Of a stretch of 64,000 nucleotides of DNA, positions 1 to 64,000 are shown piece after piece. The stretch comes from Candidatus Omnitrophota bacterium. GTDB taxonomy: Bacteria > Omnitrophota > Gorgyraeia > Zapsychrales > Zapsychraceae. The notes below the pieces were generated by a model that saw only the letters and a list, made by a program, of their open reading frames with translations, had not been told where the DNA came from and searched no databases. Both the position numbers and the translations under genes were made by a program. The DNA is taken from NCBI GenBank assembly GCA_029261055.1, contig JAJDCA010000071.1:25778-89777 (forward strand). Reading direction: 5' to 3'. Positions within the stretch are counted from its first letter, which is position 1. Each line of letters starts with the position of its first letter.

Positions 1-1566
1 AGCCAAATTCAATGGCAAGAAGTGCAAGAGGAAGAAAGGCGTGCGGATGAACCTGTTCGTAAGGTATTGTTGAGATTAGGGGTTATTTCTGAAGAAGATT
101 TGGTTAATTTTATATCCCAGCATATGAATATTCCAAGAATTGAATTAAATAATTATTTGATTGATTCGAAAGTGATTGAATTAATTCCGGAGGATTTAGC
201 CCGCAAACATCAATTAATTCCGATTCTTAAAATAGGTAAAAGCGTGACGTGTGCCATGGTGGATGTTTTTAATATTTATGCGATGGATGAAATATCTTTA
301 AAAACAGGTTTAACCATAGAACCTGCTGTCGCAACAGAAGAAGAAATTAAGAAAGCTCTCGATGAACAGTATACGGTGCAAGGAAGTATGAGTGATGTTA
401 TCAAAGGCCTTGATGAACATAAAATAGGGGTGAAAGAAGGGGAAGATATTGAGGTTGACCGACTAAAAGGAATAGGAGAAGAGCCTCCGGTTATTAAATT
501 GGTGAATATGATGGTGGCACAAGCTGTGCGTGAAGGGGCCTCTGATATTCACGTAGAGCCGGAAGAAAATTTATTAAAAGTGAGGTTTCGTATTGATGGG
601 ATTTTGCATGAAAAAGATTCACCCCCGAAGCATTTTCAATCGGCTATTATTTCACGCATAAAGATTTTGTCGGATATGAATATATCTGAACGAAGAAGGC
701 CGCAGGATGGACGGTTTCAAATGAAAATGGATAATAGGCAAATTGATGTGCGTGTATCCAGTGTGCCGACGGTGTATGGTGAGAATATGGTTATGCGACT
801 TTTAGATACAAGTAATATTATCTTGGGTCTTGATCAAATTGGTTTTCATAAAGATATATTAGAGACTTACAGAAATATTCTTAAAAAACCCAATGGCATA
901 ATTTTAGTAACCGGTCCAACGGGAAGTGGTAAAACGACGACGCTTTATGCATCTTTAAATTCTATTAATACGCCTGACAAGGGAATAGTTACCATAGAAG
1001 ATCCTGTGGAATATCGTCTGGCTGGGGTTCGTCAAATGCAAATTAATCCGGATGTGGATTTAACATTTGCAAATGGTTTACGCTCAATTTTAAGGCAGGA
1101 TCCGGATATTATTATGGTGGGTGAAATCAGAGATTTAGAAACAGCAGAAATTGCTATTCAAGCCGCCTTGACGGGGCATTTGGTTTTTGCAACCTTACAT
1201 ACAAACAATGCCTCAGGAGCTATGGCTCGTCTTATTGATTTAGGCGTTGAGCCATTTTTATTATCGTCATCCATTATTGGTGTTATTGCGCAAAGGTTAA
1301 TCCGAACATTATGTAAAGAATGTCAGGGGCAGGGATGTAAAGTTTGTTTAAATACAGGGTATAAGGGAAGAAATGGAATATATGAATTGTTGATACCAAA
1401 TGATGAAATACGGCAACTGACAATGAGTAAGTCCTCCGTCGAAGAAATTCAAAAGGCGGCGATTAATTCAGGAATGAAAACATTGAACGATGACGGAATG
1501 TCAAAGGTCGAGCAGGGGATGACTTCAAAAGAAGAGATTCTTCGTGTGACACAGGAGGAGGCATAA
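1..1566 (+). CDS. Type II secretion / type IV pilus assembly ATPase (GspE/PilB family); the 5' end is probably truncated by the window edge
   Basis: Reading frame is open to position 1. Has a T2SSE_N-like N-domain, Walker A GPTGSGKTTT, a tetracysteine motif CKECQGQGCKVC and the Asp/His boxes typical of GspE/PilB. Confidence 0.9.
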   Translation, partial: SQIQWQEVQEEERRADEPVRKVLLRLGVISEEDLVNFISQHMNIPRIELNNYLIDSKVIELIPEDLARKHQLIPILKIGKSVTCAMVDVFNIYAMDEISLKTGLTIEPAVATEEEIKKALDEQYTVQGSMSDVIKGLDEHKIGVKEGEDIEVDRLKGIGEEPPVIKLVNMMVAQAVREGASDIHVEPEENLLKVRFRIDGILHEKDSPPKHFQSAIISRIKILSDMNISERRRPQDGRFQMKMDNRQIDVRVSSVPTVYGENMVMRLLDTSNIILGLDQIGFHKDILETYRNILKKPNGIILVTGPTGSGKTTTLYASLNSINTPDKGIVTIEDPVEYRLAGVRQMQINPDVDLTFANGLRSILRQDPDIIMVGEIRDLETAEIAIQAALTGHLVFATLHTNNASGAMARLIDLGVEPFLLSSSIIGVIAQRLIRTLCKECQGQGCKVCLNTGYKGRNGIYELLIPNDEIRQLTMSKSSVEEIQKAAINSGMKTLNDDGMSKVEQGMTSKEEILRVTQEEA

Positions 1567-1567
1567 T

Positions 1568-2788
1568 ATGCCGACATTTGTTTATAAAGCGCGTGATGAG
1601 GTTGGAAAATCTATTGCCGGTATCATGGAGGCTGCTTCAGAAAATGAACTTATCAATAAATTGAGAAAATTAAGTTATATGCCGGTAAGTGTTGAGGAGT
1701 CTGTTCAAAAGATTGCAACGGAGGGTAAAAAATCAAGCCACTCTTTTAAAAAGATAAAATCTGAAGACAAGATTATGTTTAATATGCAGTTAGCAAGTAT
1801 GCTTGATGCCGGTATCACATTGCTCAGTGCATTAAATATAATATCAAAGCAAATACAGAATGAGAATTTTAAAAGTGTCATTGAGAAAATTACACAATCT
1901 GTTTCCGCAGGGGCTTCTCTTTCAGAATCTTTGGTGCAACACCCGACGGTTTTTTCCAGTTTGTTTGTAAGTATGGTGAGAGCTGGAGAGACGGGAGGAA
2001 AGCTTAATGAGATTTTAAACAGACTAGCTATTTACTTAGAGAAACAAGAAGAATTAAAGCAGAAAATTAATGGAGCACTTTTTTATCCAATGATATTGAT
2101 CGTCGCCGGTCTATTGGTTATTCTTGTGATCGTGACATTTGTCATACCAAAATTCATTGTGATTTTTGATAAAGCGGATGTTGTTCTTCCTTTACCAACG
2201 CAGATACTTTATGGATTTGGAATCGCGGTCAAAAAGTTTTGGTATTTAATGATTTTGGGTGGTTTTTTAGTAAGTTTGGCTATTAAATCTTTTATTAATT
2301 CGCCGAAGGGTAGGTTTAAATTTGATCAGTTAAAACTTAAAATACCGATTGTTGGATCAGTTGTACGAAAAGTTGTGGTGGCACGGTTTACCCGAACGCT
2401 GGCAACTTTAGTCGATAGCGGGGTATCTATGATGCAGTCTCTGGATATCATGCAGGATGTTGTGGGAAATGAAGTTTTTCGTCGTGTTATTGGGCAAGTG
2501 CGGAAAAGCGTTGAAAGAGGGGAACGATTAGATCAACCATTAAAAATGAGTGGTGAATTTCCTGATGATGCGGTTCATATGATTTCTGTAGGAGAGGAGA
2601 CAGGGAAGTTGGGGCCAATGTTAAACAAAATAGCAGATTTTTATGATACAAGTATTGACTATCAAGTTAGGAAATTAACAACTCTTATTGAACCAATTTT
2701 TATCACAATTATGGGGGGCGTGGTAGGATTTATTATGGCGTCAATGCTTATACCCATTTTTGATATGGTTAAAACAATACAAAGATAA
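1568..2788 (+). CDS. Type II secretion / type IV pilus inner-membrane platform protein (GspF/PilC family)
   Basis: 406 aa with two T2SSF-like repeats and 3 TM segments. Follows gspE immediately with a 1-nt gap. Confidence 0.88.
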   Translation: MPTFVYKARDEVGKSIAGIMEAASENELINKLRKLSYMPVSVEESVQKIATEGKKSSHSFKKIKSEDKIMFNMQLASMLDAGITLLSALNIISKQIQNENFKSVIEKITQSVSAGASLSESLVQHPTVFSSLFVSMVRAGETGGKLNEILNRLAIYLEKQEELKQKINGALFYPMILIVAGLLVILVIVTFVIPKFIVIFDKADVVLPLPTQILYGFGIAVKKFWYLMILGGFLVSLAIKSFINSPKGRFKFDQLKLKIPIVGSVVRKVVVARFTRTLATLVDSGVSMMQSLDIMQDVVGNEVFRRVIGQVRKSVERGERLDQPLKMSGEFPDDAVHMISVGEETGKLGPMLNKIADFYDTSIDYQVRKLTTLIEPIFITIMGGVVGFIMASMLIPIFDMVKTIQR

Positions 2789-2799
2789 AATTAACTTTA

Positions 2800-2920
2800 A
2801 GAAATGACGTTCCTCGGAGCAAGTACGCAAGGTATTGACTTAAAACATTACAACGAGGCAAGCCTCGGGGAATTGAACCCGTTTGAGATTGGCTAAATAA
2901 TTTGTTCAGCCAATCTCTTA
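2800..2920. repeat. Type B element copy 1, in reverse orientation
   Basis: Reverse complement reads TTAATTAAGAGATTGGCTGAACAAATTATTTAGCCAATCTCAAACGGGTTCAATTCCCCGAGGCTTGCCTCG.... Confidence 0.8.
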
Positions 2921-2945
2921 ATTAAATTAAAAAAGGAGAAGTTAA

Positions 2946-3392
2946 ATGAAGAGGAAAGGTTTTACAATTATTGAATTATTAGTCGTTATTGCTGTCATTT
3001 CGATCCTGATTGGAATCGCTGTGCCCCGAATTAAAGGTATGCAGGATCAGGCGAATATGACCAAAGCGGAAGCTGAAACAAAGACAATTAAGGTGGCCAT
3101 TGAATCTTATTACATAAACCAAACTCCAAATGCCTACCCAGCATCGTCTACGACAATTGTAAATACAACATTGGATAATCAAACGCCGCTGATTATTTCG
3201 GATATTTTATATGATCCATTCTTAACGACGAGTACGGAATATAATTATATCAAATCAAGTAATGGTCAGTATTATGTCATATTTTCTGTTGGCCCGGATG
3301 GGGTTGCGGATATTACAGGCATAAGTGATGCTGGTGTTTTAGCAGGGGCTGATGATGATGATCTTTATGCAACCAATGGGACAGGGTTCTAA
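2946..3392 (+). CDS. Major pseudopilin / pilin with prepilin-type N-terminus (GspG/PulG-like)
   Basis: N-terminus MKRKGFTIIELLVVIAVISIL carries the class III signal and the G|FTxxE methylation motif. An AAGGAG RBS lies upstream. Confidence 0.85.
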   Translation: MKRKGFTIIELLVVIAVISILIGIAVPRIKGMQDQANMTKAEAETKTIKVAIESYYINQTPNAYPASSTTIVNTTLDNQTPLIISDILYDPFLTTSTEYNYIKSSNGQYYVIFSVGPDGVADITGISDAGVLAGADDDDLYATNGTGF

Positions 3393-3753
3393 TAGAAAAG
3401 GTTTTTCTTTAATTGAAGTCATTATAACGATTGTTCTTTTGACGGTCGGTGTTATTTCGATCTTGCAGATGTTTAGCATCGGACTGTTTGCAGACGCAGA
3501 AACAGAGAATCAAACAACCGCTTTTTATTTGGCTCAAGAAAAGATGGAAGAAGTTCGTGACGCTTCATCTTACGCGAATATTGATTCTTTTGCGGCATCT
3601 AAAACAGCCCTAACCGGGAGTTTTATTGACTTTTCTCGTGAGGTTACTGTTTCTGGAACACCTAAGCAGGTCAATGTTATTGTTTATTGGAATGTTAAAG
3701 GGGCGGAGCAGAGTGTTGATTTGGTTTCATTATTTGCCGATTATAATTACTGA
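3376..3753 (+). CDS. Minor pseudopilin (GspI/PilV-like), prepilin-type N-terminus
   Basis: MGQGSNRKGFSLIEVIITIVLLTVGV contains the G|FSLIE prepilin motif. The longer ORF-track start at 3352 overlaps the upstream gene, so an internal ATG near 3376 is more plausible. Confidence 0.75.
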   Translation: MGQGSNRKGFSLIEVIITIVLLTVGVISILQMFSIGLFADAETENQTTAFYLAQEKMEEVRDASSYANIDSFAASKTALTGSFIDFSREVTVSGTPKQVNVIVYWNVKGAEQSVDLVSLFADYNY

Positions 3754-3789
3754 TGAAAAAACAAGGGTTTACCCCGTTAGAGATAAAAA

Positions 3790-4539
3790 ATGTACTTCAC
3801 GTATGTTATTAAAAGTAAAAAAGATAATAATTGGTATACAGGGTATACCAAGGATTTACGAAATCGGATTAAAGAGCATAATGAAGGAAATGTCTTTTCA
3901 ACAAAAACTAGAAGGCCTTTCGAGTTAATATATTATGAAGCATGTCTTAATGAAAAAGATGCTATAGCTAGAGAAAAATATTTAAAATCGGGGATGGGGA
4001 AAAGATACTTAAAAAATCGATTGAAGGTGTTTTTATCTCTAACGGGGTTTACCATATTAGAGATCCTCATCGTCATTCTCGCTTTAACGATTGTCGTTGG
4101 GGTGGTTAATAATGTGTATATCGTAGGGCTAGATTTGTGGAGTGAAGGAATTAGTCGTTCAAGTATTAGAACAGATCTTTCTCAAGCTTTAGAATTAGTC
4201 AGTAAAAATTTAAGAAGAGCAACAAGTATCGATGCCATAACAGCCAGCAGCATTACTTTTACAGCTGATTTAGGCGGTGGGAGTAGCTCATACCGCGTGT
4301 ATCTCTACAATGCATCTGATTCAGAGCCGAACCCTCCTTATTCACAAGATAATTATGATTTGCGTTGGGCGCAAGGAACAACGACTTACGGTTCCGGGGC
4401 TAATTTAGCAACAGATATTGCGCAGCCAATCAATACTCCTTTTACTCAAAATGGTAATGTGATCACTTTAGACTTAACGGCGACGCGAGGAGAAGAAACG
4501 GTAAGGTTGCGTTCAAACGTTAGGCCAAGGAATTTGTGA
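3790..4539 (+). CDS. In-frame fusion of a complete GIY-YIG nuclease domain (YhbQ/UPF0213-like, aa 1-~80) with a GspJ/PilW-like pseudopilin. The pseudopilin part could alternatively initiate at TTG 4021 or GTG 4027
   Basis: N-terminus YFTYVIKS..NWYTGYTKDLRNRIKEHN...AREKYLK matches the GIY-YIG signature. It reads without a stop into ...K-V-F-L-S-L-T-G|F-T-I-L-E-I-L (prepilin motif) and a C-terminal pseudopilin body. Confidence 0.7.
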   Translation: MYFTYVIKSKKDNNWYTGYTKDLRNRIKEHNEGNVFSTKTRRPFELIYYEACLNEKDAIAREKYLKSGMGKRYLKNRLKVFLSLTGFTILEILIVILALTIVVGVVNNVYIVGLDLWSEGISRSSIRTDLSQALELVSKNLRRATSIDAITASSITFTADLGGGSSSYRVYLYNASDSEPNPPYSQDNYDLRWAQGTTTYGSGANLATDIAQPINTPFTQNGNVITLDLTATRGEETVRLRSNVRPRNL

Positions 4540-5624
4540 AGATGTCCAGAAAGATCGGTTTTAATCAGCGTGGCGTTGTTCTTATTCTCACGTTTATTAT
4601 TATGGTGAGTTTAATCGTCGTGGCTTCTTCATATATTTTTTTGGTTACGTATGACACGAGGAATGTTGGGGGACAGAAAAGTAATGTATCTGCATTTTAT
4701 TTGGCAGAAGCGGGGCTCAATAAAGCTATTTATTATTTATTAAACACAGCCCCAGATAGTTCAACGGATAGTTCGTGGCGCACCACGGCTTATCCAGCCG
4801 TTCCTGGTGCTGGAAATACGGATCCGCAGCAAGAATCATTAGGAGGTGGGACGTACACAATGTGGGTTGAGACATCTGGAAGTGACGTTCAGATTACTGC
4901 CCGCGGGACCGCCAATGGCATTGAGCGAATCATTCGACAGGCTGTGTCGTATTCGGCGGGCGGGAGCGTCCCCGAAGCATTGACTTATGCAAATCATGCG
5001 GGGGGGAATGTTACCTTTGATGGCGCTCATAATGGAACAGTCACAGGGAATATCGGGGCGCAAGGAAACATTGAGGATTCCAGTAATATTACGGTCAACG
5101 GAACAGAGTCAGACAGTTCAAGTATTGTTACCCCGACGGTTGATTATAGTGAATATGAAAATATAGCGGATACCGTCGTTAACGGGAATAAAACATTTTC
5201 TAAAAACAATACGTATTCCGGGATTTGGTATGTGAAAGGGAATGCTATTATTGAAAAGAGTGTTACCATAAACGGGTCGTTGATTGTCGAGGGAGATATC
5301 GAAATAAAGAATGTGAATAATGTTGATATCACAGCTACGTCTCCTTACCCGGCGCTAGTAGCGCAAGGCAATATTGATTTAAGTGAGTCAAATAATATTA
5401 ATATTACCGGGCCTATTTTTTCTGAAGGGAATCTCGTTTTTAAGGATATTGTAAATGTCGGCGTCATCGGTAGCATGGTTGCCGATGGAAATATAGAATT
5501 TGGGGATTCAAATAATTTTAGTGTCACCTTTGCTTCAAGCGACCCTCCGTATTTTTCTGGTGGAGAAGTTGGAGGAGTCGGGGCTTCCATAAATGCAGTT
5601 GCCAACAATTGGGAAGAAATGTAA
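4536..5624 (+). CDS. Large minor pseudopilin (GspK/PilX-like) with parallel beta-helix-like N[IV]xxxG repeats
   Basis: An N-terminal hydrophobic helix follows the short leader MKMSRKIGFNQRG. It has repeated NITVNG / NIDLSESNNINITG segments and overlaps the upstream stop (GTGAAGATG). Confidence 0.7.
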   Translation: MKMSRKIGFNQRGVVLILTFIIMVSLIVVASSYIFLVTYDTRNVGGQKSNVSAFYLAEAGLNKAIYYLLNTAPDSSTDSSWRTTAYPAVPGAGNTDPQQESLGGGTYTMWVETSGSDVQITARGTANGIERIIRQAVSYSAGGSVPEALTYANHAGGNVTFDGAHNGTVTGNIGAQGNIEDSSNITVNGTESDSSSIVTPTVDYSEYENIADTVVNGNKTFSKNNTYSGIWYVKGNAIIEKSVTINGSLIVEGDIEIKNVNNVDITATSPYPALVAQGNIDLSESNNINITGPIFSEGNLVFKDIVNVGVIGSMVADGNIEFGDSNNFSVTFASSDPPYFSGGEVGGVGASINAVANNWEEM

Positions 5625-7318
5625 TGGCTGAAATTGATTTCAAAAAACTAAAGTTACAAAAAAAATTAGCTGCGGGAAAAACGACGATTGGCATTGATAT
5701 TGGAACAAGTTCAATCAATATTGCTCAAATGGCGAAATATAAAGGAAAGCCCACATTAATAAAAACAGCCATTGTTTGTATTGAAAAAAAAGTTGATGAA
5801 GATAAAGGGCAGACAACATTAAAAGCTTTGAACAAAGCCTTATCCAATTTTAATACAAAGAATGCAAAGTTGGCCTGTGTTGTGAATTGTCCACAAACAT
5901 GTGTTAGAAAAGTTATTACGCCTTATATGCCTAAGGATGAGCTTAAAGGAGCTGTTGGTCTGGAGGTCAAACAATCCATTCCGTTTCCATTCGAGGAAGC
6001 GGTTTTAGATTTTAATGTTATTGAGGACGTTCGGGATAAAGGTGTTGAAAAATTAAGTGTTATTGTGGCGGCTTCTCCAAAAGAAACGATTGCGCAATTG
6101 CTTTCTTATTTTATAAAGAAAAAGGCAAAGCCATTTACAGGAGCAATAAGTAAAAAATTTGAAGGCAAAGAGCTTGAGAATCCTTTAGGGATAAAACTTT
6201 CAGGGCTTTTGCCAATGTCGTTATGCATAGAAAATATTATTGAAAAATCAAATTTAAAAATGTCGGAGACTTTGGTTGCGGTTGAAATAGGGACGGTTGT
6301 TACGGAATTAAATATTTTTAAGAATTCACGATTACAATTTTCTCGGAAGATACCATTTTCAGGACAAGATATCACAAAAAGTTTAACAGGTGCATTAATG
6401 ACGGAGCAAGGAAAAGTTGAATTAACATTAGAAGAAGCCGAACAAATTAAAAGAAAATATGGGGTTCCGAGAGTCGAAGATAATCAAATTGTAGACGGTA
6501 AGATTACAACTAATCATATATTATCTTTGGTCCGACCGAAAGTCGAACAATTGGCGAATGAAATTGAACGGTCATTTGATTTTTATCGAGAAGAAATGCA
6601 TGGGGATAAGATTGACAGGATTGTATTGTTTGGAGGTGGGGCACAACTTAAAGGCTTGGATGAATTTTTAAGTAAGGAATTAGAACTCGAAGTTAACTTG
6701 GCTAATCCTTTGGAAGATATTGATATTTTAGATGATGAAGTGGTGGAAAATGCGATGGATGCGCATAAGTTAGTGTTAGCTATTGGAGCCGCTTCAAGCA
6801 GCATGAAAGGAATTAATCTTTTACCCGTGGAAACAAAGGGGGAATCAAATTCTTCGGTTCAAAAGGTTGCATTGAGTTCAGGTGTTTTTTCAGTGGCAAT
6901 ATTATTATTGGTAGCATATGGCGTTATAAAAAATAAAGAGATGTCCCTAAACAAGAGTTATCAATTGGACAATGCAGAATTGATGCAGTTGATGCCTCAA
7001 TTACAACAATTAAAAGAAAAGAAAAAGATTGATCAATTATTGGCAAGAAGGCCTTCTTGGAGTGCGGCTTTAAAAGAGATTAGCCATATTGTTCCGGTTA
7101 ATATGTATTTGATGGATATGGATTTAAATGATAATAGTTTGAGCTTAAAAGGTGTTATTGAGCATGGAGAAGTTTCACCCGAAAATTTAATTTCTCAATT
7201 TATGGTAAATTTAGAGCGCGGAATTTTTAATAATGTGAAATTAATTAAAATAGAAAAAAAAGAAGATAAGTTGTCTGCACTGCATTTTGAAATTAAATGT
7301 CAGGTGAATATTAAATGA
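5624..7318 (+). CDS. PilM-PilN fusion: an actin-like pilus assembly ATPase-fold protein fused to a PilN-like TM/coiled-coil module
   Basis: The N-terminal ~380 aa are PilM-like (IGIDIGTSSINIAQ...). A TM helix VALSSGVFSVAILLLVAYGVI and a coiled-coil periplasmic region typical of PilN follow. The ATG at 5624 overlaps the upstream TAA, and the ORF-track start at 5609 is TTG. Confidence 0.8.
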   Translation: MAEIDFKKLKLQKKLAAGKTTIGIDIGTSSINIAQMAKYKGKPTLIKTAIVCIEKKVDEDKGQTTLKALNKALSNFNTKNAKLACVVNCPQTCVRKVITPYMPKDELKGAVGLEVKQSIPFPFEEAVLDFNVIEDVRDKGVEKLSVIVAASPKETIAQLLSYFIKKKAKPFTGAISKKFEGKELENPLGIKLSGLLPMSLCIENIIEKSNLKMSETLVAVEIGTVVTELNIFKNSRLQFSRKIPFSGQDITKSLTGALMTEQGKVELTLEEAEQIKRKYGVPRVEDNQIVDGKITTNHILSLVRPKVEQLANEIERSFDFYREEMHGDKIDRIVLFGGGAQLKGLDEFLSKELELEVNLANPLEDIDILDDEVVENAMDAHKLVLAIGAASSSMKGINLLPVETKGESNSSVQKVALSSGVFSVAILLLVAYGVIKNKEMSLNKSYQLDNAELMQLMPQLQQLKEKKKIDQLLARRPSWSAALKEISHIVPVNMYLMDMDLNDNSLSLKGVIEHGEVSPENLISQFMVNLERGIFNNVKLIKIEKKEDKLSALHFEIKCQVNIK

Positions 7319-7833
7319 TGACTATTAATATAAGCAAAAAACAAAAAGTAGCTTTGATTCTTGGGGCTGTTTTTGTGGTCGGAACTCTATTAATCATATT
7401 TATTTATTTGCCAATATTGAACGAGTCGCAGAAGTTAATTTATAAATCTTTAGAAGTAGGTGAAAATGTTCAAGGTGTTAAAAATATTCTTAAAATTCAA
7501 AGCCAAAAAGAAAGGGTTGGTCGTCTTATTAATTATGATGGAGTTGCTTTGGCATTGAATGAAATAACAAGTGTCGGTCAGAAGAATCAAATAAATTTTA
7601 TTTTGATTAGGCCTAAAGATGTTCAAAAAATGGAGTCTTTCGAATACAATCAATTGCCGATTCAGATTAATTTAGAATCGACGTACAAAAATCTTGGCCG
7701 ATTTTTGCGAGATTTAGAACAATTAAAAGAAAGTTTTGTATTTGTGAAAAGTTTTAGAGTGAAACGCGATGAAAATATTTTGCCGTTAATTAAAACAAAT
7801 ATGGTTATTGAGGTTTTGTTAAAAGATGGATAA
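7315..7833 (+). CDS. PilO-like pilus assembly protein
   Basis: Single N-terminal TM. The C-terminal motif INLESTYKNLGRFLRDLEQL resembles the conserved PilO segment. Overlaps pilMN by 4 nt. Confidence 0.7.
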   Translation: MMTINISKKQKVALILGAVFVVGTLLIIFIYLPILNESQKLIYKSLEVGENVQGVKNILKIQSQKERVGRLINYDGVALALNEITSVGQKNQINFILIRPKDVQKMESFEYNQLPIQINLESTYKNLGRFLRDLEQLKESFVFVKSFRVKRDENILPLIKTNMVIEVLLKDG

Positions 7834-8365
7834 GGCTACCAAAGAAAAAAAATTAAAGATGCTGTTACCGATCCTGGGGCTTATTTCTATTTTTGTTTGG
7901 CTGCCAATGCTTAAAGGGTCTAACTCTAAAGGGAAACAATCGGCCAGTCAAATGAGCTATCCATCGATATCGGATATAAATGATTTATTTGTCTCGGTTC
8001 AGGCGATGGGTAAAGAAAAAGAAAAGACGTTGAGCAGATATAAAAATTGGGGACGAAGTCCTTTTGTTTCGATGCGTAGTTTAAAAAACTCTTCGGAAGG
8101 TTTTTCAGAAACTATTGTGGAAAAGCATTCAAATGATCCTGATCTGAAAGAAGAAAAGGTTTCTGTTTCTGATCCAGATGCAATTTTTGATGAATTGGTA
8201 TTAAATGGTATTGTTTGGAACAGCAAAAATCCTAGCGCAATAATTAATGATAACGTTGTTTGGGTTGGGGCAGATATAGATGGTTTTAAGGTTTTGGAAA
8301 TAAACTCTGACAGTGTCATCATCATAAATGATGGGGAGGATACCTATAAATTAGGACTCAAGTAA
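7826..8365 (+). CDS. PilP/GspC-like periplasmic pilus assembly protein
   Basis: N-terminal TM, a low-complexity linker, then a C-terminal beta domain (IVWNSKNPSAIINDNVVWVGADIDGFKVLEINSDSVIIINDGEDTYKLGL) like PilP. Confidence 0.55.
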   Translation: MDKATKEKKLKMLLPILGLISIFVWLPMLKGSNSKGKQSASQMSYPSISDINDLFVSVQAMGKEKEKTLSRYKNWGRSPFVSMRSLKNSSEGFSETIVEKHSNDPDLKEEKVSVSDPDAIFDELVLNGIVWNSKNPSAIINDNVVWVGADIDGFKVLEINSDSVIIINDGEDTYKLGLK

Positions 8366-8533
8366 ATCTAAGAATTTAACTATTAGTTATATTTTAAATA
8401 ATATATGATTTTCATTTAAAAAAACTTTTTGAGTATTTTATGTTTATGCTAACGACAAAATTCTTGACTTTAAAAATGGCTTATGGTAGGGTTTTGTAAA
8501 AATAAATCAGTGAACATCGGAGGAGGGAATTGT

Positions 8534-9145
8534 ATGCCTAAGAAATATTTAGGGTTTGCATCGCTAATTTTGTTAACAATGAGTGTTTTTGTCTTCAGCG
8601 GGTGTACGTTTATCTTTCAAAAGGGCCGCCGAGTTGACGTCGAAAAAATTTCTGTATTAAAAAACCAATTAAGTGAAATGGAACGGGCTAAGGCTGAATT
8701 AGAACGCCGGCTTCAGGATGAAATTGGCAATAATGAAGTGCGGATTGATATGCAAGACAAAGGATTGGTTATTACCTTTGTGGCCGAAGTTTTGTTTGCT
8801 TCGGGTAAAGATGCCTTGCGTGGGGGAGCGGCTGGTAAATTAAGTAAAGTCGCTAAAGTTTTGAATACCACGGTCAAGGATTATAATGTTGGAGTTGAGG
8901 GCCATACGGATAATATCCCGATTAAACATTCCGGATGGAAATCGAATTGGGAGCTTTCTTCAGCCAGGGCATTGAGTGTATTGCATTATCTTAAGGATAA
9001 GCACAGTGTCCCACCGCGTCGTTTGTCAGCTACGGGTTATGGTGAATTTCATCCTATTGATTCTAATGATGTAAAAGAAGGGCGACAAAGGAATCGTCGG
9101 GTTGAGATTGTTATTCTTCCCAAGGTAACAAAGAAGGGGCGTTAG
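8534..9145 (+). CDS. OmpA/MotB C-terminal domain lipoprotein (peptidoglycan-associated)
   Basis: A GGAGG RBS precedes the ATG at 8534. Has a lipoprotein signal ...VFVFSGC, a coiled-coil, then the OmpA_C motifs GHTDNIP...NWELSSARA...NRRVEIV. Confidence 0.85.
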   Translation: MPKKYLGFASLILLTMSVFVFSGCTFIFQKGRRVDVEKISVLKNQLSEMERAKAELERRLQDEIGNNEVRIDMQDKGLVITFVAEVLFASGKDALRGGAAGKLSKVAKVLNTTVKDYNVGVEGHTDNIPIKHSGWKSNWELSSARALSVLHYLKDKHSVPPRRLSATGYGEFHPIDSNDVKEGRQRNRRVEIVILPKVTKKGR

Positions 9146-9223
9146 TTGACAAATAATATTTAAGTTATAGGCGGACGACTTAAGCGTCTAGTCAATTTTA
9201 AGGGAGCAACCCGCAAGTTAAAT

Positions 9224-9619
9224 GTGGGTTGTCTATTAGACTTGAAAGTTTTTGTTACTATTTTTGTTATTGTTATTGCTGTTTTGAGCGTCGTATTTGT
9301 TTATAAGTTTAATAATAAAGCTTCTGTAGCCCGTCAAGAATTAAACCAGGAACGTTATTCCAGGATGATTGCTGAAGAGAATATTGAAAAGAATAAGGCT
9401 GCTTTGCAATCTCTCAGAGCTGAGTTGGCGAGGGCGAAAGCTAAAGTTAAAATGACAAAAGGCGTTTTAAAGCAATCAGTGACAGTGAATAAGGGGTTGA
9501 AGGAACGGTTAGAGACTGCAGATTTAGTTAGGGAAACATTGGAACAAAAAATTATCGAGTTAGAAGAAATTGCCACTGAAGATGATATGGCAGAAGCAGT
9601 TGTCGATGAAGTGTATTAG
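9224..9619 (+). CDS. Membrane-anchored coiled-coil protein, function unknown. The start is uncertain (GTG 9224 or TTG 9242)
   Basis: N-terminal TM helix VFVTIFVIVIAVLSVVFVY followed by ~100 aa of coiled coil. Confidence 0.45.
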   Translation: MGCLLDLKVFVTIFVIVIAVLSVVFVYKFNNKASVARQELNQERYSRMIAEENIEKNKAALQSLRAELARAKAKVKMTKGVLKQSVTVNKGLKERLETADLVRETLEQKIIELEEIATEDDMAEAVVDEVY

Positions 9620-9654
9620 TTAGGGGCAGTACTTAATACAGCGTTTTACTTGCT

Positions 9655-9683
9655 GGGGGATAAATAATCCCCCTTTTTATTTA
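9655..9683 (+). terminator. Rho-independent terminator
   Basis: Hairpin GGGGGAT-aaat-AATCCCCC followed by TTTTTATTT. The T-tract abuts the uppS start at 9684. Confidence 0.7.
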
Positions 9684-10400
9684 ATGGAATACATTGATAC
9701 AGCCAAATTACCTCAGCATATTGCCATTATTATGGATGGCAATGGACGTTGGGCTAAGTCTAGAGGGCTTTCCAGGACTCAAGGGCATAGAGAAGGTGTT
9801 AAGCGCGTTGAGGAAATTGTTGAAATAGCACGGATTATGGGGGTTAAAGTTTTAACCCTATTTACATTTTCAACGGAAAATTGGCAGCGTCCGAAAAAAG
9901 AAGTGATGTTACTGATGGCTATGATTACGTCGAAATTAAATAAGAAGATTGAGAAATTAAGAAAAGTAAACATTAGATTTCAAATTATGGGGCGTACAGA
10001 CCTTATTCCAAAGGAAGTTTTAAAGGCATTAAAGGCCGGCGAGAAGAAGACAAAAAATAATAGTGGGATGATTATGAACTTGGCTTTTAACTATGGTGGT
10101 AGGATAGAAATTATTGACGCGGTAAAAAATATTGCTAAATCAGTTCAAGAGGGCGCGTTAGATGTTGAAGATATTTGCGAAGAAACCATTTCGCAAAATC
10201 TTTACACGCAAGGGTTGCCTGATCCGGATTTATTGATACGTACATCAGGAGAGCAGCGGATCAGTAATTTTCTTTTGTGGCAGTTGTCGTATGCAGAATT
10301 ATATTTTACCGATAAAAATTGGCCTGAATTTAATAAAGATGAATTTGAAAAGGCTATTTTAGATTTTCAGAGACGTGAACGACGTTTTGGGAGTGTGTAA
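9684..10400 (+). CDS. uppS: Undecaprenyl diphosphate synthase (cis-prenyltransferase)
   Basis: HIAIIMDGNGRWA and RTSGEQRISNFLLWQ motifs. Confidence 0.93.
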   Translation: MEYIDTAKLPQHIAIIMDGNGRWAKSRGLSRTQGHREGVKRVEEIVEIARIMGVKVLTLFTFSTENWQRPKKEVMLLMAMITSKLNKKIEKLRKVNIRFQIMGRTDLIPKEVLKALKAGEKKTKNNSGMIMNLAFNYGGRIEIIDAVKNIAKSVQEGALDVEDICEETISQNLYTQGLPDPDLLIRTSGEQRISNFLLWQLSYAELYFTDKNWPEFNKDEFEKAILDFQRRERRFGSV

Positions 10401-11225
10401 GTGATTAGTAAAGACCGTCTTATTAGTTCAACCGTAATGATCAGTCTGACAATTTTTGCAATTTTGTCAGAGTGGGTTTTTATGGGGGTTCTTTTGGCTT
10501 TAATTATCGGAGGCCTTTACGAATTTTTTTACTTAATTAAGAAAAAAGGTATCCCCATTTATAGTTACACGGGAATCGTCATCGGTGCGATGATTCCGTT
10601 GGCTATTTTCTTTCGATTTGAATTAACCAGAAATTGGGAGCTTTTTTTCATTGTTTTAGTTTTGCTCTTAATATTTCTTTTGCAGCTTGGGCGTAAAGAT
10701 AATGAAAATGCTATTGTCGGTATATCGACAACTTTATTTGGCGTAATGTACGTCTCATGGTTTTTTAGTTTTTTGATAAAAATTAGATTTTTATTGCCGG
10801 GTGTAGCTGGTGTGAAGTTGTTGGCTTTTATTTTATTGATTACTAAAGCCGGTGACATTGGAGCTTTGATCATTGGTAGTCGTTTTGGAAAGCATCCACT
10901 CTTGTCCCATGTAAGTCCTAATAAGACAATTGAAGGAAGTATAGGAAGTGCTGTTTTTAGTGCTTTGGCGGCTGTTTCGGCTAAATCGTTTATTCCACCA
11001 GAACTTCATTTTTCAGTCGGGCACATGGTGCTTATTGGGATTTTCTTTGGTGGGCTTGGACAATTAGGCGATATGTCAGAATCTTTGATCAAGCGTGATT
11101 GTAATGTGAAAGATTCGGGGAAAATGCTTCCGGCTTTGGGGGGCGTATTAGACGCGATTGATAGCCTCTTATTTTCGACCCCTGCATTTTATTTTTACAT
11201 GAGCGCAGTGCTTGGGATGTCTTAG
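10401..11225 (+). CDS. cdsA: Phosphatidate cytidylyltransferase
   Basis: Polytopic membrane protein with the C-terminal CTP_transf_1 signature (SESLIKRDCNVKDSGKMLPALGGVLD). GTG start abuts the uppS stop. Confidence 0.85.
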   Translation: MISKDRLISSTVMISLTIFAILSEWVFMGVLLALIIGGLYEFFYLIKKKGIPIYSYTGIVIGAMIPLAIFFRFELTRNWELFFIVLVLLLIFLLQLGRKDNENAIVGISTTLFGVMYVSWFFSFLIKIRFLLPGVAGVKLLAFILLITKAGDIGALIIGSRFGKHPLLSHVSPNKTIEGSIGSAVFSALAAVSAKSFIPPELHFSVGHMVLIGIFFGGLGQLGDMSESLIKRDCNVKDSGKMLPALGGVLDAIDSLLFSTPAFYFYMSAVLGMS

Positions 11226-11241
11226 GAATAGTCAGAATTTT

Positions 11242-12390
11242 ATGGCTCATAAAAATATTGTCATTCTGGGTTCCACGGGTTCTATTGGCGTCAATACGTT
11301 AAAAGTCATTGAGAGGTTTTCAGATAAGTTTAAAGTTGTCGGTATAACGGCTAATAATAATGTTCGTTTGCTGGAAAAGCAGATACGTGATTTTTCACCT
11401 CAATATGCGGCTGTGGGAACCAAAAATATTTCTGTATTAAAGCGGAATATTAATACAAAAAAAATAAAAATTTTAGACGCGGCTTCTGATTTAGAATGGC
11501 TGGTAGGTTTAAAGTCTGTAGATATTGTGGTGATCGGTATGTCGGGCAGTGCTGCACTTTGTCCATTCTTAAGCGCATTGCGCGCTGGGAAAAGGGTGGC
11601 AACAGCTAATAAAGAAGCTCTTGTGATTGCCGGCCATTTGATTAGGCATACGGCTAAAAAGCATAAAGCGGAAATTATTCCCGTTGATAGTGAGCAGAGC
11701 GCAATTTTTCAATGTCTTGAGGGACAATGTCGTCAAGATTTGAAAAAAGTTTATTTAACGGCTTCCGGGGGGGCACTTTTAAATGTTCCTAAAAGTCGTT
11801 TTAATCAATTATCTGTTCAGCAGATTTTGAAACATCCTCGTTGGAAGATGGGAAAGAAGATTACAGTTGATTCTGCGACGTTGATGAATAAGGGTTTTGA
11901 AGTTATTGAAGCAAAGTGGCTCTTTGATTTGGAAATGAAAGATATTCAGGTGCTGGTTCATCCAGAAGCAATTATCCATTCGATGGTAGAATTTCGGGAT
12001 GGTTCAATTATCGCGCAGTTGGGGATGACAGATATGCGGTTGCCGATTCAATATGCCATGACCTATCCTGAGCGCTGGAAGGCACCTTTAAAGAGTCTTA
12101 ATTTTGCAAAGTTAAAACAGTTGAATTTTGCTAATCCGGATTTTAAAAAATTTCCAGCATTGGCTTTAGCCATTCATGTTGGCCAAAAAGGCGGGACATT
12201 GCCGAGCGTTCTCAACGCAGCCAATGAAGAAGTAGTAGAAAGTTTTATTAACGGGAAAGTTTCATTTTCAAAAATTTACACACTTGTAGAGCGGATAGTG
12301 TTAAGACATAAAATTATTGATAAACCAAATTTAAAAGATATTCTCGCTGCGGATCAATGGGCGAGGGAGGAGGTTCAACCTTATTTATGA
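11242..12390 (+). CDS. dxr: 1-deoxy-D-xylulose 5-phosphate reductoisomerase
   Basis: ILGSTGSIG NADPH-binding motif and LANKE / conserved Dxr core. Shares uppS-cdsA-dxr-rseP synteny. Confidence 0.92.
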   Translation: MAHKNIVILGSTGSIGVNTLKVIERFSDKFKVVGITANNNVRLLEKQIRDFSPQYAAVGTKNISVLKRNINTKKIKILDAASDLEWLVGLKSVDIVVIGMSGSAALCPFLSALRAGKRVATANKEALVIAGHLIRHTAKKHKAEIIPVDSEQSAIFQCLEGQCRQDLKKVYLTASGGALLNVPKSRFNQLSVQQILKHPRWKMGKKITVDSATLMNKGFEVIEAKWLFDLEMKDIQVLVHPEAIIHSMVEFRDGSIIAQLGMTDMRLPIQYAMTYPERWKAPLKSLNFAKLKQLNFANPDFKKFPALALAIHVGQKGGTLPSVLNAANEEVVESFINGKVSFSKIYTLVERIVLRHKIIDKPNLKDILAADQWAREEVQPYL

Positions 12391-13763
12391 TTGAACACAT
12401 ATTAGCTAATCTTCAGAGTATCGGCATATTTATTATTTTTCTTGGCATTCTTATTACAGTGCACGAGTGGGGTCATTTTATTACCGCCAAGAAATTAGGT
12501 ATTAACGTGGAAGAATTTGCTTTAGGTTTTGGTCCGACACTTTTAAGTAAGCCCTACAATGGCACGAATTACATGATTAAGCTTTTTCCGTTAGGTGGTT
12601 ATGTAAAAATGGCTGGAGATGAACGGGATCGATGTAAAGGTTTGCCCGAGGAGTTTCTTTCAAAGCCGCCGGGTCATCGGGCCTTAGTGGTCCTTAACGG
12701 GCCGGTAGTGAATTTTGTGTTGGCGTATGTTTGCCTTGTGTTGGTATTTATGCTGGGATTTTCTAATCCTTCGACCGTAGTGGTTGGTATGCGTCAAGGT
12801 CTGCCGGCTCAGGTATCAGGGGTTCAGTTAGGAGATAAAATTGTAGAGGTTGACGGGCAAAAGGTATTTTATTTAAAAGAAATAATATCCCATATTGCAC
12901 AATCCACGCAAGAACAGGTGCAATTAAAAATTTTAAGAAATGGTCAGGAAATTGTAAAAAATATTGAGTCCAGAGTCGTTCATGAAAAAAATATGATTGG
13001 TCAGTATGAAGATAAGAGAACCATTGGGTTAGATGCGAATTCAAGTAAAGTTGGAGGTTTTAGTAAGGATGGTCCGGCGGAAGTTGCGGGATTTCAGGTA
13101 GGTGATCGTATTGTAGAAATCAATGGTCATGAAGTTTTTGGTTGGCAAGATTTGCAGAAGACTGTGAGTGAATCAAAGGAAAAAGCAATTACAATCAAGA
13201 TTTTACGTGAAGGTCAGGAACTTACAAAAATTGTGGCACCGGAAATTAAAAAATTGAAAACACGATCCGGTGAGGAAAAAGAGAAACGGATGATTGGTGT
13301 CGGCGCTATGCCGGAAAAATGGGTGACGCACAAATTTAATTTGTGGACGGCATTAGGGCGAGGGTATCATGAATTTGTTGATATAACAACAATGACCTAC
13401 AAAGCGCTTTATGCTATGGTGACGGGATCGATGTCTGCCCGAGAGAGTGTTGGCGGACCAGTGCTCATATTTAATATTGTTAAAGAAGCCAGTGCTTTGG
13501 GTTTTTCACATTTTCTTTTTATTCTTGGTGTGATCAGCCTTAATTTAGCCATTTTTAATCTTTTGCCCATTATTCCTTTAGATGGGGGCCATTTATTTTT
13601 ATTGGCAATAGAAAAAATTCGGGGGCGAGCGCTTTCGCCCAAGGCAGATGATTTGATCTCCCGAGTTGGTTTAAGTTTGATGATCCTTTTGGCTTTGTAT
13701 GTGTTTTACATTGATTTTGAGAGAATTGGGCTAATTAGTAAAATTAAAGGAATTTTTCACTAA
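12387..13763 (+). CDS. rseP: RIP metalloprotease (site-2 protease) with two PDZ domains
   Basis: HEWGHF zinc motif, tandem PDZ domains, and a C-terminal LDGG motif. ATG overlaps the dxr TGA. Confidence 0.9.
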   Translation: MIEHILANLQSIGIFIIFLGILITVHEWGHFITAKKLGINVEEFALGFGPTLLSKPYNGTNYMIKLFPLGGYVKMAGDERDRCKGLPEEFLSKPPGHRALVVLNGPVVNFVLAYVCLVLVFMLGFSNPSTVVVGMRQGLPAQVSGVQLGDKIVEVDGQKVFYLKEIISHIAQSTQEQVQLKILRNGQEIVKNIESRVVHEKNMIGQYEDKRTIGLDANSSKVGGFSKDGPAEVAGFQVGDRIVEINGHEVFGWQDLQKTVSESKEKAITIKILREGQELTKIVAPEIKKLKTRSGEEKEKRMIGVGAMPEKWVTHKFNLWTALGRGYHEFVDITTMTYKALYAMVTGSMSARESVGGPVLIFNIVKEASALGFSHFLFILGVISLNLAIFNLLPIIPLDGGHLFLLAIEKIRGRALSPKADDLISRVGLSLMILLALYVFYIDFERIGLISKIKGIFH

Positions 13764-13820
13764 TTAAGAGATTGGCTTAACAAATTATTTTGCCAATCTC
13801 CAACGGGTTTAATTTCCCGA
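13761..13820. repeat. Type B element copy 2, truncated, between rseP and the cpaF-like gene
   Basis: TAATTAAGAGATTGGCTTAACAAATTATTTTGCCAATCTCCAACGGGTTTAATTTCCCGA. Confidence 0.8.
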
Positions 13821-13842
13821 AAATTTTTATTGGAGAATAATC

Positions 13843-15108
13843 ATGGATGAACAATTACGAGAGAAAATTAATCGTTATTTGATTAAAGATACAGATTTTC
13901 TTAAAGTTAAAGATACCATGAACGAAGATCAGTTACGTTTGTTTGTTAATCAAGCCATTGATGATTTTAGCGCTGAGGAAACTTTGGAGTTGGATCTTGC
14001 TCAACGGATGGGATTCATCCAGGAGTTAGTCAGTGCCGTTGTGAGCATGGGGCCTATCAAATCGCTTATGGAAGACAAAACCATCACGGAAATTATGATT
14101 AATGGTGCTAAAAAAGTGTACATTCAAAGGGACGGACGGATTATCAAAACAGATATTGTATTTGAGGATGATCAGCAGCTTTTACATACGATTCAGAAAA
14201 TTCTTATTGGATCCGGATCGAATAAGCGTGTGGATGAATCATCGCCGTATGTTGATTTTTCTCTTACGGATGGCTCGCGAGTCAATGTGATTATTTCACC
14301 TTGTTCAATGGTTGGGCCGGTTATGACGATTCGTAAATTTCAAGATAATATTGCGACGGTGGATGATTTGTTGGAATTGGAAGAATTAGATAAAAGTATT
14401 GCGACTTTATTAATTGGGGCAATGAAAGCAAAATTGAATGTGATTTTTTGCGGGGCGACAGGGAGTGGTAAAACAACGGCTTTAAATGTTTTTTCTCGTC
14501 ATATCCCATCCCATGAACGTATTGTAACGATAGAAGATACTCCGGAATTAGGTTTACTTCAAGAGCACGTGGTTACGTTGGTTTCCAAGGCTTCAAACAT
14601 TGAGGGTAAAGGGGAAATTACAATTAGAGAGCTTTTTGTTAACTCTTTGCGTATGCGCCCGGATCGTATCATTATTGGAGAAATTCGTGGTGAAGAAATG
14701 TTGGATTTGATTCAATCTATTTCCAGTGGGCACAGCGGCTCGTTAGCTATTGTTCATGCTGAGAGCCCTGAAGATTGTTTTAACCGGATGGTGACGATGA
14801 TTTTGATGACAGGTATTCGCTTGAGTAATGAGGAAATTCGAAAACAAGTCGTCAAAGCCATTGATTTGATTGTGCATGTAGAGTTATTTATGGATGGAAA
14901 ACGTCGCGTGACAGCGGTCACAGAATTAGCTTATGATGAGTCAACAGGAAAAGTTACCCAGCATGATATTTTTCGATTTCAACAAAATGAAGTCAAAGAA
15001 GATGGAAACATTATTGGTGAATGGATCATGGATAAACGAAGACCTTCTTTTATTGAAAAGTATGAAAAAAGAAGAGTTATTTTACCGGAAGGTTTTTTTG
15101 AGGCATAA
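13843..15108 (+). CDS. CpaF/TadA-family secretion ATPase (VirB11 superfamily), orphan
   Basis: Walker A GATGSGKTT, IVTIEDTPEL, and RPDRIIIGEIRGEE His/Asp box typical of CpaF. Confidence 0.8.
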   Translation: MDEQLREKINRYLIKDTDFLKVKDTMNEDQLRLFVNQAIDDFSAEETLELDLAQRMGFIQELVSAVVSMGPIKSLMEDKTITEIMINGAKKVYIQRDGRIIKTDIVFEDDQQLLHTIQKILIGSGSNKRVDESSPYVDFSLTDGSRVNVIISPCSMVGPVMTIRKFQDNIATVDDLLELEELDKSIATLLIGAMKAKLNVIFCGATGSGKTTALNVFSRHIPSHERIVTIEDTPELGLLQEHVVTLVSKASNIEGKGEITIRELFVNSLRMRPDRIIIGEIRGEEMLDLIQSISSGHSGSLAIVHAESPEDCFNRMVTMILMTGIRLSNEEIRKQVVKAIDLIVHVELFMDGKRRVTAVTELAYDESTGKVTQHDIFRFQQNEVKEDGNIIGEWIMDKRRPSFIEKYEKRRVILPEGFFEA

Positions 15109-15110
15109 GC

Positions 15111-16376
15111 ATGTATTGGTCTAATTATTTTATCCCAACATTAAAAGAAATCCCGATAGGCACAGAAGCTGTCAGTCATCAGCTATCGTTGCGTGCTGGA
15201 TTAGTGCATATGCTGACTTCAGGGGTGTATTCTTATTTACCATTAGGTTTGCGTGTATTGAAACGTATTGAGGATATTATTCGTGAAGAAATGAATGCTG
15301 CCGGAGCGAGTGAGCTTTTTTTACCTTGCCTGCATCCTATGGAATTGTGGAAACAAACAGGACGTGATGAAGTTTTAAAGGATGTTATGTTCAAATTTCA
15401 AGATGGCCGTAAACGTCCGATGTGTTTAGGCCCCACGCATGAAGAAGTCATTACAGACTTGGTAAAAGGTTTTGTGCAGTCTTATCGGCAATTGCCGATT
15501 GTTTTGTATCAAATTCAGACGAAGTTTCGAGATGAATTGCGTACACGTTTTGGCATTGTGCGCGCCTGTGAATTTATTATGAAAGATGCTTACAGCTTTG
15601 ATCGTGATAAGGCAGGGTTGGAAAAAAATTATCAACGTATGTTTGAGGCGTACAAAATTATTTTTAAACGATGCGGATTAGAAACCGTTATTTTGGAAGC
15701 TGACAGCGGGGCAATGGGGGGAGATGTTTCTCACGAGTTTATGGTTCCGGCGCCTATTGGGGAAGATGCGATTGTGTCGTGCGCATCATGTGAATTTCAT
15801 GGGGGTATTAAAGAGGGGCAAGATGAAGGGGCAAATTGTCCGAAGTGTCAAAAAGGTTCCTTGCAAAAGCAGGTGACCATTGAATTAGGGCATATTTTTC
15901 AACTTGGAACCAAATACAGTGAGGCCCAGAAAGCTGTATTCTTAGATGAAGATGGGAAACAAAAACCCATGATTATGGGCTGTTACGGTATTGGGGTCAG
16001 CCGCGTGATTGCTGCCATTATCGAAAAACATAATGATGATAAAGGGATTATTTGGCCGAGTGGTGTGGCCCCTTTTGATGTAGAGATTTTACCCCTTTCT
16101 TCAAAGGACGGTGGTGAGGCCATCAAAGGATTAACGGATCAATATTATGCAGAGTTAACTAAATCTGGATGTGATGTCTTGGTTGATGATCGTCCTGAGA
16201 GCGCGGGGCGGAAGTTTAATGACGCTGATCTTATCGGGATTCCTTATCGTTTGACTATCGGGCAACGAAATTTGGCTCAAGGTAAAGTGGAAATCAAAAT
16301 ACGGGAAACAGGCGAAATGATTTTGGTAGATAAAAATGAGGCCAAACAAAAATTATTGGAAATGTTGGGTAAATAA
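15111..16376 (+). CDS. proS: Prolyl-tRNA synthetase, short form lacking the INS editing domain; a CxxC...CxxC insert is present
   Basis: Class II aaRS motifs (FRDELRTRFGIVRACEF, GCYGIGVSR) and an anticodon-binding C-terminus. Insert VSCASCEFHG...ANCPKCQKG. Confidence 0.88.
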   Translation: MYWSNYFIPTLKEIPIGTEAVSHQLSLRAGLVHMLTSGVYSYLPLGLRVLKRIEDIIREEMNAAGASELFLPCLHPMELWKQTGRDEVLKDVMFKFQDGRKRPMCLGPTHEEVITDLVKGFVQSYRQLPIVLYQIQTKFRDELRTRFGIVRACEFIMKDAYSFDRDKAGLEKNYQRMFEAYKIIFKRCGLETVILEADSGAMGGDVSHEFMVPAPIGEDAIVSCASCEFHGGIKEGQDEGANCPKCQKGSLQKQVTIELGHIFQLGTKYSEAQKAVFLDEDGKQKPMIMGCYGIGVSRVIAAIIEKHNDDKGIIWPSGVAPFDVEILPLSSKDGGEAIKGLTDQYYAELTKSGCDVLVDDRPESAGRKFNDADLIGIPYRLTIGQRNLAQGKVEIKIRETGEMILVDKNEAKQKLLEMLGK

Positions 16377-16381
16377 TAACC

Positions 16382-16840
16382 ATGGCTTGTGAGGAAATAT
16401 CTAAAATTATTGAATCTATTTTGACGCCGTTACTTGATGAATATGATCTTGAACTTTTTGAATTAAATATCAATACACATAATAAGTTTACGATGGTTGA
16501 AGTTATTGCCGATAAGGCTCGCGGCGGGGTTAATATGGGGGAGTGTGGCCGTATTAATAAAGCTCTTTCCAGAGAGATTGAAGAAAAAGAATTGATTGAA
16601 GGTAACTTTAGTGTTGATGTGTGCTCTCCAGGATTAGATCGACCTATGAAAGTTCAGAAAGATTTTGTGCGCGTTATTGGTCGAAATGCAAAATTTCATC
16701 TCACCGAACCTGTGGCAGGTAAATTGGAGCATGATGGTACAATTGAAGATGTTGAACAGGATGATGTTATTATTAAGACAAAATCTGAATCATTAAAAAT
16801 ACCGTTAGCAAAAATTAATAAAGCAGTACAAATTATTTAA
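16382..16840 (+). CDS. rimP: Ribosome maturation factor RimP
   Basis: 152 aa immediately upstream of nusA-infB, with a RimP-like N-domain. Confidence 0.75.
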   Translation: MACEEISKIIESILTPLLDEYDLELFELNINTHNKFTMVEVIADKARGGVNMGECGRINKALSREIEEKELIEGNFSVDVCSPGLDRPMKVQKDFVRVIGRNAKFHLTEPVAGKLEHDGTIEDVEQDDVIIKTKSESLKIPLAKINKAVQII

Positions 16841-16847
16841 TATTAAG

Positions 16848-16896
16848 TGACGCGTCACTAGCGACGCGACACATGAGTCGCCGCCGAAGGCGGCTT
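16848..16896. repeat. GC-rich palindromic leader element (family C, copy 1) containing GTGACGCGTCAC and GCCGCC-gaa-GGCGGC hairpins
   Basis: Shares motifs with the copies at 22461-22522 and 30856-30950. Lies in the rimP-nusA intergenic region / 5' leader. Confidence 0.6.
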
Positions 16897-16917
16897 AATT
16901 TGAGGAAGGATAGAATT

Positions 16918-18183
16918 ATGGGAAACAATGAATTATTAACAATACTGGAACAATTAGAACGTGATAAAGGCATCGAGAAAGAAATTCTTATTGAAGCTGT
17001 TGAAACAGCGGTTGCTTCTGCGGCAAGGAAACTTTGGACGGTGGATAAAGAAGAGGATATTAAGGTTGTTCTTAATCCAAAAACAGGAAAACTTACAGCG
17101 TATGCCGGGGATCAAGAAATTCGATCGACTGAGTTTGGCCGTATTGCTGCTCAAACAGCTAAACAGGTGGTGATTCAGAAAATTCGTGAGGCTGAAAAAG
17201 ATGTGGTTTTTGCGGAGTATCAGGTTAAAATCGGTGAAATTATTTCCGGGAGTGTTTATCGTTTTGATAAAGGCAATATTATTGTTGATTTAGGTAAAGC
17301 TGAGGCCTGCATTCCACGAAGAGAGCAATCAAGTCGGGAAGAATTCCGTCAAGGAGACCGTGTTCGTGTTTATGTTTTGGATGTCAGTCGGGAACACAGA
17401 GGGTCTCAGATTATTTTGTCCCGGGCACATCCTAACTTTGTTAAACGTCTTTTTGAACTGGAGGTGCCGGAAATTTATGAAGGTATCGTGGAAATAAAGT
17501 CGATAGCACGGGATGTGGGAGAGCGGACAAAGATTGCTGTTTATTCTAAGGATGAAAAGGTTGATTGTGTGGGAGCCTGTGTTGGCATGCGTGGATCGCG
17601 TGTTAAAAATATTGTTTCAGAAGTTCAGGGGGAGAAAATAGATATCGTGCGTTATTCATCAGATATCAAAGAATTTATTCAAGCGGCTTTGTCTCCTGCT
17701 GAAATTTCGCAAATTCAGCTCGATTTTGATGTCAAAAAAGCCAATATTATTGTGGATAATGATCAGTTATCTTTAGCCATTGGAAAGCACGGACAGAATG
17801 TTCGTCTTGCCAGCCAATTGGTTGGTTGGGAACTTGATCTATTTTCTTTTGAGCAATGGGAAGAAATCCAGAAGCAGCAGGCAGAAGAAGATGCTAAAGA
17901 AGAGGAAGAAAAAGCAGCAGAAGTTGTAGAGGGTGATGTAGAGGTAGAGGAAGGTTCAGAGGAAGAGGAGAATTCAGAGAGGGCTGATGAGGTTGAGGCA
18001 AATACATTGCAGGATTTGTCAGGTGTTGGAAAAAAAATGGTTGATCAATTGCAAGAGGCTGGTTTTGATTCATTAGAAAAAATTGCCGAGGCAGACACGT
18101 CGGGTTTGACACAGGTCAAAGGTTTAGGTAAAATCAAAGCTGAAAAAATGATTGGAGAAGCTAAATCATTGCTTGAGAAATAA
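16918..18183 (+). CDS. nusA: Transcription termination/antitermination factor NusA with an acidic C-terminal extension
   Basis: S1 + KH domains (GACVGMRGSRV) and HhH repeats. The ATG at 16918 follows a GGAAGGA RBS, so the ORF-track start at 16873 is upstream of the likely start. Confidence 0.92.
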   Translation: MGNNELLTILEQLERDKGIEKEILIEAVETAVASAARKLWTVDKEEDIKVVLNPKTGKLTAYAGDQEIRSTEFGRIAAQTAKQVVIQKIREAEKDVVFAEYQVKIGEIISGSVYRFDKGNIIVDLGKAEACIPRREQSSREEFRQGDRVRVYVLDVSREHRGSQIILSRAHPNFVKRLFELEVPEIYEGIVEIKSIARDVGERTKIAVYSKDEKVDCVGACVGMRGSRVKNIVSEVQGEKIDIVRYSSDIKEFIQAALSPAEISQIQLDFDVKKANIIVDNDQLSLAIGKHGQNVRLASQLVGWELDLFSFEQWEEIQKQQAEEDAKEEEEKAAEVVEGDVEVEEGSEEEENSERADEVEANTLQDLSGVGKKMVDQLQEAGFDSLEKIAEADTSGLTQVKGLGKIKAEKMIGEAKSLLEK

Positions 18184-18241
18184 TTTTGAGTCAAGGGGTA
18201 AGGTTCTATCAATCTGTGTCCCTTTAAATAAGGAATAATTT

Positions 18242-20728
18242 ATGACGGTTACGGAAATTGCAAAAATATACAATACAACGGATGATTACGTTTTAAAGAC
18301 ATTAAAGTCTTTGAAGTTAAAAGCTAAAGGTACTCAACAAGAACTTAATGCCGTGGTTGCGTCTGTTTTAAAAAGTGAATTAAATAAACATAAAGATACT
18401 ATGCCTAAGAAAGGCGAGGAAAAATCGGAAAAAGAAACGACGACTAAGAAAAAGGCTGTAAAAAAGAAGGCTGTAAAAAAAGAAAAAGAAGATTCTGAGA
18501 CAAGCAAAGAAAAGCCTGTTAAAGAAAAGGTAACGAAAGTCAAAGAAACGAAAGTCAAAGAAACGAAGGTCAAAGAATCCAAGGTCAAAGAAACAAAAGT
18601 TAAGAAATCAAAGGTTACAGAAGTCGAAGCTAAAAAGACTGAAAAGCCGGAAGCAACTACGACAAAAAAGAAAGCCACTACTACGAAAAAAGTTGTTACA
18701 AAAGAGCCTGTTAAGGCAAAAGTAAGGATTAGTAATGCCCCCGTTATTACTTTAAAACCTTTGAGTCGTAAAAGACGAAAACCTACAGGACCAGGATCAT
18801 CTGATGCCAGTAAGACAGCTCTTAAACATCAGGCAGAAAAAAGTAATGTGCCAACTGTTCCTGAAGGTGGTTTGGCCGCAGCGATAAAAGAAGCTTCGGC
18901 TGCATCTTTGGCAAATAAAGAATCTTCGGAACAAGAGGCTGTTCCAGAAAAATGGATAAGAGATGAATCCTTGCCGGATTTAGAAATCAATCTTCCTGTT
19001 ACGGTAAAAGAATTAGCGATTAAAATGCAACAGAAACCAAGCTTTGTTTTGAAAGAGTTGATGAAATTGGGTATTCTTGCGCATATTAATCAAAATCTTG
19101 ATGGAGATATTGTTAGTCGATTGACGATTAAGTTTGGATATAACTTAGCAAAGATTAAGACACAAGAAGAGCAGCTTATTGATATTCATAAACATGAAGA
19201 AGAAGATCCAAAACTTTTAAAGTCACGGGCTCCGGTTGTAACGTTTATGGGGCATGTTGATCATGGGAAAACTACCCTTGTAGATAGAATCAGGAAAACA
19301 AAAGTTGCCGATGCTGAGCATGGAGGTATTACGCAGCACATGGGAGCCTATTCTGTTGATCTTAAGAAAGGACGGATTACCTTTTTAGATACACCCGGAC
19401 ACGAAGCGTTTACATCGATGAGAGCGCGTGGCGCACACATTACAGATTTAGTTGTTCTTGTTGTCGCTGCTGATGATGGTATTATGCCGCAGACACAAGA
19501 GGCCATTGATCATGCCCGTGCGGCTAATGTTCCTATTGTTGTGGCGTTGACAAAAATTGACTTGCCCAATGCAGATTGTGATCGTGTTAAAAAACAGTTG
19601 GCTGAAATAAATTTGGCTGCAGAAGACTGGGGTGGAAAAACGGTGACTATCGGTGTATCTGCCATTACCGGAGAAGGGGTTGATGAATTGTTGGAATTGA
19701 TTCTTCTTGAGTCTGAAATGTTAGAGCTAAAAGCTAATACTCAGAAAAAAGCTTCGGGTATTGTCGTTGAAGCCCATATGAGCCAGGGCAAAGGTGCTGT
19801 AACAACGATGATTGTGCAAAGTGGAACATTAAATGCCGGTGAATTTGTTGTTGTAGGTCCTTATTATGGCAAAGTAAGAGCCATGTTTGATGATCACGCT
19901 CGCTCTGTAACAGCAGCTGGACCTTCTATGCCGGTAGAGGTGTTAGGTTTGTCTGATGTGCCTGAGGCAGGCGACATGTTTTATGTTGTGGAGGACGAAA
20001 AGCGAGCCAGAGATATTTCTTTTAAACGGCAGGAGCAGTTAAAAGATAAAAGATTGCATGAAAATCAGAAGCTTACACTTGAAGACCTTCATGCACAGCT
20101 CCAGGAAGGTGCTGTTAAAGAGCTTAATGTAGTGTTGAAGTCAGACGTGCAAGGATCATTAGAGGCGCTAAAAGATTCTTTATCCAAAATTCCTAGTGAT
20201 AAGGTCAAAATAAAATTTATTCATGTTGGCGTCGGTGAAATTAATACATCAGATGTTCTTTTAGCCGCAGCTTCCAAAGCAATTATTATTGCATTTCATG
20301 TTGGGACAGATGTGCGGGCTAAAGAAGAGGTGAGGCGCCAGCCGGTTGAAATACGGGAATACCGTATTATTTATGATGCGGTAACAGATATTAAACAAGC
20401 CCTAGAAGGATTGTTGGAAGCAAAAACAAAGAAAAACTTTTTAGGGCGAGCAGAAATACGTCAGGTTTTTAAACTTTCTAAACACGGTATTGTTGCTGGT
20501 TGTTATTTGATGAAAGGGAAAGTCCATCGCAAAGCTCATGCGGATGTTATTCGGAATGAAGAGGTTGTTTTTTCCGGTAAACTTTCATCTTTAAAGAGAT
20601 TTAAGGATGATGTTAAGGAAGTGACAGAAGGAATGGAATGCGGTATTGTTGTTTCCAATTTTGATAAATATCAATCCGGCGATATTATTGAGATGTATGA
20701 ATTAGAATCGGTAGCTCAAAAATTATGA
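18242..20728 (+). CDS. infB: Translation initiation factor IF-2
   Basis: G-domain [18 protein letters not shown], and NKID motifs. The N-terminus is Lys-rich with KVKETKVKE tandem repeats. Confidence 0.95.
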
Positions 20729-21705
20729 CAAAGACTGTTTTTAGTGCGATGCGTCCGACAGGTAAGCTTCATTTGGGGCATCTTGTTGGTGCTTTAACAA
20801 ATTGGCTTGACCTTCAAGAAAAGTATTCCTGCCTATTCTCCATTGTTGATTGGCATGCCTTGATGGGAGAGTATGAACAAAGTAAGACAATTCACGAGAA
20901 TGTGATTGATATGGCGATTGATTGGATGGCTTGTGGTATTGATCCATCAAAATCCATTCTTTTTGTTCAGTCTCATGTGCCGGAACATTTAGAACTGCAG
21001 ATGATTTTTTCCTGCATAACGCCTTTAGGTTGGTTAGAGCGTAATCCCACTTACAAAGAGCAACTGCGTGAGATTAAGACGCGTGATTTGCAAACTTATG
21101 GTTTTTTAGGGTATCCTGTTTTACAGGCGGCGGATATTTTACTTTACAAAGCTAATGCTGTGCCTATTGGTGAAGACCAATTGCCTCATCTTGAATTATC
21201 CCGCGAAATTTCTCGACGATTCAATCATATTTTTAAAAATGAGTATTTTCCTGATTGCGAAGCCATATTGACTAAGACTCCTCGTCTTTTAGGGATTGAT
21301 GGTCGGAAAATGAGCAAGAGTTATCAGAATGCAATCCATCTTTCAGATTCTAAAGAGGACGTGACAAAGAAAGTAAAAAATATGTTTACCGATCCGAAAC
21401 GGATTAGGCTTTCTGATCCAGGTCATCCTGATGAATGTAATGTGTGTGAGTATTACAAGGTTTTTGCACCAGAAAAAACTGAAGAAGTTCAGGAATGGTG
21501 TACGAAAGCTCAAAAGGGATGTACGGACTGTAAGCAAATTTTAACAGATGAATTGATGCGGCATTTAGAACCTATTCAAGAAAAAAGGGAAGCATTAAGC
21601 AAAAATAAAGACCGAGTGAAAGATATTTTGTATGGTGGTCAAAAACGCGCTAAACAGATAGCCCAAGAAACCATGGGGCAGGTCAAGGAGATCGTATTCG
21701 GATGA
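20725..21705 (+). CDS. trpS: Tryptophanyl-tRNA synthetase
   Basis: Class I HIGH-like motif (GKLHLGHLVG) and KMSKS (KMSKS at aa ~196). ATGA overlap with infB. Confidence 0.93.
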   Translation: MTKTVFSAMRPTGKLHLGHLVGALTNWLDLQEKYSCLFSIVDWHALMGEYEQSKTIHENVIDMAIDWMACGIDPSKSILFVQSHVPEHLELQMIFSCITPLGWLERNPTYKEQLREIKTRDLQTYGFLGYPVLQAADILLYKANAVPIGEDQLPHLELSREISRRFNHIFKNEYFPDCEAILTKTPRLLGIDGRKMSKSYQNAIHLSDSKEDVTKKVKNMFTDPKRIRLSDPGHPDECNVCEYYKVFAPEKTEEVQEWCTKAQKGCTDCKQILTDELMRHLEPIQEKREALSKNKDRVKDILYGGQKRAKQIAQETMGQVKEIVFG

Positions 21706-22445
21706 CTTACAAATTAAAGCTCGATGTTTTTGAGGGACCACTAGATTTACTTCTTTATCTTATTAAGAAGGATGATATTGATATTACGGATATTCCTATT
21801 GCTGAGGTAACAGATCAATATTTGCAGTACATAGAAATGATGAAAATTTTGGATTTAAATGTTGTTGGGGATTTTTTGGTTATGGCAGCCACCTTGATGC
21901 ATATTAAATCTAAAATGCTTCTGCCTCCCGATCCAAATGCTGAAGAAGGGGAAGAAGAGGATCCACGCGATGAATTAGTGAGACGTCTTCATGAATACAA
22001 AAAGTTTAAAGAAGTTGCTGGTGTTTTGAAAACGCGGGAAGAAGATCGTCAAGATTTGTTTCCACGTGTGGTTGATGAGCAGACAACAGAGAAATTAAAA
22101 GAAGATTCTAAAGAAATTTATTTTGAGGCTAATCTTTTTGATTTGATTAATGCCTTAAGTGATGCTTTAAAGAAAGTTCCGGAAGAAGTTATTCATGAAA
22201 TCATCCAGGAAGAGTTTACTATTGAACAGAAAATTCATGATATTTTGCATTGTCTTTTGGAACAGGATAGTACGAAGTTAAAAACTGTATTTGAAAAGGC
22301 TAGGAATAAGGTTGAAATGATTGTGACTTTTCTTGCAGTACTGGAACTTATCAGGTTAAAAGAAATTAAAGCTGTCCAGAAAAACGTATTTGGTGATATT
22401 GAAATTTTGCGGAATAAGGATAACATGGTTCCAGCAGATAATTAG
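21702..22445 (+). CDS. scpA: Segregation and condensation protein A
   Basis: FEGPLDLLLYLIKK N-terminal signature. ATGA overlap with trpS. Confidence 0.88.
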   Translation: MTYKLKLDVFEGPLDLLLYLIKKDDIDITDIPIAEVTDQYLQYIEMMKILDLNVVGDFLVMAATLMHIKSKMLLPPDPNAEEGEEEDPRDELVRRLHEYKKFKEVAGVLKTREEDRQDLFPRVVDEQTTEKLKEDSKEIYFEANLFDLINALSDALKKVPEEVIHEIIQEEFTIEQKIHDILHCLLEQDSTKLKTVFEKARNKVEMIVTFLAVLELIRLKEIKAVQKNVFGDIEILRNKDNMVPADN

Positions 22446-22460
22446 AGATTAAATAATTTT

Positions 22461-22522
22461 AAGGTGACTCGTCGCTCGTGGCGCGTCGCTCGTAAAAAAT
22501 GAGTCACTCGCCACGAGCGACG
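22461..22522. repeat. GC-rich palindromic leader element (family C, copy 2), ending 5 nt before the ruvB ATG
   Basis: TTTTAAGGTGACTCGTCGCTCGTGGCGCGTCGCTCGTAAAAAATGAGTCACTCGCCACGAGCGACG is homologous to the 30856-30950 copy. Confidence 0.65.
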
Positions 22523-22527
22523 ATAAA

Positions 22528-23592
22528 ATGAACGAAAAACGTAAAATTATTTTCAATCAAGAAAATTCTTCCGCATCTGAAAGTAAAAACAGTTCCGGCC
22601 GAGATTCATTGCACCAGCAGGAAACTGAAGAAGATCAAGTTTACAGTCTATCCTTACGCCCTTCCCGTATTGAAGAATTCATTGGACAACAAGAACTAAA
22701 AGATAACTTACAGGTTGCTCTTCAGGCGGCGCAACAACGTAAAGAGCCTATTGAGCATATGCTTTTTTCCGGCCCTCCGGGTTTGGGAAAGACTTCCCTT
22801 GCTAATATTGTGGCCAATCATATGGGAGCACGTCTAACCACAACATCCGGTCCATCTATTACACGGGCTGGTGACTTGATTGGTATTTTGACAAATTTAG
22901 AACATGGCGATGTTTTATTTATTGATGAAATCCATCGCATGTCCAAAACGGTTGAAGAGTTTTTGTATCCGGCCATGGAAAATTTTAAAATTGATTTTAT
23001 TGTCGATAAAGGCCCATATGCGAAAACGATTAATTTTAATTTAAAACCATTCACACTCATTGGCGCTACAACACGCAGTGGGCTTTTAGCTGCTCCTTTA
23101 CGCGATCGTTTCGGCATATTTTATCATTTAGGATTTTACCAGCCGGAAGAGTTAAGCACGATTGTAACAAAGTCTGCAGAGAAATTGAATGTGACCATTA
23201 TGCCGGAAGCTTCTTTAGAGATTGCCCGTCGGGCTCGTGGGACTCCACGTATTGCTAACAGGCTCCTGCGTCGCGTCCGTGATTATGCTCAAGTTAAGAC
23301 CTCAGGAGAAACGATTGGAAAGCACGTTGTAGATGAGGCGATGGGTACGCTCAGAATTGATGTTGCAGGTCTGGATGACTTAGATCGAAGATTAATGCAA
23401 GTCGTCAACGATCATTACAAAGGTGGCCCAGTGGGTATCGAAACCCTAGCCGCCACCCTTAACGAAGAACTCGATACAATCGTCGACGTGGTAGAGCCAT
23501 ATCTTTTGAAAATCGGTTTTCTTAATCGAACCCCCCGCGGTCGGGAATTAACAGATGCAGCCGTGCAGCATATTTTGGTGAATAAAGTGTAA
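22528..23592 (+). CDS. ruvB: Holliday junction branch migration helicase RuvB (with ~45-aa N-terminal extension)
   Basis: GPPGLGKTSLA Walker A, DEIHR Walker B, and RGTPRIANRLLRRVRD sensor / winged-helix region. Confidence 0.93.
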   Translation: MNEKRKIIFNQENSSASESKNSSGRDSLHQQETEEDQVYSLSLRPSRIEEFIGQQELKDNLQVALQAAQQRKEPIEHMLFSGPPGLGKTSLANIVANHMGARLTTTSGPSITRAGDLIGILTNLEHGDVLFIDEIHRMSKTVEEFLYPAMENFKIDFIVDKGPYAKTINFNLKPFTLIGATTRSGLLAAPLRDRFGIFYHLGFYQPEELSTIVTKSAEKLNVTIMPEASLEIARRARGTPRIANRLLRRVRDYAQVKTSGETIGKHVVDEAMGTLRIDVAGLDDLDRRLMQVVNDHYKGGPVGIETLAATLNEELDTIVDVVEPYLLKIGFLNRTPRGRELTDAAVQHILVNKV

Positions 23593-23697
23593 TACCAAAT
23601 CCATTAAATAATTTCTCTTTTGGTAGTGGCTATTCTTGTAGAAGCATTCGAGAAAAGCCAAATGGATTATGGTCATTATTTAATGGAATTGGTATAA

Positions 23698-23904
23698 ATG
23701 GCCAAGACATTAATTTTTGTTGGTATTGTTTTTATCCTCATTGGGATTTGTTTTCAGGTTTTTGGGAAGATTCCTGGAGTTGGCAGGCTGCCTGGGGATA
23801 TTTTTGTTAAACGGGATAACTTTAATTTTTATTTTCCTCTTACAACCTGTATTCTTATCAGTACCATCCTGAGTTTTATTTTCTTCTTATGGAATCAAAA
23901 GTAA
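23698..23904 (+). CDS. DUF2905 family small membrane protein
   Basis: 68 aa with the ...LPGDIFVKRDNFNFYFPLTT... signature. Confidence 0.7.
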   Translation: MAKTLIFVGIVFILIGICFQVFGKIPGVGRLPGDIFVKRDNFNFYFPLTTCILISTILSFIFFLWNQK

Positions 23905-25073
23905 ACAAAAAATCGTACCGCAAGCTTCCAAGGTTTGTTTGGGGTATTTTGTTGTGTTTTTTGATGGTGTATTCATCACCGTATGTCTTAGGTCGAGGTG
24001 AAGAAAAATTCATCCGGGTGGCAATTTTAAAGAATGTTAATAATTTTGTAATATCCGTCAGAGGAAAATACACGATTATTGATCCCAAGACCCAGGAAGT
24101 TTTGAGTCACGGTCGACGTTTGAGCCGATCACGGGTCATCCTGCGTGACGGAGGGATTCATATTGGGCTTAGTTTTTATGCACGGAAAGAGCTTCGGTTG
24201 TTATTGCAGAAAGATGCAACTCTTGAACGTACTGGAAAGAAGAAACGATATCGTGGTGCCATAGATATTTCTGTGAATAAAAAAGGACAATTGTTGGTTA
24301 TCAATGCGGTAGAGTTGGAAGCGTACATTAGGGGTGTTTTGTATCATGAAGTTTCGCACCGTTGGCCTTTGGAAGCTATTAAGGCACAGGCCGTAGCCGC
24401 ACGGACATATGCTTTGTATCAAGCTGAGGTGAATAAAGAAGGGCCGTATGATGTGACCAGCGATATTTATTCGCAGGTCTATGGTGGCCGAAGTGCAGAA
24501 CGGTACCGGACCAATATGGCAGCTGAACGGACTAAGGGGCAGGTACTGCTTTACAATGGTAAAATTCTTCCGGCATATTTTCATGCTTCCTGTGGCGGTC
24601 ATACCGAGAATGTGAAAGAATTGTGGAAGCATGATCTGGCGCCGTTACGGGGACAAAAATGTGTTTATTGCCAGTTAACACCACATTATGCATGGAAGAA
24701 AAACTTTCAGTCTAAGAGCGTCCAAGATAAATTGAATAAACATGGTTACACGTTAGAATTAATTAAAGAAATCCGTATTCTTAGTCGAGCAAAGAGTGGA
24801 CGGATAAAAGATTTGCAAATTACGACGAGGGATGGTAAAACAGTGACCCTTGCCGGAAAGACATTTAGGCATATTATTGGTCCTAATGAATTAAAAAGTA
24901 ATTTTTATGATATTGAGATGAACGGGTATTATTTCGATGTCCATGGGCATGGTTGGGGGCATGGAGTCGGTATGTGCCAATGGGGCGCGTATGCCATGTC
25001 ACAGCAACGGAAGAATTACAAAGAAATTTTAACGTATTATTACCCCGGAGTGAAAATAACATCATGGAAATAG
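23889..25073 (+). CDS. SpoIID/LytB-domain protein (lytic transglycosylase-like cell wall amidase enhancer)
   Basis: Signal peptide plus the SpoIID domain (EAIKAQAVAARTYA..., CGGHTE). Confidence 0.8.
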   Translation: MESKVNKKSYRKLPRFVWGILLCFLMVYSSPYVLGRGEEKFIRVAILKNVNNFVISVRGKYTIIDPKTQEVLSHGRRLSRSRVILRDGGIHIGLSFYARKELRLLLQKDATLERTGKKKRYRGAIDISVNKKGQLLVINAVELEAYIRGVLYHEVSHRWPLEAIKAQAVAARTYALYQAEVNKEGPYDVTSDIYSQVYGGRSAERYRTNMAAERTKGQVLLYNGKILPAYFHASCGGHTENVKELWKHDLAPLRGQKCVYCQLTPHYAWKKNFQSKSVQDKLNKHGYTLELIKEIRILSRAKSGRIKDLQITTRDGKTVTLAGKTFRHIIGPNELKSNFYDIEMNGYYFDVHGHGWGHGVGMCQWGAYAMSQQRKNYKEILTYYYPGVKITSWK

Positions 25074-26137
25074 GAATTGTCGGATTGCCGAATGTTGGAA
25101 AATCAACTTTGTTTAATGCTTTAACAGGGGCAGGGGCCCAGGCAGAAAATTTTCCGTTTACAACGATTGAACCAAATGTCGGTATTGTGCCGTTACCGGA
25201 TGAAAGACTTAATCGATTAGCTGAAGAATTTAAAAGTCAGAAAGTGACACCTGCGGGTATTCGTTTTGTAGATATTGCCGGTCTTGTCAAAGGGGCAAGT
25301 AAAGGCGAGGGGTTGGGTAATAAATTTTTGGCTAATATTCGTGCTGTGGATGCCATTGCCCATGTGGTGCGTTGTTTCCGAGATGAAAATGTCGTTAATG
25401 TAGCAGGCGATCTTAATCCTCTTGAGGCTGTTGAAACGATAGATACGGAACTTTTGTTGGCAGATTTGCAACAAGTTGAGAAGGCTTTGAACAAAATTGA
25501 GGGAGCAGCACGTGCTGGCGATAAGGTGGCGAGAGAAAAACAAGTTATTCTTAAGGAATTAAGTGAAGGTTTTAATGAGGGAAAATCTGCTCGAGTTTTA
25601 GATGTTGATGAAGATGTTGTGAGTGAATTTCAATTTCTTACGGGAAAGCCATTGTTGTATGTGGCTAATACAGATGAAGGAGAACTGGATTCCGGTTTGT
25701 TTGACCCTTTAAAATCGCGTGCTACTCAAGATCAGGCAGAGTTGGTGAGTTTGTCGACCAAATTAGAAACTGAAATTTTAGAATTACCTGAAGCGGATCG
25801 TCGAATATATTATGAAGAAGCGGGTATTACTTCACCGGGGCTGACGCGATTAGCGCGCGCCGGACAGGACCTTTTAAAACTTGTTTGTTTTTTTACGGCT
25901 GGGCCGAAAGAGACCCGGGCCTGGCTTATTCCTCGGGGCACCAAGGCTGCTAAGGCGGCCGGTAAAATTCATAGCGATATTGAGCGTGGATTCATTCGTG
26001 CTGAAATTTATCCTTACAAAGAACTCATGCAATTAGGTTCTTACAAGGCTGTCCAGGAAAAAGGCCTTGTTCGTCTTGAAGGAAAGGATTATCAAATTCA
26101 GGACGGGGATGTCGTTTATTTTCGTTTTAGTGTTTAA
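25064..26137 (+). CDS. ychF: Ribosome-binding ATPase YchF (Obg family GTPase)
   Basis: IGIVGLPNVGKST G1 motif, DIAGLVKGAS, and a TGS domain at the C-terminus. The ATG at 25064 overlaps the upstream gene by 10 nt. Confidence 0.92.
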   Translation: MEIGIVGLPNVGKSTLFNALTGAGAQAENFPFTTIEPNVGIVPLPDERLNRLAEEFKSQKVTPAGIRFVDIAGLVKGASKGEGLGNKFLANIRAVDAIAHVVRCFRDENVVNVAGDLNPLEAVETIDTELLLADLQQVEKALNKIEGAARAGDKVAREKQVILKELSEGFNEGKSARVLDVDEDVVSEFQFLTGKPLLYVANTDEGELDSGLFDPLKSRATQDQAELVSLSTKLETEILELPEADRRIYYEEAGITSPGLTRLARAGQDLLKLVCFFTAGPKETRAWLIPRGTKAAKAAGKIHSDIERGFIRAEIYPYKELMQLGSYKAVQEKGLVRLEGKDYQIQDGDVVYFRFSV

Positions 26138-26167
26138 GTCTTTAATTTATGATGAGGAGGTAAAATA

Positions 26168-26422
26168 ATGTTTGTGTTTATTGCTGGATTTTTTCTTTTG
26201 GCGGCATTGATGTTTCAAATAATAGAATTAAGAAATTTGTCACTTTTGCGGGATGTTTCTGCAACGTCGTATGTCATTTTTACAATAGGATTCTTTTTGT
26301 GGGGTATTTACGGAATTAATACCCATTTAATAGCTTTTTCGGTGGTGGGTTTTTCAGGTGTACTTTTGTGTGCTTTGGCGATTAGTTTAAAGCTTATGGA
26401 TCAAGGCGATGACGGCGAATAA
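26168..26422 (+). CDS. Small membrane protein (3 predicted TM), unknown function
   Basis: 84 aa, hydrophobic, with a GAGG RBS. Confidence 0.5.
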   Translation: MFVFIAGFFLLAALMFQIIELRNLSLLRDVSATSYVIFTIGFFLWGIYGINTHLIAFSVVGFSGVLLCALAISLKLMDQGDDGE

Positions 26423-27224
26423 CATTACGAGTTTGACGAATCCACGGATTAAATCTGTGGTTCGGCTAAGGAATCGACGGCAAAGGGATCAGGATGGATT
26501 AACAATTGTCGAAGGTCTTCGTGAGGTTCAATGTGCGTTGGCTGCAGGAGTTTTGTTGCAAGAATGTTTTGTGGTGCAAGAAGAGATTACGAGCCCTAGG
26601 GCTCAGAATCTCAAGGATTTGATTTTAAAAGAAATTAGTAAACTAAAGATTCCAATCGTTACAACACCTCCAGCTGTTTTTCAAAAAATATCTTACGGTG
26701 ATCGTCATGAAGGTGTCTTAGCTGTTTGTAAAGTGCCCGTGGATTCATTTGAACAGTTTAAGGGGGAATTGAAGTCTTTATTTGTTGTCGTTGAACATGT
26801 GGAAAAGCCGGGAAACTTGGGGGCGATTTTAAGGACGTGTGATGCTGCAGGCGTTGGAGGTGTTATTGTGTGTGATCCTAAGACAGACCTTTACAATCCT
26901 AATGTCATTCGTGCAAGTTTGGGCACAGTCTTTACGAATAAAGTTGTGGTAGCATCCAATGAAGAGGTTTTAGCATTTTTAAAAAAGAAGAAGGTTAAAA
27001 TATGTGCAGCTTTACCGCAGGGGAATGCGGTGTACACAGAATCGCCGTTGACAGGTCCGTTAGCTATTGTTGTAGGAAGTGAGGAAAGTGGATTAAGCGA
27101 TTTCTGGCCACAGTATGCTGATTGGCAAGTTCGTATTCCTATGCACGGAGAGGCCGATTCTCTTAATGTTTCTACTTCGACAGCTATTTTGCTGTATGAA
27201 GCATTGAGGCAGAGGAAATTCTAG
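26409..27224 (+). CDS. TrmH/SpoU-family RNA 2'-O-methyltransferase
   Basis: SPOUT fold motifs (VVEHVEKPGNLGAILRTCDAAG, VVGSEESGLS, IPMHGEADSLNVS). Confidence 0.85.
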   Translation: MTANNITSLTNPRIKSVVRLRNRRQRDQDGLTIVEGLREVQCALAAGVLLQECFVVQEEITSPRAQNLKDLILKEISKLKIPIVTTPPAVFQKISYGDRHEGVLAVCKVPVDSFEQFKGELKSLFVVVEHVEKPGNLGAILRTCDAAGVGGVIVCDPKTDLYNPNVIRASLGTVFTNKVVVASNEEVLAFLKKKKVKICAALPQGNAVYTESPLTGPLAIVVGSEESGLSDFWPQYADWQVRIPMHGEADSLNVSTSTAILLYEALRQRKF

Positions 27225-27338
27225 CTTTCAGACGTCAGCAATCAGACGTCAGTCATAATTAAATGATTTTAAAAGCTGAAGGCTGCAGACTGATTGCTGA
27301 TGTCTGAAAATTGCCGAGCAAAGCGAGGTTTAACTAAA

Positions 27339-28052
27339 ATGCGTTTACAAGTATTTTTATCTAGAAATGGGGTTTGTTCCCGTCGGAACGCTATGGATTT
27401 GATCAAAGCCGGACATGTTACGGTCAATGATCGATGTGTCCGTGAGCCATCAACGGGTATTGATTCTGACACAGACAGAGTTCATGTTGATGGTCAGAGG
27501 GTTAAGGATAAAGTGTACACTTACGTTTTGTTACATAAGCCAACCGGGTATGTGACGACAAAGACTGATCGATTTGCAGAAAAAACAGTGTTTGAATTAT
27601 TACCCAAGCAGTATGCCCATTTGAGTCCGGTTGGCCGGTTAGATAAAAATACGGAGGGGCTTTTACTTTTTACTAATGACGGGGATATGATTTTTAAATT
27701 GACCCATCCCAAATTTCATGTCGACAAAACATATTTTGTTAAGGTTGCCGGGAAGCTTGATGGCGAAACTAAACTAAAAGTAGAAAAAGGTGTTTGGCTT
27801 AAAGGATGGAAAACAGCGCCGGCTAAAATTAAAAATATTCGGCGATTAAAAGACGAAACGATGCTTAATATTACCATTCATGAAGGACGTAAACGACAAA
27901 TTCGTCTTATGTTTGCTAAGGTTAAACATAAAGTGATGTACTTACAGCGTGTTTCTCAAGGTCCATTGCAATTGGGCGTATTGAAAAAAGGGCGTTTTAG
28001 AGTATTGAAAGGAAAAGAAATAGAAAGATTAAGTCTTGCTGTCTCTCAATGA
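27339..28052 (+). CDS. Pseudouridine synthase, RsuA/RluB family (S4 domain + catalytic domain)
   Basis: S4 domain (RLQVFLSRNGVCSRR) and a catalytic Asp in GRLDKNTEGLLLFTNDG. The ATG at 27339 has a GAGG RBS, and the longer ORF-track start at 27294 would run through an inverted repeat. Confidence 0.85.
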   Translation: MRLQVFLSRNGVCSRRNAMDLIKAGHVTVNDRCVREPSTGIDSDTDRVHVDGQRVKDKVYTYVLLHKPTGYVTTKTDRFAEKTVFELLPKQYAHLSPVGRLDKNTEGLLLFTNDGDMIFKLTHPKFHVDKTYFVKVAGKLDGETKLKVEKGVWLKGWKTAPAKIKNIRRLKDETMLNITIHEGRKRQIRLMFAKVKHKVMYLQRVSQGPLQLGVLKKGRFRVLKGKEIERLSLAVSQ

Positions 28053-28061
28053 TTTTTATTT

Positions 28062-28136
28062 TTAATTAGGAATTTCTAGCTTTAAAGAAATTCCAAAAGG
28101 GTCTAATTCCCCGAGGCTTGCCCCGAGGAGATTCAT
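28062..28136. repeat. Modular intergenic palindromic element, type A copy 1 (hairpin GGAATTTCT-agctttaa-AGAAATTCC + gggtctaattccCCGAGGcttgCCCCGagg module)
   Basis: Near-identical copy at 33227-33300 and a half copy at 31777-31810. The 3' module is shared with the type B elements. Confidence 0.8.
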
Positions 28137-28151
28137 TTTCTTTTACAACAT

Positions 28152-30113
28152 ATGATTACTATTACAGATTTAACTATGGGGTTTTCTCAACGGACGTTGT
28201 TTAAAGATGTCGGTTTGAGTATTTTTCCAAATGAAAAAATTGGTCTAACCGGGCCGAATGGAGCTGGTAAAACAACGCTTTTTTCTATTATTTTGGGGAG
28301 TACGGAACCTGTCAGTGGGCAAGTCCAGATTCAGAAAAATATTAATATTGGATATCTACCACAGGAAGCTCATTTCACGTCCAAAAAAACTGTTCTCGAT
28401 GAGCTGACAGAAGGGGACCAACGCATACGTGATTTGAAAAATGAAAAACGGAAATTAGAAGATGCCCATAAGGCGGATTCTCATCGTTACGGAGATATTT
28501 TGCATGAATTAGAGCAATTAGGCATTTATGACATTGAGCATAAAGCTGAAAAAATTTTAATGGGATTAGGTTTTAAAGAAGAGGATTTTGAAAAGCCCAT
28601 TGTGGAATTAAGCGGCGGCTGGCAGATGAGGACGCTTTTAGCAAAATTGTTGACCTATCCGTATGATGTGATCCTTTTGGATGAGCCGACGAACTATTTA
28701 GATTTATCGGCAACGCTTTGGTTAAAAAGTTTTTTGCATGCATACAAAGGCGCTTTTATTCTTATTTCACATGATAGGCTTTTTTTAAATGATGTGACAA
28801 ATTACACCATTATTCTCGAAGGCGCGCAGATGTTGAAAGTGAAAGGGAATTACGAGGAATTTGAACGGCAGAGAGAAATGACTCAAAAGACTCTGGAAAA
28901 AAAGCAAAAGGTGATTGAGAAAAAGCGTAAGCAATTAGAGCGTTTTGCGCAAAGATTTCATGCCCAACCGAATAAAGCTGCTTCTGTGCGTAATAAGCGC
29001 AGGATGATTGATCGCCTTGAAGACGTGCAATTAAGTACGGAAAATAAAAGTGTTGGTGTTTTTGAGTTTTCAAATGTCCCATCTAGTGGTTACCTTGTAG
29101 CCCATTTAGAAAAAGTGAGTAAGGCTTATGGGCCTAAACAAGTGTACAAAGATGTAGATTTAGAAATTACACGTGGACAAAAAGTTTGTTTAGTTGGACC
29201 TAATGGGGCTGGAAAGTCAACGCTTTTAAAAATGTTGGCCAAGGCCCTTGAGCCGGACACTGGAAAACTTAAATACGGGCATAATGTTGAATACGGATAT
29301 TTTTCTCAAACAAGGCTCGATGTTCTGCAACCGCATCGCAGTGCTTTTGATGAAGTTATTACGTCTGGTCCGCCCGGTACCCCAGCTTTAAAAGTAAGGG
29401 CTTTGTTAGGTTTATTCAATTTTCATGGGGATGATGTTTTTAAACAAGTAAAGGTTTTATCCGGTGGGGAGAAGAGTCGGTTAATCCTTGCTAAGCTTCT
29501 CATCAATCCTCCAAATTTTATGTTGTTAGATGAGCCAACAACGCATTTAGATCTTGATGGTGTAAAGGCTTTGACCTCAGCTTTGCAAGGATATGAGGGG
29601 ACGGTATGTTTTATTAGTCATGATTTGTATTTTATTCAGGAAGTGGCCGATTGTATTATTGATGTTAATGGCGGAAAGTTAAAGACGTATCTTGGTGGAT
29701 TAGATTATTATTTAGAAAAAAGCGGACAAAAAACTTTAGGGGGATCTAAGCAGGCGAGTGGAAAAGTGTCGCAAGATAAGGCTCAGGTGGCGTCATTAAC
29801 TCAGGGGAAGAAGGGGAAGAAATTAAAGCAAAAAGGCGGTTCAAAATTAGATGCCTTGCATGATCAGCATAAACAAGCCCTTAAGCGTATTACACAGATT
29901 AAAAATGAAATAAAGAAATTAGAGCAAGAGCAAAAAGATTTAGAGATGGAAAGTTATGTAAAGTCACGGCATTTATCGAAATCTTTTGATAAACAAGATT
30001 CGGGAACACTTAAAGAATATGGACAGCGTCTGAAATGGATTCAAGGACGGCAGAGAGACATTGAGAGTACGATTAAAAGTTTAGAAGAAGAAAAAACTAG
30101 AATTAGTAAATAA
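28152..30113 (+). CDS. ABC-F family ATPase (tandem ABC domains, no TMD; ribosome-associated type) with a C-terminal coiled-coil tail
   Basis: Two Walker A boxes (GPNGAGKTT; GPNGAGKST), two LSGG signatures, an inter-domain linker and a K/E-rich tail. Confidence 0.88.
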   Translation: MITITDLTMGFSQRTLFKDVGLSIFPNEKIGLTGPNGAGKTTLFSIILGSTEPVSGQVQIQKNINIGYLPQEAHFTSKKTVLDELTEGDQRIRDLKNEKRKLEDAHKADSHRYGDILHELEQLGIYDIEHKAEKILMGLGFKEEDFEKPIVELSGGWQMRTLLAKLLTYPYDVILLDEPTNYLDLSATLWLKSFLHAYKGAFILISHDRLFLNDVTNYTIILEGAQMLKVKGNYEEFERQREMTQKTLEKKQKVIEKKRKQLERFAQRFHAQPNKAASVRNKRRMIDRLEDVQLSTENKSVGVFEFSNVPSSGYLVAHLEKVSKAYGPKQVYKDVDLEITRGQKVCLVGPNGAGKSTLLKMLAKALEPDTGKLKYGHNVEYGYFSQTRLDVLQPHRSAFDEVITSGPPGTPALKVRALLGLFNFHGDDVFKQVKVLSGGEKSRLILAKLLINPPNFMLLDEPTTHLDLDGVKALTSALQGYEGTVCFISHDLYFIQEVADCIIDVNGGKLKTYLGGLDYYLEKSGQKTLGGSKQASGKVSQDKAQVASLTQGKKGKKLKQKGGSKLDALHDQHKQALKRITQIKNEIKKLEQEQKDLEMESYVKSRHLSKSFDKQDSGTLKEYGQRLKWIQGRQRDIESTIKSLEEEKTRISK

Positions 30114-30118
30114 TTTTT

Positions 30119-30376
30119 ATGAAGCTTAAATTAGACATGCATGATATTTATTCTGAGGGTAAGAAGCTTGAATCAGCGTTGGCGGGTATTATGCAAGAAG
30201 CACAGACGAAAAAGGCTAAGTTGGTTGAGATTATTCCCGGGAAGGGAAGCGGACAGTTGAAGAAATATGTTTTACGTACTCTTGAAAAAAAGTATAAAGG
30301 CATTTATCATAGGATTGAAAAAGATGATAAAAATTGGGGTCGGATTTTTGTTCATTTCCGTTGGAATAAATCTTGA
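30119..30376 (+). CDS. Smr (small MutS-related) domain protein
   Basis: LDMHD...EIIPGKGSGQLKKYV matches the Smr domain core (LDLHG...IHGKGTG). Confidence 0.7.
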   Translation: MKLKLDMHDIYSEGKKLESALAGIMQEAQTKKAKLVEIIPGKGSGQLKKYVLRTLEKKYKGIYHRIEKDDKNWGRIFVHFRWNKS

Positions 30377-30385
30377 GGGATAGCT

Positions 30386-30847
30386 ATGAAGCGACTGAGT
30401 GTTCTTTTTTTGCCGTATAGGAAATTATATAATTTCCTATCGGCACCAAAAATACGCCTCAAGTTATTGATGAATGCAATTTTCTTGAGTGTTTTATTTT
30501 TATCGAGTTGTACTAAATTAAAGTACCTTCCGCAGCTTTTAACTCTAAAAGATCTGGCTAATGAGCAGGAACAACTTAATCAGCATGTTGAGGAGGCTGA
30601 TAAAAAATTCCAGAATCTTTTACAGGCCATTAAAACAGACACCATTCGTGTGTATGCTAATCAAAAAGGTATTATTGAGGCTTTCGGTGATCCGGTTCTT
30701 ATTGAGGATGTCGTAGGTCATACGAAGGCTTCAGTAGAATGGATGTATCGTTACTCCACGCAGTTTTTTACTTCAGAAAAAGTCTACCTGTATTTTGATT
30801 CTTCTAAAAATCTTATTGAATGGGAATATGTGCCTGGGAAGGGATAG
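30386..30847 (+). CDS. Putative lipoprotein, unknown function
   Basis: Lipobox LFLSSC; no recognizable domain. Confidence 0.4.
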   Translation: MKRLSVLFLPYRKLYNFLSAPKIRLKLLMNAIFLSVLFLSSCTKLKYLPQLLTLKDLANEQEQLNQHVEEADKKFQNLLQAIKTDTIRVYANQKGIIEAFGDPVLIEDVVGHTKASVEWMYRYSTQFFTSEKVYLYFDSSKNLIEWEYVPGKG

Positions 30848-30855
30848 AAATTTTA

Positions 30856-30950
30856 AGGTAGATCGTCGATCGTGACGCGTGGCTCTTAAAAAACGAGTCA
30901 CTAGTCACGAGCGACGAGCCACTAAAAGTCGCCGAGCGAAAGCGAGGACT
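30856..30950. repeat. GC-rich palindromic element (family C, copy 3) in the convergent gap before greA
   Basis: TTTTAAGGTAGATCGTCGATCGTGACGCGTGGCTCTTAAAAAACGAGTCACTAGTCACGAGCGACGAGCC... is homologous to the ruvB-leader copy. Confidence 0.65.
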
Positions 30951-30953
30951 AAT

Positions 30954-31430
30954 TCATTTCGGTCGTTTAATCTTAAGAATTTTGTATGTGAGTGTGCCCG
31001 CAGGAACCTGGAGATTTACTTCTTCCCCTTCGGTATGCCCGAGAAGCCCTTTGCCAATAGGAGAGTGAATAGAGATTTTACCGGCGTCAAAGTCAGCTTC
31101 CTCAGGAGAAAGGAGTTGATATTTCAACTCTTCTCCGGTATCGACGTCTTTTAACGTTGCAATGGCTCCGATAAAAATTTTATCAGATGGAATATCCTCA
31201 TCTTCGATAATTCGGGTTTTGGCTAATTTGTCTTCCAAGCTGGTAGATCGGGCTACGTTGTGAGCTTGAGCCTCTTTGGCTGCATCATATTCGGCATTCT
31301 CGGAAAGGTCACCTTGAAGCCTGGCTTCTTCAATAGCACCGGAAATTTTGATGCGGTCTTTTTTAAGGTCTTCTAACTCACCGAGTAATCTTTCAAAACC
31401 CGCACGTGTTAAATAAATTTCATCAGACAT
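30954..31430 (-). CDS. greA: Transcription elongation factor GreA
   Basis: N-terminal coiled coil (MSDEIYLTRAGFERLLGELEDLK...) and a C-terminal FKBP-like domain. Confidence 0.92.
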   Translation of the reverse strand: MSDEIYLTRAGFERLLGELEDLKKDRIKISGAIEEARLQGDLSENAEYDAAKEAQAHNVARSTSLEDKLAKTRIIEDEDIPSDKIFIGAIATLKDVDTGEELKYQLLSPEEADFDAGKISIHSPIGKGLLGHTEGEEVNLQVPAGTLTYKILKIKRPK

Positions 31431-31450
31431 GTTTCTCTCCTTTGGGGTGA

Positions 31451-31711
31451 TTACATTTGTTCAACAGCTTTCATCATCACAGGAATAACTTCTTTGGCTT
31501 CTTCTTTATTCATGCGGCCTAATTTAGCAAAGCGCCATTCTTCTTCCGCATTTTTATTTTCTCGTGTTACTTGAAGTTTTTTGATCCCGTTGTTGTAGCA
31601 ATAGACCCCAACAGAAATTCGTGTTTCTTCAAACTCTTTGATTTCTTTGAAGGATTCAACATCTAATGATTTGTCGTATGGCATTTTTTTCTCCTTTGAG
31701 AGATTGTCCAA
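31451..31711 (-). CDS. Small conserved protein, possibly PC4/YdbC-like ssDNA-binding fold
   Basis: 86 aa; the pattern KEIKEF..TRISVGVYCYNNG.KKLQV.REN.....EWRFAKLGRM.KEE resembles YdbC-like proteins. This is a weak assignment from memory. Confidence 0.35.
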   Translation of the reverse strand: MDNLSKEKKMPYDKSLDVESFKEIKEFEETRISVGVYCYNNGIKKLQVTRENKNAEEEWRFAKLGRMNKEEAKEVIPVMMKAVEQM

Positions 31712-31776
31712 AAATTACTTGGACAATTGTTTGATTTTGATCAACGTACTTTTACGTTAATTTAAGAAAATTTGTT

Positions 31777-31810
31777 TAATTAGGAATTTCTAGCTTTAAA
31801 GAAATTCCAA
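31777..31810. repeat. Type A element, truncated copy (first hairpin only)
   Basis: TTAATTAGGAATTTCTAGCTTTAAAGAAATTCCAA is identical to the 5' half of the 28062 copy. Confidence 0.75.
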
Positions 31811-31828
31811 TTTTGGACAACTCCTCAT

Positions 31829-32122
31829 TTAAAGTCCTGGAAATCCTCCGGGTAAAACTGATTTCATTTTTTGTGCGGCTACGTTTTGTGATTTTTTAAC
31901 GGCGCCATTGATACTGCGTAGAAGTTCAGACTCTAATTTAGTTTTGCGGTCTGGAGTAAGAAGATCTTCATTTACTTCAATGGATTGAAAATATTGTGCC
32001 CCATTAATGGTGATCTTAATCCCACGGCCTTCATCAGATTCTGTAATTGAGGCATCTAACTCACGTTTGATTTTGTCAGCCTGCTTTTTCATTTCCATGA
32101 GTTGTTTCATTTTGTCAAACAT
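31829..32122 (-). CDS. ybaB: Nucleoid-associated protein YbaB/EbfC
   Basis: 97 aa with the N-terminal MKQLMEMKKQ..., the central segment I.I.G and the terminal PGGFPGL. Confidence 0.88.
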   Translation of the reverse strand: MFDKMKQLMEMKKQADKIKRELDASITESDEGRGIKITINGAQYFQSIEVNEDLLTPDRKTKLESELLRSINGAVKKSQNVAAQKMKSVLPGGFPGL

Positions 32123-32136
32123 CTAAAACTCCTTAA

Positions 32137-32532
32137 TTAAAATAAATCATTTGTTTGTTTATATTCATTTGGGGAAGATTCATGATGAATTGAATATGTT
32201 GAATTTTCTATTTTGGGTTTACCCAAATTGCCAATATTATCCGCTAGTTTGTGTAAAGAGGTAACCAAAAATATTTGTAAGAAAATGATCATAAGATAAA
32301 CGATAAATGGGGAAAAGTCAAGCCCCATGGGGGGAATAATTCTTCGAATACGGGTCAGAACAGGTTCGGTTACCAGATGAAGAAAATGAATAATGGATCT
32401 GATAATTTCGTTATGCGGGCTTGGCTTGAGCCAGCTAACTATGACGTAGAATAAAATTATCCAACCATATAAATCTAAGAGTATTCTTAATATTTCTGCA
32501 ATAGCATGAAGAAAATTTTCAAATATAAACAT
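32137..32532 (-). CDS. YggT family membrane protein
   Basis: Motif W...P...N....I...TEPVL.RIRRIIPPMGLDFSP typical of YggT (Pfam YGGT). Confidence 0.7.
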   Translation of the reverse strand: MFIFENFLHAIAEILRILLDLYGWIILFYVIVSWLKPSPHNEIIRSIIHFLHLVTEPVLTRIRRIIPPMGLDFSPFIVYLMIIFLQIFLVTSLHKLADNIGNLGKPKIENSTYSIHHESSPNEYKQTNDLF

Positions 32533-32546
32533 TTTTGGTCCTTTCG

Positions 32547-33221
32547 TTAAAAAACTTTAAACAAATTGCCATCAATAATTTTTTGTTCGACACGATCAAA
32601 GAGGCGTTTGGCTTTTTGAGTAATATCGTCCATTTCACCCATAATAGAATTAAGGCCTTCGGCGGTGCCTAAAAGCGCTTTGGAGGATTCGATCATGACT
32701 TCGGATAATTCCAACATATTAATTTTACTCATTTCTTCGGATGTCTTTGTGAAAGAGGCGGCTGCATGGGAAAATTGCTCTGCTATGTCTTGCACATCAA
32801 GTGGGTCTTCGCCGATGACCGGTTGGGTTAAGTTAAGTACCCCGCCTTGGTCTACAGTGTAGATTTCAATCAATTTTTCCCCTAGGATGCCTTCCGTTTT
32901 AATAACAAAACGGGCATTTGTTTGGAGTTGATTTTTGTATTTTTCAAAGATGTTGAGGATAACTTTTACTTTGCGTCCTTTGATAGCTTTTTCAAGAAAG
33001 TCAATACTAGCGACATTTCCAACACTGACGCCAGAAAGACGGGTGGGAGCGCCTTCCGTAAGGCCACCGACATTACGAAAAAGCACCGTGACTTGAAATT
33101 TTGCTTTTGCCAATCCTTTATCTTTACTGATGGCAAAAATAAAACTACCAATCAGGAAGAGACCGATAAGAAAGAATATTCCAGCAGATAAATATTTGAT
33201 AAATTCTTTTTGTTCGTTCAT
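32547..33221 (-). CDS. mlaD: MCE-domain protein MlaD (phospholipid ABC transport periplasmic subunit)
   Basis: N-terminal TM plus the MCE domain (VLFRNVGGLTEGAPTRLSGVSVGNV). Clustered with mlaE/mlaF. Confidence 0.85.
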   Translation of the reverse strand: MNEQKEFIKYLSAGIFFLIGLFLIGSFIFAISKDKGLAKAKFQVTVLFRNVGGLTEGAPTRLSGVSVGNVASIDFLEKAIKGRKVKVILNIFEKYKNQLQTNARFVIKTEGILGEKLIEIYTVDQGGVLNLTQPVIGEDPLDVQDIAEQFSHAAASFTKTSEEMSKINMLELSEVMIESSKALLGTAEGLNSIMGEMDDITQKAKRLFDRVEQKIIDGNLFKVF

Positions 33222-33226
33222 TGTAT

Positions 33227-33300
33227 TAATTAAGGAATTTCTAGTTTTAAAGAAATTCCAAAAGGGTCTAATTCCCCGAGGCTTGCCTCGAGGAGATTCA
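33227..33300. repeat. Type A element copy 2, inserted between mlaF and mlaD inside the mla operon
   Basis: 74 bp with ~96% identity to the 28062-28136 copy. Confidence 0.8.
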
Positions 33301-34017
33301 ATTCATCAAGAAATCTTTAACAAAAGGATCTTGTGATTTTCTTAATTCAGATTCTGTGCCTTGAGCCGTAATTTTTCCGCCGTGCATTAAGACGACGCGG
33401 TCGGCAATACGAAAAGAATTGCGAATGTCGTGCGAAGTAATCACGGTCGTGCAGTTGAGTTTTCTGGATGCATCATGGATTAAATCTGAGATATCCCGGC
33501 TTCGTATGGGGTCTAACCCGGAAGTCGGTTCATCGCAAAAAAGAATTTTTGAATCTAGGATAATAGCACGGGCTAAGGCCACACGTTTACGCATTCCGCC
33601 ACTTAACTCAGAAGGGTAAACTTTCTCAATACCTTTTAAATCTACGATTTCTAGAATTTCTGTGACCTTTTGGGCAATAATTTTTTTGCTAAATTGTGTA
33701 TGTTCGTGCAGAGGAAAAGCAATATTTTCAGCCACGTTCATAAAATCATACAAGGCCCCTTCTTGAAAAAGATAACCAATATTGGATCTGATTTTTAACA
33801 ATTCTTTTTCAGAGAGGCAAGTAATATCTTTGGCATTGATATGGATTGCCCCTTGATCTGGTTTTAAAAGTCCGATTAAATGTTTTAAAAGAACGCTTTT
33901 GCCTGTGCCGCTTTGGCCAAGAACTACAAGAATTTCTCCTTCTTTGATCTCTAAATTAATGTTATCCAGGACAGATTTTCCAGAAAATGTCTTTGAAAGA
34001 TTTTCAATTTTGATCAT
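33298..34017 (-). CDS. mlaF: ABC transporter ATP-binding protein MlaF
   Basis: MIKIENLSKTF..., Walker A GQSGTGKS, LSGGMRKRV, Walker B ILFCDEPTSGLD. The start at 34017 is an internal ATG of the longer ORF 33298..34131. Confidence 0.88.
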   Translation of the reverse strand: MIKIENLSKTFSGKSVLDNINLEIKEGEILVVLGQSGTGKSVLLKHLIGLLKPDQGAIHINAKDITCLSEKELLKIRSNIGYLFQEGALYDFMNVAENIAFPLHEHTQFSKKIIAQKVTEILEIVDLKGIEKVYPSELSGGMRKRVALARAIILDSKILFCDEPTSGLDPIRSRDISDLIHDASRKLNCTTVITSHDIRNSFRIADRVVLMHGGKITAQGTESELRKSQDPFVKDFLMN

Positions 34018-34381
34018 GATCTTTTTTTTTAAAATAACGAAATTTATTTTTGTCAAACTTTGTGTACAAGCGTTCATAAGGGCGAACGTCGACCTTATCC
34101 GCAAAATATTGAACACCTCGGTATTCTCCAAGAATGTAAACTTCAGAATCGGTCAGACTTTCCACGCCATCAGCTGGATACCATAGGTTGCCTTCAAATT
34201 CAATCGGTTCGCCATGACGTATCCATTCAGCTTCTGTAGACAAGAGAGGATAATTTTGTATACGGCCAGCATTGCCTTTCGTTGTTTGGCAAGCTGGAAG
34301 AAAGCAAAGGCAAAGTAGCAAAGGACATAGGGCTAATAGTTTAGAACTTAAAAGCGAAAATGTTGTTTGTTTTTTATTCAT
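34004..34381 (-). CDS. Small lipoprotein embedded in the mla operon, function unknown
   Basis: Signal peptide with lipobox LPAC. Lies between mlaE and mlaF. Confidence 0.5.
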   Translation of the reverse strand: MNKKQTTFSLLSSKLLALCPLLLCLCFLPACQTTKGNAGRIQNYPLLSTEAEWIRHGEPIEFEGNLWYPADGVESLTDSEVYILGEYRGVQYFADKVDVRPYERLYTKFDKNKFRYFKKKDHDQN

Positions 34382-34622
34382 AATGTTTATTTATGTAGAC
34401 ACGAAATCGCTTTTGAACAAAAATTAATACATTCGGCTCAGAAGAGGCCTCGTTCTGCTCGGCCTCTAATTCGCCGTATGCATTAATTTTTGTTTTGCGC
34501 GATTACGAATCTAAATTCTTAATTTGTAAACCCTCGGCCAGCCCATCTTAACATAAGCTCCAATAGACGGATTGACTAACGCTTCCGTAATTTGAGCAGT
34601 TGTAATGTTCCCTAGTGTAGCA

Positions 34623-35393
34623 CTATCCCCAAAAAGTCAAAATGATTTTTGTCAATATCGTATTGGAAACAATAATAAAGATGTAAGAGTAAGCTACAGC
34701 CTTAGTTGTAAATTTTCCTACACCCAAAGATCCGCCTTTGGTTGTAAATCCTTGGTAGCAGCAAACCCAGCCAATAAGAATAGAAAAAAAGAAAGATTTA
34801 ATGAAGCCACTAAAAAAGTCTACGTATTGAATGGCCTTAATTGTTTGATTAATGTAAAAAGGGCCTGGGATATGAGCTTCACCAACACCTACCATGTAGC
34901 CGCCTGCAATGCCCACCATTTCTGAAATGACGGTTAATATGGGTAGCACAAGAAAACAGGCCAAAATGCGAGGGACAACAAGAAATTCAATAGGGTCTAC
35001 GCCCATTGTTCGGGTGGCCAGGAGTTGATCGTTAACATTCATGGTGCCTAATTCAGCCGTTATACGAGCCCCGGCTTTTCCGGAAAAAATAAGGGCCGTA
35101 AAGACAGGTCCAAGTTCTCTAACCAGTGAAAGGGCTACTAAATGGGAAATGTATTCTTTAGCACCAAATCGGGCCATGGCGACATATCCCTGCAAGGCCA
35201 GGACAAGGCCGGAGGCCAATGAGGTCATCATAATAATAATGACAGATTGTAACCCTTGCGCGTACATTTGTTTAAGGACTTCACCTAATCGAATGCGGCC
35301 ACAGACAATATGCCGCATAATATCACCCAAAAAGCAGAGTGCTCGTCCAAGATTTGTGATCATATTTATGAAATATTGAAAAAGTGGTTTCAT
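34623..35393 (-). CDS. mlaE: ABC transporter permease MlaE
   Basis: 256 aa polytopic, MlaE family (YrbE-like) with the motif ...ELGPVFTALIFSGKAGARITAELGTM... Confidence 0.85.
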   Translation of the reverse strand: MKPLFQYFINMITNLGRALCFLGDIMRHIVCGRIRLGEVLKQMYAQGLQSVIIIMMTSLASGLVLALQGYVAMARFGAKEYISHLVALSLVRELGPVFTALIFSGKAGARITAELGTMNVNDQLLATRTMGVDPIEFLVVPRILACFLVLPILTVISEMVGIAGGYMVGVGEAHIPGPFYINQTIKAIQYVDFFSGFIKSFFFSILIGWVCCYQGFTTKGGSLGVGKFTTKAVAYSYIFIIVSNTILTKIILTFWG

Positions 35394-35394
35394 G

Positions 35395-35919
35395 TTATTT
35401 ATCTTTATTCACCCAAATATCTTTAAGTTCCGAAGTGATTTGCATTTCTATATTTTTAGGCATATTTTTTGAGATTTCTTTGTGTTTACGATTTTTGTTT
35501 GTTGTAGCATTTTTTTGTTGAACAGGCTGCATTTTTTTTAAAAATTGGGCCACAGGGACAACTTGGGCGCCTAAGGCTTTGACGGCATATTGTATGTCTC
35601 TGTCATCTGTTACGACTTTGATATTTTTTTTATTGGCGGCCAAGGACACTATTTTCTTTATTTTGTCATCGGCTGATTCTCCTTTGGAATAAACGATTTT
35701 TATCCCGCTCAATGGCAATGGATCAAAATTAATGATACCGGCTTGACCATCAAAAATTAATGTAACCTCGTTGCGTAGACTTCCTTGAGGTTTGTATCGT
35801 CCAATCACATTAATGAGATGTTTGCGTTGTTCCTCAAGATTGCCCGGGGGCAGAGGTGTCATTTGATAGATGATGTTGTACCCGTCCAGGAGATAATGTA
35901 GTGACATAAATAATTCCAC
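35395..35919 (-). CDS. NYN/PIN-like domain protein (YacP/Rae1-like predicted RNA-binding nuclease)
   Basis: LLDGYNIIYQ N-terminal signature and KNIKVVTDDRDIQYAV C-terminal block. A later ATG is possible. Confidence 0.6.
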   Translation of the reverse strand: MELFMSLHYLLDGYNIIYQMTPLPPGNLEEQRKHLINVIGRYKPQGSLRNEVTLIFDGQAGIINFDPLPLSGIKIVYSKGESADDKIKKIVSLAANKKNIKVVTDDRDIQYAVKALGAQVVPVAQFLKKMQPVQQKNATTNKNRKHKEISKNMPKNIEMQITSELKDIWVNKDK

Positions 35920-36832
35920 CGATAATGCCTATGGCAATCATAAAAAAATAATTGATTAAAGAAATGCTGACAGCGATACCTGAATCAACGCCTATTTTAC
36001 CTAATAAATAGGCTGCTCCGGTTTCTCTGACGCCAAGTCCTCCTATGGAAGGGAAAGAAGAGGCAACACAAAGTAAAGGGACAAAAATGAGAAAATAAAT
36101 GATGGGAATATCTTGATGCAAAGCCTTGGCCACAAGATACCAGCTAAATCCAAAAATAACTTGATTGATGCATGCCAATCCAAGAGCTTTGAATCCTTGG
36201 GCACGGTTGTTTTTGAGTAAGGCAATGTCGTAATGCATTTCCATGAGTTTATTTTTAAACTTTGGGAAGTAATTAAAAAGTTTACATCCAAAGCTATAAA
36301 TTTTTTCGTTAAATAAAACTAGGGCTATGGAACCGGCGACCAAGGCAATAATAGATATGGCAATCAGGAGGGTAACATCCTGAATAAACCGATATCCAAA
36401 AATAAAAGCACAGACGGCCACAATGACAATACTGGCAAAGCCGCTTAAGCGGTCCAGGAGAACGGAGGCCACCACTTTTGTTTTTTGATCATGGTTTGTG
36501 CATAATCCAACCGTTTTTAGGACGTCGCCCCCAATAGCGGAGGGTAAAAAAAGGTTGCCGAATAAGCCGACACCAAAATGGCGGAGGGCATTCCAAAATC
36601 CCACGGATAGATTTAAAGCCTTCATAAAGATCATCCATCGCCAAAGAATGAGACCATTAATAAAAACAAATATACAAAAGGCCAGGGTAACAAAAAATGG
36701 ATCAGTCGTTTTTAAGACTTCTAGGGTATTGTCTATGTCAATTTTTGAAAAGACATACCATAGAAGTAAGCCGCTTAATCCGATACGGAGACAGAAAGAA
36801 AATATATTTTTTATTTTTGTGTTGAGAGACAT
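35834..36832 (-). CDS. UPF0104 / lysylphosphatidylglycerol-synthase-TM-region-like flippase-type membrane protein
   Basis: ~8 TM protein. FGNLFLPSAIGGDVLK and GGLGVRE motifs are typical of the LPG_synthase_TM family. Confidence 0.65.
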   Translation of the reverse strand: MSLNTKIKNIFSFCLRIGLSGLLLWYVFSKIDIDNTLEVLKTTDPFFVTLAFCIFVFINGLILWRWMIFMKALNLSVGFWNALRHFGVGLFGNLFLPSAIGGDVLKTVGLCTNHDQKTKVVASVLLDRLSGFASIVIVAVCAFIFGYRFIQDVTLLIAISIIALVAGSIALVLFNEKIYSFGCKLFNYFPKFKNKLMEMHYDIALLKNNRAQGFKALGLACINQVIFGFSWYLVAKALHQDIPIIYFLIFVPLLCVASSFPSIGGLGVRETGAAYLLGKIGVDSGIAVSISLINYFFMIAIGIIGGIIYVTTLSPGRVQHHLSNDTSAPGQS

Positions 36833-37755
36833 TTTTGGTAGCCTTTCTCTGCGATAAAAGAACTGCGTGTTAAAGGGGAGCTTTGTACATGCTTAAATCC
36901 CATGTTTAATCCAATGGTGCGATATTCTTCAAATTCTTTTGGGGTAATAAATCGGGTGACTTTAAAATGACGACGTGAGGTTGAGGGGGCTAAATATTGC
37001 CCAATGGTGAGCATAGAGCATCCTGTTTCATGCAGGTCTTGCATGAGTTGTAGAATTTCTGCATAGGTTTCTCCAAATCCGACCATGAATCCCGATTTAA
37101 TAATAGATGCAGGGGCAAGCTGGTGGCAGGTTTTTAATACGGCTAAAGAACGGGCATAATCAGCTTTGGAACGAACATCCGGTGAAAGGCGTTTTACTGT
37201 TTCTAGATTGTGGCTAATAACTTCGGGGCGTGCGTCAGTCAGTTTTTTGAGAAGATGCATTTTATTAGAAAAGTCTGGAATGAGCACTTCGATTTTTGTT
37301 TGCGGCGTAAGAGCCCGAATTGCGTGGATGGTGCGGACAAATTGATCGACGCCTTCATCCGGAAGGTCATCACGCGCTACAGATGTGATAACAACGTATT
37401 TTAAATTTAATTCTTTGATGGCAAGGGCGGTATGATGCGGTTCATGCAGATCAACCTCTAAAGGACGGCCAGATTTGACGGCACAAAAACGGCAGGCACG
37501 GGTGCATATTTCTCCGAGGATCATAAATGTGGCAATCCCTTGTTCCCAGCATTGTCCGAGATTAGGACAGCGGGCACTTTCACAGACGGTATGAAGAGAA
37601 GATGTACGGACAAGGTTTTTAATTTTTCGTACTTTGGTTATGTCCGGTATGTTTTGACGGAACCAAGAAGGGAGAGGAAGGGGTTTATTTGTTGTGATTG
37701 GAGGCATTATTGTTTGGTTTCTTGATCCGTCATTTTGTCTAATTTTTTTTCCCAT
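36811..37755 (-). CDS. lipA: Lipoyl synthase
   Basis: Cysteine clusters CESARCPNLGQCW and CTRACRFCAV (radical SAM). Confidence 0.93.
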   Translation of the reverse strand: MGKKIRQNDGSRNQTIMPPITTNKPLPLPSWFRQNIPDITKVRKIKNLVRTSSLHTVCESARCPNLGQCWEQGIATFMILGEICTRACRFCAVKSGRPLEVDLHEPHHTALAIKELNLKYVVITSVARDDLPDEGVDQFVRTIHAIRALTPQTKIEVLIPDFSNKMHLLKKLTDARPEVISHNLETVKRLSPDVRSKADYARSLAVLKTCHQLAPASIIKSGFMVGFGETYAEILQLMQDLHETGCSMLTIGQYLAPSTSRRHFKVTRFITPKEFEEYRTIGLNMGFKHVQSSPLTRSSFIAEKGYQKCLSTQK

Positions 37756-38213
37756 TTACGTTTTTCAGCTGGCGTCGCATAGTCTGTAATCAGGTTTCCA
37801 TCTAGATGGTCTGTTTCATGAAGAATAACCCTGGCCATAAGATCGTCATGTATTCTTTCTATGAGGTTATTGTGTTCATCAAGATATTGAATCCAAATTT
37901 TTTTAGCACGTTTTACGTTTATGGTGACTTCAGGAATGCTTAAACAGCCTTCTTCCTGAACGGCAGAGCCGGATTCTTTGATGATAAGGGGGTTAATAAT
38001 GGCAATAGGACCATCTCCGACATCAACGACAAAAATACGACGGTTGACACCAATTTGTGGGGCAGCTAGGCCAATACCCTGATTGTGGTTCATGGTATGG
38101 ATCATAGAATGAATGAGTATGCGTTCTCCTGGACCAATTTCGTTAACAGGTTCGGATTTTTTACGAAGGCAAGGATCGCCATAAATCCTGATTTTTAAAA
38201 GAGGAGGGTTCAT
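37707..38213 (-). CDS. def: Peptide deformylase
   Basis: GIGLAAPQIG, EGCLS and HETDHLDG motifs. Confidence 0.93.
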   Translation of the reverse strand: MNPPLLKIRIYGDPCLRKKSEPVNEIGPGERILIHSMIHTMNHNQGIGLAAPQIGVNRRIFVVDVGDGPIAIINPLIIKESGSAVQEEGCLSIPEVTINVKRAKKIWIQYLDEHNNLIERIHDDLMARVILHETDHLDGNLITDYATPAEKRKWEKKLDKMTDQETKQ

Positions 38214-38237
38214 GGATGGACGTAAGGAAAAAACCTT

Positions 38238-38600
38238 TTACTTTTTTTCCTTTGAATGTATTCGATTATTTTCGTCTAAGTGAATAATTTTGGGTTTAAA
38301 TTCGCGTGCTTCTTTTTGTTCCAAAAGGGCGTAGCTTAAAATGATGATTTGATCTCCGACAAGACCAAGACGAGCCGCTGGTCCATTGAGACAAATTATG
38401 CCGGAACCAGCTTCGCCTAAAATAGTGTAGGTGTTAAAGCGGTTGCCATTATTGACATTAAGCACTTCAACCTTTTCACCCGGAATAATATCAACAGCTT
38501 TCATCAGGTCTTCATCAATGGTAATACTACCTTCATAGAAGAGTTCTGCTTCTGTTATGCGGCCGTAAGCAATTTTAGATTTGCAAAATTCAATAAACAT
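38238..38600 (-). CDS. panD: Aspartate 1-decarboxylase
   Basis: [19 protein letters not shown] with the self-processing G-S site and an ADC fold. Confidence 0.88.
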
Positions 38601-38601
38601 T

Positions 38602-38922
38602 TTATAGTTGAGGATTTATTTTTTCTAAGAGTTGATCTTTAGACATAGCGCCGACAATTTGCTCTACAGCTTCGCCACCTTTGAAAATTAAAAGGGTAGG
38701 GATCGACATGACATTAAATTTTCCAGCTAGATCCTGAGCTTCGTCGACATTTATTTTAGTCACCTTAAGTTTACCATCCAATTCATTCGAAATTTCATCT
38801 ACGATAGGACTGATAGCTTTGCACGGTCCACACCATTCGGCCCAAAAATCTACCAGCACAGGTAAGTCAGACTTAATAACTTCCCCTTCAAAATTTTTAT
38901 CCGTAACATTAATTACAGCCAT
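38602..38922 (-). CDS. trxA: Thioredoxin
   Basis: WAEWCGPCK active site; 106 aa. Confidence 0.93.
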
Positions 38923-39063
38923 TGAAAACTCCTTCTTTTGAATAGATTAACATTGCATCCCGCCCCATCGAGCAGAATTCAAATTTGGGCTGTATTATAT
39001 ACATACCTTAGGGGGATAGCAAGGGGATTTTGAGGCAATGGCCAGGCAATGGCCTGGAAAAGT

Positions 39064-40413
39064 TTAAGTTTTTTCTAACAGAAACGGTAAGTGGTGGAGG
39101 AGGTAGAAGGGGATTGTAAGTAATGTGTAATTTTTGCTATTGGGTATTTTTATCGTCTCTAAGGCGCATGTATTCGCACATACGCGGATAGCCAGATGGT
39201 GTGGGCATTGGGTCATAAAGTTGTGAAGAGATTTGAGATGTCCTACTTTTCCGGATTTTACTTCAATAGGGATGACCTTATTTTGAAAAGGTAAGATAAA
39301 ATCAACTTTAGAGACGGACCCTTTCTTTTCCCGGCACCAATAGGAAAGAGACATTTGTTTAGAAAAGGATAATGATGTTAGGGCCTGGCCTACGGCTTGT
39401 TCAGCCATGCGTCCCTTGGCAAGGTTGTTGAAATCATGTGTATTAAGAATGTCACTTCGTAACCCAAGGTAATAATTCATTAGGCCGATATCCAGAAAAA
39501 GCAGTTTAGGAGACTTACGGAGTTTATTGATGATGGGCAGGTCGCTGGACGAAGAGGCATAAATACGGTTTATCAGCATTGATTTATCCAGGATATCAAA
39601 AGCTTCTTTCATTTCCCGACTACGAAATCCTGATTCTCCAAATTTTTCATAGGTTACGGTTTGTCCGGCATATTGAGGGCTGTGCTCAATAACATGCTGG
39701 ATGTATCTGGCCTTGATTTTAGTTGCGTACTTAAAGACATCGTCTTTAAATCCTGTCAGGATTGATGTATAGATTTTGTCATTGTCGATAAGGCTTTTTG
39801 TTTCGACATATTGAGCCACGGCCTCCGGCATGCCACCGACGAGTAAATATTCACCATATTTTTTTATAAGCAGGTTATGCATTTCATCGGGGATGAGGGA
39901 ATGGGGTGTGAGTTTATGGATGTATTCATGCGTGAATTCATCGTGGTTGGCGATTAAAAATTCATCGAATGTCACTGGATACATGTAAGCATATTCCACA
40001 CGTCCCACCGGAAAGGAAAAACCTTCTTTTTTCATTTTTACTTCCAGTAAAGATCCGGCTGCCATAACATGCAGGGCAGGCATATCTTCATAAAAATAGC
40101 GCAACTGCATCATAGCGGTTGCAGAATTCTGAATTTCGTCAATAAATAGAAGGGTCTGTTTAGGAATGATTTTTTTACCCATTTTTAATTCTATGAGTTG
40201 AATCAAATCAGGCATAGATAAGGTTTTTTGAAATAGGGCTAAATGGTCTTCTTTATCCAGATTTAGATAGATTAACTCTTTAAAATGTGTTTGCGCAAAC
40301 ATCTGAATAGCTACTGTCTTTCCAACTTGCCTTGCCCCACGGATAATTAAAGGCTTTCGGTGATCAGAGTTGCTCCATTTTTTGAAATAATCATGAATTT
40401 TTCGTTTGAACAT
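39064..40413 (-). CDS. AAA-family ATPase with C-terminal DUF4143 domain
   Basis: Walker A GARQVGKT, Walker B LLFIDEIQ, and a C-terminal DUF4143-like region. Confidence 0.75.
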   Translation of the reverse strand: MFKRKIHDYFKKWSNSDHRKPLIIRGARQVGKTVAIQMFAQTHFKELIYLNLDKEDHLALFQKTLSMPDLIQLIELKMGKKIIPKQTLLFIDEIQNSATAMMQLRYFYEDMPALHVMAAGSLLEVKMKKEGFSFPVGRVEYAYMYPVTFDEFLIANHDEFTHEYIHKLTPHSLIPDEMHNLLIKKYGEYLLVGGMPEAVAQYVETKSLIDNDKIYTSILTGFKDDVFKYATKIKARYIQHVIEHSPQYAGQTVTYEKFGESGFRSREMKEAFDILDKSMLINRIYASSSSDLPIINKLRKSPKLLFLDIGLMNYYLGLRSDILNTHDFNNLAKGRMAEQAVGQALTSLSFSKQMSLSYWCREKKGSVSKVDFILPFQNKVIPIEVKSGKVGHLKSLHNFMTQCPHHLAIRVCANTCALETIKIPNSKNYTLLTIPFYLLHHLPFLLEKT

Positions 40414-40667
40414 ACTAAAATTGTAACATTTTATGGGTAAATATCAATGGATATTGTATTATTTTAGGGGTAATTATTATGTGATATTGTATGAAAGAAT
40501 AAGATTGTCTTAATTCATCTAGTTTTTTAATCTTAATTTTTCAAACTGGTCGTAGTGTTTTATGTTTTCTGAATTCAGATAGATATGCTTGGTCGTATTG
40601 AGATTATATGCTTTATGAAGTTTGTATAAATATCAAGTATTTTTCAGGGGGATTTACGGAAGGAGAT

Positions 40668-41012
40668 ATGGAGCTAACGATGAGTGCACCCCTAAAGAAG
40701 GATGGGGTGGATGCTTCTAAGGCTGGAGATAACTATACTTTAGAGATACGCATAGAATCCCAGAAAAAAAATAGGGGGGAATACTCTGAGGATAACGGAG
40801 GCACGATGGGTCGGTGGGAATACAAAAGCACAACCCTTGCTAAGGATGGTGCCTTGACCCTGCATAATGCTACGCGTATTCCGAGGAAAGATGGTGTTGT
40901 CGAAGTAGAATTTTTAATTGATGAGGAAAATGCACCAAGAGATATTGTTCTTCAAACAAGAGGGCTGAATAATGCGGAGAAAAATAAAATCAAAGGAATA
41001 AAAAAAAATTGA
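40668..41012 (+). CDS. Hypothetical protein (114 aa), no recognizable domain
   Basis: The ATG at 40668 is preceded by a GGAAGGAG RBS, and the longer ORF-track start at 40608 lacks an RBS. Hydrophilic, no signal peptide. Confidence 0.5.
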   Translation: MELTMSAPLKKDGVDASKAGDNYTLEIRIESQKKNRGEYSEDNGGTMGRWEYKSTTLAKDGALTLHNATRIPRKDGVVEVEFLIDEENAPRDIVLQTRGLNNAEKNKIKGIKKN

Positions 41013-41491
41013 GGATGAGTGAAACTCTTCGAGTTCTTGTCAGAGATGAAGCCGCAATTAAAAATAGAATATACGGAATTGCGGCAAACGGTATTCCTTT
41101 TATTCGAGAGGACATCATATCAGAAGGAAATCGAGATCAAATTAAGGAAGCCATTGATCATGAGCGAAGAGAGTTAACCGCAGAAGATCACGATAATATT
41201 AGGGCTGAACAATATCAAGGTGGCTTACGAAATTTTATTACGGAACTATCGGACAAAGATAAGTCTGATTTGGTTGGTGGTATTAATTTGAATGAAATCC
41301 AAGTTGACCGACAAGGTTCTGGTGTTAATATTCATTTCGACCCAGCCACAATCCAGCCAATTCTTGATTTGGGTGTGGATGGCTATGCCCCAGTGTTTAT
41401 TAATTTTACCCCCATCACCAGCATTTTACCGCTTTTAGGGCTTGAGCCTCGCAGAAAAGAAAAAGAGTATGAGATTTTTAGTGTGAATTAA
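41009..41491 (+). CDS. Hypothetical protein (160 aa), translationally coupled to the upstream ORF
   Basis: ATGA start-stop overlap with the upstream ORF; no recognizable domain. Confidence 0.5.
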   Translation: MRMSETLRVLVRDEAAIKNRIYGIAANGIPFIREDIISEGNRDQIKEAIDHERRELTAEDHDNIRAEQYQGGLRNFITELSDKDKSDLVGGINLNEIQVDRQGSGVNIHFDPATIQPILDLGVDGYAPVFINFTPITSILPLLGLEPRRKEKEYEIFSVN

Positions 41492-41569
41492 AAGTGTAAT
41501 TCATGTAGTATCCGTTGCATTTTGCACGATTTTATACCAACTCCATTAAATGATTCCCCTTTTTACCTT

Positions 41570-41600
41570 GGTTATTCTCGTTAAAGCATCGAGAATAACC
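41570..41600 (+). terminator. Perfect 11-bp stem hairpin (GGTTATTCTCG-ttaaagcat-CGAGAATAACC), a candidate terminator
   Basis: Directly downstream of the two-gene unit. Followed by an A/T-rich tract but no clean U-run. Confidence 0.4.
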
Positions 41601-41620
41601 GAATTAATTTTGGCAATTAT

Positions 41621-41745
41621 TTAATTAAGAGATTGGCTGAACAAATTATTTAGCCAATCTCCAACGGGTTTAATTCCTCGAGGCTTGCCTCGTATTTAGG
41701 AATTCCGTTTGATACCTCGTGGGCTTGCCCCGGGGAGACTTCATT
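41621..41745. repeat. Modular intergenic palindromic element, type B copy 3 (hairpin GAGATTGGC-loop-GCCAATCTC + ccaacgggtttaattcc + CGAGGcttgCCTCG, plus a further degenerate module)
   Basis: Other copies: 13761-13820 (same orientation, truncated) and 2800-2920 (reverse orientation, with an extra module). Confidence 0.8.
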
Positions 41746-41819
41746 GGGTTTGATATTACCTTCAATTTATACAAGGCAGGATAGGGGTAGACGAAATATG
41801 CCTTTAGATACATATGTAT

Positions 41820-41848
41820 TTGACAACATAATTAAAATATGGTATATT
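41820..41848 (+). promoter_or_regulatory. Sigma-70-like promoter (TTGACA-17 nt-TATATT) in front of the higB remnant/higA
   Basis: TTGACA at 41820-41825 and TATATT at 41843-41848; ATG at 41853. Confidence 0.5.
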
Positions 41849-41852
41849 TATT

Positions 41853-42089
41853 ATGAGAGATTGGAAAGTTGAGAAACATCCATTACTTGCGGAAGAATTT
41901 GAGGACTTTTCTGAATCTGTGCAAGATGAATTATTAGCCGAAATCGTGCTATTAGAAAAATATGGACCACATTTGAAAAGACCTCATGCAGATACGCTCA
42001 AAAATTCTAAAACGGTTTTATAAGCAGTTGATCAAAAAGGCTGATAGGCGATTTGATGAGCATTTAGCCAAATTGAAGGAGAAAGAATA
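41853..42089 (+). pseudogene. Decayed HigB/RelE-family (phage Gp49-like) toxin gene
   Basis: The N-terminal 56 codons (MRDWKVEKHPLLAEEFEDFSESVQDELLAEIVLLEKYGPHLKRPHADTLKNSKTVL*) then a stop. A C-terminal tail (…KKADRRFDEHLAKLKEKE*) survives in another frame; the central ~40 codons are missing. Confidence 0.6.
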
Positions 42090-42434
42090 ATGAGCAAAGG
42101 GCCAATATTACAAAAAACTTGGGATAATTTATCTGAAGCAAGAAAAAAACGCATAATAAAAAGAGCTGCGGAACTTGAATCTGAATATTTGAGTCTGCAG
42201 GAAGTGCGGAAAGAAGCAGGTTTATCACAAGCTAGTGTTTCTAAGAAATTACATATGGATCAAGGTAATATTTCCCGTATAGAAAGAAATTCTGATATGT
42301 TGCTTTCGACATTGCAAGGGTATATTGAAGCTATTGGTGGAAAATTAAAACTAACCGTGAAACTTCCAAACAAACCGGCTATTGTTTTAACAGGGTTGGG
42401 TGATTTAATAGAATCATCGAATTCAAAAAAATAA
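42090..42434 (+). CDS. HigA-like XRE-family HTH antitoxin
   Basis: LSLQEVRKEAGLSQASVSKKLHMDQGNISRIERNSDMLLSTLQGYIEAIGGKLKL matches HigA-type antitoxins paired with Gp49-like toxins. Confidence 0.7.
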   Translation: MSKGPILQKTWDNLSEARKKRIIKRAAELESEYLSLQEVRKEAGLSQASVSKKLHMDQGNISRIERNSDMLLSTLQGYIEAIGGKLKLTVKLPNKPAIVLTGLGDLIESSNSKK

Positions 42435-42681
42435 AGTATTAATTTATAAAGACAAATGTGCTTTTCATGATCAGTATCAATTTATTCGGCATATATGAAG
42501 CTTAGTAATTTTCTAACCACCCGCCTTTGTTAAACGCTACCCGCTTCAATATTTTCTTACATAATTTTTAGCAGATTCCTACCGTTTTAATTTGGACTGA
42601 GCATAATGCGTGGAATATTTTTTGATTTACCGGGAAAAAAATAATCGTAACAGCAGTAAATTAAGGTATAATATTTTTCAA

Positions 42682-43584
42682 ATGAAAATATTTTTTACAT
42701 TTCTTTTTTTAGTAATACTTTCCCCATTTGCTTATGCTGATGGTCCTCCAATCTTTGTCATAGGCCAAGAGGTACAATCCATTCATGATTATATGGAAGC
42801 AACAAAGAGAAATGCAGATCAACCGGATGGGTTTATGGTATACACAGCCATAAACGATATTCGCGGGTTATGGGAGCCTGTGGACCAAGGTGCCGGAATT
42901 AATTATGCAGACCAATTACTTAAAGAGTACCCTAAAATATCCGTTATTCAGATTGGTCTATATATGCGCTATATGCTTAAAGAGACTCTAAATGGAAGTT
43001 TTGATAAAACTATAGATCAATTAGGAGAATGGATTAAAAAGACCGACAAACAAGTTTATTTGCGTATTGGTTATGAATTCGATAACCTAGAAAATCAATA
43101 TAACCCCGAAGATTATAAGCAGGCCTATCGGTATATTGTTGATCGTCTTCGATCTAGAGACATCAGTAATATCGATTTTGTTTGGCATACGATAGCGTGG
43201 AGGGATAAGGATTGGCCAGCATATGATCCTTTAAAATGGTATCCGGGAGATGAATATATTGATTGGGTAGGCATATCTTTTTTTGATTCTAAACAAGATA
43301 AGGAGCGGATAAAAGCGGCGGAAATTGCTCATCAAATTAATAAGCCATTAATGATTGCAGAAAGTTCTCCATTTTTTCAATATACCAATGACGAAAAATT
43401 GGAATGGATGAACAAACTCTTTGAGTATATGAAGACATATCGTGTTAATTTCTTGAGTTACATTAATGTTAATTGGGATCATTTACCGATGTTTAAAAAT
43501 CAAAAATGGGGTGATAGTCGCTTACAGATTGAGCCCGTTATAATGAGTAAATGGTTAGAAGAAATTAAGGAATTCAAGCGATAA
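42682..43584 (+). CDS. Secreted glycoside hydrolase, GH26-like (clan GH-A, beta-mannanase-type)
   Basis: Signal peptide MKIFFTFLFLVILSPFAYA; LRIGYEFDN (acid/base Glu), WYPGDEYIDWVGISFFD and KPLMIAESSP (nucleophile Glu) match GH26 signatures. Confidence 0.6.
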   Translation: MKIFFTFLFLVILSPFAYADGPPIFVIGQEVQSIHDYMEATKRNADQPDGFMVYTAINDIRGLWEPVDQGAGINYADQLLKEYPKISVIQIGLYMRYMLKETLNGSFDKTIDQLGEWIKKTDKQVYLRIGYEFDNLENQYNPEDYKQAYRYIVDRLRSRDISNIDFVWHTIAWRDKDWPAYDPLKWYPGDEYIDWVGISFFDSKQDKERIKAAEIAHQINKPLMIAESSPFFQYTNDEKLEWMNKLFEYMKTYRVNFLSYINVNWDHLPMFKNQKWGDSRLQIEPVIMSKWLEEIKEFKR

Positions 43585-43842
43585 GAAATTTCCTGACTTC
43601 GCCATTTTTTACTTCTAGGTTTTTTCATTGTACCACAGGTCAAGGACACGCTTACGCTTGCAAGTGGCCTCTTGTTCTTAGTTTTGTCGGCCATCCTTGA
43701 TTTGTCTGTGGTCTTACGGAATTATTACAACAGGACTGTTTGGGATATGAAATTCAGATTGATGAAGGAGGATTTATCGATTATTTGGTCGGAAGTTTGG
43801 CTGTAATACATCAGGTGACGGGGTACTCGGTATGGTCACTGA

Positions 43843-44214
43843 TTAAGTCAATCGATGCCAATGTTTCCAGATAAATAGTCCGATGAGCACAGGTACTACG
43901 AACAGTGTGACTAGCACAGCAGGCTGTGTGTAAAGAACTAATATTTCGTCGTTTGGAGGAATGAGAAAAAAGCTTGCGGTGCCAACTGTGAACCCTCCAA
44001 AATATAGATAGACGGCCCATCTACGTAGGCGAAGGAAGCCGATGCCTGCGACAACCGCTAGGGTCTTCAATAGGCCGTTCCAGATTCCTCGCGTAAATCC
44101 GAAGTCGCTTCCACTTATGATAATCTTCAAGACAAACACTAAACCTCCAAGTATCAAGAACCAACCAAGAATCTGTAGCGGTAGCGGGGATTTTTCATTA
44201 ACTTCATTGCTCAT
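43843..44214 (-). CDS. Small membrane protein (3-4 TM), unknown
   Basis: 123 aa, hydrophobic. Confidence 0.4.
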   Translation of the reverse strand: MSNEVNEKSPLPLQILGWFLILGGLVFVLKIIISGSDFGFTRGIWNGLLKTLAVVAGIGFLRLRRWAVYLYFGGFTVGTASFFLIPPNDEILVLYTQPAVLVTLFVVPVLIGLFIWKHWHRLT

Positions 44215-44556
44215 ACCTCAGACTCCATCGTGACCAAAAATTAATACATGAAAGTTTATTTTTCCGGGGGAAGGGAAATGATACTTAATAAAAGTATAAA
44301 GTATTTTCTAAGAAAATTCTATATTTTCCGATTTTTTAGTCAGGATTGAGAATTACTTAATTTATTACGTAATTCTTTTAAAAGTATCATTTTTGACATT
44401 GATATGAAAAGTTTGTCGAGGAGCTCTTTGTACAAATATCCAGGCTCCGCGGAGCCTAGATATTTGTACAAAACTAGTTAGTGCTTCGACTAGATTGAAA
44501 TTATCTGTTGCTAATTTCAATTTCGCTCAGCACACGCTCCGATTCATGTGAAGATA

Positions 44557-45516
44557 TTAGAACATTTGTGGGTTGATGATGGTGTTTTGGTAGGGGGTTG
44601 GGGCTTTGGCTTTGTTGATGGCTGAGCCTTTTAAGAGCATTTGCGTGGCGGCGGTTTCTTGGTTCATGGCTTTGAGGGACAGGCTTAAATAATAGTAGGT
44701 GTCTGAATATTCAGGATTTTCCTTGAGGGCTTTATCGAAATAAAAAATGGCTTGGCCGTATTGTTTGAGTTCGTAGGCGGCTAAGCCGGCAAAATAGTAA
44801 AAGAAGTCTAATTCATCGATTTTTAAATAGATGGCATAGTTAGTGATATTGAGGAGTTCTTTGTAGTTTTTTAAGTGTAAGTTGCTGAGGACTAATAATT
44901 TGTAACAGTTTTGTGTGCCAGTGCCCAGATGGGTGGACATTGTTTTTCCCAGTCCGGATAATCCTACAAATAATCTGCGATAAATTTCTGAAGTACTGAG
45001 TAATGTGAGGGTATGTGTGAGGTTTGTGGTCAGGGCTTTGTTAAGAGGTTCAATGGCATCGGCATACCGGCCATCCTTAAAGTTAATCACCCCAAGATTG
45101 TAATAAAACCAGAAAAATTGAGGGTGCAATTCTGTGGCTTTTTGGAAGTATTCAATGGCTTTGTTTTGATCGTCGGCATGATAATACGCGAATCCCAACA
45201 TGCCATGAGCTGTTGGATTTTGAGGAAAAAATTCTGTAATTTTTTTGTAATAGGTAATGTTTCTTTGCAATTCTGCTTTATTAAAGGGGCCTTGATTTTC
45301 TTCGTATTTTACGAAATAGGATAGATCGGGTTTAAGATCGTTCAATGCTTTGAGCATATTTTTATCCTGGACTTTTGTGTAATCAATCACATGGCCGAGA
45401 AGAAAATAGATCAATACATACATTAAAGCGAGACGCTTGCAAAGCCAAACTACGGAGTGCAGGATAATTTTTAGCACGGATCGGTCGCCGGTTCTATTTG
45501 TTTTTGTTTCATCCAT
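44557..45516 (-). CDS. TPR-repeat protein with N-terminal membrane anchor
   Basis: TM helix VLKIILHSVVWLC... followed by several TPR-like units (AHGMLGFAYY..., AIEYFQKATEL..., YYNLGVINFKDGRYADAIE...). Confidence 0.65.
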   Translation of the reverse strand: MDETKTNRTGDRSVLKIILHSVVWLCKRLALMYVLIYFLLGHVIDYTKVQDKNMLKALNDLKPDLSYFVKYEENQGPFNKAELQRNITYYKKITEFFPQNPTAHGMLGFAYYHADDQNKAIEYFQKATELHPQFFWFYYNLGVINFKDGRYADAIEPLNKALTTNLTHTLTLLSTSEIYRRLFVGLSGLGKTMSTHLGTGTQNCYKLLVLSNLHLKNYKELLNITNYAIYLKIDELDFFYYFAGLAAYELKQYGQAIFYFDKALKENPEYSDTYYYLSLSLKAMNQETAATQMLLKGSAINKAKAPTPYQNTIINPQMF

Positions 45517-47702
45517 AGGGATATTAAGTAAAAAAGTATAAAATTAAACAGTCCTAATAAAAAGTAGTTTAAAGAATAATGCCACCAGGTGCCATAACGA
45601 AAGGTGACCGTATTTTCACCTGCCGGAAGCCAGACACCTTTGAAAGCGATGTTTGCCTGCCAGAGAGGAGTTTCTTTCCCATTGAGAAAAGCTTTCCAGT
45701 CTTTATGAAAGTTATCATTGTAGACGAGGAATTTTTGTGTATCAAAGTGTGTTTTAACCTTTATGGCGTTAGGATTAAATTTTAGAACCTGAAATTGTTG
45801 TGAATTTTCTGTGATAAGTTGATAGGTTTTTGGATGATTTTTTTCTGCGATAGGGGTAATCGTTTTTTTATTGAAATCAGGTGAAGAAATGAGGGCCAGG
45901 TTCTTTTTTTCTTTTAATAAGCGCTGGAGGTGGTTTAAATCGGTTATGTCATTATTGATCCATTGAACATCATCATAAAGAATAAATTTGTGTCGTGCAT
46001 AGGCGTCCAAAATGTTTGGGTTAATATTGTTATGAAGAAGGTTGTGCCATTTTGTCGTAATGTACAGTATGGAAGGTTTTTGGATTAAGGCGGTATTTTC
46101 TTCTGACGTATTAGTAAGGTCCTGTTTTTGAGATTCGCCCCATCGTGTAAAAGTAAAATTTTCATGAGGGGCGTCATACCTATTTGAATCTTTAGATATG
46201 AATGCATTTTGATTGATGTAGTGAAAAACTTCCATGGATTGTGTTGCTGTAAGGATAAAGAGGAAGAGGGGCACATATCGTGCCGCCTTTTGATGGAGCT
46301 TTGATGCCAGGAAGAAATGATAAACAAAAAATAAAAAGCTGAAGCCGATAACAGCATAAGAAGTGATGATGGCATTGTTGAGTTTATGAAGAAAAATAAA
46401 GGCGGCAAGGTGGACAAGGATTAAATAAAGAAAAAGACCATATTTTGTCGTTATTGTATTGGTTTGGATGTTTAAGAATGCGCGTAATTGGTCGACAATA
46501 AATAAAATAAAGACAGGTAAAAGAAATATCCATAAAAAATTGGTTGAATTGCGAAAATATTTAAAGAAAAATACATGTTGATACAAAAAATGATAAATAG
46601 GCCCCTCTGTCGATAAAATAAGAAAAAGGCTGACACCGCAGAGTAAAAAGAAAAAGTTTCGTTTATGCAAAGCTGTAAAAGCTCCCAGCAAAAGCAGTAA
46701 ATAGCCAAAAATCGGGATATGAAATAACTCTAACCCTGTTTTACGAAAATCAGGAAAAAGTTTGTCAAATTGAAGTCGTGTAATAATGCCCTGTTCACCA
46801 CCTTCAATAACAGCAAGATCAACGCTTAGGGTATTTTCGGACGAAGAGTTTGCGTGCCGCATGGGGAGAACGATGTCGTTTTGTTGTCCTTCTAAATAGA
46901 AGAAGAGTCCGGGGAGGAGAGATAGAATAAGACAAAATGTGCAAAAACTAACAAAAATTTTGTGTTTTTGAAGGAATTGATAATAGCGAAGGCAAATCGT
47001 TTTTAAGCATCGAAAATAGAGAAGAATAAAACATAATAGAGAAATTAGAAGGATAGTCAGAAAATAAAATGGGATGTACGTTGTTAAGATGATCATTAAT
47101 GTAAAAGTTATTCCCAGGCCATACAGTTTTTTTGGTTCTTGCGAAAAGGACAGTAAGAAATAAAAAAACCAGGCAATAGGGGTAAATAAGAAAATAATGT
47201 AATTAAAGAATAAAAGTGTGCCAAGCGATGAAAATAATAAGAGAAGGAAGGCGGCCAGTGCCATGGTCGTATCTTGAAATATCCGTTTAGCTAATAAATA
47301 GAAACCGCTCATCCCCAAGAAAAAATAAGCAGAGAGAAATATGAGGTAGGACGACACGTAGGGAAGCCCGGCTTTATGCAGGATCATAATGAAAAAGTAA
47401 AAGGGATTAAACGCTCCGATGCGTCGTAAGAAAAACTCATTGGGGAGGCCTGTCTGCCAGAAATGATCCCATAAAGGATAGACGCCATGACCAATATTGT
47501 CGATGTAAAATTTGATATGATCATAATAAGATACAGCATCGACAATGAGGCGCAGTTTTCCTGATAAGAAATCTTTAAAAGCAAATAGCCATAAAGCTGA
47601 TGAGATAAAAAGTAAAATAGGGATAGTTTTACGATAATTCATAGAGATAAATTGAGGCTCCTTTGCGTTCCAAATATTGTATTCGTTTTCCTTGTTTATC
47701 AA
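45471..47702 (-). CDS. YfhO-family-like GT-C membrane glycosyltransferase (polytopic, with C-terminal extracytoplasmic domain)
   Basis: ~13 TM helices. The C-terminal block FLVYNDNFHKDWKAFLNGKETPLWQANIAFKGVWLPAGENTVTFRYGTW + terminal TM matches the YfhO family C-terminus. Confidence 0.6.
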   Translation of the reverse strand: MINKENEYNIWNAKEPQFISMNYRKTIPILLFISSALWLFAFKDFLSGKLRLIVDAVSYYDHIKFYIDNIGHGVYPLWDHFWQTGLPNEFFLRRIGAFNPFYFFIMILHKAGLPYVSSYLIFLSAYFFLGMSGFYLLAKRIFQDTTMALAAFLLLLFSSLGTLLFFNYIIFLFTPIAWFFYFLLSFSQEPKKLYGLGITFTLMIILTTYIPFYFLTILLISLLCFILLYFRCLKTICLRYYQFLQKHKIFVSFCTFCLILSLLPGLFFYLEGQQNDIVLPMRHANSSSENTLSVDLAVIEGGEQGIITRLQFDKLFPDFRKTGLELFHIPIFGYLLLLLGAFTALHKRNFFFLLCGVSLFLILSTEGPIYHFLYQHVFFFKYFRNSTNFLWIFLLPVFILFIVDQLRAFLNIQTNTITTKYGLFLYLILVHLAAFIFLHKLNNAIITSYAVIGFSFLFFVYHFFLASKLHQKAARYVPLFLFILTATQSMEVFHYINQNAFISKDSNRYDAPHENFTFTRWGESQKQDLTNTSEENTALIQKPSILYITTKWHNLLHNNINPNILDAYARHKFILYDDVQWINNDITDLNHLQRLLKEKKNLALISSPDFNKKTITPIAEKNHPKTYQLITENSQQFQVLKFNPNAIKVKTHFDTQKFLVYNDNFHKDWKAFLNGKETPLWQANIAFKGVWLPAGENTVTFRYGTWWHYSLNYFLLGLFNFILFYLISLWMKQKQIEPATDPC

Positions 47703-49308
47703 ATCCGCTTAAGATGATTGCTTTGAGTTTGTCGTTATTAGCGGAAACGGTTGAGAAAAAAAGCCATACTCTTCCTTTAAGTGCGAAAGGAAGCCGTTTA
47801 TTTTCAATAACGATATTTTTGTTGTCGCCATTATTGAGGACAACAGATTCTCTAAAATATCCTGCCGTATTGTAAAGGTGGTAGACATATCGGAAAGGAA
47901 CGTAGTTAATCCCTTGATGTTCGCTGGGGGAAAAAGGGAATTGTGCGATTTTATGGCCTTCTAATAGGGAGCTGTTTCGTTTACCCAGGTTTTCTTTAGG
48001 GAGCGTGTGGCTGAAATTCATCTGGCTGGCATAGTACCAGTAGGAGAATTGCGCAGAAGAGTCAAGGAATAAAGAATCTCCGGGTTGAAAATGTTTTTTA
48101 AAGGCTTCAAGAACAAAGCGGTTATCTTCAATAACACGGGGGATGAAAAGATTTGTTAATGTTATTTCAACCGGTTTGTAGAGTAATAATGCAAAAAGGG
48201 TTAGGCCAATTAAGAACGGAGAAGATTTTCCTAAATTACTTTTATGGATAAGCTTTATTAAAAATACAATACCTTGGGCCATAAAAATGAATATGGCAGG
48301 TAATAAGAAAAGAAGTAGTCGGCTACGAAAGGGGTATTTTTGTAAGATGGCGGCCAATAGGGTTAAGACAATAGGTAATAAGAGTAGAAAAAATATTTTT
48401 CGATTTTTTTTAAATAAAGAAAGGCTGCCAAGGATAAAGAAAAATGCTGTGAGGTAAAGAGGGCGAAAACCTCCAGGGTCGCGCAGGGCATTCAGGCAAG
48501 AAGATTTTAACCATATCAGGTTTTTCCAGGCCAAGAGTGGTTGCGGCATGAGGGCGCCTTGCCATGTTACTAAAATTGTTTGGTTGTCAACCATATGAGA
48601 GAGGGATACCTTGTACAGACTGAGGAAACTTATCCCCCAAAGGGCAAAGGCTGGTAAGAGCATTAAGAGTCTGGTCCATTGTTTTTTTAGACAGCAGTAA
48701 CCCGTCAAAATTATTCCTAATCCGGCGAGAATAAAGAGGCAAGAACTAGATAGCCATATGGCTAATGCCCCTGTAATGCTCAATACAAAGATATTGAGGG
48801 GGCGTAGTTTTTCATGGTTCATTTTTGTAAAAATAAGACATAAAAGTAAGCTGACAAAAACATCGGAAGAGTATTGTTTCACTTCGGCAGAGTAGTAGAT
48901 GAGGCGTTCGGAAATGGCAAATAAGGCCAGGGCGAGCGTTAAAGTTTTTGGCCCAACAGTGTTTTTAAGAAAAAAATAAAATAAAATCAGAGATCCAAGG
49001 CCGCATAAAAGTGGGAACAGACGAAGAGCTAATTCATGATTTCCCAATAGGGTCACCATAAATTTCTCGATGAATAGAAAAATTAAAGGGGCTTTGGCGA
49101 GTTCAGGAAATATTTCGACATTCTGCCATATTTCTGAAAAGGAACGGTTCACAATAGCAATGGCCAGACAAGATTCATCCGTCCAGAGGGAGCGGTTTTC
49201 GAAATAAAACTTGAGCCGGAGAATCATTCCAAACAGGATGAGGCCAATATGGAAGACAGGGCTAATAAAGAAATTAGGTAGACGTCGGGTCATTTTTAAA
49301 ACAAACAT
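47629..49308 (-). CDS. GT-C glycosyltransferase, family 39/83-like (PMT/ArnT-type)
   Basis: Polytopic, with LWTDESCLAIAI (DE motif in first extracytoplasmic loop) and a C-terminal soluble domain. Confidence 0.55.
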   Translation of the reverse strand: MFVLKMTRRLPNFFISPVFHIGLILFGMILRLKFYFENRSLWTDESCLAIAIVNRSFSEIWQNVEIFPELAKAPLIFLFIEKFMVTLLGNHELALRLFPLLCGLGSLILFYFFLKNTVGPKTLTLALALFAISERLIYYSAEVKQYSSDVFVSLLLCLIFTKMNHEKLRPLNIFVLSITGALAIWLSSSCLFILAGLGIILTGYCCLKKQWTRLLMLLPAFALWGISFLSLYKVSLSHMVDNQTILVTWQGALMPQPLLAWKNLIWLKSSCLNALRDPGGFRPLYLTAFFFILGSLSLFKKNRKIFFLLLLPIVLTLLAAILQKYPFRSRLLLFLLPAIFIFMAQGIVFLIKLIHKSNLGKSSPFLIGLTLFALLLYKPVEITLTNLFIPRVIEDNRFVLEAFKKHFQPGDSLFLDSSAQFSYWYYASQMNFSHTLPKENLGKRNSSLLEGHKIAQFPFSPSEHQGINYVPFRYVYHLYNTAGYFRESVVLNNGDNKNIVIENKRLPFALKGRVWLFFSTVSANNDKLKAIILSGFDKQGKRIQYLERKGASIYLYELS

Positions 49309-50647
49309 AACAACAGAAAAATAAAATCGAGGGTAATAAATAAAAATAAATTCGGCTCAAAGTGCTTCTGAGCCTCCAGGATAAGTCAAAATTAATGGTT
49401 GTCAGGTAAATAAAGATTAAAATACAAAAATATGTCAGAAAAAAGAATGTAATCACTTTATTTTCTTTTTGAAAAAATTCAGAAAACCGCGGCAGGACCA
49501 TAAACAAAATCAGGCACCAGATCAGTCCCCACTTGAGGTTTACAATTTCCGCAATGACGGCTGATAATGTAATGGTTAAACCTTTTAAATTCAAGAATTC
49601 AAAGTTTTTTATTCCAGTGCCGGGAAGAATGTCTGGATTAGGCGGCGCCAGAAAAAGTTTGAAGATGAGGCAGGCCGAAAAAGTGACAATCAATCCGATA
49701 AAAAATCGGGATAATAACCTACGCAGACCCCCGAGGTCTGTTTGGTTTTTGATTTTCTCAAAAACAAGATAAAGGCAAATCATGCCTGTAAGGAGGATGG
49801 CCATGACAATGCCTTCATTTTTTGTAAAGGTTAATAGCCCCATAACAAGACCCGCTAAGATGGCGATAGAATCGTTTTTTTCACGGATTGTGAGCATGGT
49901 CAGGATTGTTGCCGCACAGAGATAAAAGGCTAAAAGGATGTCGGCATATTGGGATGAGCCTAAGAGAATAAAATGGGGTATGAGGAGTAATAGAAATGAA
50001 GCCAGGAAGGCGATTCTTTTTCGGGTAAATTGGTACAAACCGGCAAAGATTAAAAATCCACTATTGAGAGTAAATACAAACGCAGTTGCCAGGGTAATGT
50101 GATGAATAGGGCCGGGGGCAACGGCATAGATCCAGGTATTAATAAAGGGAAGGAGCAAAGGGTAATCTGGTTGCGTGTAGGGATGGAGTTTATCAAAAAT
50201 TACTGTCCAATCAGCGCCGTTGAGGATAAGGAATTTTGTTTTTGTATTGTACAAGGCCCAGGCATCCCATCCGCCAAAAGGGTATCTTTGAAACAAGAAA
50301 TAGAGGCATCCGGAAAGGATTGCGCCACCTAAAATCAGGCCGATGGAAGAAGGGCGAAAAATATTTTTTGTAAAGAAATTTTCAAACGACGGAAGTTTTT
50401 TTTTGGAATAACAAAAAAAAGATAAGGCCAGTAAGCAAACTATGTTTATGCCGATAACGGTAAATCGGTGGAAACCATTAAACATAAGAAATGAAAAAAA
50501 TGTCAGTATGGAAGAAATACCTAGGCCAAGGCCGAGGCTGAGAGATAGACGTAGCGGGGCCTTCATCATTTTGGAATCTTGAAGGATCGCATGGATTGTT
50601 AAGAATCCGATAAAGAATGAGATGAGATAAGCTAATAAAATGGTCAT
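49274..50647 (-). CDS. Polytopic membrane protein, GT-C-like putative glycosyltransferase
   Basis: 457 aa, ~11 TM, and a GGWDAW loop motif. Family not assignable by eye. Confidence 0.4.
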   Translation of the reverse strand: MTILLAYLISFFIGFLTIHAILQDSKMMKAPLRLSLSLGLGLGISSILTFFSFLMFNGFHRFTVIGINIVCLLALSFFCYSKKKLPSFENFFTKNIFRPSSIGLILGGAILSGCLYFLFQRYPFGGWDAWALYNTKTKFLILNGADWTVIFDKLHPYTQPDYPLLLPFINTWIYAVAPGPIHHITLATAFVFTLNSGFLIFAGLYQFTRKRIAFLASFLLLLIPHFILLGSSQYADILLAFYLCAATILTMLTIREKNDSIAILAGLVMGLLTFTKNEGIVMAILLTGMICLYLVFEKIKNQTDLGGLRRLLSRFFIGLIVTFSACLIFKLFLAPPNPDILPGTGIKNFEFLNLKGLTITLSAVIAEIVNLKWGLIWCLILFMVLPRFSEFFQKENKVITFFFLTYFCILIFIYLTTINFDLSWRLRSTLSRIYFYLLPSILFFCCYVCFKNDPTST

Positions 50648-51126
50648 GGTTTTTTTACAGCTAATACCTTGCCGTAGCGATTAGCATAAATCGGTACAGC
50701 GCCTATTTTATCTAATGTGTAAAGGACAAAAGATTCATGGGTGTAATTTAAAATGGTCCATGGGTGATCTGCATTATTGAAATCTAAAATTGTTGGAGCG
50801 AGCATGTTTTGAGCGCGTAAAAATTCTCCGTCATTATGTTCAGGCGACATATCTTTATTGGTTAGATAGCCGACATGTTTTACTTTGCGGAGTTTTTCTT
50901 TCAAATCAGCATAGGGAAATCCCGGTGCTATGATAGGTTTATGGAGTTTTTGGATTTGAACCAAGGTATTCACGCCCACAAAGAACATGTTGATGGCAAG
51001 AAGTACGGCCGCGAAGCCAATAATAATATTATTGTGCCGGAAAATTTTTTTCATTGATTGAGGTTTGATGCATTTTAAGAAAAGTAAGATATTTGGGTAA
51101 CCATTGTTCATGGATTTTCTTTCCAT
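50644..51126 (-). CDS. Membrane-anchored hypothetical protein (start possibly at the internal Met, MKKIF..., codon 51054-51052)
   Basis: Single N-terminal TM with 4-nt overlaps to both neighbours. Confidence 0.4.
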   Translation of the reverse strand: MERKSMNNGYPNILLFLKCIKPQSMKKIFRHNNIIIGFAAVLLAINMFFVGVNTLVQIQKLHKPIIAPGFPYADLKEKLRKVKHVGYLTNKDMSPEHNDGEFLRAQNMLAPTILDFNNADHPWTILNYTHESFVLYTLDKIGAVPIYANRYGKVLAVKKP

Positions 51127-52756
51127 CTAAAATCCATACAAATCCTTTTTGGCGGTCTTCCTTGCTGATTTGTCCTAACATGAGATCCCGGTAAGTGCAA
51201 ACTTCTTGCTCCTGTGTCCAGACAGGACTAGAAGAAAGAGTTGGAAAACGGGCAACGACATATTTTTTGAATTCTCCAGATTGATAAAGAGCTGTCAATA
51301 CAGGATCATCATTAAAATCTTTCTCCATGCAGGAGTTCCAGATGGTTTTTCCTGTTATGGGTGGCACAAGGATGTACCCTTCTGTGACTTGGGCAATTGT
51401 TTGAATGCCTCCAAATTTTAAATCGCCGGTCTCTTTGGGGTTTCGTAGAAACATGATAACATTTTTATTGCGTGCATGATTTTTGTATGTGTAAATACGA
51501 TGAATGTCATTTTTCATGAGCCAATCGTAGATGTGGGTGTTGGCCATGCGTGAGGGAAGAATGTCATTAAAAAAGATAAAACCATTAAATAATAAGTGAC
51601 CTGCAAAAATACTGGCCAGGCTAAACGCAATTATTTTTTGTTTTCGTGGAGACCACGCGGGCCATTCTTCTTTAAGGGTGTAAACGGCTATCGCAATTCC
51701 CAGGATAATACCTATGATCCATGAAAAGTAATTTCGCCCAAATTGGGCTACTTTAACAATTTCTACACAGACAGGCGTTGAAATACTGAGCAAAATAATA
51801 GCGAATATCCAAGGCCTTTTTACAGATTTTTTCGCCAAATACACGAGGCTGACAAGATAAGTAATAAACATAATGGGTGTGATGAAAAAGAAATATTTAA
51901 TAATCCATGCCCAGCCGCCCCCTCTAAACCCTTCAGGAATAGGGAAATATTCAACCAGTGCTTTCTTCCAGAGGATAAAATCATTACCCTTTTGGCTAAA
52001 CGCCAGAAAATCTATAAAAGTTTTGATGTAGGTAACAGGATCAGGCAAGGTGAAATACAAAAGGATAAGGATGGATCCTAAAAGTACGAAGACTAAATGG
52101 AGGAGGGTTGTCTTTAAATTAAATTTTTTAAAGGGGATAATAAAGTGATAAATAGCAAATGCCATATAATAGGGAAGATAGATCGGTGATGTGGGTGAAG
52201 AAAAGATCATGAAGCCTAAAAATAATCCAGATAAAAAAGAAAAGAATTTGCGAAGGCGTCCATATTGGAGAAAAAAGATGGCTACCAAACAATTCATAAG
52301 CACCAATGGAGGATGAGCGCCCTGAAGGATGTACAAATAAGGCCAGGCGGACGTAGCGAAGAGTAGAGCGGCCACAAATCCTGTCGCGGCGTTAAAAAGC
52401 TTTTTAAAAATAAAATAAAATAAAACAGTCGATATGTTTACGGCAATGATCAATACGAGGACATTAGGAAACAACGTGGTGAAATCATTGAGGAGGCGTT
52501 GCATCACAGCAATCCCTAATATCAGAGATTCTTTAAAGCGCATGATAAGCTTAAACCCGACGAGCTCATGAATTTCAGAAACATACGGCTGATTAAAAAG
52601 CCGCGTTGCCGCTGGAATGTAAGGATGATGCGAATCGGTAGGCCAGTAATTGATGTAGTAGGTGGATATGCATAAAAAAATAGTTGCTGCTAGAGAAAAG
52701 ATAAGAATGCCGCTCAGATAATACTTGGAGAAATTTGGTCGGTTCACAATAGCCAA
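51029..52756 (-). CDS. Polytopic membrane protein, GT-C-like putative glycosyltransferase (PMT_2-like architecture)
   Basis: 575 aa, ~12 TM, and a C-terminal soluble domain. First gene of the minus-strand array. Confidence 0.45.
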   Translation of the reverse strand: MAIVNRPNFSKYYLSGILIFSLAATIFLCISTYYINYWPTDSHHPYIPAATRLFNQPYVSEIHELVGFKLIMRFKESLILGIAVMQRLLNDFTTLFPNVLVLIIAVNISTVLFYFIFKKLFNAATGFVAALLFATSAWPYLYILQGAHPPLVLMNCLVAIFFLQYGRLRKFFSFLSGLFLGFMIFSSPTSPIYLPYYMAFAIYHFIIPFKKFNLKTTLLHLVFVLLGSILILLYFTLPDPVTYIKTFIDFLAFSQKGNDFILWKKALVEYFPIPEGFRGGGWAWIIKYFFFITPIMFITYLVSLVYLAKKSVKRPWIFAIILLSISTPVCVEIVKVAQFGRNYFSWIIGIILGIAIAVYTLKEEWPAWSPRKQKIIAFSLASIFAGHLLFNGFIFFNDILPSRMANTHIYDWLMKNDIHRIYTYKNHARNKNVIMFLRNPKETGDLKFGGIQTIAQVTEGYILVPPITGKTIWNSCMEKDFNDDPVLTALYQSGEFKKYVVARFPTLSSSPVWTQEQEVCTYRDLMLGQISKEDRQKGFVWILDGKKIHEQWLPKYLTFLKMHQTSINEKNFPAQ

Positions 52757-52877
52757 CTATATCTTAACTGTATGGGATAATCAACTTAAATAAAAAACTT
52801 CCTTAAATTTTGTTTTGTAGTATATAATGATTTTTATTATTTTATCTTTTTAAGAGAATAAGAAAAAAGGAGAGGTC

Positions 52878-53150
52878 ATGGTAAAAAAATTGCTTTTACT
52901 TTTTGTTGCAATTGCATTAATTGGGTGTGCCTACGAAGGGCAAGAATTAAAAACATACATTAAAAATCCACGCTGGTTTATTAAGGATCCCCATTTTGCC
53001 AACTACAAAGATAAGCGTAATGCTTTGGAAAGTTCTTATTTAAACAAAGAATTGACCTACGCGGAATATGTGGAAGAGATGAATGGGTTGGATGAGACAT
53101 ATGCGAAAGAAGTTCAGGAAAGAGATGCGAAGATTGCAGAATCGTATTAG
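52878..53150 (+). CDS. Small lipoprotein
   Basis: Lipobox LIGC, with an AAGGAGAGG RBS. Confidence 0.5.
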   Translation: MVKKLLLLFVAIALIGCAYEGQELKTYIKNPRWFIKDPHFANYKDKRNALESSYLNKELTYAEYVEEMNGLDETYAKEVQERDAKIAESY

Positions 53151-53162
53151 GGAAATGTAATA

Positions 53163-53894
53163 ATGAAACTTTTTGGTAAAAATTCGGTTATTGAACGGCT
53201 ACGGTCTAATCCTTCCAGTATTATTAAAATTTTTATTGAGCAGGGTTACAAGGATTCAGCCTACATTCATAAAAAAGCAAAACAAAGAAACATTCCTATC
53301 TTTGTCGTGCCTTCGTCTAAGATGCGGAAGGTGGGGCGAGATAAAAATACGCAAGGGGTTATCATTGATGTTGAAAATTTTCCTTACGTTCTTTATGAGG
53401 ATTTGATTCAAACAGCATTGAAAAAGAAGGTTTGCCTTGTTTTTCTTGATGGCCTTAATGATCCTCAGAATCTGGGGGCGATCATGCGTAGTTTGGGATG
53501 TTTGGGGAAGTTTGCGATAGTTCTTCCTACGCATGATTCTGTGCATGTTAATGAGACTGTTGTACGGGTGGCCTCCGGGGGGGATAATTATGTGCCGGTA
53601 GCGCAGGTATCGAATTTAAATAAAGCCATTCAGCAGGCTAAAGAGGCTGGATTCTGGATTGCCGGTTCTGTTGTGAAGGATGGCAAATCGTTGTATGAGG
53701 CTGAGTTGTCATTTCCTCTTGGACTTGTCGTTGGGTCAGAGCAGAAAGGTGTTCGGCAGAGTGTTCAAAAAAATTTAGATTTGGAAATCACAATTCCTAT
53801 GCCGGTGCACACATTATCTTTAAATGTCGCGCATGCGACGTCAATAATATGTTATGAAATCAAAAGACAATCCTTCAATAAAAGCCGCCGTTAA
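53163..53894 (+). CDS. rlmB: 23S rRNA (Gm2251) 2'-O-methyltransferase RlmB-like (TrmH family)
   Basis: N-terminal SpoU_sub_bind (NSVIERLRSNPSSI), SPOUT motifs LDGLNDPQNLGAIMRS, and VVGSEQKGVR. Confidence 0.8.
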   Translation: MKLFGKNSVIERLRSNPSSIIKIFIEQGYKDSAYIHKKAKQRNIPIFVVPSSKMRKVGRDKNTQGVIIDVENFPYVLYEDLIQTALKKKVCLVFLDGLNDPQNLGAIMRSLGCLGKFAIVLPTHDSVHVNETVVRVASGGDNYVPVAQVSNLNKAIQQAKEAGFWIAGSVVKDGKSLYEAELSFPLGLVVGSEQKGVRQSVQKNLDLEITIPMPVHTLSLNVAHATSIICYEIKRQSFNKSRR

Positions 53895-54447
53895 TTTTTT
53901 TGCAGAGACAGGCCTTCTTAAACACATCAAGCGTAGTGGATGGTGGGTGGCGGGTATTAAAGACCCGGAGAGTGTGGCTGAACATTGTTTTCGTTGCGCT
54001 GTGATGGGGTATTATTTGGCCCATTTAGAAAAAGTAGATCCTTTAAAAGTGCTTGTGATGACACTTTTTAATGATGTGCACGAAGCTAGAATTAATGATC
54101 TTCATAAAATGGGGCATCATTACATCGATTTTAGAGAAGCCGAAAAAAAAGTATTTCATGATCAGGTTAAGAATTTAGATAAGGGTGTTAAGAAAGAAAT
54201 GACGTATTTTCGCGCCGAGTATGATGATCAAGAAACCAAAGAAAGTGTGGTGGCGCGCGATGCGGATATTTTAGAATGTCTGCTTCAAGCTAAAGAATAT
54301 TATGATAACGGGCATACAAAGGCGAAGAAATTTTTTAAAAGAGCTCCGGAGCATTTAAAAACGAAGTCGGCTCAGAAAATGTGGGCCCAAATAAAATCCT
54401 GGGATAGTGGTCAGTGGTGGGAGGATGTGGTAAAGTTTGAGAGATAA
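53854..54447 (+). CDS. HD-domain phosphohydrolase (YfbR-like 5'-deoxynucleotidase family)
   Basis: ESVAEH...H...LFNDVHEARINDL gives an H..HD..D metal-binding pattern. Confidence 0.65.
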   Translation: MKSKDNPSIKAAVNFFAETGLLKHIKRSGWWVAGIKDPESVAEHCFRCAVMGYYLAHLEKVDPLKVLVMTLFNDVHEARINDLHKMGHHYIDFREAEKKVFHDQVKNLDKGVKKEMTYFRAEYDDQETKESVVARDADILECLLQAKEYYDNGHTKAKKFFKRAPEHLKTKSAQKMWAQIKSWDSGQWWEDVVKFER

Positions 54448-55207
54448 GATTCTAAGCCTATTCTTAATTTTATTTCTTACAGGGTGCAGCTCTTTAGGGA
54501 CCTACAATGCAGCTACGGGGCGAAGTGAACTTATTTTTATCCCGACTTCCGAAGAAGTGACGATGGGACGGGATGTTCATGGTAATATTATCCGCCAATA
54601 TGAATTATCTTCACAAACAGAAAAAATAGAACGTATTGAAAAGATTGGTCAGCGACTGGCGCAAATTTCAGATCGTCAAGATTATCAATACCATTTTTAT
54701 TTAATCGAAAAAGAAGAAATGAATGCCTTTACCACGCCGGGAGGAAATATTTATTTAAATACCGGCCTTGTGGATAAATTAAAAACAGATGATCAAATCG
54801 CTGCAGTTGTAGCGCATGAAATAGGCCATTGTGCGGCCAGGCATACGATCAAAAAATTTCAAGCAGCACTTGGATATAATCTTATTGGTAATATAATAAT
54901 AAATCAAGTAGAGATGGGCGATCAGGTAAAAGGTATGGCTTCTTTGGGCTCTAATGCGTTGATGACTTTGGTTTTTTCGTCTTATGGGCGCAAAGATGAG
55001 TATGAAGCTGATCGACTTGGGGTTAAGTATATGCAGTTGGCCGGGTATGATCTTCAAGCCATGGTGGAAACACTCACAATACTTAAAAAAGAGTCAAAGG
55101 GGGCGAAGACACCACTTATTTTGAGAAGCCACCCTTATTTAGATGACCGTGTGCAAGCGGTGAAAGAAATGATTGCACAAACAAACAAGCAAAGAGACAT
55201 CTTATGA
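54437..55207 (+). CDS. M48-family zinc metalloprotease lipoprotein (BepA/LoiP-like)
   Basis: Lipobox LTGCSS, HEIGH zinc motif (VAHEIGHCAARH), and a downstream E...D. Confidence 0.8.
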   Translation: MRDKILSLFLILFLTGCSSLGTYNAATGRSELIFIPTSEEVTMGRDVHGNIIRQYELSSQTEKIERIEKIGQRLAQISDRQDYQYHFYLIEKEEMNAFTTPGGNIYLNTGLVDKLKTDDQIAAVVAHEIGHCAARHTIKKFQAALGYNLIGNIIINQVEMGDQVKGMASLGSNALMTLVFSSYGRKDEYEADRLGVKYMQLAGYDLQAMVETLTILKKESKGAKTPLILRSHPYLDDRVQAVKEMIAQTNKQRDIL

Positions 55208-55497
55208 AGCGCATCGGAATAGCCGCCAGTAAGATTGCAAAAGGCAATCTTCTTCTCTATAATAGTTACGTTGTACTCATTGCTTTTTTGTTTTCTTTAT
55301 TTGTTTTTATTGTTTCCGGGGCAACAGTGGTGTTTGCGTTTGTGATTATTGCCTATCTTAGTAATGAAGTTATTCCTTCCGAAATGGAAAGGAATTGGTC
55401 TTCTGTTCGCATGGTGTGTATGGTTGTTTTAACCGTAGTTATTGGTATATTTAATCTTTTAGCTATCTCTCAAAATATAAAAATTCAAAATAAGTAA
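55204..55497 (+). CDS. Small membrane protein, unknown
   Basis: 97 aa, 3 TM. Confidence 0.35.
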   Translation: MKRIGIAASKIAKGNLLLYNSYVVLIAFLFSLFVFIVSGATVVFAFVIIAYLSNEVIPSEMERNWSSVRMVCMVVLTVVIGIFNLLAISQNIKIQNK

Positions 55498-55502
55498 ATA
55501 TT

Positions 55503-57824
55503 ATGGCCGCTCAACATATTGAATTTAAAGATTTAGTAAATAATCTTCAGATAGGGGTTATGCGTTGTTCTTCCAGCGCACAGTCAAAGTGTGTGTATGT
55601 TAATGCCGCCTTTCGGGAGATGTTTGGTTTTAATGTTAAAGACATTTCAGGATTACATTTAGCTAGTATTTTTGTGGAGCATCGGAAATATCAATTATTA
55701 AAGAAAACAGTGTCTGAGGAAGGTTGTGTTAAAAATTTTGAAGCACGTTTAAGGGGGAAGGAACAAAAAATTTTATGGTGTTCTGTAGCGGTGGTAACGG
55801 TTAAAGATGTAAAGGGGAAGGTGGAGTTTTTTGATGTGACCCTGGCCGATATAACGGCACGAAAACAGTATGAGCGGGAAATATTAGAGTCGAAAGAATT
55901 ATTCCATACGGTTTTTGATAATACAGCCGCAGCTATTACGGTGACCGATAAGGACGAAAGAATTATCGCATGGAATCCCTTTGCTGAGAAAATGTTGGGG
56001 ATGGATAAAGAAGGTCTTTTTAATAAATCCATTAAAGATTTTTACCCTTCAAAGGAGTGGCGGAGATTGCGTGCTCTAAAGCTTCGTCAAAATGGTTTGC
56101 ATGCTGATGTGGAGACTCAAATTTATAAAAAAGATGGAGGTCTTATTGAGATTAGTCTTTCGATATCAATGTTAAAAAATTTGAATGGTAAGATTATCGG
56201 TGCCATCGGTATTATGCGGGATATCACAAATCAGAAAATAGCTGAACGAAAAATTAAAGAATCAGAAAATAAAATTCGGATTATTTTAGATAATTCTGCT
56301 GCAGCGATGATGTTGAGCGATAGTCAAGAGAGGATCGTTTCCTGGAATAAATTTGCGGAACAACTCCTTGGAATGAAGAAAAAAGATTTATATCTCAAGT
56401 CTGTAAGTTCTTTATATCCTGAAGAGGAATGGCAAAAAATTCGGGATGCCAATATTCGAAAAGTCGGTTCCAGGCATCATTTGCATACAAAAATTATCAA
56501 TAAAAAAGGAAATATTATTGATGTAGACCTTTCGGTGAACGTTTTGAGAGATTCGGAAGGTAAAGTAACAGGGTCCGTCGGTATCATGCAGGATATTACT
56601 GAACAAAAGCGTTTTCAAGAAATGCTTGTTCAGGCCAAATTGTCTGCAGAAGAGGCGAACAGTGCGAAATCATTATTTTTGGCCAATATGTCGCATGAAG
56701 TACGTACGCCGATGAATACTATTATGGGAATGATTGATTTAACGCTGGATACATCTATGAACGAAGAGCAAAAAGATAATCTCGTTGTTGCTAAAGAGGC
56801 TGCCGATAATTTATTGGGTCTTTTGAATGATATTTTAGACCTTTCGCGTGTTGAGGCCGGTAAGATTACGCTTGAGAATATTGAATTCAATTTACATAAT
56901 GTTATTCGCAGTGTCTGTAAGGGGTTATCGGTTATTGCACGTAATAAAAATTTAGAATTAGTGGTGGATATATTGCCTAAAGTGCCTGAAGAAATTTTAG
57001 GAGATCCTGTCCGGTTACGTCAAATTCTTATTAATCTGATTAATAATGCTATTAAATTTACACATAAAGGGAAGGTTACCACGCAGGTTAAAGTGGCCTC
57101 ATCTCTTTCAGAAGATGAAATCGTATTATTATTTTCTGTCATTGATGAGGGGATTGGTATTCCGAAGGATAGGCACGAACAAGTTTTTGAAATATTTACT
57201 CAAGCAGATGATACGACAACACGACGTTTTGGTGGGACAGGTTTGGGGTTAGCTATTTCCAAACGTCTTTCTGAGATGATGGGGGGGCGTATTTGGGTTG
57301 AAAGTGAAGAGGGTAAGGGAAGCACGTTTAGTTTTACGGGAACTTTTAAAATTGTGGAAGTAAATAAAACAGGGAGTACACCTTCCATAGGGGCTGGGGG
57401 AGAGAATTTTGATGTAGATGGTTTTAAAGAAGATTTGAAGGGGCTACGTATTTTATTAGCAGAAGATAATATTGTTAATCAAAAAATTGCTTGTCGGTTG
57501 CTTGAAAAGCAAGGGTGGATTGTTACAGCTGTTGATAATGGTCAGGCTGTTCTCGATCAGATTCATAAGGAGCCGTTTGACGTTGTTCTTATGGATGCGC
57601 ACATGCCAATTCTTGATGGTTTGGAAGCGACGAATCTTATAAGAGAGAATGAAAAGACGACAGGAAATCATATTCCTATTATTGCGTTAACAGCGAGAGC
57701 TATGCAAGAAGATCGAAAAAAATGTATCGATGCCGGCATGGATGGGTATGTTTCTAAACCGATAGACCGTAAAAAATTGTTTGAAGAAATTTGGATTTTA
57801 TTAAAAGATAAAATGAAAAAATAA
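55503..57824 (+). CDS. Hybrid sensor histidine kinase (3x PAS - HisKA - HATPase_c - REC)
   Basis: Three PAS repeats, H-box MSHEVRTPMN, N/G boxes (NLINNAIKFT; GGTGLGLAI), and a receiver domain with VVLMDAHMP. Confidence 0.88.
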   Translation: MAAQHIEFKDLVNNLQIGVMRCSSSAQSKCVYVNAAFREMFGFNVKDISGLHLASIFVEHRKYQLLKKTVSEEGCVKNFEARLRGKEQKILWCSVAVVTVKDVKGKVEFFDVTLADITARKQYEREILESKELFHTVFDNTAAAITVTDKDERIIAWNPFAEKMLGMDKEGLFNKSIKDFYPSKEWRRLRALKLRQNGLHADVETQIYKKDGGLIEISLSISMLKNLNGKIIGAIGIMRDITNQKIAERKIKESENKIRIILDNSAAAMMLSDSQERIVSWNKFAEQLLGMKKKDLYLKSVSSLYPEEEWQKIRDANIRKVGSRHHLHTKIINKKGNIIDVDLSVNVLRDSEGKVTGSVGIMQDITEQKRFQEMLVQAKLSAEEANSAKSLFLANMSHEVRTPMNTIMGMIDLTLDTSMNEEQKDNLVVAKEAADNLLGLLNDILDLSRVEAGKITLENIEFNLHNVIRSVCKGLSVIARNKNLELVVDILPKVPEEILGDPVRLRQILINLINNAIKFTHKGKVTTQVKVASSLSEDEIVLLFSVIDEGIGIPKDRHEQVFEIFTQADDTTTRRFGGTGLGLAISKRLSEMMGGRIWVESEEGKGSTFSFTGTFKIVEVNKTGSTPSIGAGGENFDVDGFKEDLKGLRILLAEDNIVNQKIACRLLEKQGWIVTAVDNGQAVLDQIHKEPFDVVLMDAHMPILDGLEATNLIRENEKTTGNHIPIIALTARAMQEDRKKCIDAGMDGYVSKPIDRKKLFEEIWILLKDKMKK

Positions 57825-57835
57825 AGAGAGGTTTT

Positions 57836-58324
57836 ATGTCAGGATTTTTAGATAAATTTCGAAAAAAAATAATTACCTCAGTTTTCTCTGGTGAGCCACA
57901 GGCAATCCAAGATGTTAAGGTTGATGATAAAATTGCTTTAGGGGTTTTATTGTGGATTGTGGCTCAGGCGGATAAGAAATTTCTTCCTGAAGAGAAAGGT
58001 GCTATAAAAAATATTCTAAGAAAACATAATCAGCTTTCCGATCAAGATTTGGCGGTGGTTTTAGAATCTATTAAAACAGCGGCAGAAGAGCGGATTGATT
58101 TATATTCTTTTACACATGAAGTTAGTCAGGGGCTTTCACGCGATATGAAAATAGGCATTCTTGAAAACATTTTTCGCGTAGCGTGTGTCGATAATGATCT
58201 GGATCATGAGGAGCATGAGATAATTCGGAAAATTTCCGGTTTGTTTAGGTTGGACCATAAAGAATTTATTGATACAAAAATAAAGATTAAAAAAGAATTT
58301 GGACTGGACACAGCCGGATTATAA
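57836..58324 (+). CDS. TerB-like domain protein
   Basis: Paired amphipathic helices with conserved acidic positions (…AQADKKFLPEEKGAIKNIL…; …ACVDNDLDHEEHEIIRKI…), resembling the TerB / DjlA N-domain. Confidence 0.45.
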   Translation: MSGFLDKFRKKIITSVFSGEPQAIQDVKVDDKIALGVLLWIVAQADKKFLPEEKGAIKNILRKHNQLSDQDLAVVLESIKTAAEERIDLYSFTHEVSQGLSRDMKIGILENIFRVACVDNDLDHEEHEIIRKISGLFRLDHKEFIDTKIKIKKEFGLDTAGL

Positions 58325-58339
58325 AAAGGGAGGGGTAGT

Positions 58340-58531
58340 ATGGGGCATATTGGTTGGCCTGAAATTATTATTATTGCATTGTTTGTTATTGTATTATTCG
58401 GTGCAAAAAAATTACCCGAAATAGGAAGCTCTTTAGGCAAAGCTATTCGAGAATTTAGAAACGCTGGTAAAGAGATTCAGGATGAAGTGAAGAGTTCTAT
58501 CGAAGATAAGAATGATGAAAAAAAAGGATAA
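58340..58531 (+). CDS. tatA: Twin-arginine translocase subunit TatA/E
   Basis: WPEIIIIALFVIVLFGAKKLPEIGSSLGKAIREFR canonical TatA N-terminus. Confidence 0.9.
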   Translation: MGHIGWPEIIIIALFVIVLFGAKKLPEIGSSLGKAIREFRNAGKEIQDEVKSSIEDKNDEKKG

Positions 58532-59216
58532 TGAACTCGGTTTTGTCGGGCATTTGGATGAATTAAGAGGACGGCTAGTTAAAATTGTAATTGCTGTTAT
58601 TATTGCAGCTTGTATTTTTTATGCTTTCATTGATTCTGTTTTCATCGCTATTATTCAGCCAGTTGGGAAGCTTGTATTTACATCTCCAGCTGATGCCTTT
58701 ATTGCTCGGCTGACATTGACAATTTTTGGAGGCCTATTTTTGGCGCTTCCTGTTACGCTTTATCAGATTTGGCAGTTTGTTGCGGCTGGACTTAGAAAGG
58801 AAGAAAGACGGTATATTATTTTTTTCGCTCCTTTTTCTTTTTTTCTTTTTCTTATGGGTGGTTTATTTGCGTATTACATTACAGTCCCCGTAGCTCTTCG
58901 TTTTCTTTTAAGTTTTTCCTCAGACGTTATCGTCCCGATGATTACGATCAAAAATTATATATCTTTTTTAGGAACGCTTATTTTAGCATTTGGCGTTGTG
59001 TTTGAGCTTCCGTTAGTCCTTATGTTTTTAACAAAAATTGGAATAGCTACGCCTGATTTTTTTGCTAACAAAAGAAGGTATGCGATTGTTTTGATATTGA
59101 TTGTAAGTGCAATCATAACGCCACCGGATGTGATTACGCAACTTATGCTGTCTGGTCCGCTTATTGTTTTGTATGAAATTGGAATAATAGCTTCACGATT
59201 TACTTATAGAAAGTAA
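58512..59216 (+). CDS. tatC: Twin-arginine translocase subunit TatC
   Basis: 6-TM protein with HLDELRGRL N-terminal motif. Confidence 0.88.
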   Translation: MMKKKDNELGFVGHLDELRGRLVKIVIAVIIAACIFYAFIDSVFIAIIQPVGKLVFTSPADAFIARLTLTIFGGLFLALPVTLYQIWQFVAAGLRKEERRYIIFFAPFSFFLFLMGGLFAYYITVPVALRFLLSFSSDVIVPMITIKNYISFLGTLILAFGVVFELPLVLMFLTKIGIATPDFFANKRRYAIVLILIVSAIITPPDVITQLMLSGPLIVLYEIGIIASRFTYRK

Positions 59217-59226
59217 AGGAGAGAAT

Positions 59227-59439
59227 ATGCAAATGCCCGAAGCAGATGAATTATTAAAAGATCAAAGAGTTGTTGAAGAGGTTAATAAGCATCTTTGGAT
59301 TGAAAGTCAAAAGGCAGGGTATAGCATTGGGATTGAACGTGCAACGGATGAATGGCTTAGGCTTCATGCTGAAGATTGGTTTAAGTATAATCAACCTGAA
59401 AAATTTCAAAAGTTAAACAAGAAAAGAAAGCGAAAATAA
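59227..59439 (+). CDS. Small conserved hypothetical protein
   Basis: 70 aa with a K/R-rich tail and GAGA RBS. Confidence 0.4.
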   Translation: MQMPEADELLKDQRVVEEVNKHLWIESQKAGYSIGIERATDEWLRLHAEDWFKYNQPEKFQKLNKKRKRK

Positions 59440-59454
59440 TATTTTTTACATAAA

Positions 59455-59495
59455 ATAAAAACCCTCCGAAATTAATCAGAGGGTTTTTATTTTAT
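59455..59495. terminator. Bidirectional rho-independent terminator
   Basis: AAAACCCTC-cgaaattaatca-GAGGGTTTTTATTTT; A-run and T-run flank the stem, so it serves both convergent genes. Confidence 0.8.
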
Positions 59496-59510
59496 ATCCG
59501 ACGGAAAATC

Positions 59511-59735
59511 TTATCGTCTTTTCTTTGCTGCTTTCTTTTTTGTCGCTTTTTTCTTTACAGCTTTTTTCTTTGTTACCGCTTTTTTTGTTGCTTTTTTCTT
59601 TACGGTTTTTTTCTTTGTCACTGCTTTCTTTACAGCTTTTTTCTTTGTTACAGCCTTTTTCTTTGTTACGGCTTTTTTCTTTGTTACCTTTTTCTTTACG
59701 GCTTTTTTCTTTGTTGCTTTCTTTTTGACTGCCAT
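59511..59735 (-). CDS. Lysine/alanine-rich histone H1-like small basic protein built of tandem (A/V)(V/T)KKK(A) repeats
   Basis: 74 aa [21 protein letters not shown].... Strong AGGAGG RBS 7 nt upstream, and a terminator downstream. Confidence 0.75.
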   Translation of the reverse strand: MAVKKKATKKKAVKKKVTKKKAVTKKKAVTKKKAVKKAVTKKKTVKKKATKKAVTKKKAVKKKATKKKAAKKRR

Positions 59736-59964
59736 ATGATTCCTCCTTTGGTTAGGTTTTTTCTAACGTTTATATTTTCATAGTAGCATACTGTTTTGCA
59801 TATGCAAAAATAATCTGAGGTTTTTTGAGAAGAATTTTATTAAATTTTTAAAAAAAGCGTTTTTTGTCGACGAGAAATATGGTAAGTGGTTTAAAGAAAT
59901 AAAATAAAGTAAAGTTTATTTATAAATATAAAGAATAAAAATAATTTTTTAAAAAAATTAAATA

Positions 59965-61074
59965 ATGAGCCTATACATTCACATTCCTTTTTGTAAGCGA
60001 AAATGTTTTTATTGCTCATTTGTCGTCGTGGTTAGTCAAGAACAACGAATAGATTTGTATTTAGAGTGTTTGGCAAAAGAAGCAAAAAAATACAAAGGTT
60101 ATAAAATTAATTCAATTTTTATCGGTGGAGGGACTCCAACTTTATTAAATAATAATCAGTTTAAAAAACTTTTTAAAATCATCTTTGATAATTTTGAAGT
60201 TAGTGATTCTGCGGAATGTACGGTTGAAGCTAATCCCGAAGGGCTTTACTCGTCGAGAATAAGACTATTAAAGAGTTTAGGAGTTACGCGTATTAGCTTA
60301 GGCGTGCAAACTTTTAATAATACGTATTTAAAAGCTCTTGGACGTAATCATGATTGTAAAACAGCAGTAAAAACTTTTCGTAAAATAAAACAAAATGGTT
60401 TTGATAATGTTAGCATTGATCTTATGTATGGATTTCCCGAACAAACTTTTGAAGAATTAAAACAAGACTTAAAGTGTTTTACGCAATTAGGAGCAGAACA
60501 TATATCTATTTATACATTGACTCTAGAAAAGAATAGCCGATTTTATACGAAGAAAATTTCTTTACCGGATAGTCAAGTGTTAGCAGAGCAATATGTTGTG
60601 GTGGCAGAGTTTCTTGAGGCTGCAGGATATAGTCAATATGAGATTAGCAATTTTGCCAAATCAAAAAAAGTTTCAGCGCATAATATTAATTATTGGAGAG
60701 GTGGAGAGTATGTTGGTCTTGGTGTTGCTGCACATTCTTATCTTCGTGGAAGGCGTTCCTGGAATGTTTGTAAATTTAAAGAATACTTAGCAGCGTTTGC
60801 TCAAACTAAAAAGTGTCCTAATGTTTGTAAAGGGTTTGAAGATTTATCGGCGTATGAACAGTTTAAAGATGTGGTGTTATTTGGATTGCGTATGAATAAA
60901 GGTGTTAATTTAAATAAAGAAGAAGATAGATTTGGATGCTCTTTATCTCCGAACCAACAAAAAAAGATAGACACCTTCATTAAGGAAGGTTGGCTTATAT
61001 TGGAGAAGGGGTATTTAAAAACAAGTGCCAGGGGTAGATTAGTTTTGGATGAGTTATGCGCCCAGCTTGTGTGA
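59965..61074 (+). CDS. hemW: Radical SAM heme chaperone HemW (HemN-like oxygen-independent coproporphyrinogen oxidase family)
   Basis: LYIHIPFCKRKCFYCSF (CxxxCxxC) and a HemN_C-like C-terminus. Confidence 0.85.
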   Translation: MSLYIHIPFCKRKCFYCSFVVVVSQEQRIDLYLECLAKEAKKYKGYKINSIFIGGGTPTLLNNNQFKKLFKIIFDNFEVSDSAECTVEANPEGLYSSRIRLLKSLGVTRISLGVQTFNNTYLKALGRNHDCKTAVKTFRKIKQNGFDNVSIDLMYGFPEQTFEELKQDLKCFTQLGAEHISIYTLTLEKNSRFYTKKISLPDSQVLAEQYVVVAEFLEAAGYSQYEISNFAKSKKVSAHNINYWRGGEYVGLGVAAHSYLRGRRSWNVCKFKEYLAAFAQTKKCPNVCKGFEDLSAYEQFKDVVLFGLRMNKGVNLNKEEDRFGCSLSPNQQKKIDTFIKEGWLILEKGYLKTSARGRLVLDELCAQLV

Positions 61075-62148
61075 AATGTTGTTTTGATGGGCTATGCGGT
61101 TGCTGTGATCAAATAATTGGAAGAGGGCTTCTTCGATAATATTTTTGTAAGGGCTGCGCATTTTTAAACTAGCCAAAATTTTTAAAGTTTTCTTCAAGCG
61201 GCTATCTATGTGTTTGAGGCAGTAAGGCAGGCTTCCTGCATCAATAAATATTTTTCGGACCGCTACGAGATCTTTGTATGTTTTTTTAGGCTTGTTAAAA
61301 ATATCCGTAAATTGTTTCTTTTTTGTCCCCTTTAAATGTTCATATGCATGCGCCACGAGTAAAGTTTTTTTGGATTCAGCCAAATCACTTAGGATGGATT
61401 TGCCAATATTCTTTTCGGAATCAAATATGCCGATAATATCATCTTGAATTTGAAATGCCTGCCCGATCATAATGCCTAATTCAGAAAGTTTTTTGATGTC
61501 TTTGTTGTCCGCACCTGCCAGTATGGCCCCCGTGACTAAAGGACAATCAAACGTGTAGCGCGCCGTCTTAAGCGTGTAATTAAGAAAAACATCTTTTTCT
61601 TTTATTTTCTTTAATGGTTCCATGCCATGAATGGTATCAATGAACTCACCCATCGCTGTAAAAGCGGCTGTTTGAACAAAATATTTTAAAGCTCTCTCTT
61701 TGCGCTCCGCAGGCTCCTTAATTGATAGGAAGGCATCAATCGCAAAGGCATACACAATATCTCCGGCAATGATTCCTAGATCACGTCCAAGCTTATCCTG
61801 TGATTTAGTTTTTACAATTTTACCCAGGAGTTTGTGAAGTGTTGGTTTGCCGCGCCGTAAATTGGAACAGTCGATAATATCATCATGGATCAACATAAAA
61901 TTGTGCAGAAGTTCAATGCAAGTTGATGCATTATATAGAGAAGGCGTGGTTCTTTTATTTTTTGGGGAGTATCCTTTGTAGCTGAGGATCAACAAAAGCG
62001 GGCGGATGCGCTTGCCTTTGCGCAAAGAAAATTCTTTGATGCTTTCAAATAGAATAGGACTCACCAAATGGAGTTTATAGTCCTTTTTGACCCGTTCCAT
62101 AAAAGAAGCAAGGCTTGAATCAATTTGTTTCCGAATTTCTTCGATCAT
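61054..62148 (-). CDS. Polyprenyl diphosphate synthase (trans-IPPS, IspA/IspB family)
   Basis: First DDxxD in LIHDDIIDC and second in FQIQDDIIG. Confidence 0.85.
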   Translation of the reverse strand: MIEEIRKQIDSSLASFMERVKKDYKLHLVSPILFESIKEFSLRKGKRIRPLLLILSYKGYSPKNKRTTPSLYNASTCIELLHNFMLIHDDIIDCSNLRRGKPTLHKLLGKIVKTKSQDKLGRDLGIIAGDIVYAFAIDAFLSIKEPAERKERALKYFVQTAAFTAMGEFIDTIHGMEPLKKIKEKDVFLNYTLKTARYTFDCPLVTGAILAGADNKDIKKLSELGIMIGQAFQIQDDIIGIFDSEKNIGKSILSDLAESKKTLLVAHAYEHLKGTKKKQFTDIFNKPKKTYKDLVAVRKIFIDAGSLPYCLKHIDSRLKKTLKILASLKMRSPYKNIIEEALFQLFDHSNRIAHQNNISHKLGA

Positions 62149-62220
62149 AAGGCGATCATGGTAGCATACAACCTGTTTTCATTCAAGGGTTTTGCCTAAG
62201 AAAAATGTGTAATTTCCTCC

Positions 62221-62282
62221 TTGACATGGTTTTCTTTTTTGATATAATCCTCAACTTAGCATTCAGGGGTTTAGAGTGCTAA
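62221..62282 (+). promoter_or_regulatory. Sigma-70 promoter (TTGACA-16 nt-TATAAT) followed by a CIRCE operator (TTAGCATTC-N9-GAGTGCTAA) for the hrcA-grpE-dnaK operon
   Basis: TTGACA at 62221-62226, TATAAT at 62243-62248, and a CIRCE inverted repeat at 62256-62282 (one mismatch from the consensus TTAGCACTC-N9-GAGTGCTAA). Confidence 0.8.
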
Positions 62283-62335
62283 ATTTTAATAGGGCAGTAA
62301 CTTATTAACATTAATAAAGATAATAATAAAAGACT

Positions 62336-63073
62336 ATGACACCTCGTTGGACAAATATTCAGGCGCGCAAAGATCGTATTTTAAGTATTACGATTGGTCG
62401 TTATATTGAAACGATCGTACCGGTGAGTTCAAATTGTATTGCAAAAGAATCTCATATGGACTTAAGTTCGGCTACAATTCGTAATGTTTTGGCCGAATTA
62501 GAGCAGGAAGGTTTTTTGACCCATCCGCACACTTCAGCCGGTCGCATACCTACAGAAAAAGGTTATCGTTATTATGTAGATCATTTGATGAATGAGATTC
62601 AACTTTTGGAGGAAGAAAAACAACGTATTAAATATGAATATACCCGGGAAGCTAAAGAATTAGAGGTATTGCTGGATAAAACATCGCGCGTGATTTCGGA
62701 CATGACCCATTATACAAGCATTATTTCCGTTGACGGTTGGGGAAATAAATTATTCTGCCGGGGTACAAATTTTGTTGTGGGATATCCGGATGAACAGGAT
62801 CTGAGTAAAATTAAGACAATTTTATATGCTTTGGAGGAAAAAAAAGGTTTGTTGGAAGTTATTAATCAGGAACTAAAAGAGCGTATTAATATTTTTATCG
62901 GTCAAGAAATTCTTTACGAAGAAGTGGATAGTTGTTCATTGGTGATTTCAAAATATAAATCCAAAAAAGGTCCGAGCGGGCGTATTGCCATTTTAGGGCC
63001 AAAACGTATGAATTATGAAAAGGTTGTCTCAACCATAGATTATTTTTCTCAATTAATGGAGGAGCTTTTGTAG
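62336..63073 (+). CDS. hrcA: Heat-inducible transcription repressor HrcA
   Basis: N-terminal winged helix (IRNVLAELEQEGFL..H.SAGRIPTEKGYRYYVD) with a CIRCE element upstream. Short (245 aa) for HrcA. Confidence 0.8.
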   Translation: MTPRWTNIQARKDRILSITIGRYIETIVPVSSNCIAKESHMDLSSATIRNVLAELEQEGFLTHPHTSAGRIPTEKGYRYYVDHLMNEIQLLEEEKQRIKYEYTREAKELEVLLDKTSRVISDMTHYTSIISVDGWGNKLFCRGTNFVVGYPDEQDLSKIKTILYALEEKKGLLEVINQELKERINIFIGQEILYEEVDSCSLVISKYKSKKGPSGRIAILGPKRMNYEKVVSTIDYFSQLMEELL

Positions 63074-63095
63074 GAAAGAGGAGAGGTTTTGTAGC

Positions 63096-63692
63096 ATGAT
63101 TAAAAAACAAAAAAATAAAGAACAAGTTGTCACTGAAGAAACGGCAGAGCCTATAGATCCTATTATAGAGAAGGCAGATGCTGTTGTTGAAGATAAGATA
63201 ATAGAAATCAAAGAGTCTGAGTATAAACGTCTTGTGGCTGAGGCGGCAGAATATAAAGATAAACATGTTCGTCTTTATGCGGAGTTTGAAAATACGCGTA
63301 AACGTTTGGAACGTGACAAGCAAGAATTTATCAAATACGCCAATGAAAGTGTTATCGTCGAGTTTTTAGGAGTTTTAGACAATCTGGAGCGTTCTGTTGA
63401 AGCAGCGCAGACAAAGCATGAAGATTATACAGCCTTCTTGAAGGGGGTAGAGATGGTCATGGCCCAGACGTATGATATGTTATCCAAAAATGGAGTGAAA
63501 TCTATTGAGGCTAAGGGAAAAATGTTTGATCCGCATTGTCATGAAATTCTCATGCAAGAAGAAACGGATGAAATAGAAGAAGGAATGGTTATTGAAGAAT
63601 TTCAAAAAGGTTATTATTTGTGGGACCGTATTGTCCGCACAGTAAAAGTTAAAGTAGCTAAAAAGAAAGAAAATCATAAAGAAGGAGATTAG
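63096..63692 (+). CDS. grpE: Nucleotide exchange factor GrpE
   Basis: Coiled-coil N-terminus plus LAEFENTRKRLERD and a C-terminal beta domain. Confidence 0.9.
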   Translation: MIKKQKNKEQVVTEETAEPIDPIIEKADAVVEDKIIEIKESEYKRLVAEAAEYKDKHVRLYAEFENTRKRLERDKQEFIKYANESVIVEFLGVLDNLERSVEAAQTKHEDYTAFLKGVEMVMAQTYDMLSKNGVKSIEAKGKMFDPHCHEILMQEETDEIEEGMVIEEFQKGYYLWDRIVRTVKVKVAKKKENHKEGD

Positions 63693-63695
63693 AAA

Positions 63696-64000
63696 ATGGC
63701 AAAAGCAATAGGAATTGATTTAGGAACATCAAACTCAGCAGCGGCGGTTATGGAAGCTGGACGTCCGACAATTATTCCTTCGGCCGAAGGGGCGGGGGTT
63801 GCATCGGGTAAGGCATTTCCATCATTTGTGGCGTTTACGAAAGACGGACAGCGTTTAGTTGGAGAGCCGGCCAAGCGTCAGGCACCAATGAACTCGGAAG
63901 GCACGATTTATGCGGCCAAACGAAAAATGGGCACCAGTGAAAAATTTAAGGCTGGGGGTAAAGAGTTTACACCGCAGCAAATTAGCTCGTTTATTTTACA
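63696..64000 (+). CDS. dnaK: Chaperone DnaK (Hsp70), 5' part only (runs off window end)
   Basis: [32 protein letters not shown]... canonical DnaK N-terminus. Confidence 0.92.

Follow-up and report, generated by a model that had tools for sequence, protein, structure and literature searches.

A minus-strand operon from an Omnitrophota genome probably constitutes a conserved envelope-glycosylation locus of this group, encoding four translationally coupled GT-C enzymes predicted to act at the inner membrane, on its periplasmic side. It lies in a 64-kb stretch of DNA, all of which was analysed and is termed here the window, and is best read as four modules, two of which are apparent two-subunit enzymes. 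An earlier note, made from the sequence of the window, overlooked the two conserved gene pairs behind this reading, a YfhO-like gene with a TPR gene and the anchor gene with G457.

Operon layout and GT-C character of the polytopic proteins

The six overlapping minus-strand genes previously placed between 52756 and 44557 were recovered by gene calling with the same content and coordinates (Table 1), and contig 6040 of Logan assembly SRR15505515 presents identical DNA and identical gene calls. All five junctions overlap, by 26, 4, 35, 14 and 46 nt in the order G575 to TPR319. Protein sizes of 575, 457 and 559 residues stand as first given, while the anchor comprises 136 rather than 160 residues and the YfhO-like protein 723 rather than 743. 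The 160-residue ORF, starting at 51126, is less likely given the gene caller and the homologs, and the 743-residue version, with a TTG start, is not on record, the called gene being the shorter one. The palindrome, the sole such element in the window, is located 85 nt past the TPR319 stop codon; it lacks a T-run on its 3' side on the minus strand and is thus not a classic terminator, but the operon may end there.

Table 1. Positions of the operon genes and neighbouring features in the window
Feature	Position	Strand	Basis or remark
G575, 575-aa PMT_2/ArnT-like predicted GT-C enzyme	51029..52756	-	operon gene 1
Anchor, 136-aa single-pass protein (N-in)	50644..51054	-	gene caller and homologs
G457, 457-aa membrane-only predicted GT-C enzyme	49274..50647	-	AlphaFold/Foldseek, PMT_2 relatives
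G559, 559-aa GT39/ArnT-like predicted GT-C enzyme	47629..49308	-	PMT_2, homologs
Yfh723, 723-aa YfhO-like predicted GT-C enzyme	45471..47642	-	AlphaFold/Foldseek, Pfam YfhO
TPR319, membrane-anchored (N-in) periplasmic TPR protein	44557..45516	-	Pfam TPR_1
Palindrome, 46 nt	44427..44472		23-nt arms, 96% complementary
Secreted GH26 glycoside hydrolase	42682..43584	+	Pfam Glyco_hydro_26

The proposal that one operon holds four different GT-C-type enzymes is supported by predicted folds, invariant acidic loops and matches to PMT_2 and YfhO. AlphaFold models cover G457 and Yfh723, while G575 and G559 were assigned from sequence. The G457 model is all-helical (pLDDT 90.4, pTM 0.92) and its top 20 Foldseek matches in the PDB are all GT-C enzymes (STT3, ALG9, AftB, ArnT, ALG3, PglB). 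Yfh723 (pLDDT 82.3, pTM 0.86) displays ~12 TM helices and an all-β periplasmic C-terminal domain (approximately residues 553-683), with one last TM helix behind it; it best matches STT3, ArnT, EmbB, AftD, DPY19 and Pmt4, and short local matches to AftD, CBM6 and heparanase probably fall on the all-β domain. The top ranks for both models thus comprise GT-C enzymes only (STT3, ArnT, Emb, AftB, ALG), at low TM-scores (0.3-0.46) and modest E-values.

The Pfam check bore out the earlier family assignments in part: the GH26 protein scores above its cut-off, whereas the four polytopic proteins match PMT_2 or YfhO just below the curated cut-offs, with many relatives above them. G575 scores 24.2 bits against PMT_2 (cut-off 26.1); its 77 homologs, those with a named source being all from Omnitrophota, include many with precomputed PMT_2 matches and several named GT39. 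G559 reaches 22.0 bits with PMT_2 and 38 bits with TIGR03663, each under the cut-off, and many of its 430 homologs, from Omnitrophota, Cyanobacteria, Anaerolineae and Armatimonadota, are named GT39. PMT_2 is matched by 20 of 29 members of the G457 family, for which a full-library search returned 3443 relatives. The YfhO-type C-terminal motif noted previously gives the only Pfam YfhO match (24.3 bits, cut-off 28.5), and 15 of 23 Yfh723 relatives match this family. Profile comparison with hhalign related the G575, G559 and G457 families to one another with 81-95% probability (G575-G559, 94.6%, E 6e-8; G559-G457, 90%, E 1.7e-6; G575-G457, 81%).

Acidic residues of the first periplasmic loop are invariant in all four proteins. 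They comprise D41 of G575, in a loop following TM1 where W38 and P39 are equally invariant; D128 of G457, in the previously noted GGWDAW loop after the fourth TM helix (G125, W127, D128 and W130 invariant in 29 sequences); D44-E45 of G559, in the DE motif, which is extended by W42 to an invariant W-x-D-E loop in 24 sequences; and D35 of Yfh723, accompanied by invariant A36, R262 and R364 and a nearly invariant K361. The distribution of positive-inside charges, from sequence and hydropathy, puts the loops bearing the invariant Asp outside the cytoplasm. G575 is further predicted to cross the membrane ~8-11 times and, like G559, to end in a soluble domain (~180 residues in G575, ~175 in G559).

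Conserved gene pairs, proposed mechanism and acceptor

In 75 of 82 cases the YfhO-like gene is followed within 300 nt by a TPR gene; the two overlap by 46 nt in the window, where the membrane-anchored TPR partner described earlier was confirmed (TPR_1, 69.5 bits). Fusions of the two proteins occur in P0010, P0016 and P0083, or 3/120 homologs among the matches listed, and the TPR portion of these fusions can be aligned with TPR319. The anchor gene, in turn, abuts or overlaps a G457 homolog in 72 of the 73 loci with enough upstream sequence (4 nt of overlap in the window), and a duplication of the whole pair is seen in L033, L086, L087 and L091. The anchor carries a conserved periplasmic domain of ~100 residues and matched nothing in Pfam, NCBIfam or the PDB. 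G457 is joined in P0322, P0324 and P0340 to another polytopic module, which contains an HDD loop and looks GT-C-like by sequence. We propose that TPR319 is a subunit of Yfh723 and that the anchor is a non-catalytic subunit of G457.

Gene order, fold class and synteny, together with the invariant loop residues, the conserved pairs and the fusions, are observed; from them, and from what is known of the enzyme families, we infer a donor type, a topology, subunit roles and an acceptor as follows. A GT2 enzyme would form a polyprenyl-phosphate sugar on the cytoplasmic face, which would then be flipped across the membrane; each GT-C enzyme would accept the sugar from polyprenyl phosphate, and the invariant Asp or Asp-Glu of the first periplasmic loop would serve to pass it to an envelope acceptor. 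The ArnT-like G575 and G559 would read the acceptor via their own C-terminal periplasmic domains, Yfh723 through its C-terminal β-sandwich domain together with TPR319 as second subunit, and G457, which has no soluble domain, would have the anchor as second subunit. The four enzymes would probably add four different residues. The earlier suggestion that lipid-linked sugars are used in the periplasm remains the best reading of the GT-C folds, the loop topology and the GT2 neighbours in relatives, and a review describes the same lipid-linked-donor logic for YfhO and PMT_2 enzymes (PMC8035078).

Judging from the single loci L164 and L165, the sugars most likely go to a glycan or glycolipid of the envelope (LPS core, O-chain or other polysaccharide) rather than to a protein. 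The closest G559 homolog is encoded in a cluster resembling one for LPS-core biosynthesis, which contains two GT9 genes along with Wzy_C and GT2 genes. Protein O-mannosylation, raised in the earlier note, is not favoured because of the all-β domain of Yfh723 and the LPS-core-like cluster around the G559 homolog.

It is nevertheless conceivable, if unlikely, that the YfhO-like enzyme and its TPR partner, perhaps with the PMT_2 types, O-glycosylate envelope proteins, for instance type IV pilins or large proteins of the cell surface, with the TPR domain binding the protein acceptor as in TfpW, TMTC, TMEM260 and PMT. A GT-C domain with a periplasmic TPR is the architecture of the pilin arabinosyltransferase TfpW (bioRxiv 10.1101/2020.04.19.049825), TMTCs join GT-C with lumenal TPRs (PMC7801869), and type IV pilus genes occupy positions 22-7318 of the same window; YfhO-TPR is, however, next to a pilin gene in none of 79 loci. 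TPR319 has canonical TPRs and, among natural proteins in the PDB, comes closest to those of OGT and SPINDLY, but designed consensus TPR proteins score best overall, and the OGT match reflects how near these repeats are to the TPR consensus and not what they do. Periplasmic TPR proteins also act in polysaccharide export (BcsC, AlgK, PelB). The two to three or more YfhO-TPR paralogs per genome would suit several protein targets, whereas the all-β C-terminal domain and the LPS-like and glycolipid-like neighbourhoods favour glycan acceptors.

That the four enzymes work in series on one growing chain, like ALG3/9/12/6/8/10 in the ER lumen or mycobacterial Emb and Aft, instead of adding independent side decorations, appears rather improbable. 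Translational coupling of four different GT-C genes, the G457 fusions, the runs of two to three GT-C modules common in relatives (L086, L091, L005, L017, L047) and a hydrolase gene at the operon end, as in many polysaccharide operons, are consistent with such a scheme. Yet the modules stand alone in relatives, often with their own GT2 gene, which fits independent one-sugar additions better, and genes for polymer export or priming were not found nearby. Moreover, the orthologous loci L021, L033, L054 and L163 lack both G575 and G559, and the set of four is thus lineage-specific.

Under the envelope-glycan reading, the GH26 hydrolase, whose gene is convergent with the operon, may trim the same glycan. 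The earlier assignment of a secreted GH26-like protein was upheld by a Pfam score of 32.8 bits (cut-off 20.2) and a Sec-type signal peptide; phmmer against the PDB retrieved the β-1,3-xylanase XYL4 (2ddx; E 5e-31) followed by AlXyn26A (3.5e-18), and both Glu at the catalytic positions align. The orthologous locus L163 bears a 40%-identical homolog in the same relative position, the remaining related loci lack the gene, and the functional link to the operon, seen in two loci, is tentative.

Donor supply and origin of the locus

The 64-kb window holds neither a GT2 gene nor a recognisable flippase gene, of GtrA type or otherwise, so the donor pathway is unseen for this genome. Pfam searches for GT2 among coding-looking ORFs of at least 200 residues and an HMM built from neighbour GT2s, run against all six-frame ORFs of at least 60 residues, were both empty, in agreement with the reported absence of a GT-A lipid-carrier sugar transferase. 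The idea of a novel donor-forming step finds no backing, since ordinary GT2 genes adjoin these modules in relatives: in 34 of 48 related loci anchor-G457 is preceded by a divergent GT2 gene and a GFO/IDH/MocA oxidoreductase gene, genes for CsbB/GtrB-like GT2s (316-323 aa, each with a hydrophobic C-terminal stretch) directly precede YfhO-TPR in L027 and L036, and in L082 a G575 homolog adjoins a GT2 gene and amino-sugar nucleotide genes. The simplest reading is thus that the GT2 donor synthases, and likewise the flippase, are encoded elsewhere in the same genome, outside the window.

The locus is conserved and inherited in Omnitrophota and is not a foreign island. The order lipoprotein-RlmB-HD hydrolase-M48 peptidase beside anchor-G457 recurs in L016, L021, L033, L054, L089 and L163, and in the closest relative, L166, RlmB is followed by G575, anchor and G457 as in the window, bringing the RlmB-adjacent position to seven other Omnitrophota loci. 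The operon had been described as more AT-rich and homopolymer-rich than its flanks, but its GC content equals that of the rest of the window (0.381 in both; single genes 0.356-0.393) and its homopolymer runs (4.9 per kb against 4.0) differ by less than 1 SD of 8.2-kb windows. For the core of the locus, this composition and the recurrent position contradict the horizontal acquisition suggested earlier, making an acquired glycan-modification island very improbable. Genes were gained or lost here, as the absence of G575 and G559 from several orthologous loci implies, and the 38.2-44.5 kb stretch beside the operon, which falls at an inversion junction, encodes a DUF4143 ATPase and an HTH protein and has further ORFs without a family match; against acquisition, a tRNA, an integrase and a flanking repeat were sought and not found, and wherever a source is named, homologs of Yfh723 and G575 come from Omnitrophota. 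At the reported toxin-antitoxin remnant there is nothing but an XRE-type HTH protein, whose match to the MqsA family is weak.

Least credible of all is that the polytopic proteins are transporters or inactive structural membrane proteins, because, despite the sub-threshold Pfam scores, the lack of any match in profile searches against PDB sequences and the presence of AmtB and GLUT3 among low-ranked Foldseek matches, the top fold matches are GT-C only (Foldseek probability ~1.0, transporters at most 0.28), the invariant acidic residues sit exactly at GT-C positions, many relatives above the Pfam cut-offs are named GT39 or YfhO, and GT2 genes are recurrent neighbours.

Comparison with known systems

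The GH26 match to Vibrio sp. XYL4 spans nearly the whole mature protein, which here has no CBM31 modules and whose gene neighbours a GT-C operon of an Omnitrophota bacterium. By description, Yfh723 may be likened to the 'Component 27' dark glycosyltransferase family (Durairaj et al. 2023, PMC10584680), bacterial polytopic proteins of ~665 residues, auto-annotated as YfhO yet structurally distinct; both are nearest to STT3/PglB among solved structures, while a TPR partner and operon context are not described in that work. Several GT-C enzymes using polyprenyl-phosphate sugars on one side of the membrane recall the ALG and Emb/Aft pathways, and the G457 model matches ALG9, ALG3 and AftB, although serial action of the four is without evidence here and the modules are separate in relatives. 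With P. aeruginosa TfpW and the eukaryotic TMTC1-4 and TMEM260, the locus shares a GT-C domain and a non-cytoplasmic TPR. In contrast, the TPR is here usually a separate gene product with its own anchor, the catalytic part is YfhO-like rather than PMT- or Emb-like, and there is no evident protein acceptor.

The host is presumably a diderm, as relatives carry LPS-type GT9 and Wzy_C genes and the window carries Mla genes, and diderm bacteria are not known to make teichoic acids. The CsbB/GtcA/YfhO system for teichoic acid glycosylation in Firmicutes (PMC8035078, PMC5836110) shares the YfhO-type C-terminus, the all-β extracytoplasmic domain and the final TM helix, and relatives L027 and L036 likewise place a CsbB-like GT2 gene just upstream. 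The window differs in having neither GT2 nor GtcA in cis, in the conserved TPR partner, a component not described for YfhO, and in a sub-threshold Pfam match limited to the last ~75 residues of Yfh723. As for lipid A and O-antigen modification by ArnC/ArnE-F/ArnT and GtrA/GtrB/Gtr(type), a sequence match to the solved ArnT is not detectable and genes for ArnC/GtrB or a flippase are not nearby, but G575 and G559 resemble ArnT in size, PMT_2-type membrane domain, acidic first loop and C-terminal periplasmic domain, the LPS-core-type genes around the closest G559 homolog and the amino-sugar nucleotide and GT2 genes beside a G575 homolog are in keeping with these systems, and four GT-C enzymes share one operon here where those systems have one.

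Operon organization and genomic setting

The operon comprises six head-to-tail genes on the minus strand that overlap at every junction. G575, a polytopic PMT_2/ArnT-like protein, is followed by a small single-pass protein (termed the anchor), by G457 and G559, two further polytopic PMT_2/ArnT-like proteins, by the YfhO-like polytopic protein Yfh723 and by TPR319, a membrane-anchored TPR protein. Gene calls of the operon and of the nearby GH26 gene agreed with the gene list and coordinates of the earlier note, and identical DNA is present in the Logan assembly of run SRR15505515, on a contig of 31 kb. The window derives from an uncultured Candidatus Omnitrophota bacterium, a name that homologs of its proteins also bear in their source records. 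A loop-free palindrome of 46 nt, with arms of 23 nt that are 96% complementary, lies 85 nt past the TPR319 stop codon. It occurs once in the window, no T-run follows it, and it may either form a hairpin at the operon end or bind a protein. Within the operon no terminator was convincing, promoter-like sites were no commoner than in shuffles, and the Rfam and tRNA scans were both empty. The operon strand also carries an orphan gene for a 123-aa membrane protein, with a GC content of 0.449 against 0.35-0.39 in its neighbours; it displays no family match and no homolog in ~160 related loci, and by size alone it might be a small flippase. Outside 43.8-59 kb, the window was annotated by Pfam batches.

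Features of the window and of related loci (L-numbers); strand and remarks as recorded
Feature	Position	Strand	Remark
Type IV pilus gene set	22-8365 and 13843-15108		PilB-like ATPase, PilC, PilX_N protein, PilM/PilN fusion, second T2SSE-family ATPase
UppS cluster and polyprenyl synthetase gene	9684-13763 and 61054-62148		
Secreted GH26	42682-43584	+	convergent with operon
Orphan 123-aa membrane protein	43843-44214	-	operon strand
Palindrome	44427-44472		
TPR319	45516-44557	-	
Yfh723	47642-45471	-	723 aa; 743-aa TTG start absent from records
G559	49308-47629	-	
G457	50647-49274	-	
Anchor	51054-50644	-	136 aa by gene caller and homologs
G575	52756-51029	-	first gene
90-aa lipoprotein	52878-53150	+	LIGC lipobox; between RlmB and operon
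773-aa hybrid histidine kinase	55503-57824	+	three PAS, HisKA, HATPase, receiver
PilZ beside YfhO-like relative	L036:9588-9956		GT2-PilZ-YfhO-TPR
PilZ beside G575 homolog	L082:11740-12084		G575 homolog then PilZ
DUF6798 GT-C-like family loci	L047:6494-9920, L048:3716-7162, L061:131-3564		

The locus had been viewed as an AT-rich, homopolymer-rich island acquired horizontally. Its GC content equals that outside (0.381 in both) and its homopolymer density lies no more than one standard deviation from that of the other 8.2-kb windows, which does not confirm the compositional claim; nor is horizontal acquisition borne out, since the composition test is negative and the order of the flanking genes recurs in related loci. 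In six of these (L016, L021, L033, L054, L089 and L163) an M48 peptidase, an HD hydrolase, RlmB and a 90-aa lipoprotein precede the anchor-G457 pair, accompanied by YfhO-TPR, while in L166, the closest relative found (72% identity in G575), RlmB is followed by G575, anchor and G457, as in the window. The window lineage has G575 in place of the divergent GT2-oxidoreductase pair and, between G457 and Yfh723, an inserted G559. The lipoprotein occupies the same place in L016, L021, L033 and L054, and in L021 a large gene takes the position of the 773-aa PAS protein, which was considered as a c-di-GMP enzyme and rejected, as it is a hybrid histidine kinase. The GreA-Mla-YacP block adjoins the operon in L021 and L163, whereas here it is 13 kb off and inverted. 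GC skew is strongly positive over the window and approximately zero over the GreA-YGGT-Mla-YacP-LipA-Def block (31-39 kb), and this, together with the opposite orientation relative to L021 and L163, makes a recent inversion of the block likely. The stretch at the probable inversion junction (38.2-44.5 kb) contains a DUF4143 ATPase, two ORFs without family match, an HTH protein and the GH26 gene.

The secreted hydrolase is a GH26 member, as had been proposed: its Pfam score (32.8 bits) exceeds the cut-off (20.2), and among solved structures it is closest to the beta-1,3-xylanase XYL4 (PDB code 2ddx; E 5e-31) and to AlXyn26A (PDB code 7xjr; E 3.5e-18). The Glu residues of its GYEFD and IAES motifs align with those of AYEVD and LNES in XYL4, which we take to be the GH26 acid/base and nucleophile positions. 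L163 has a homolog of 40% identity at the corresponding position, between its GT-C operon and GreA and in convergent orientation; no homolog is present in the other related loci, and a link between GH26 and the operon is therefore plausible but weak.

GT-C identity of the four polytopic proteins

By themselves, the proteins of the window give borderline matches to PMT_2 and YfhO. PMT_2 (PF13231) scores 24.2 bits on G575, 25.0 on G457 and 22.0 on G559, against a Pfam gathering cut-off of 26.1, and YfhO (PF09586) scores 24.2-24.3 bits on Yfh723, against a cut-off of 28.5. As the latter match lies below the cut-off and is confined to the final ~75 residues (positions 750-826 of the 835 in the profile), Yfh723 is named YfhO-like and is not filed as YfhO. 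The families of these proteins appear to settle the GT-C question. Many of the 77 G575 homologs, of which all source-named ones are from Omnitrophota, pass PMT_2 and several are named GT39, a name that is also frequent among the 430 homologs of G559 (Omnitrophota, Cyanobacteria, Anaerolineae and Armatimonadota). A full-library search with G457 returned 3443 relatives, and PMT_2 is matched by 20 of the 29 sampled (E <1e-3); YfhO is matched, at the same threshold, by 15/23 Yfh723 relatives (best E 6.8e-8). In every family an acidic position of the loop that follows the first canonical TM helix is invariant, namely D41 in W-P-x-D of G575 (24 sequences), D128 in G-G-W-D-A-W of G457 (29 sequences), D44-E45 in W-x-D-E of G559 (24 sequences) and, in Yfh723, D35-A36 (23 sequences). 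By the positive-inside rule, these loops are predicted to lie outside the cytoplasm.

AlphaFold models of Yfh723 (pLDDT 82.3, pTM 0.86) and G457 (pLDDT 90.4, pTM 0.92) predict a GT-C fold in both. The best Foldseek matches of Yfh723 in the PDB are all GT-C enzymes (STT3, ArnT, EmbB, AftD, DPY19 and Pmt4), as are the top 20 of G457, which include STT3, ALG9, AftB, ArnT, ALG3 and PglB; the TM-scores are low (0.3-0.46) and thus reveal likeness of fold class and not close kinship. For G575 and G559 the same fold is suggested by hhalign to the G457 family (81% and 90% probability, respectively) and by hydropathy profiles, which show 8-10 TM segments or more. Between the families of G575, G559 and G457, profile-profile comparison gives probabilities of 81-95%, while Yfh723 stands apart. 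Pairwise BLASTP among the four proteins revealed no similarity, and nothing meaningful emerged from PDB sequence searches with the Yfh723, G559 and G575 family profiles or with G559 and the anchor singly. Family matches, invariant acidic loop residues and, for Yfh723 and G457, Foldseek matches uphold the earlier assignment of all four proteins to the GT-C type, and the searches neither placed them among transporters nor exposed the YfhO-like motif as spurious.

Partner pairs and probable donor supply

The neighbourhoods of 79 genome loci around YfhO-like relatives and 79 metagenome loci around G457 relatives were compared. A TPR homolog lies on the same strand within 300 nt downstream of the YfhO-like gene in 75 of 82 full-length cases, often in tandem repeats of the pair. 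In P0010, P0016 and P0083 the two are fused into a single protein with an additional TM helix between them, while in the window TPR319 is a gene separate from Yfh723. Similarly, the anchor gene adjoins or overlaps the G457 gene in 72/73 cases, and this pair is duplicated as a unit. Positive-inside charges suggest that the soluble domains of both anchor and TPR319 are periplasmic, as does, for the TPR domain, the additional TM helix of the fusions. Because G457 has no soluble domain at all, anchor and TPR319 are proposed as acceptor-side subunits: the ~100-aa periplasmic domain of the anchor would serve G457, and TPR319 would serve Yfh723. Matches of TPR319 in the PDB mirror consensus TPR repeats only and are uninformative on ligand.

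Several variants of these modules were observed. In many Omnitrophota MAGs, for example UBA10174, OFTM390, RA.bin107 and nzgw314, YfhO-TPR modules number two, three or more, either on separate contigs or in tandem (loci L003-L081), and several of these MAGs are recorded as "uncultured Planctomycetales". Three G457 homologs of ~1000 aa (P0322, P0324 and P0340) are fused to a second polytopic module, which has an H-D-D loop after its own first TM helix and a C-terminal soluble domain; judged by sequence, these look like tandem GT-C fusions. Another GT-C-like family, of 572-623 aa with a W-D-D-Q-H-L-E first loop and a DUF6798 C-terminus, is absent from the window; elsewhere its members follow a GT2 gene and precede a conserved gene of 333-338 aa (presumably GpsA-like, as judged by eye), a YfhO-like gene and a TPR gene.

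The claim that the window contains no GT-A enzyme was confirmed, as neither Pfam nor an HMM of neighbouring GT2s detected any GT2 within the 64 kb. Homologs of the GT2, GFO and hexapeptide-transferase genes were not found in the window by tblastn or HMM, and neither a CsbB-type GT2 nor a GtcA/GtrA flippase is present in it; no flippase was identified in any related locus. Of the combination of GT2, flippase and GT-C encoded together, the window holds the GT-C components only. Upstream of anchor-G457, 34 of 48 loci have a GT2 of 245-260 aa together with a GFO/IDH/MocA oxidoreductase, in divergent orientation and sometimes joined by a hexapeptide acyltransferase, and CsbB/GtrB-like GT2s of 316-323 aa lie directly upstream of paralogous YfhO-TPR modules in L027 and L036. 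Next to a G575 homolog stand a GT2 and a group of genes for amino-deoxysugar nucleotides. Given these GT2 neighbours, it is simplest to assume that the donor synthases are encoded elsewhere in the genome, and a novel donor-forming step, raised previously, is not favoured. The GT2 neighbours of relatives, together with invariant or nearly invariant basic residues of Yfh723 (R262, K361 and R364), point indirectly to a polyprenyl-phosphate-linked donor for the GT-C enzymes. The window also encodes an undecaprenyl-diphosphate synthase, in the usual UppS-CdsA-Dxr-RseP cluster, and, separately, a polyprenyl synthetase, which are housekeeping sources of lipid carrier unlinked to the operon.

Possible acceptor and relation to known systems

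LPS, teichoic acids, mycobacterial walls and eukaryotic glycoproteins are shaped by GT-C enzymes that act outside the cytoplasm and draw on lipid-linked sugars, and most bacterial GT-C families are, to our knowledge, without known function. For the operon, a glycan or glycolipid acceptor is favoured by four hints. The C-terminal domain of Yfh723 is all-beta in the AlphaFold model, and short local Foldseek matches to AftD, CBM6 and heparanase probably fall on it. For G559, the closest homolog has as neighbours two GT9 genes, a Wzy_C gene, several GT2 genes and one for a carbamoyltransferase, in what looks like an LPS-core cluster; for Yfh723, it has an MGDG-synthase-type GT28 gene nearby. PilZ (c-di-GMP-binding) domains, absent from the window itself, adjoin or are fused to members of three of the GT-C families in relatives (P0149 is a PilZ-G559 fusion), an arrangement like that of polysaccharide systems under c-di-GMP control. 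By analogy with TfpW and TMTC-type enzymes, in which TPR is joined to GT-C on the non-cytoplasmic side, a protein acceptor is possible; in the window the TPR protein is encoded separately, and in the three proteins noted it is fused.

A broader reading, which we consider improbable, is that Yfh723-TPR319 and anchor-G457 are undescribed two-subunit GT-C enzymes that, with the two ArnT-like enzymes, would form a periplasmic assembly line building, and not merely decorating, an Omnitrophota-specific surface glycan or glycoprotein, under PilZ/c-di-GMP control in some relatives. If true, the line would be a bacterial counterpart of the ER-lumenal or mycobacterial GT-C pathways.

The conserved modules constitute a solid lead, and we infer their function. 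Two testable units emerge: a YfhO-like enzyme that almost always accompanies a membrane-anchored TPR protein, and a minimal membrane-only GT-C that almost always has a small single-pass protein beside it, in most cases along with a GT2 and an oxidoreductase. Omnitrophota are a phylum of tiny, possibly host-dependent cells. As several modules occur per genome, their surface glycans may be unusually elaborate, which would bear on partner attachment by these very small, uncultured cells. Were the pairs true two-subunit enzymes, they would explain acceptor recognition by small GT-C enzymes, described as an open question in a review (PMC8035078). The Yfh723 family may overlap the YfhO-like family that forms the largest "dark" cluster of the AlphaFold database (PMC10584680).

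The placement of GT2 genes beside the modules of relatives follows the same logic as known multi-component periplasmic glycosylation systems (PMC8035078, PMC11127046). The kind of system is already known; its new features are that no donor genes lie in cis, that two partner pairs are obligate and that a single translationally coupled operon encodes four different GT-C enzymes.
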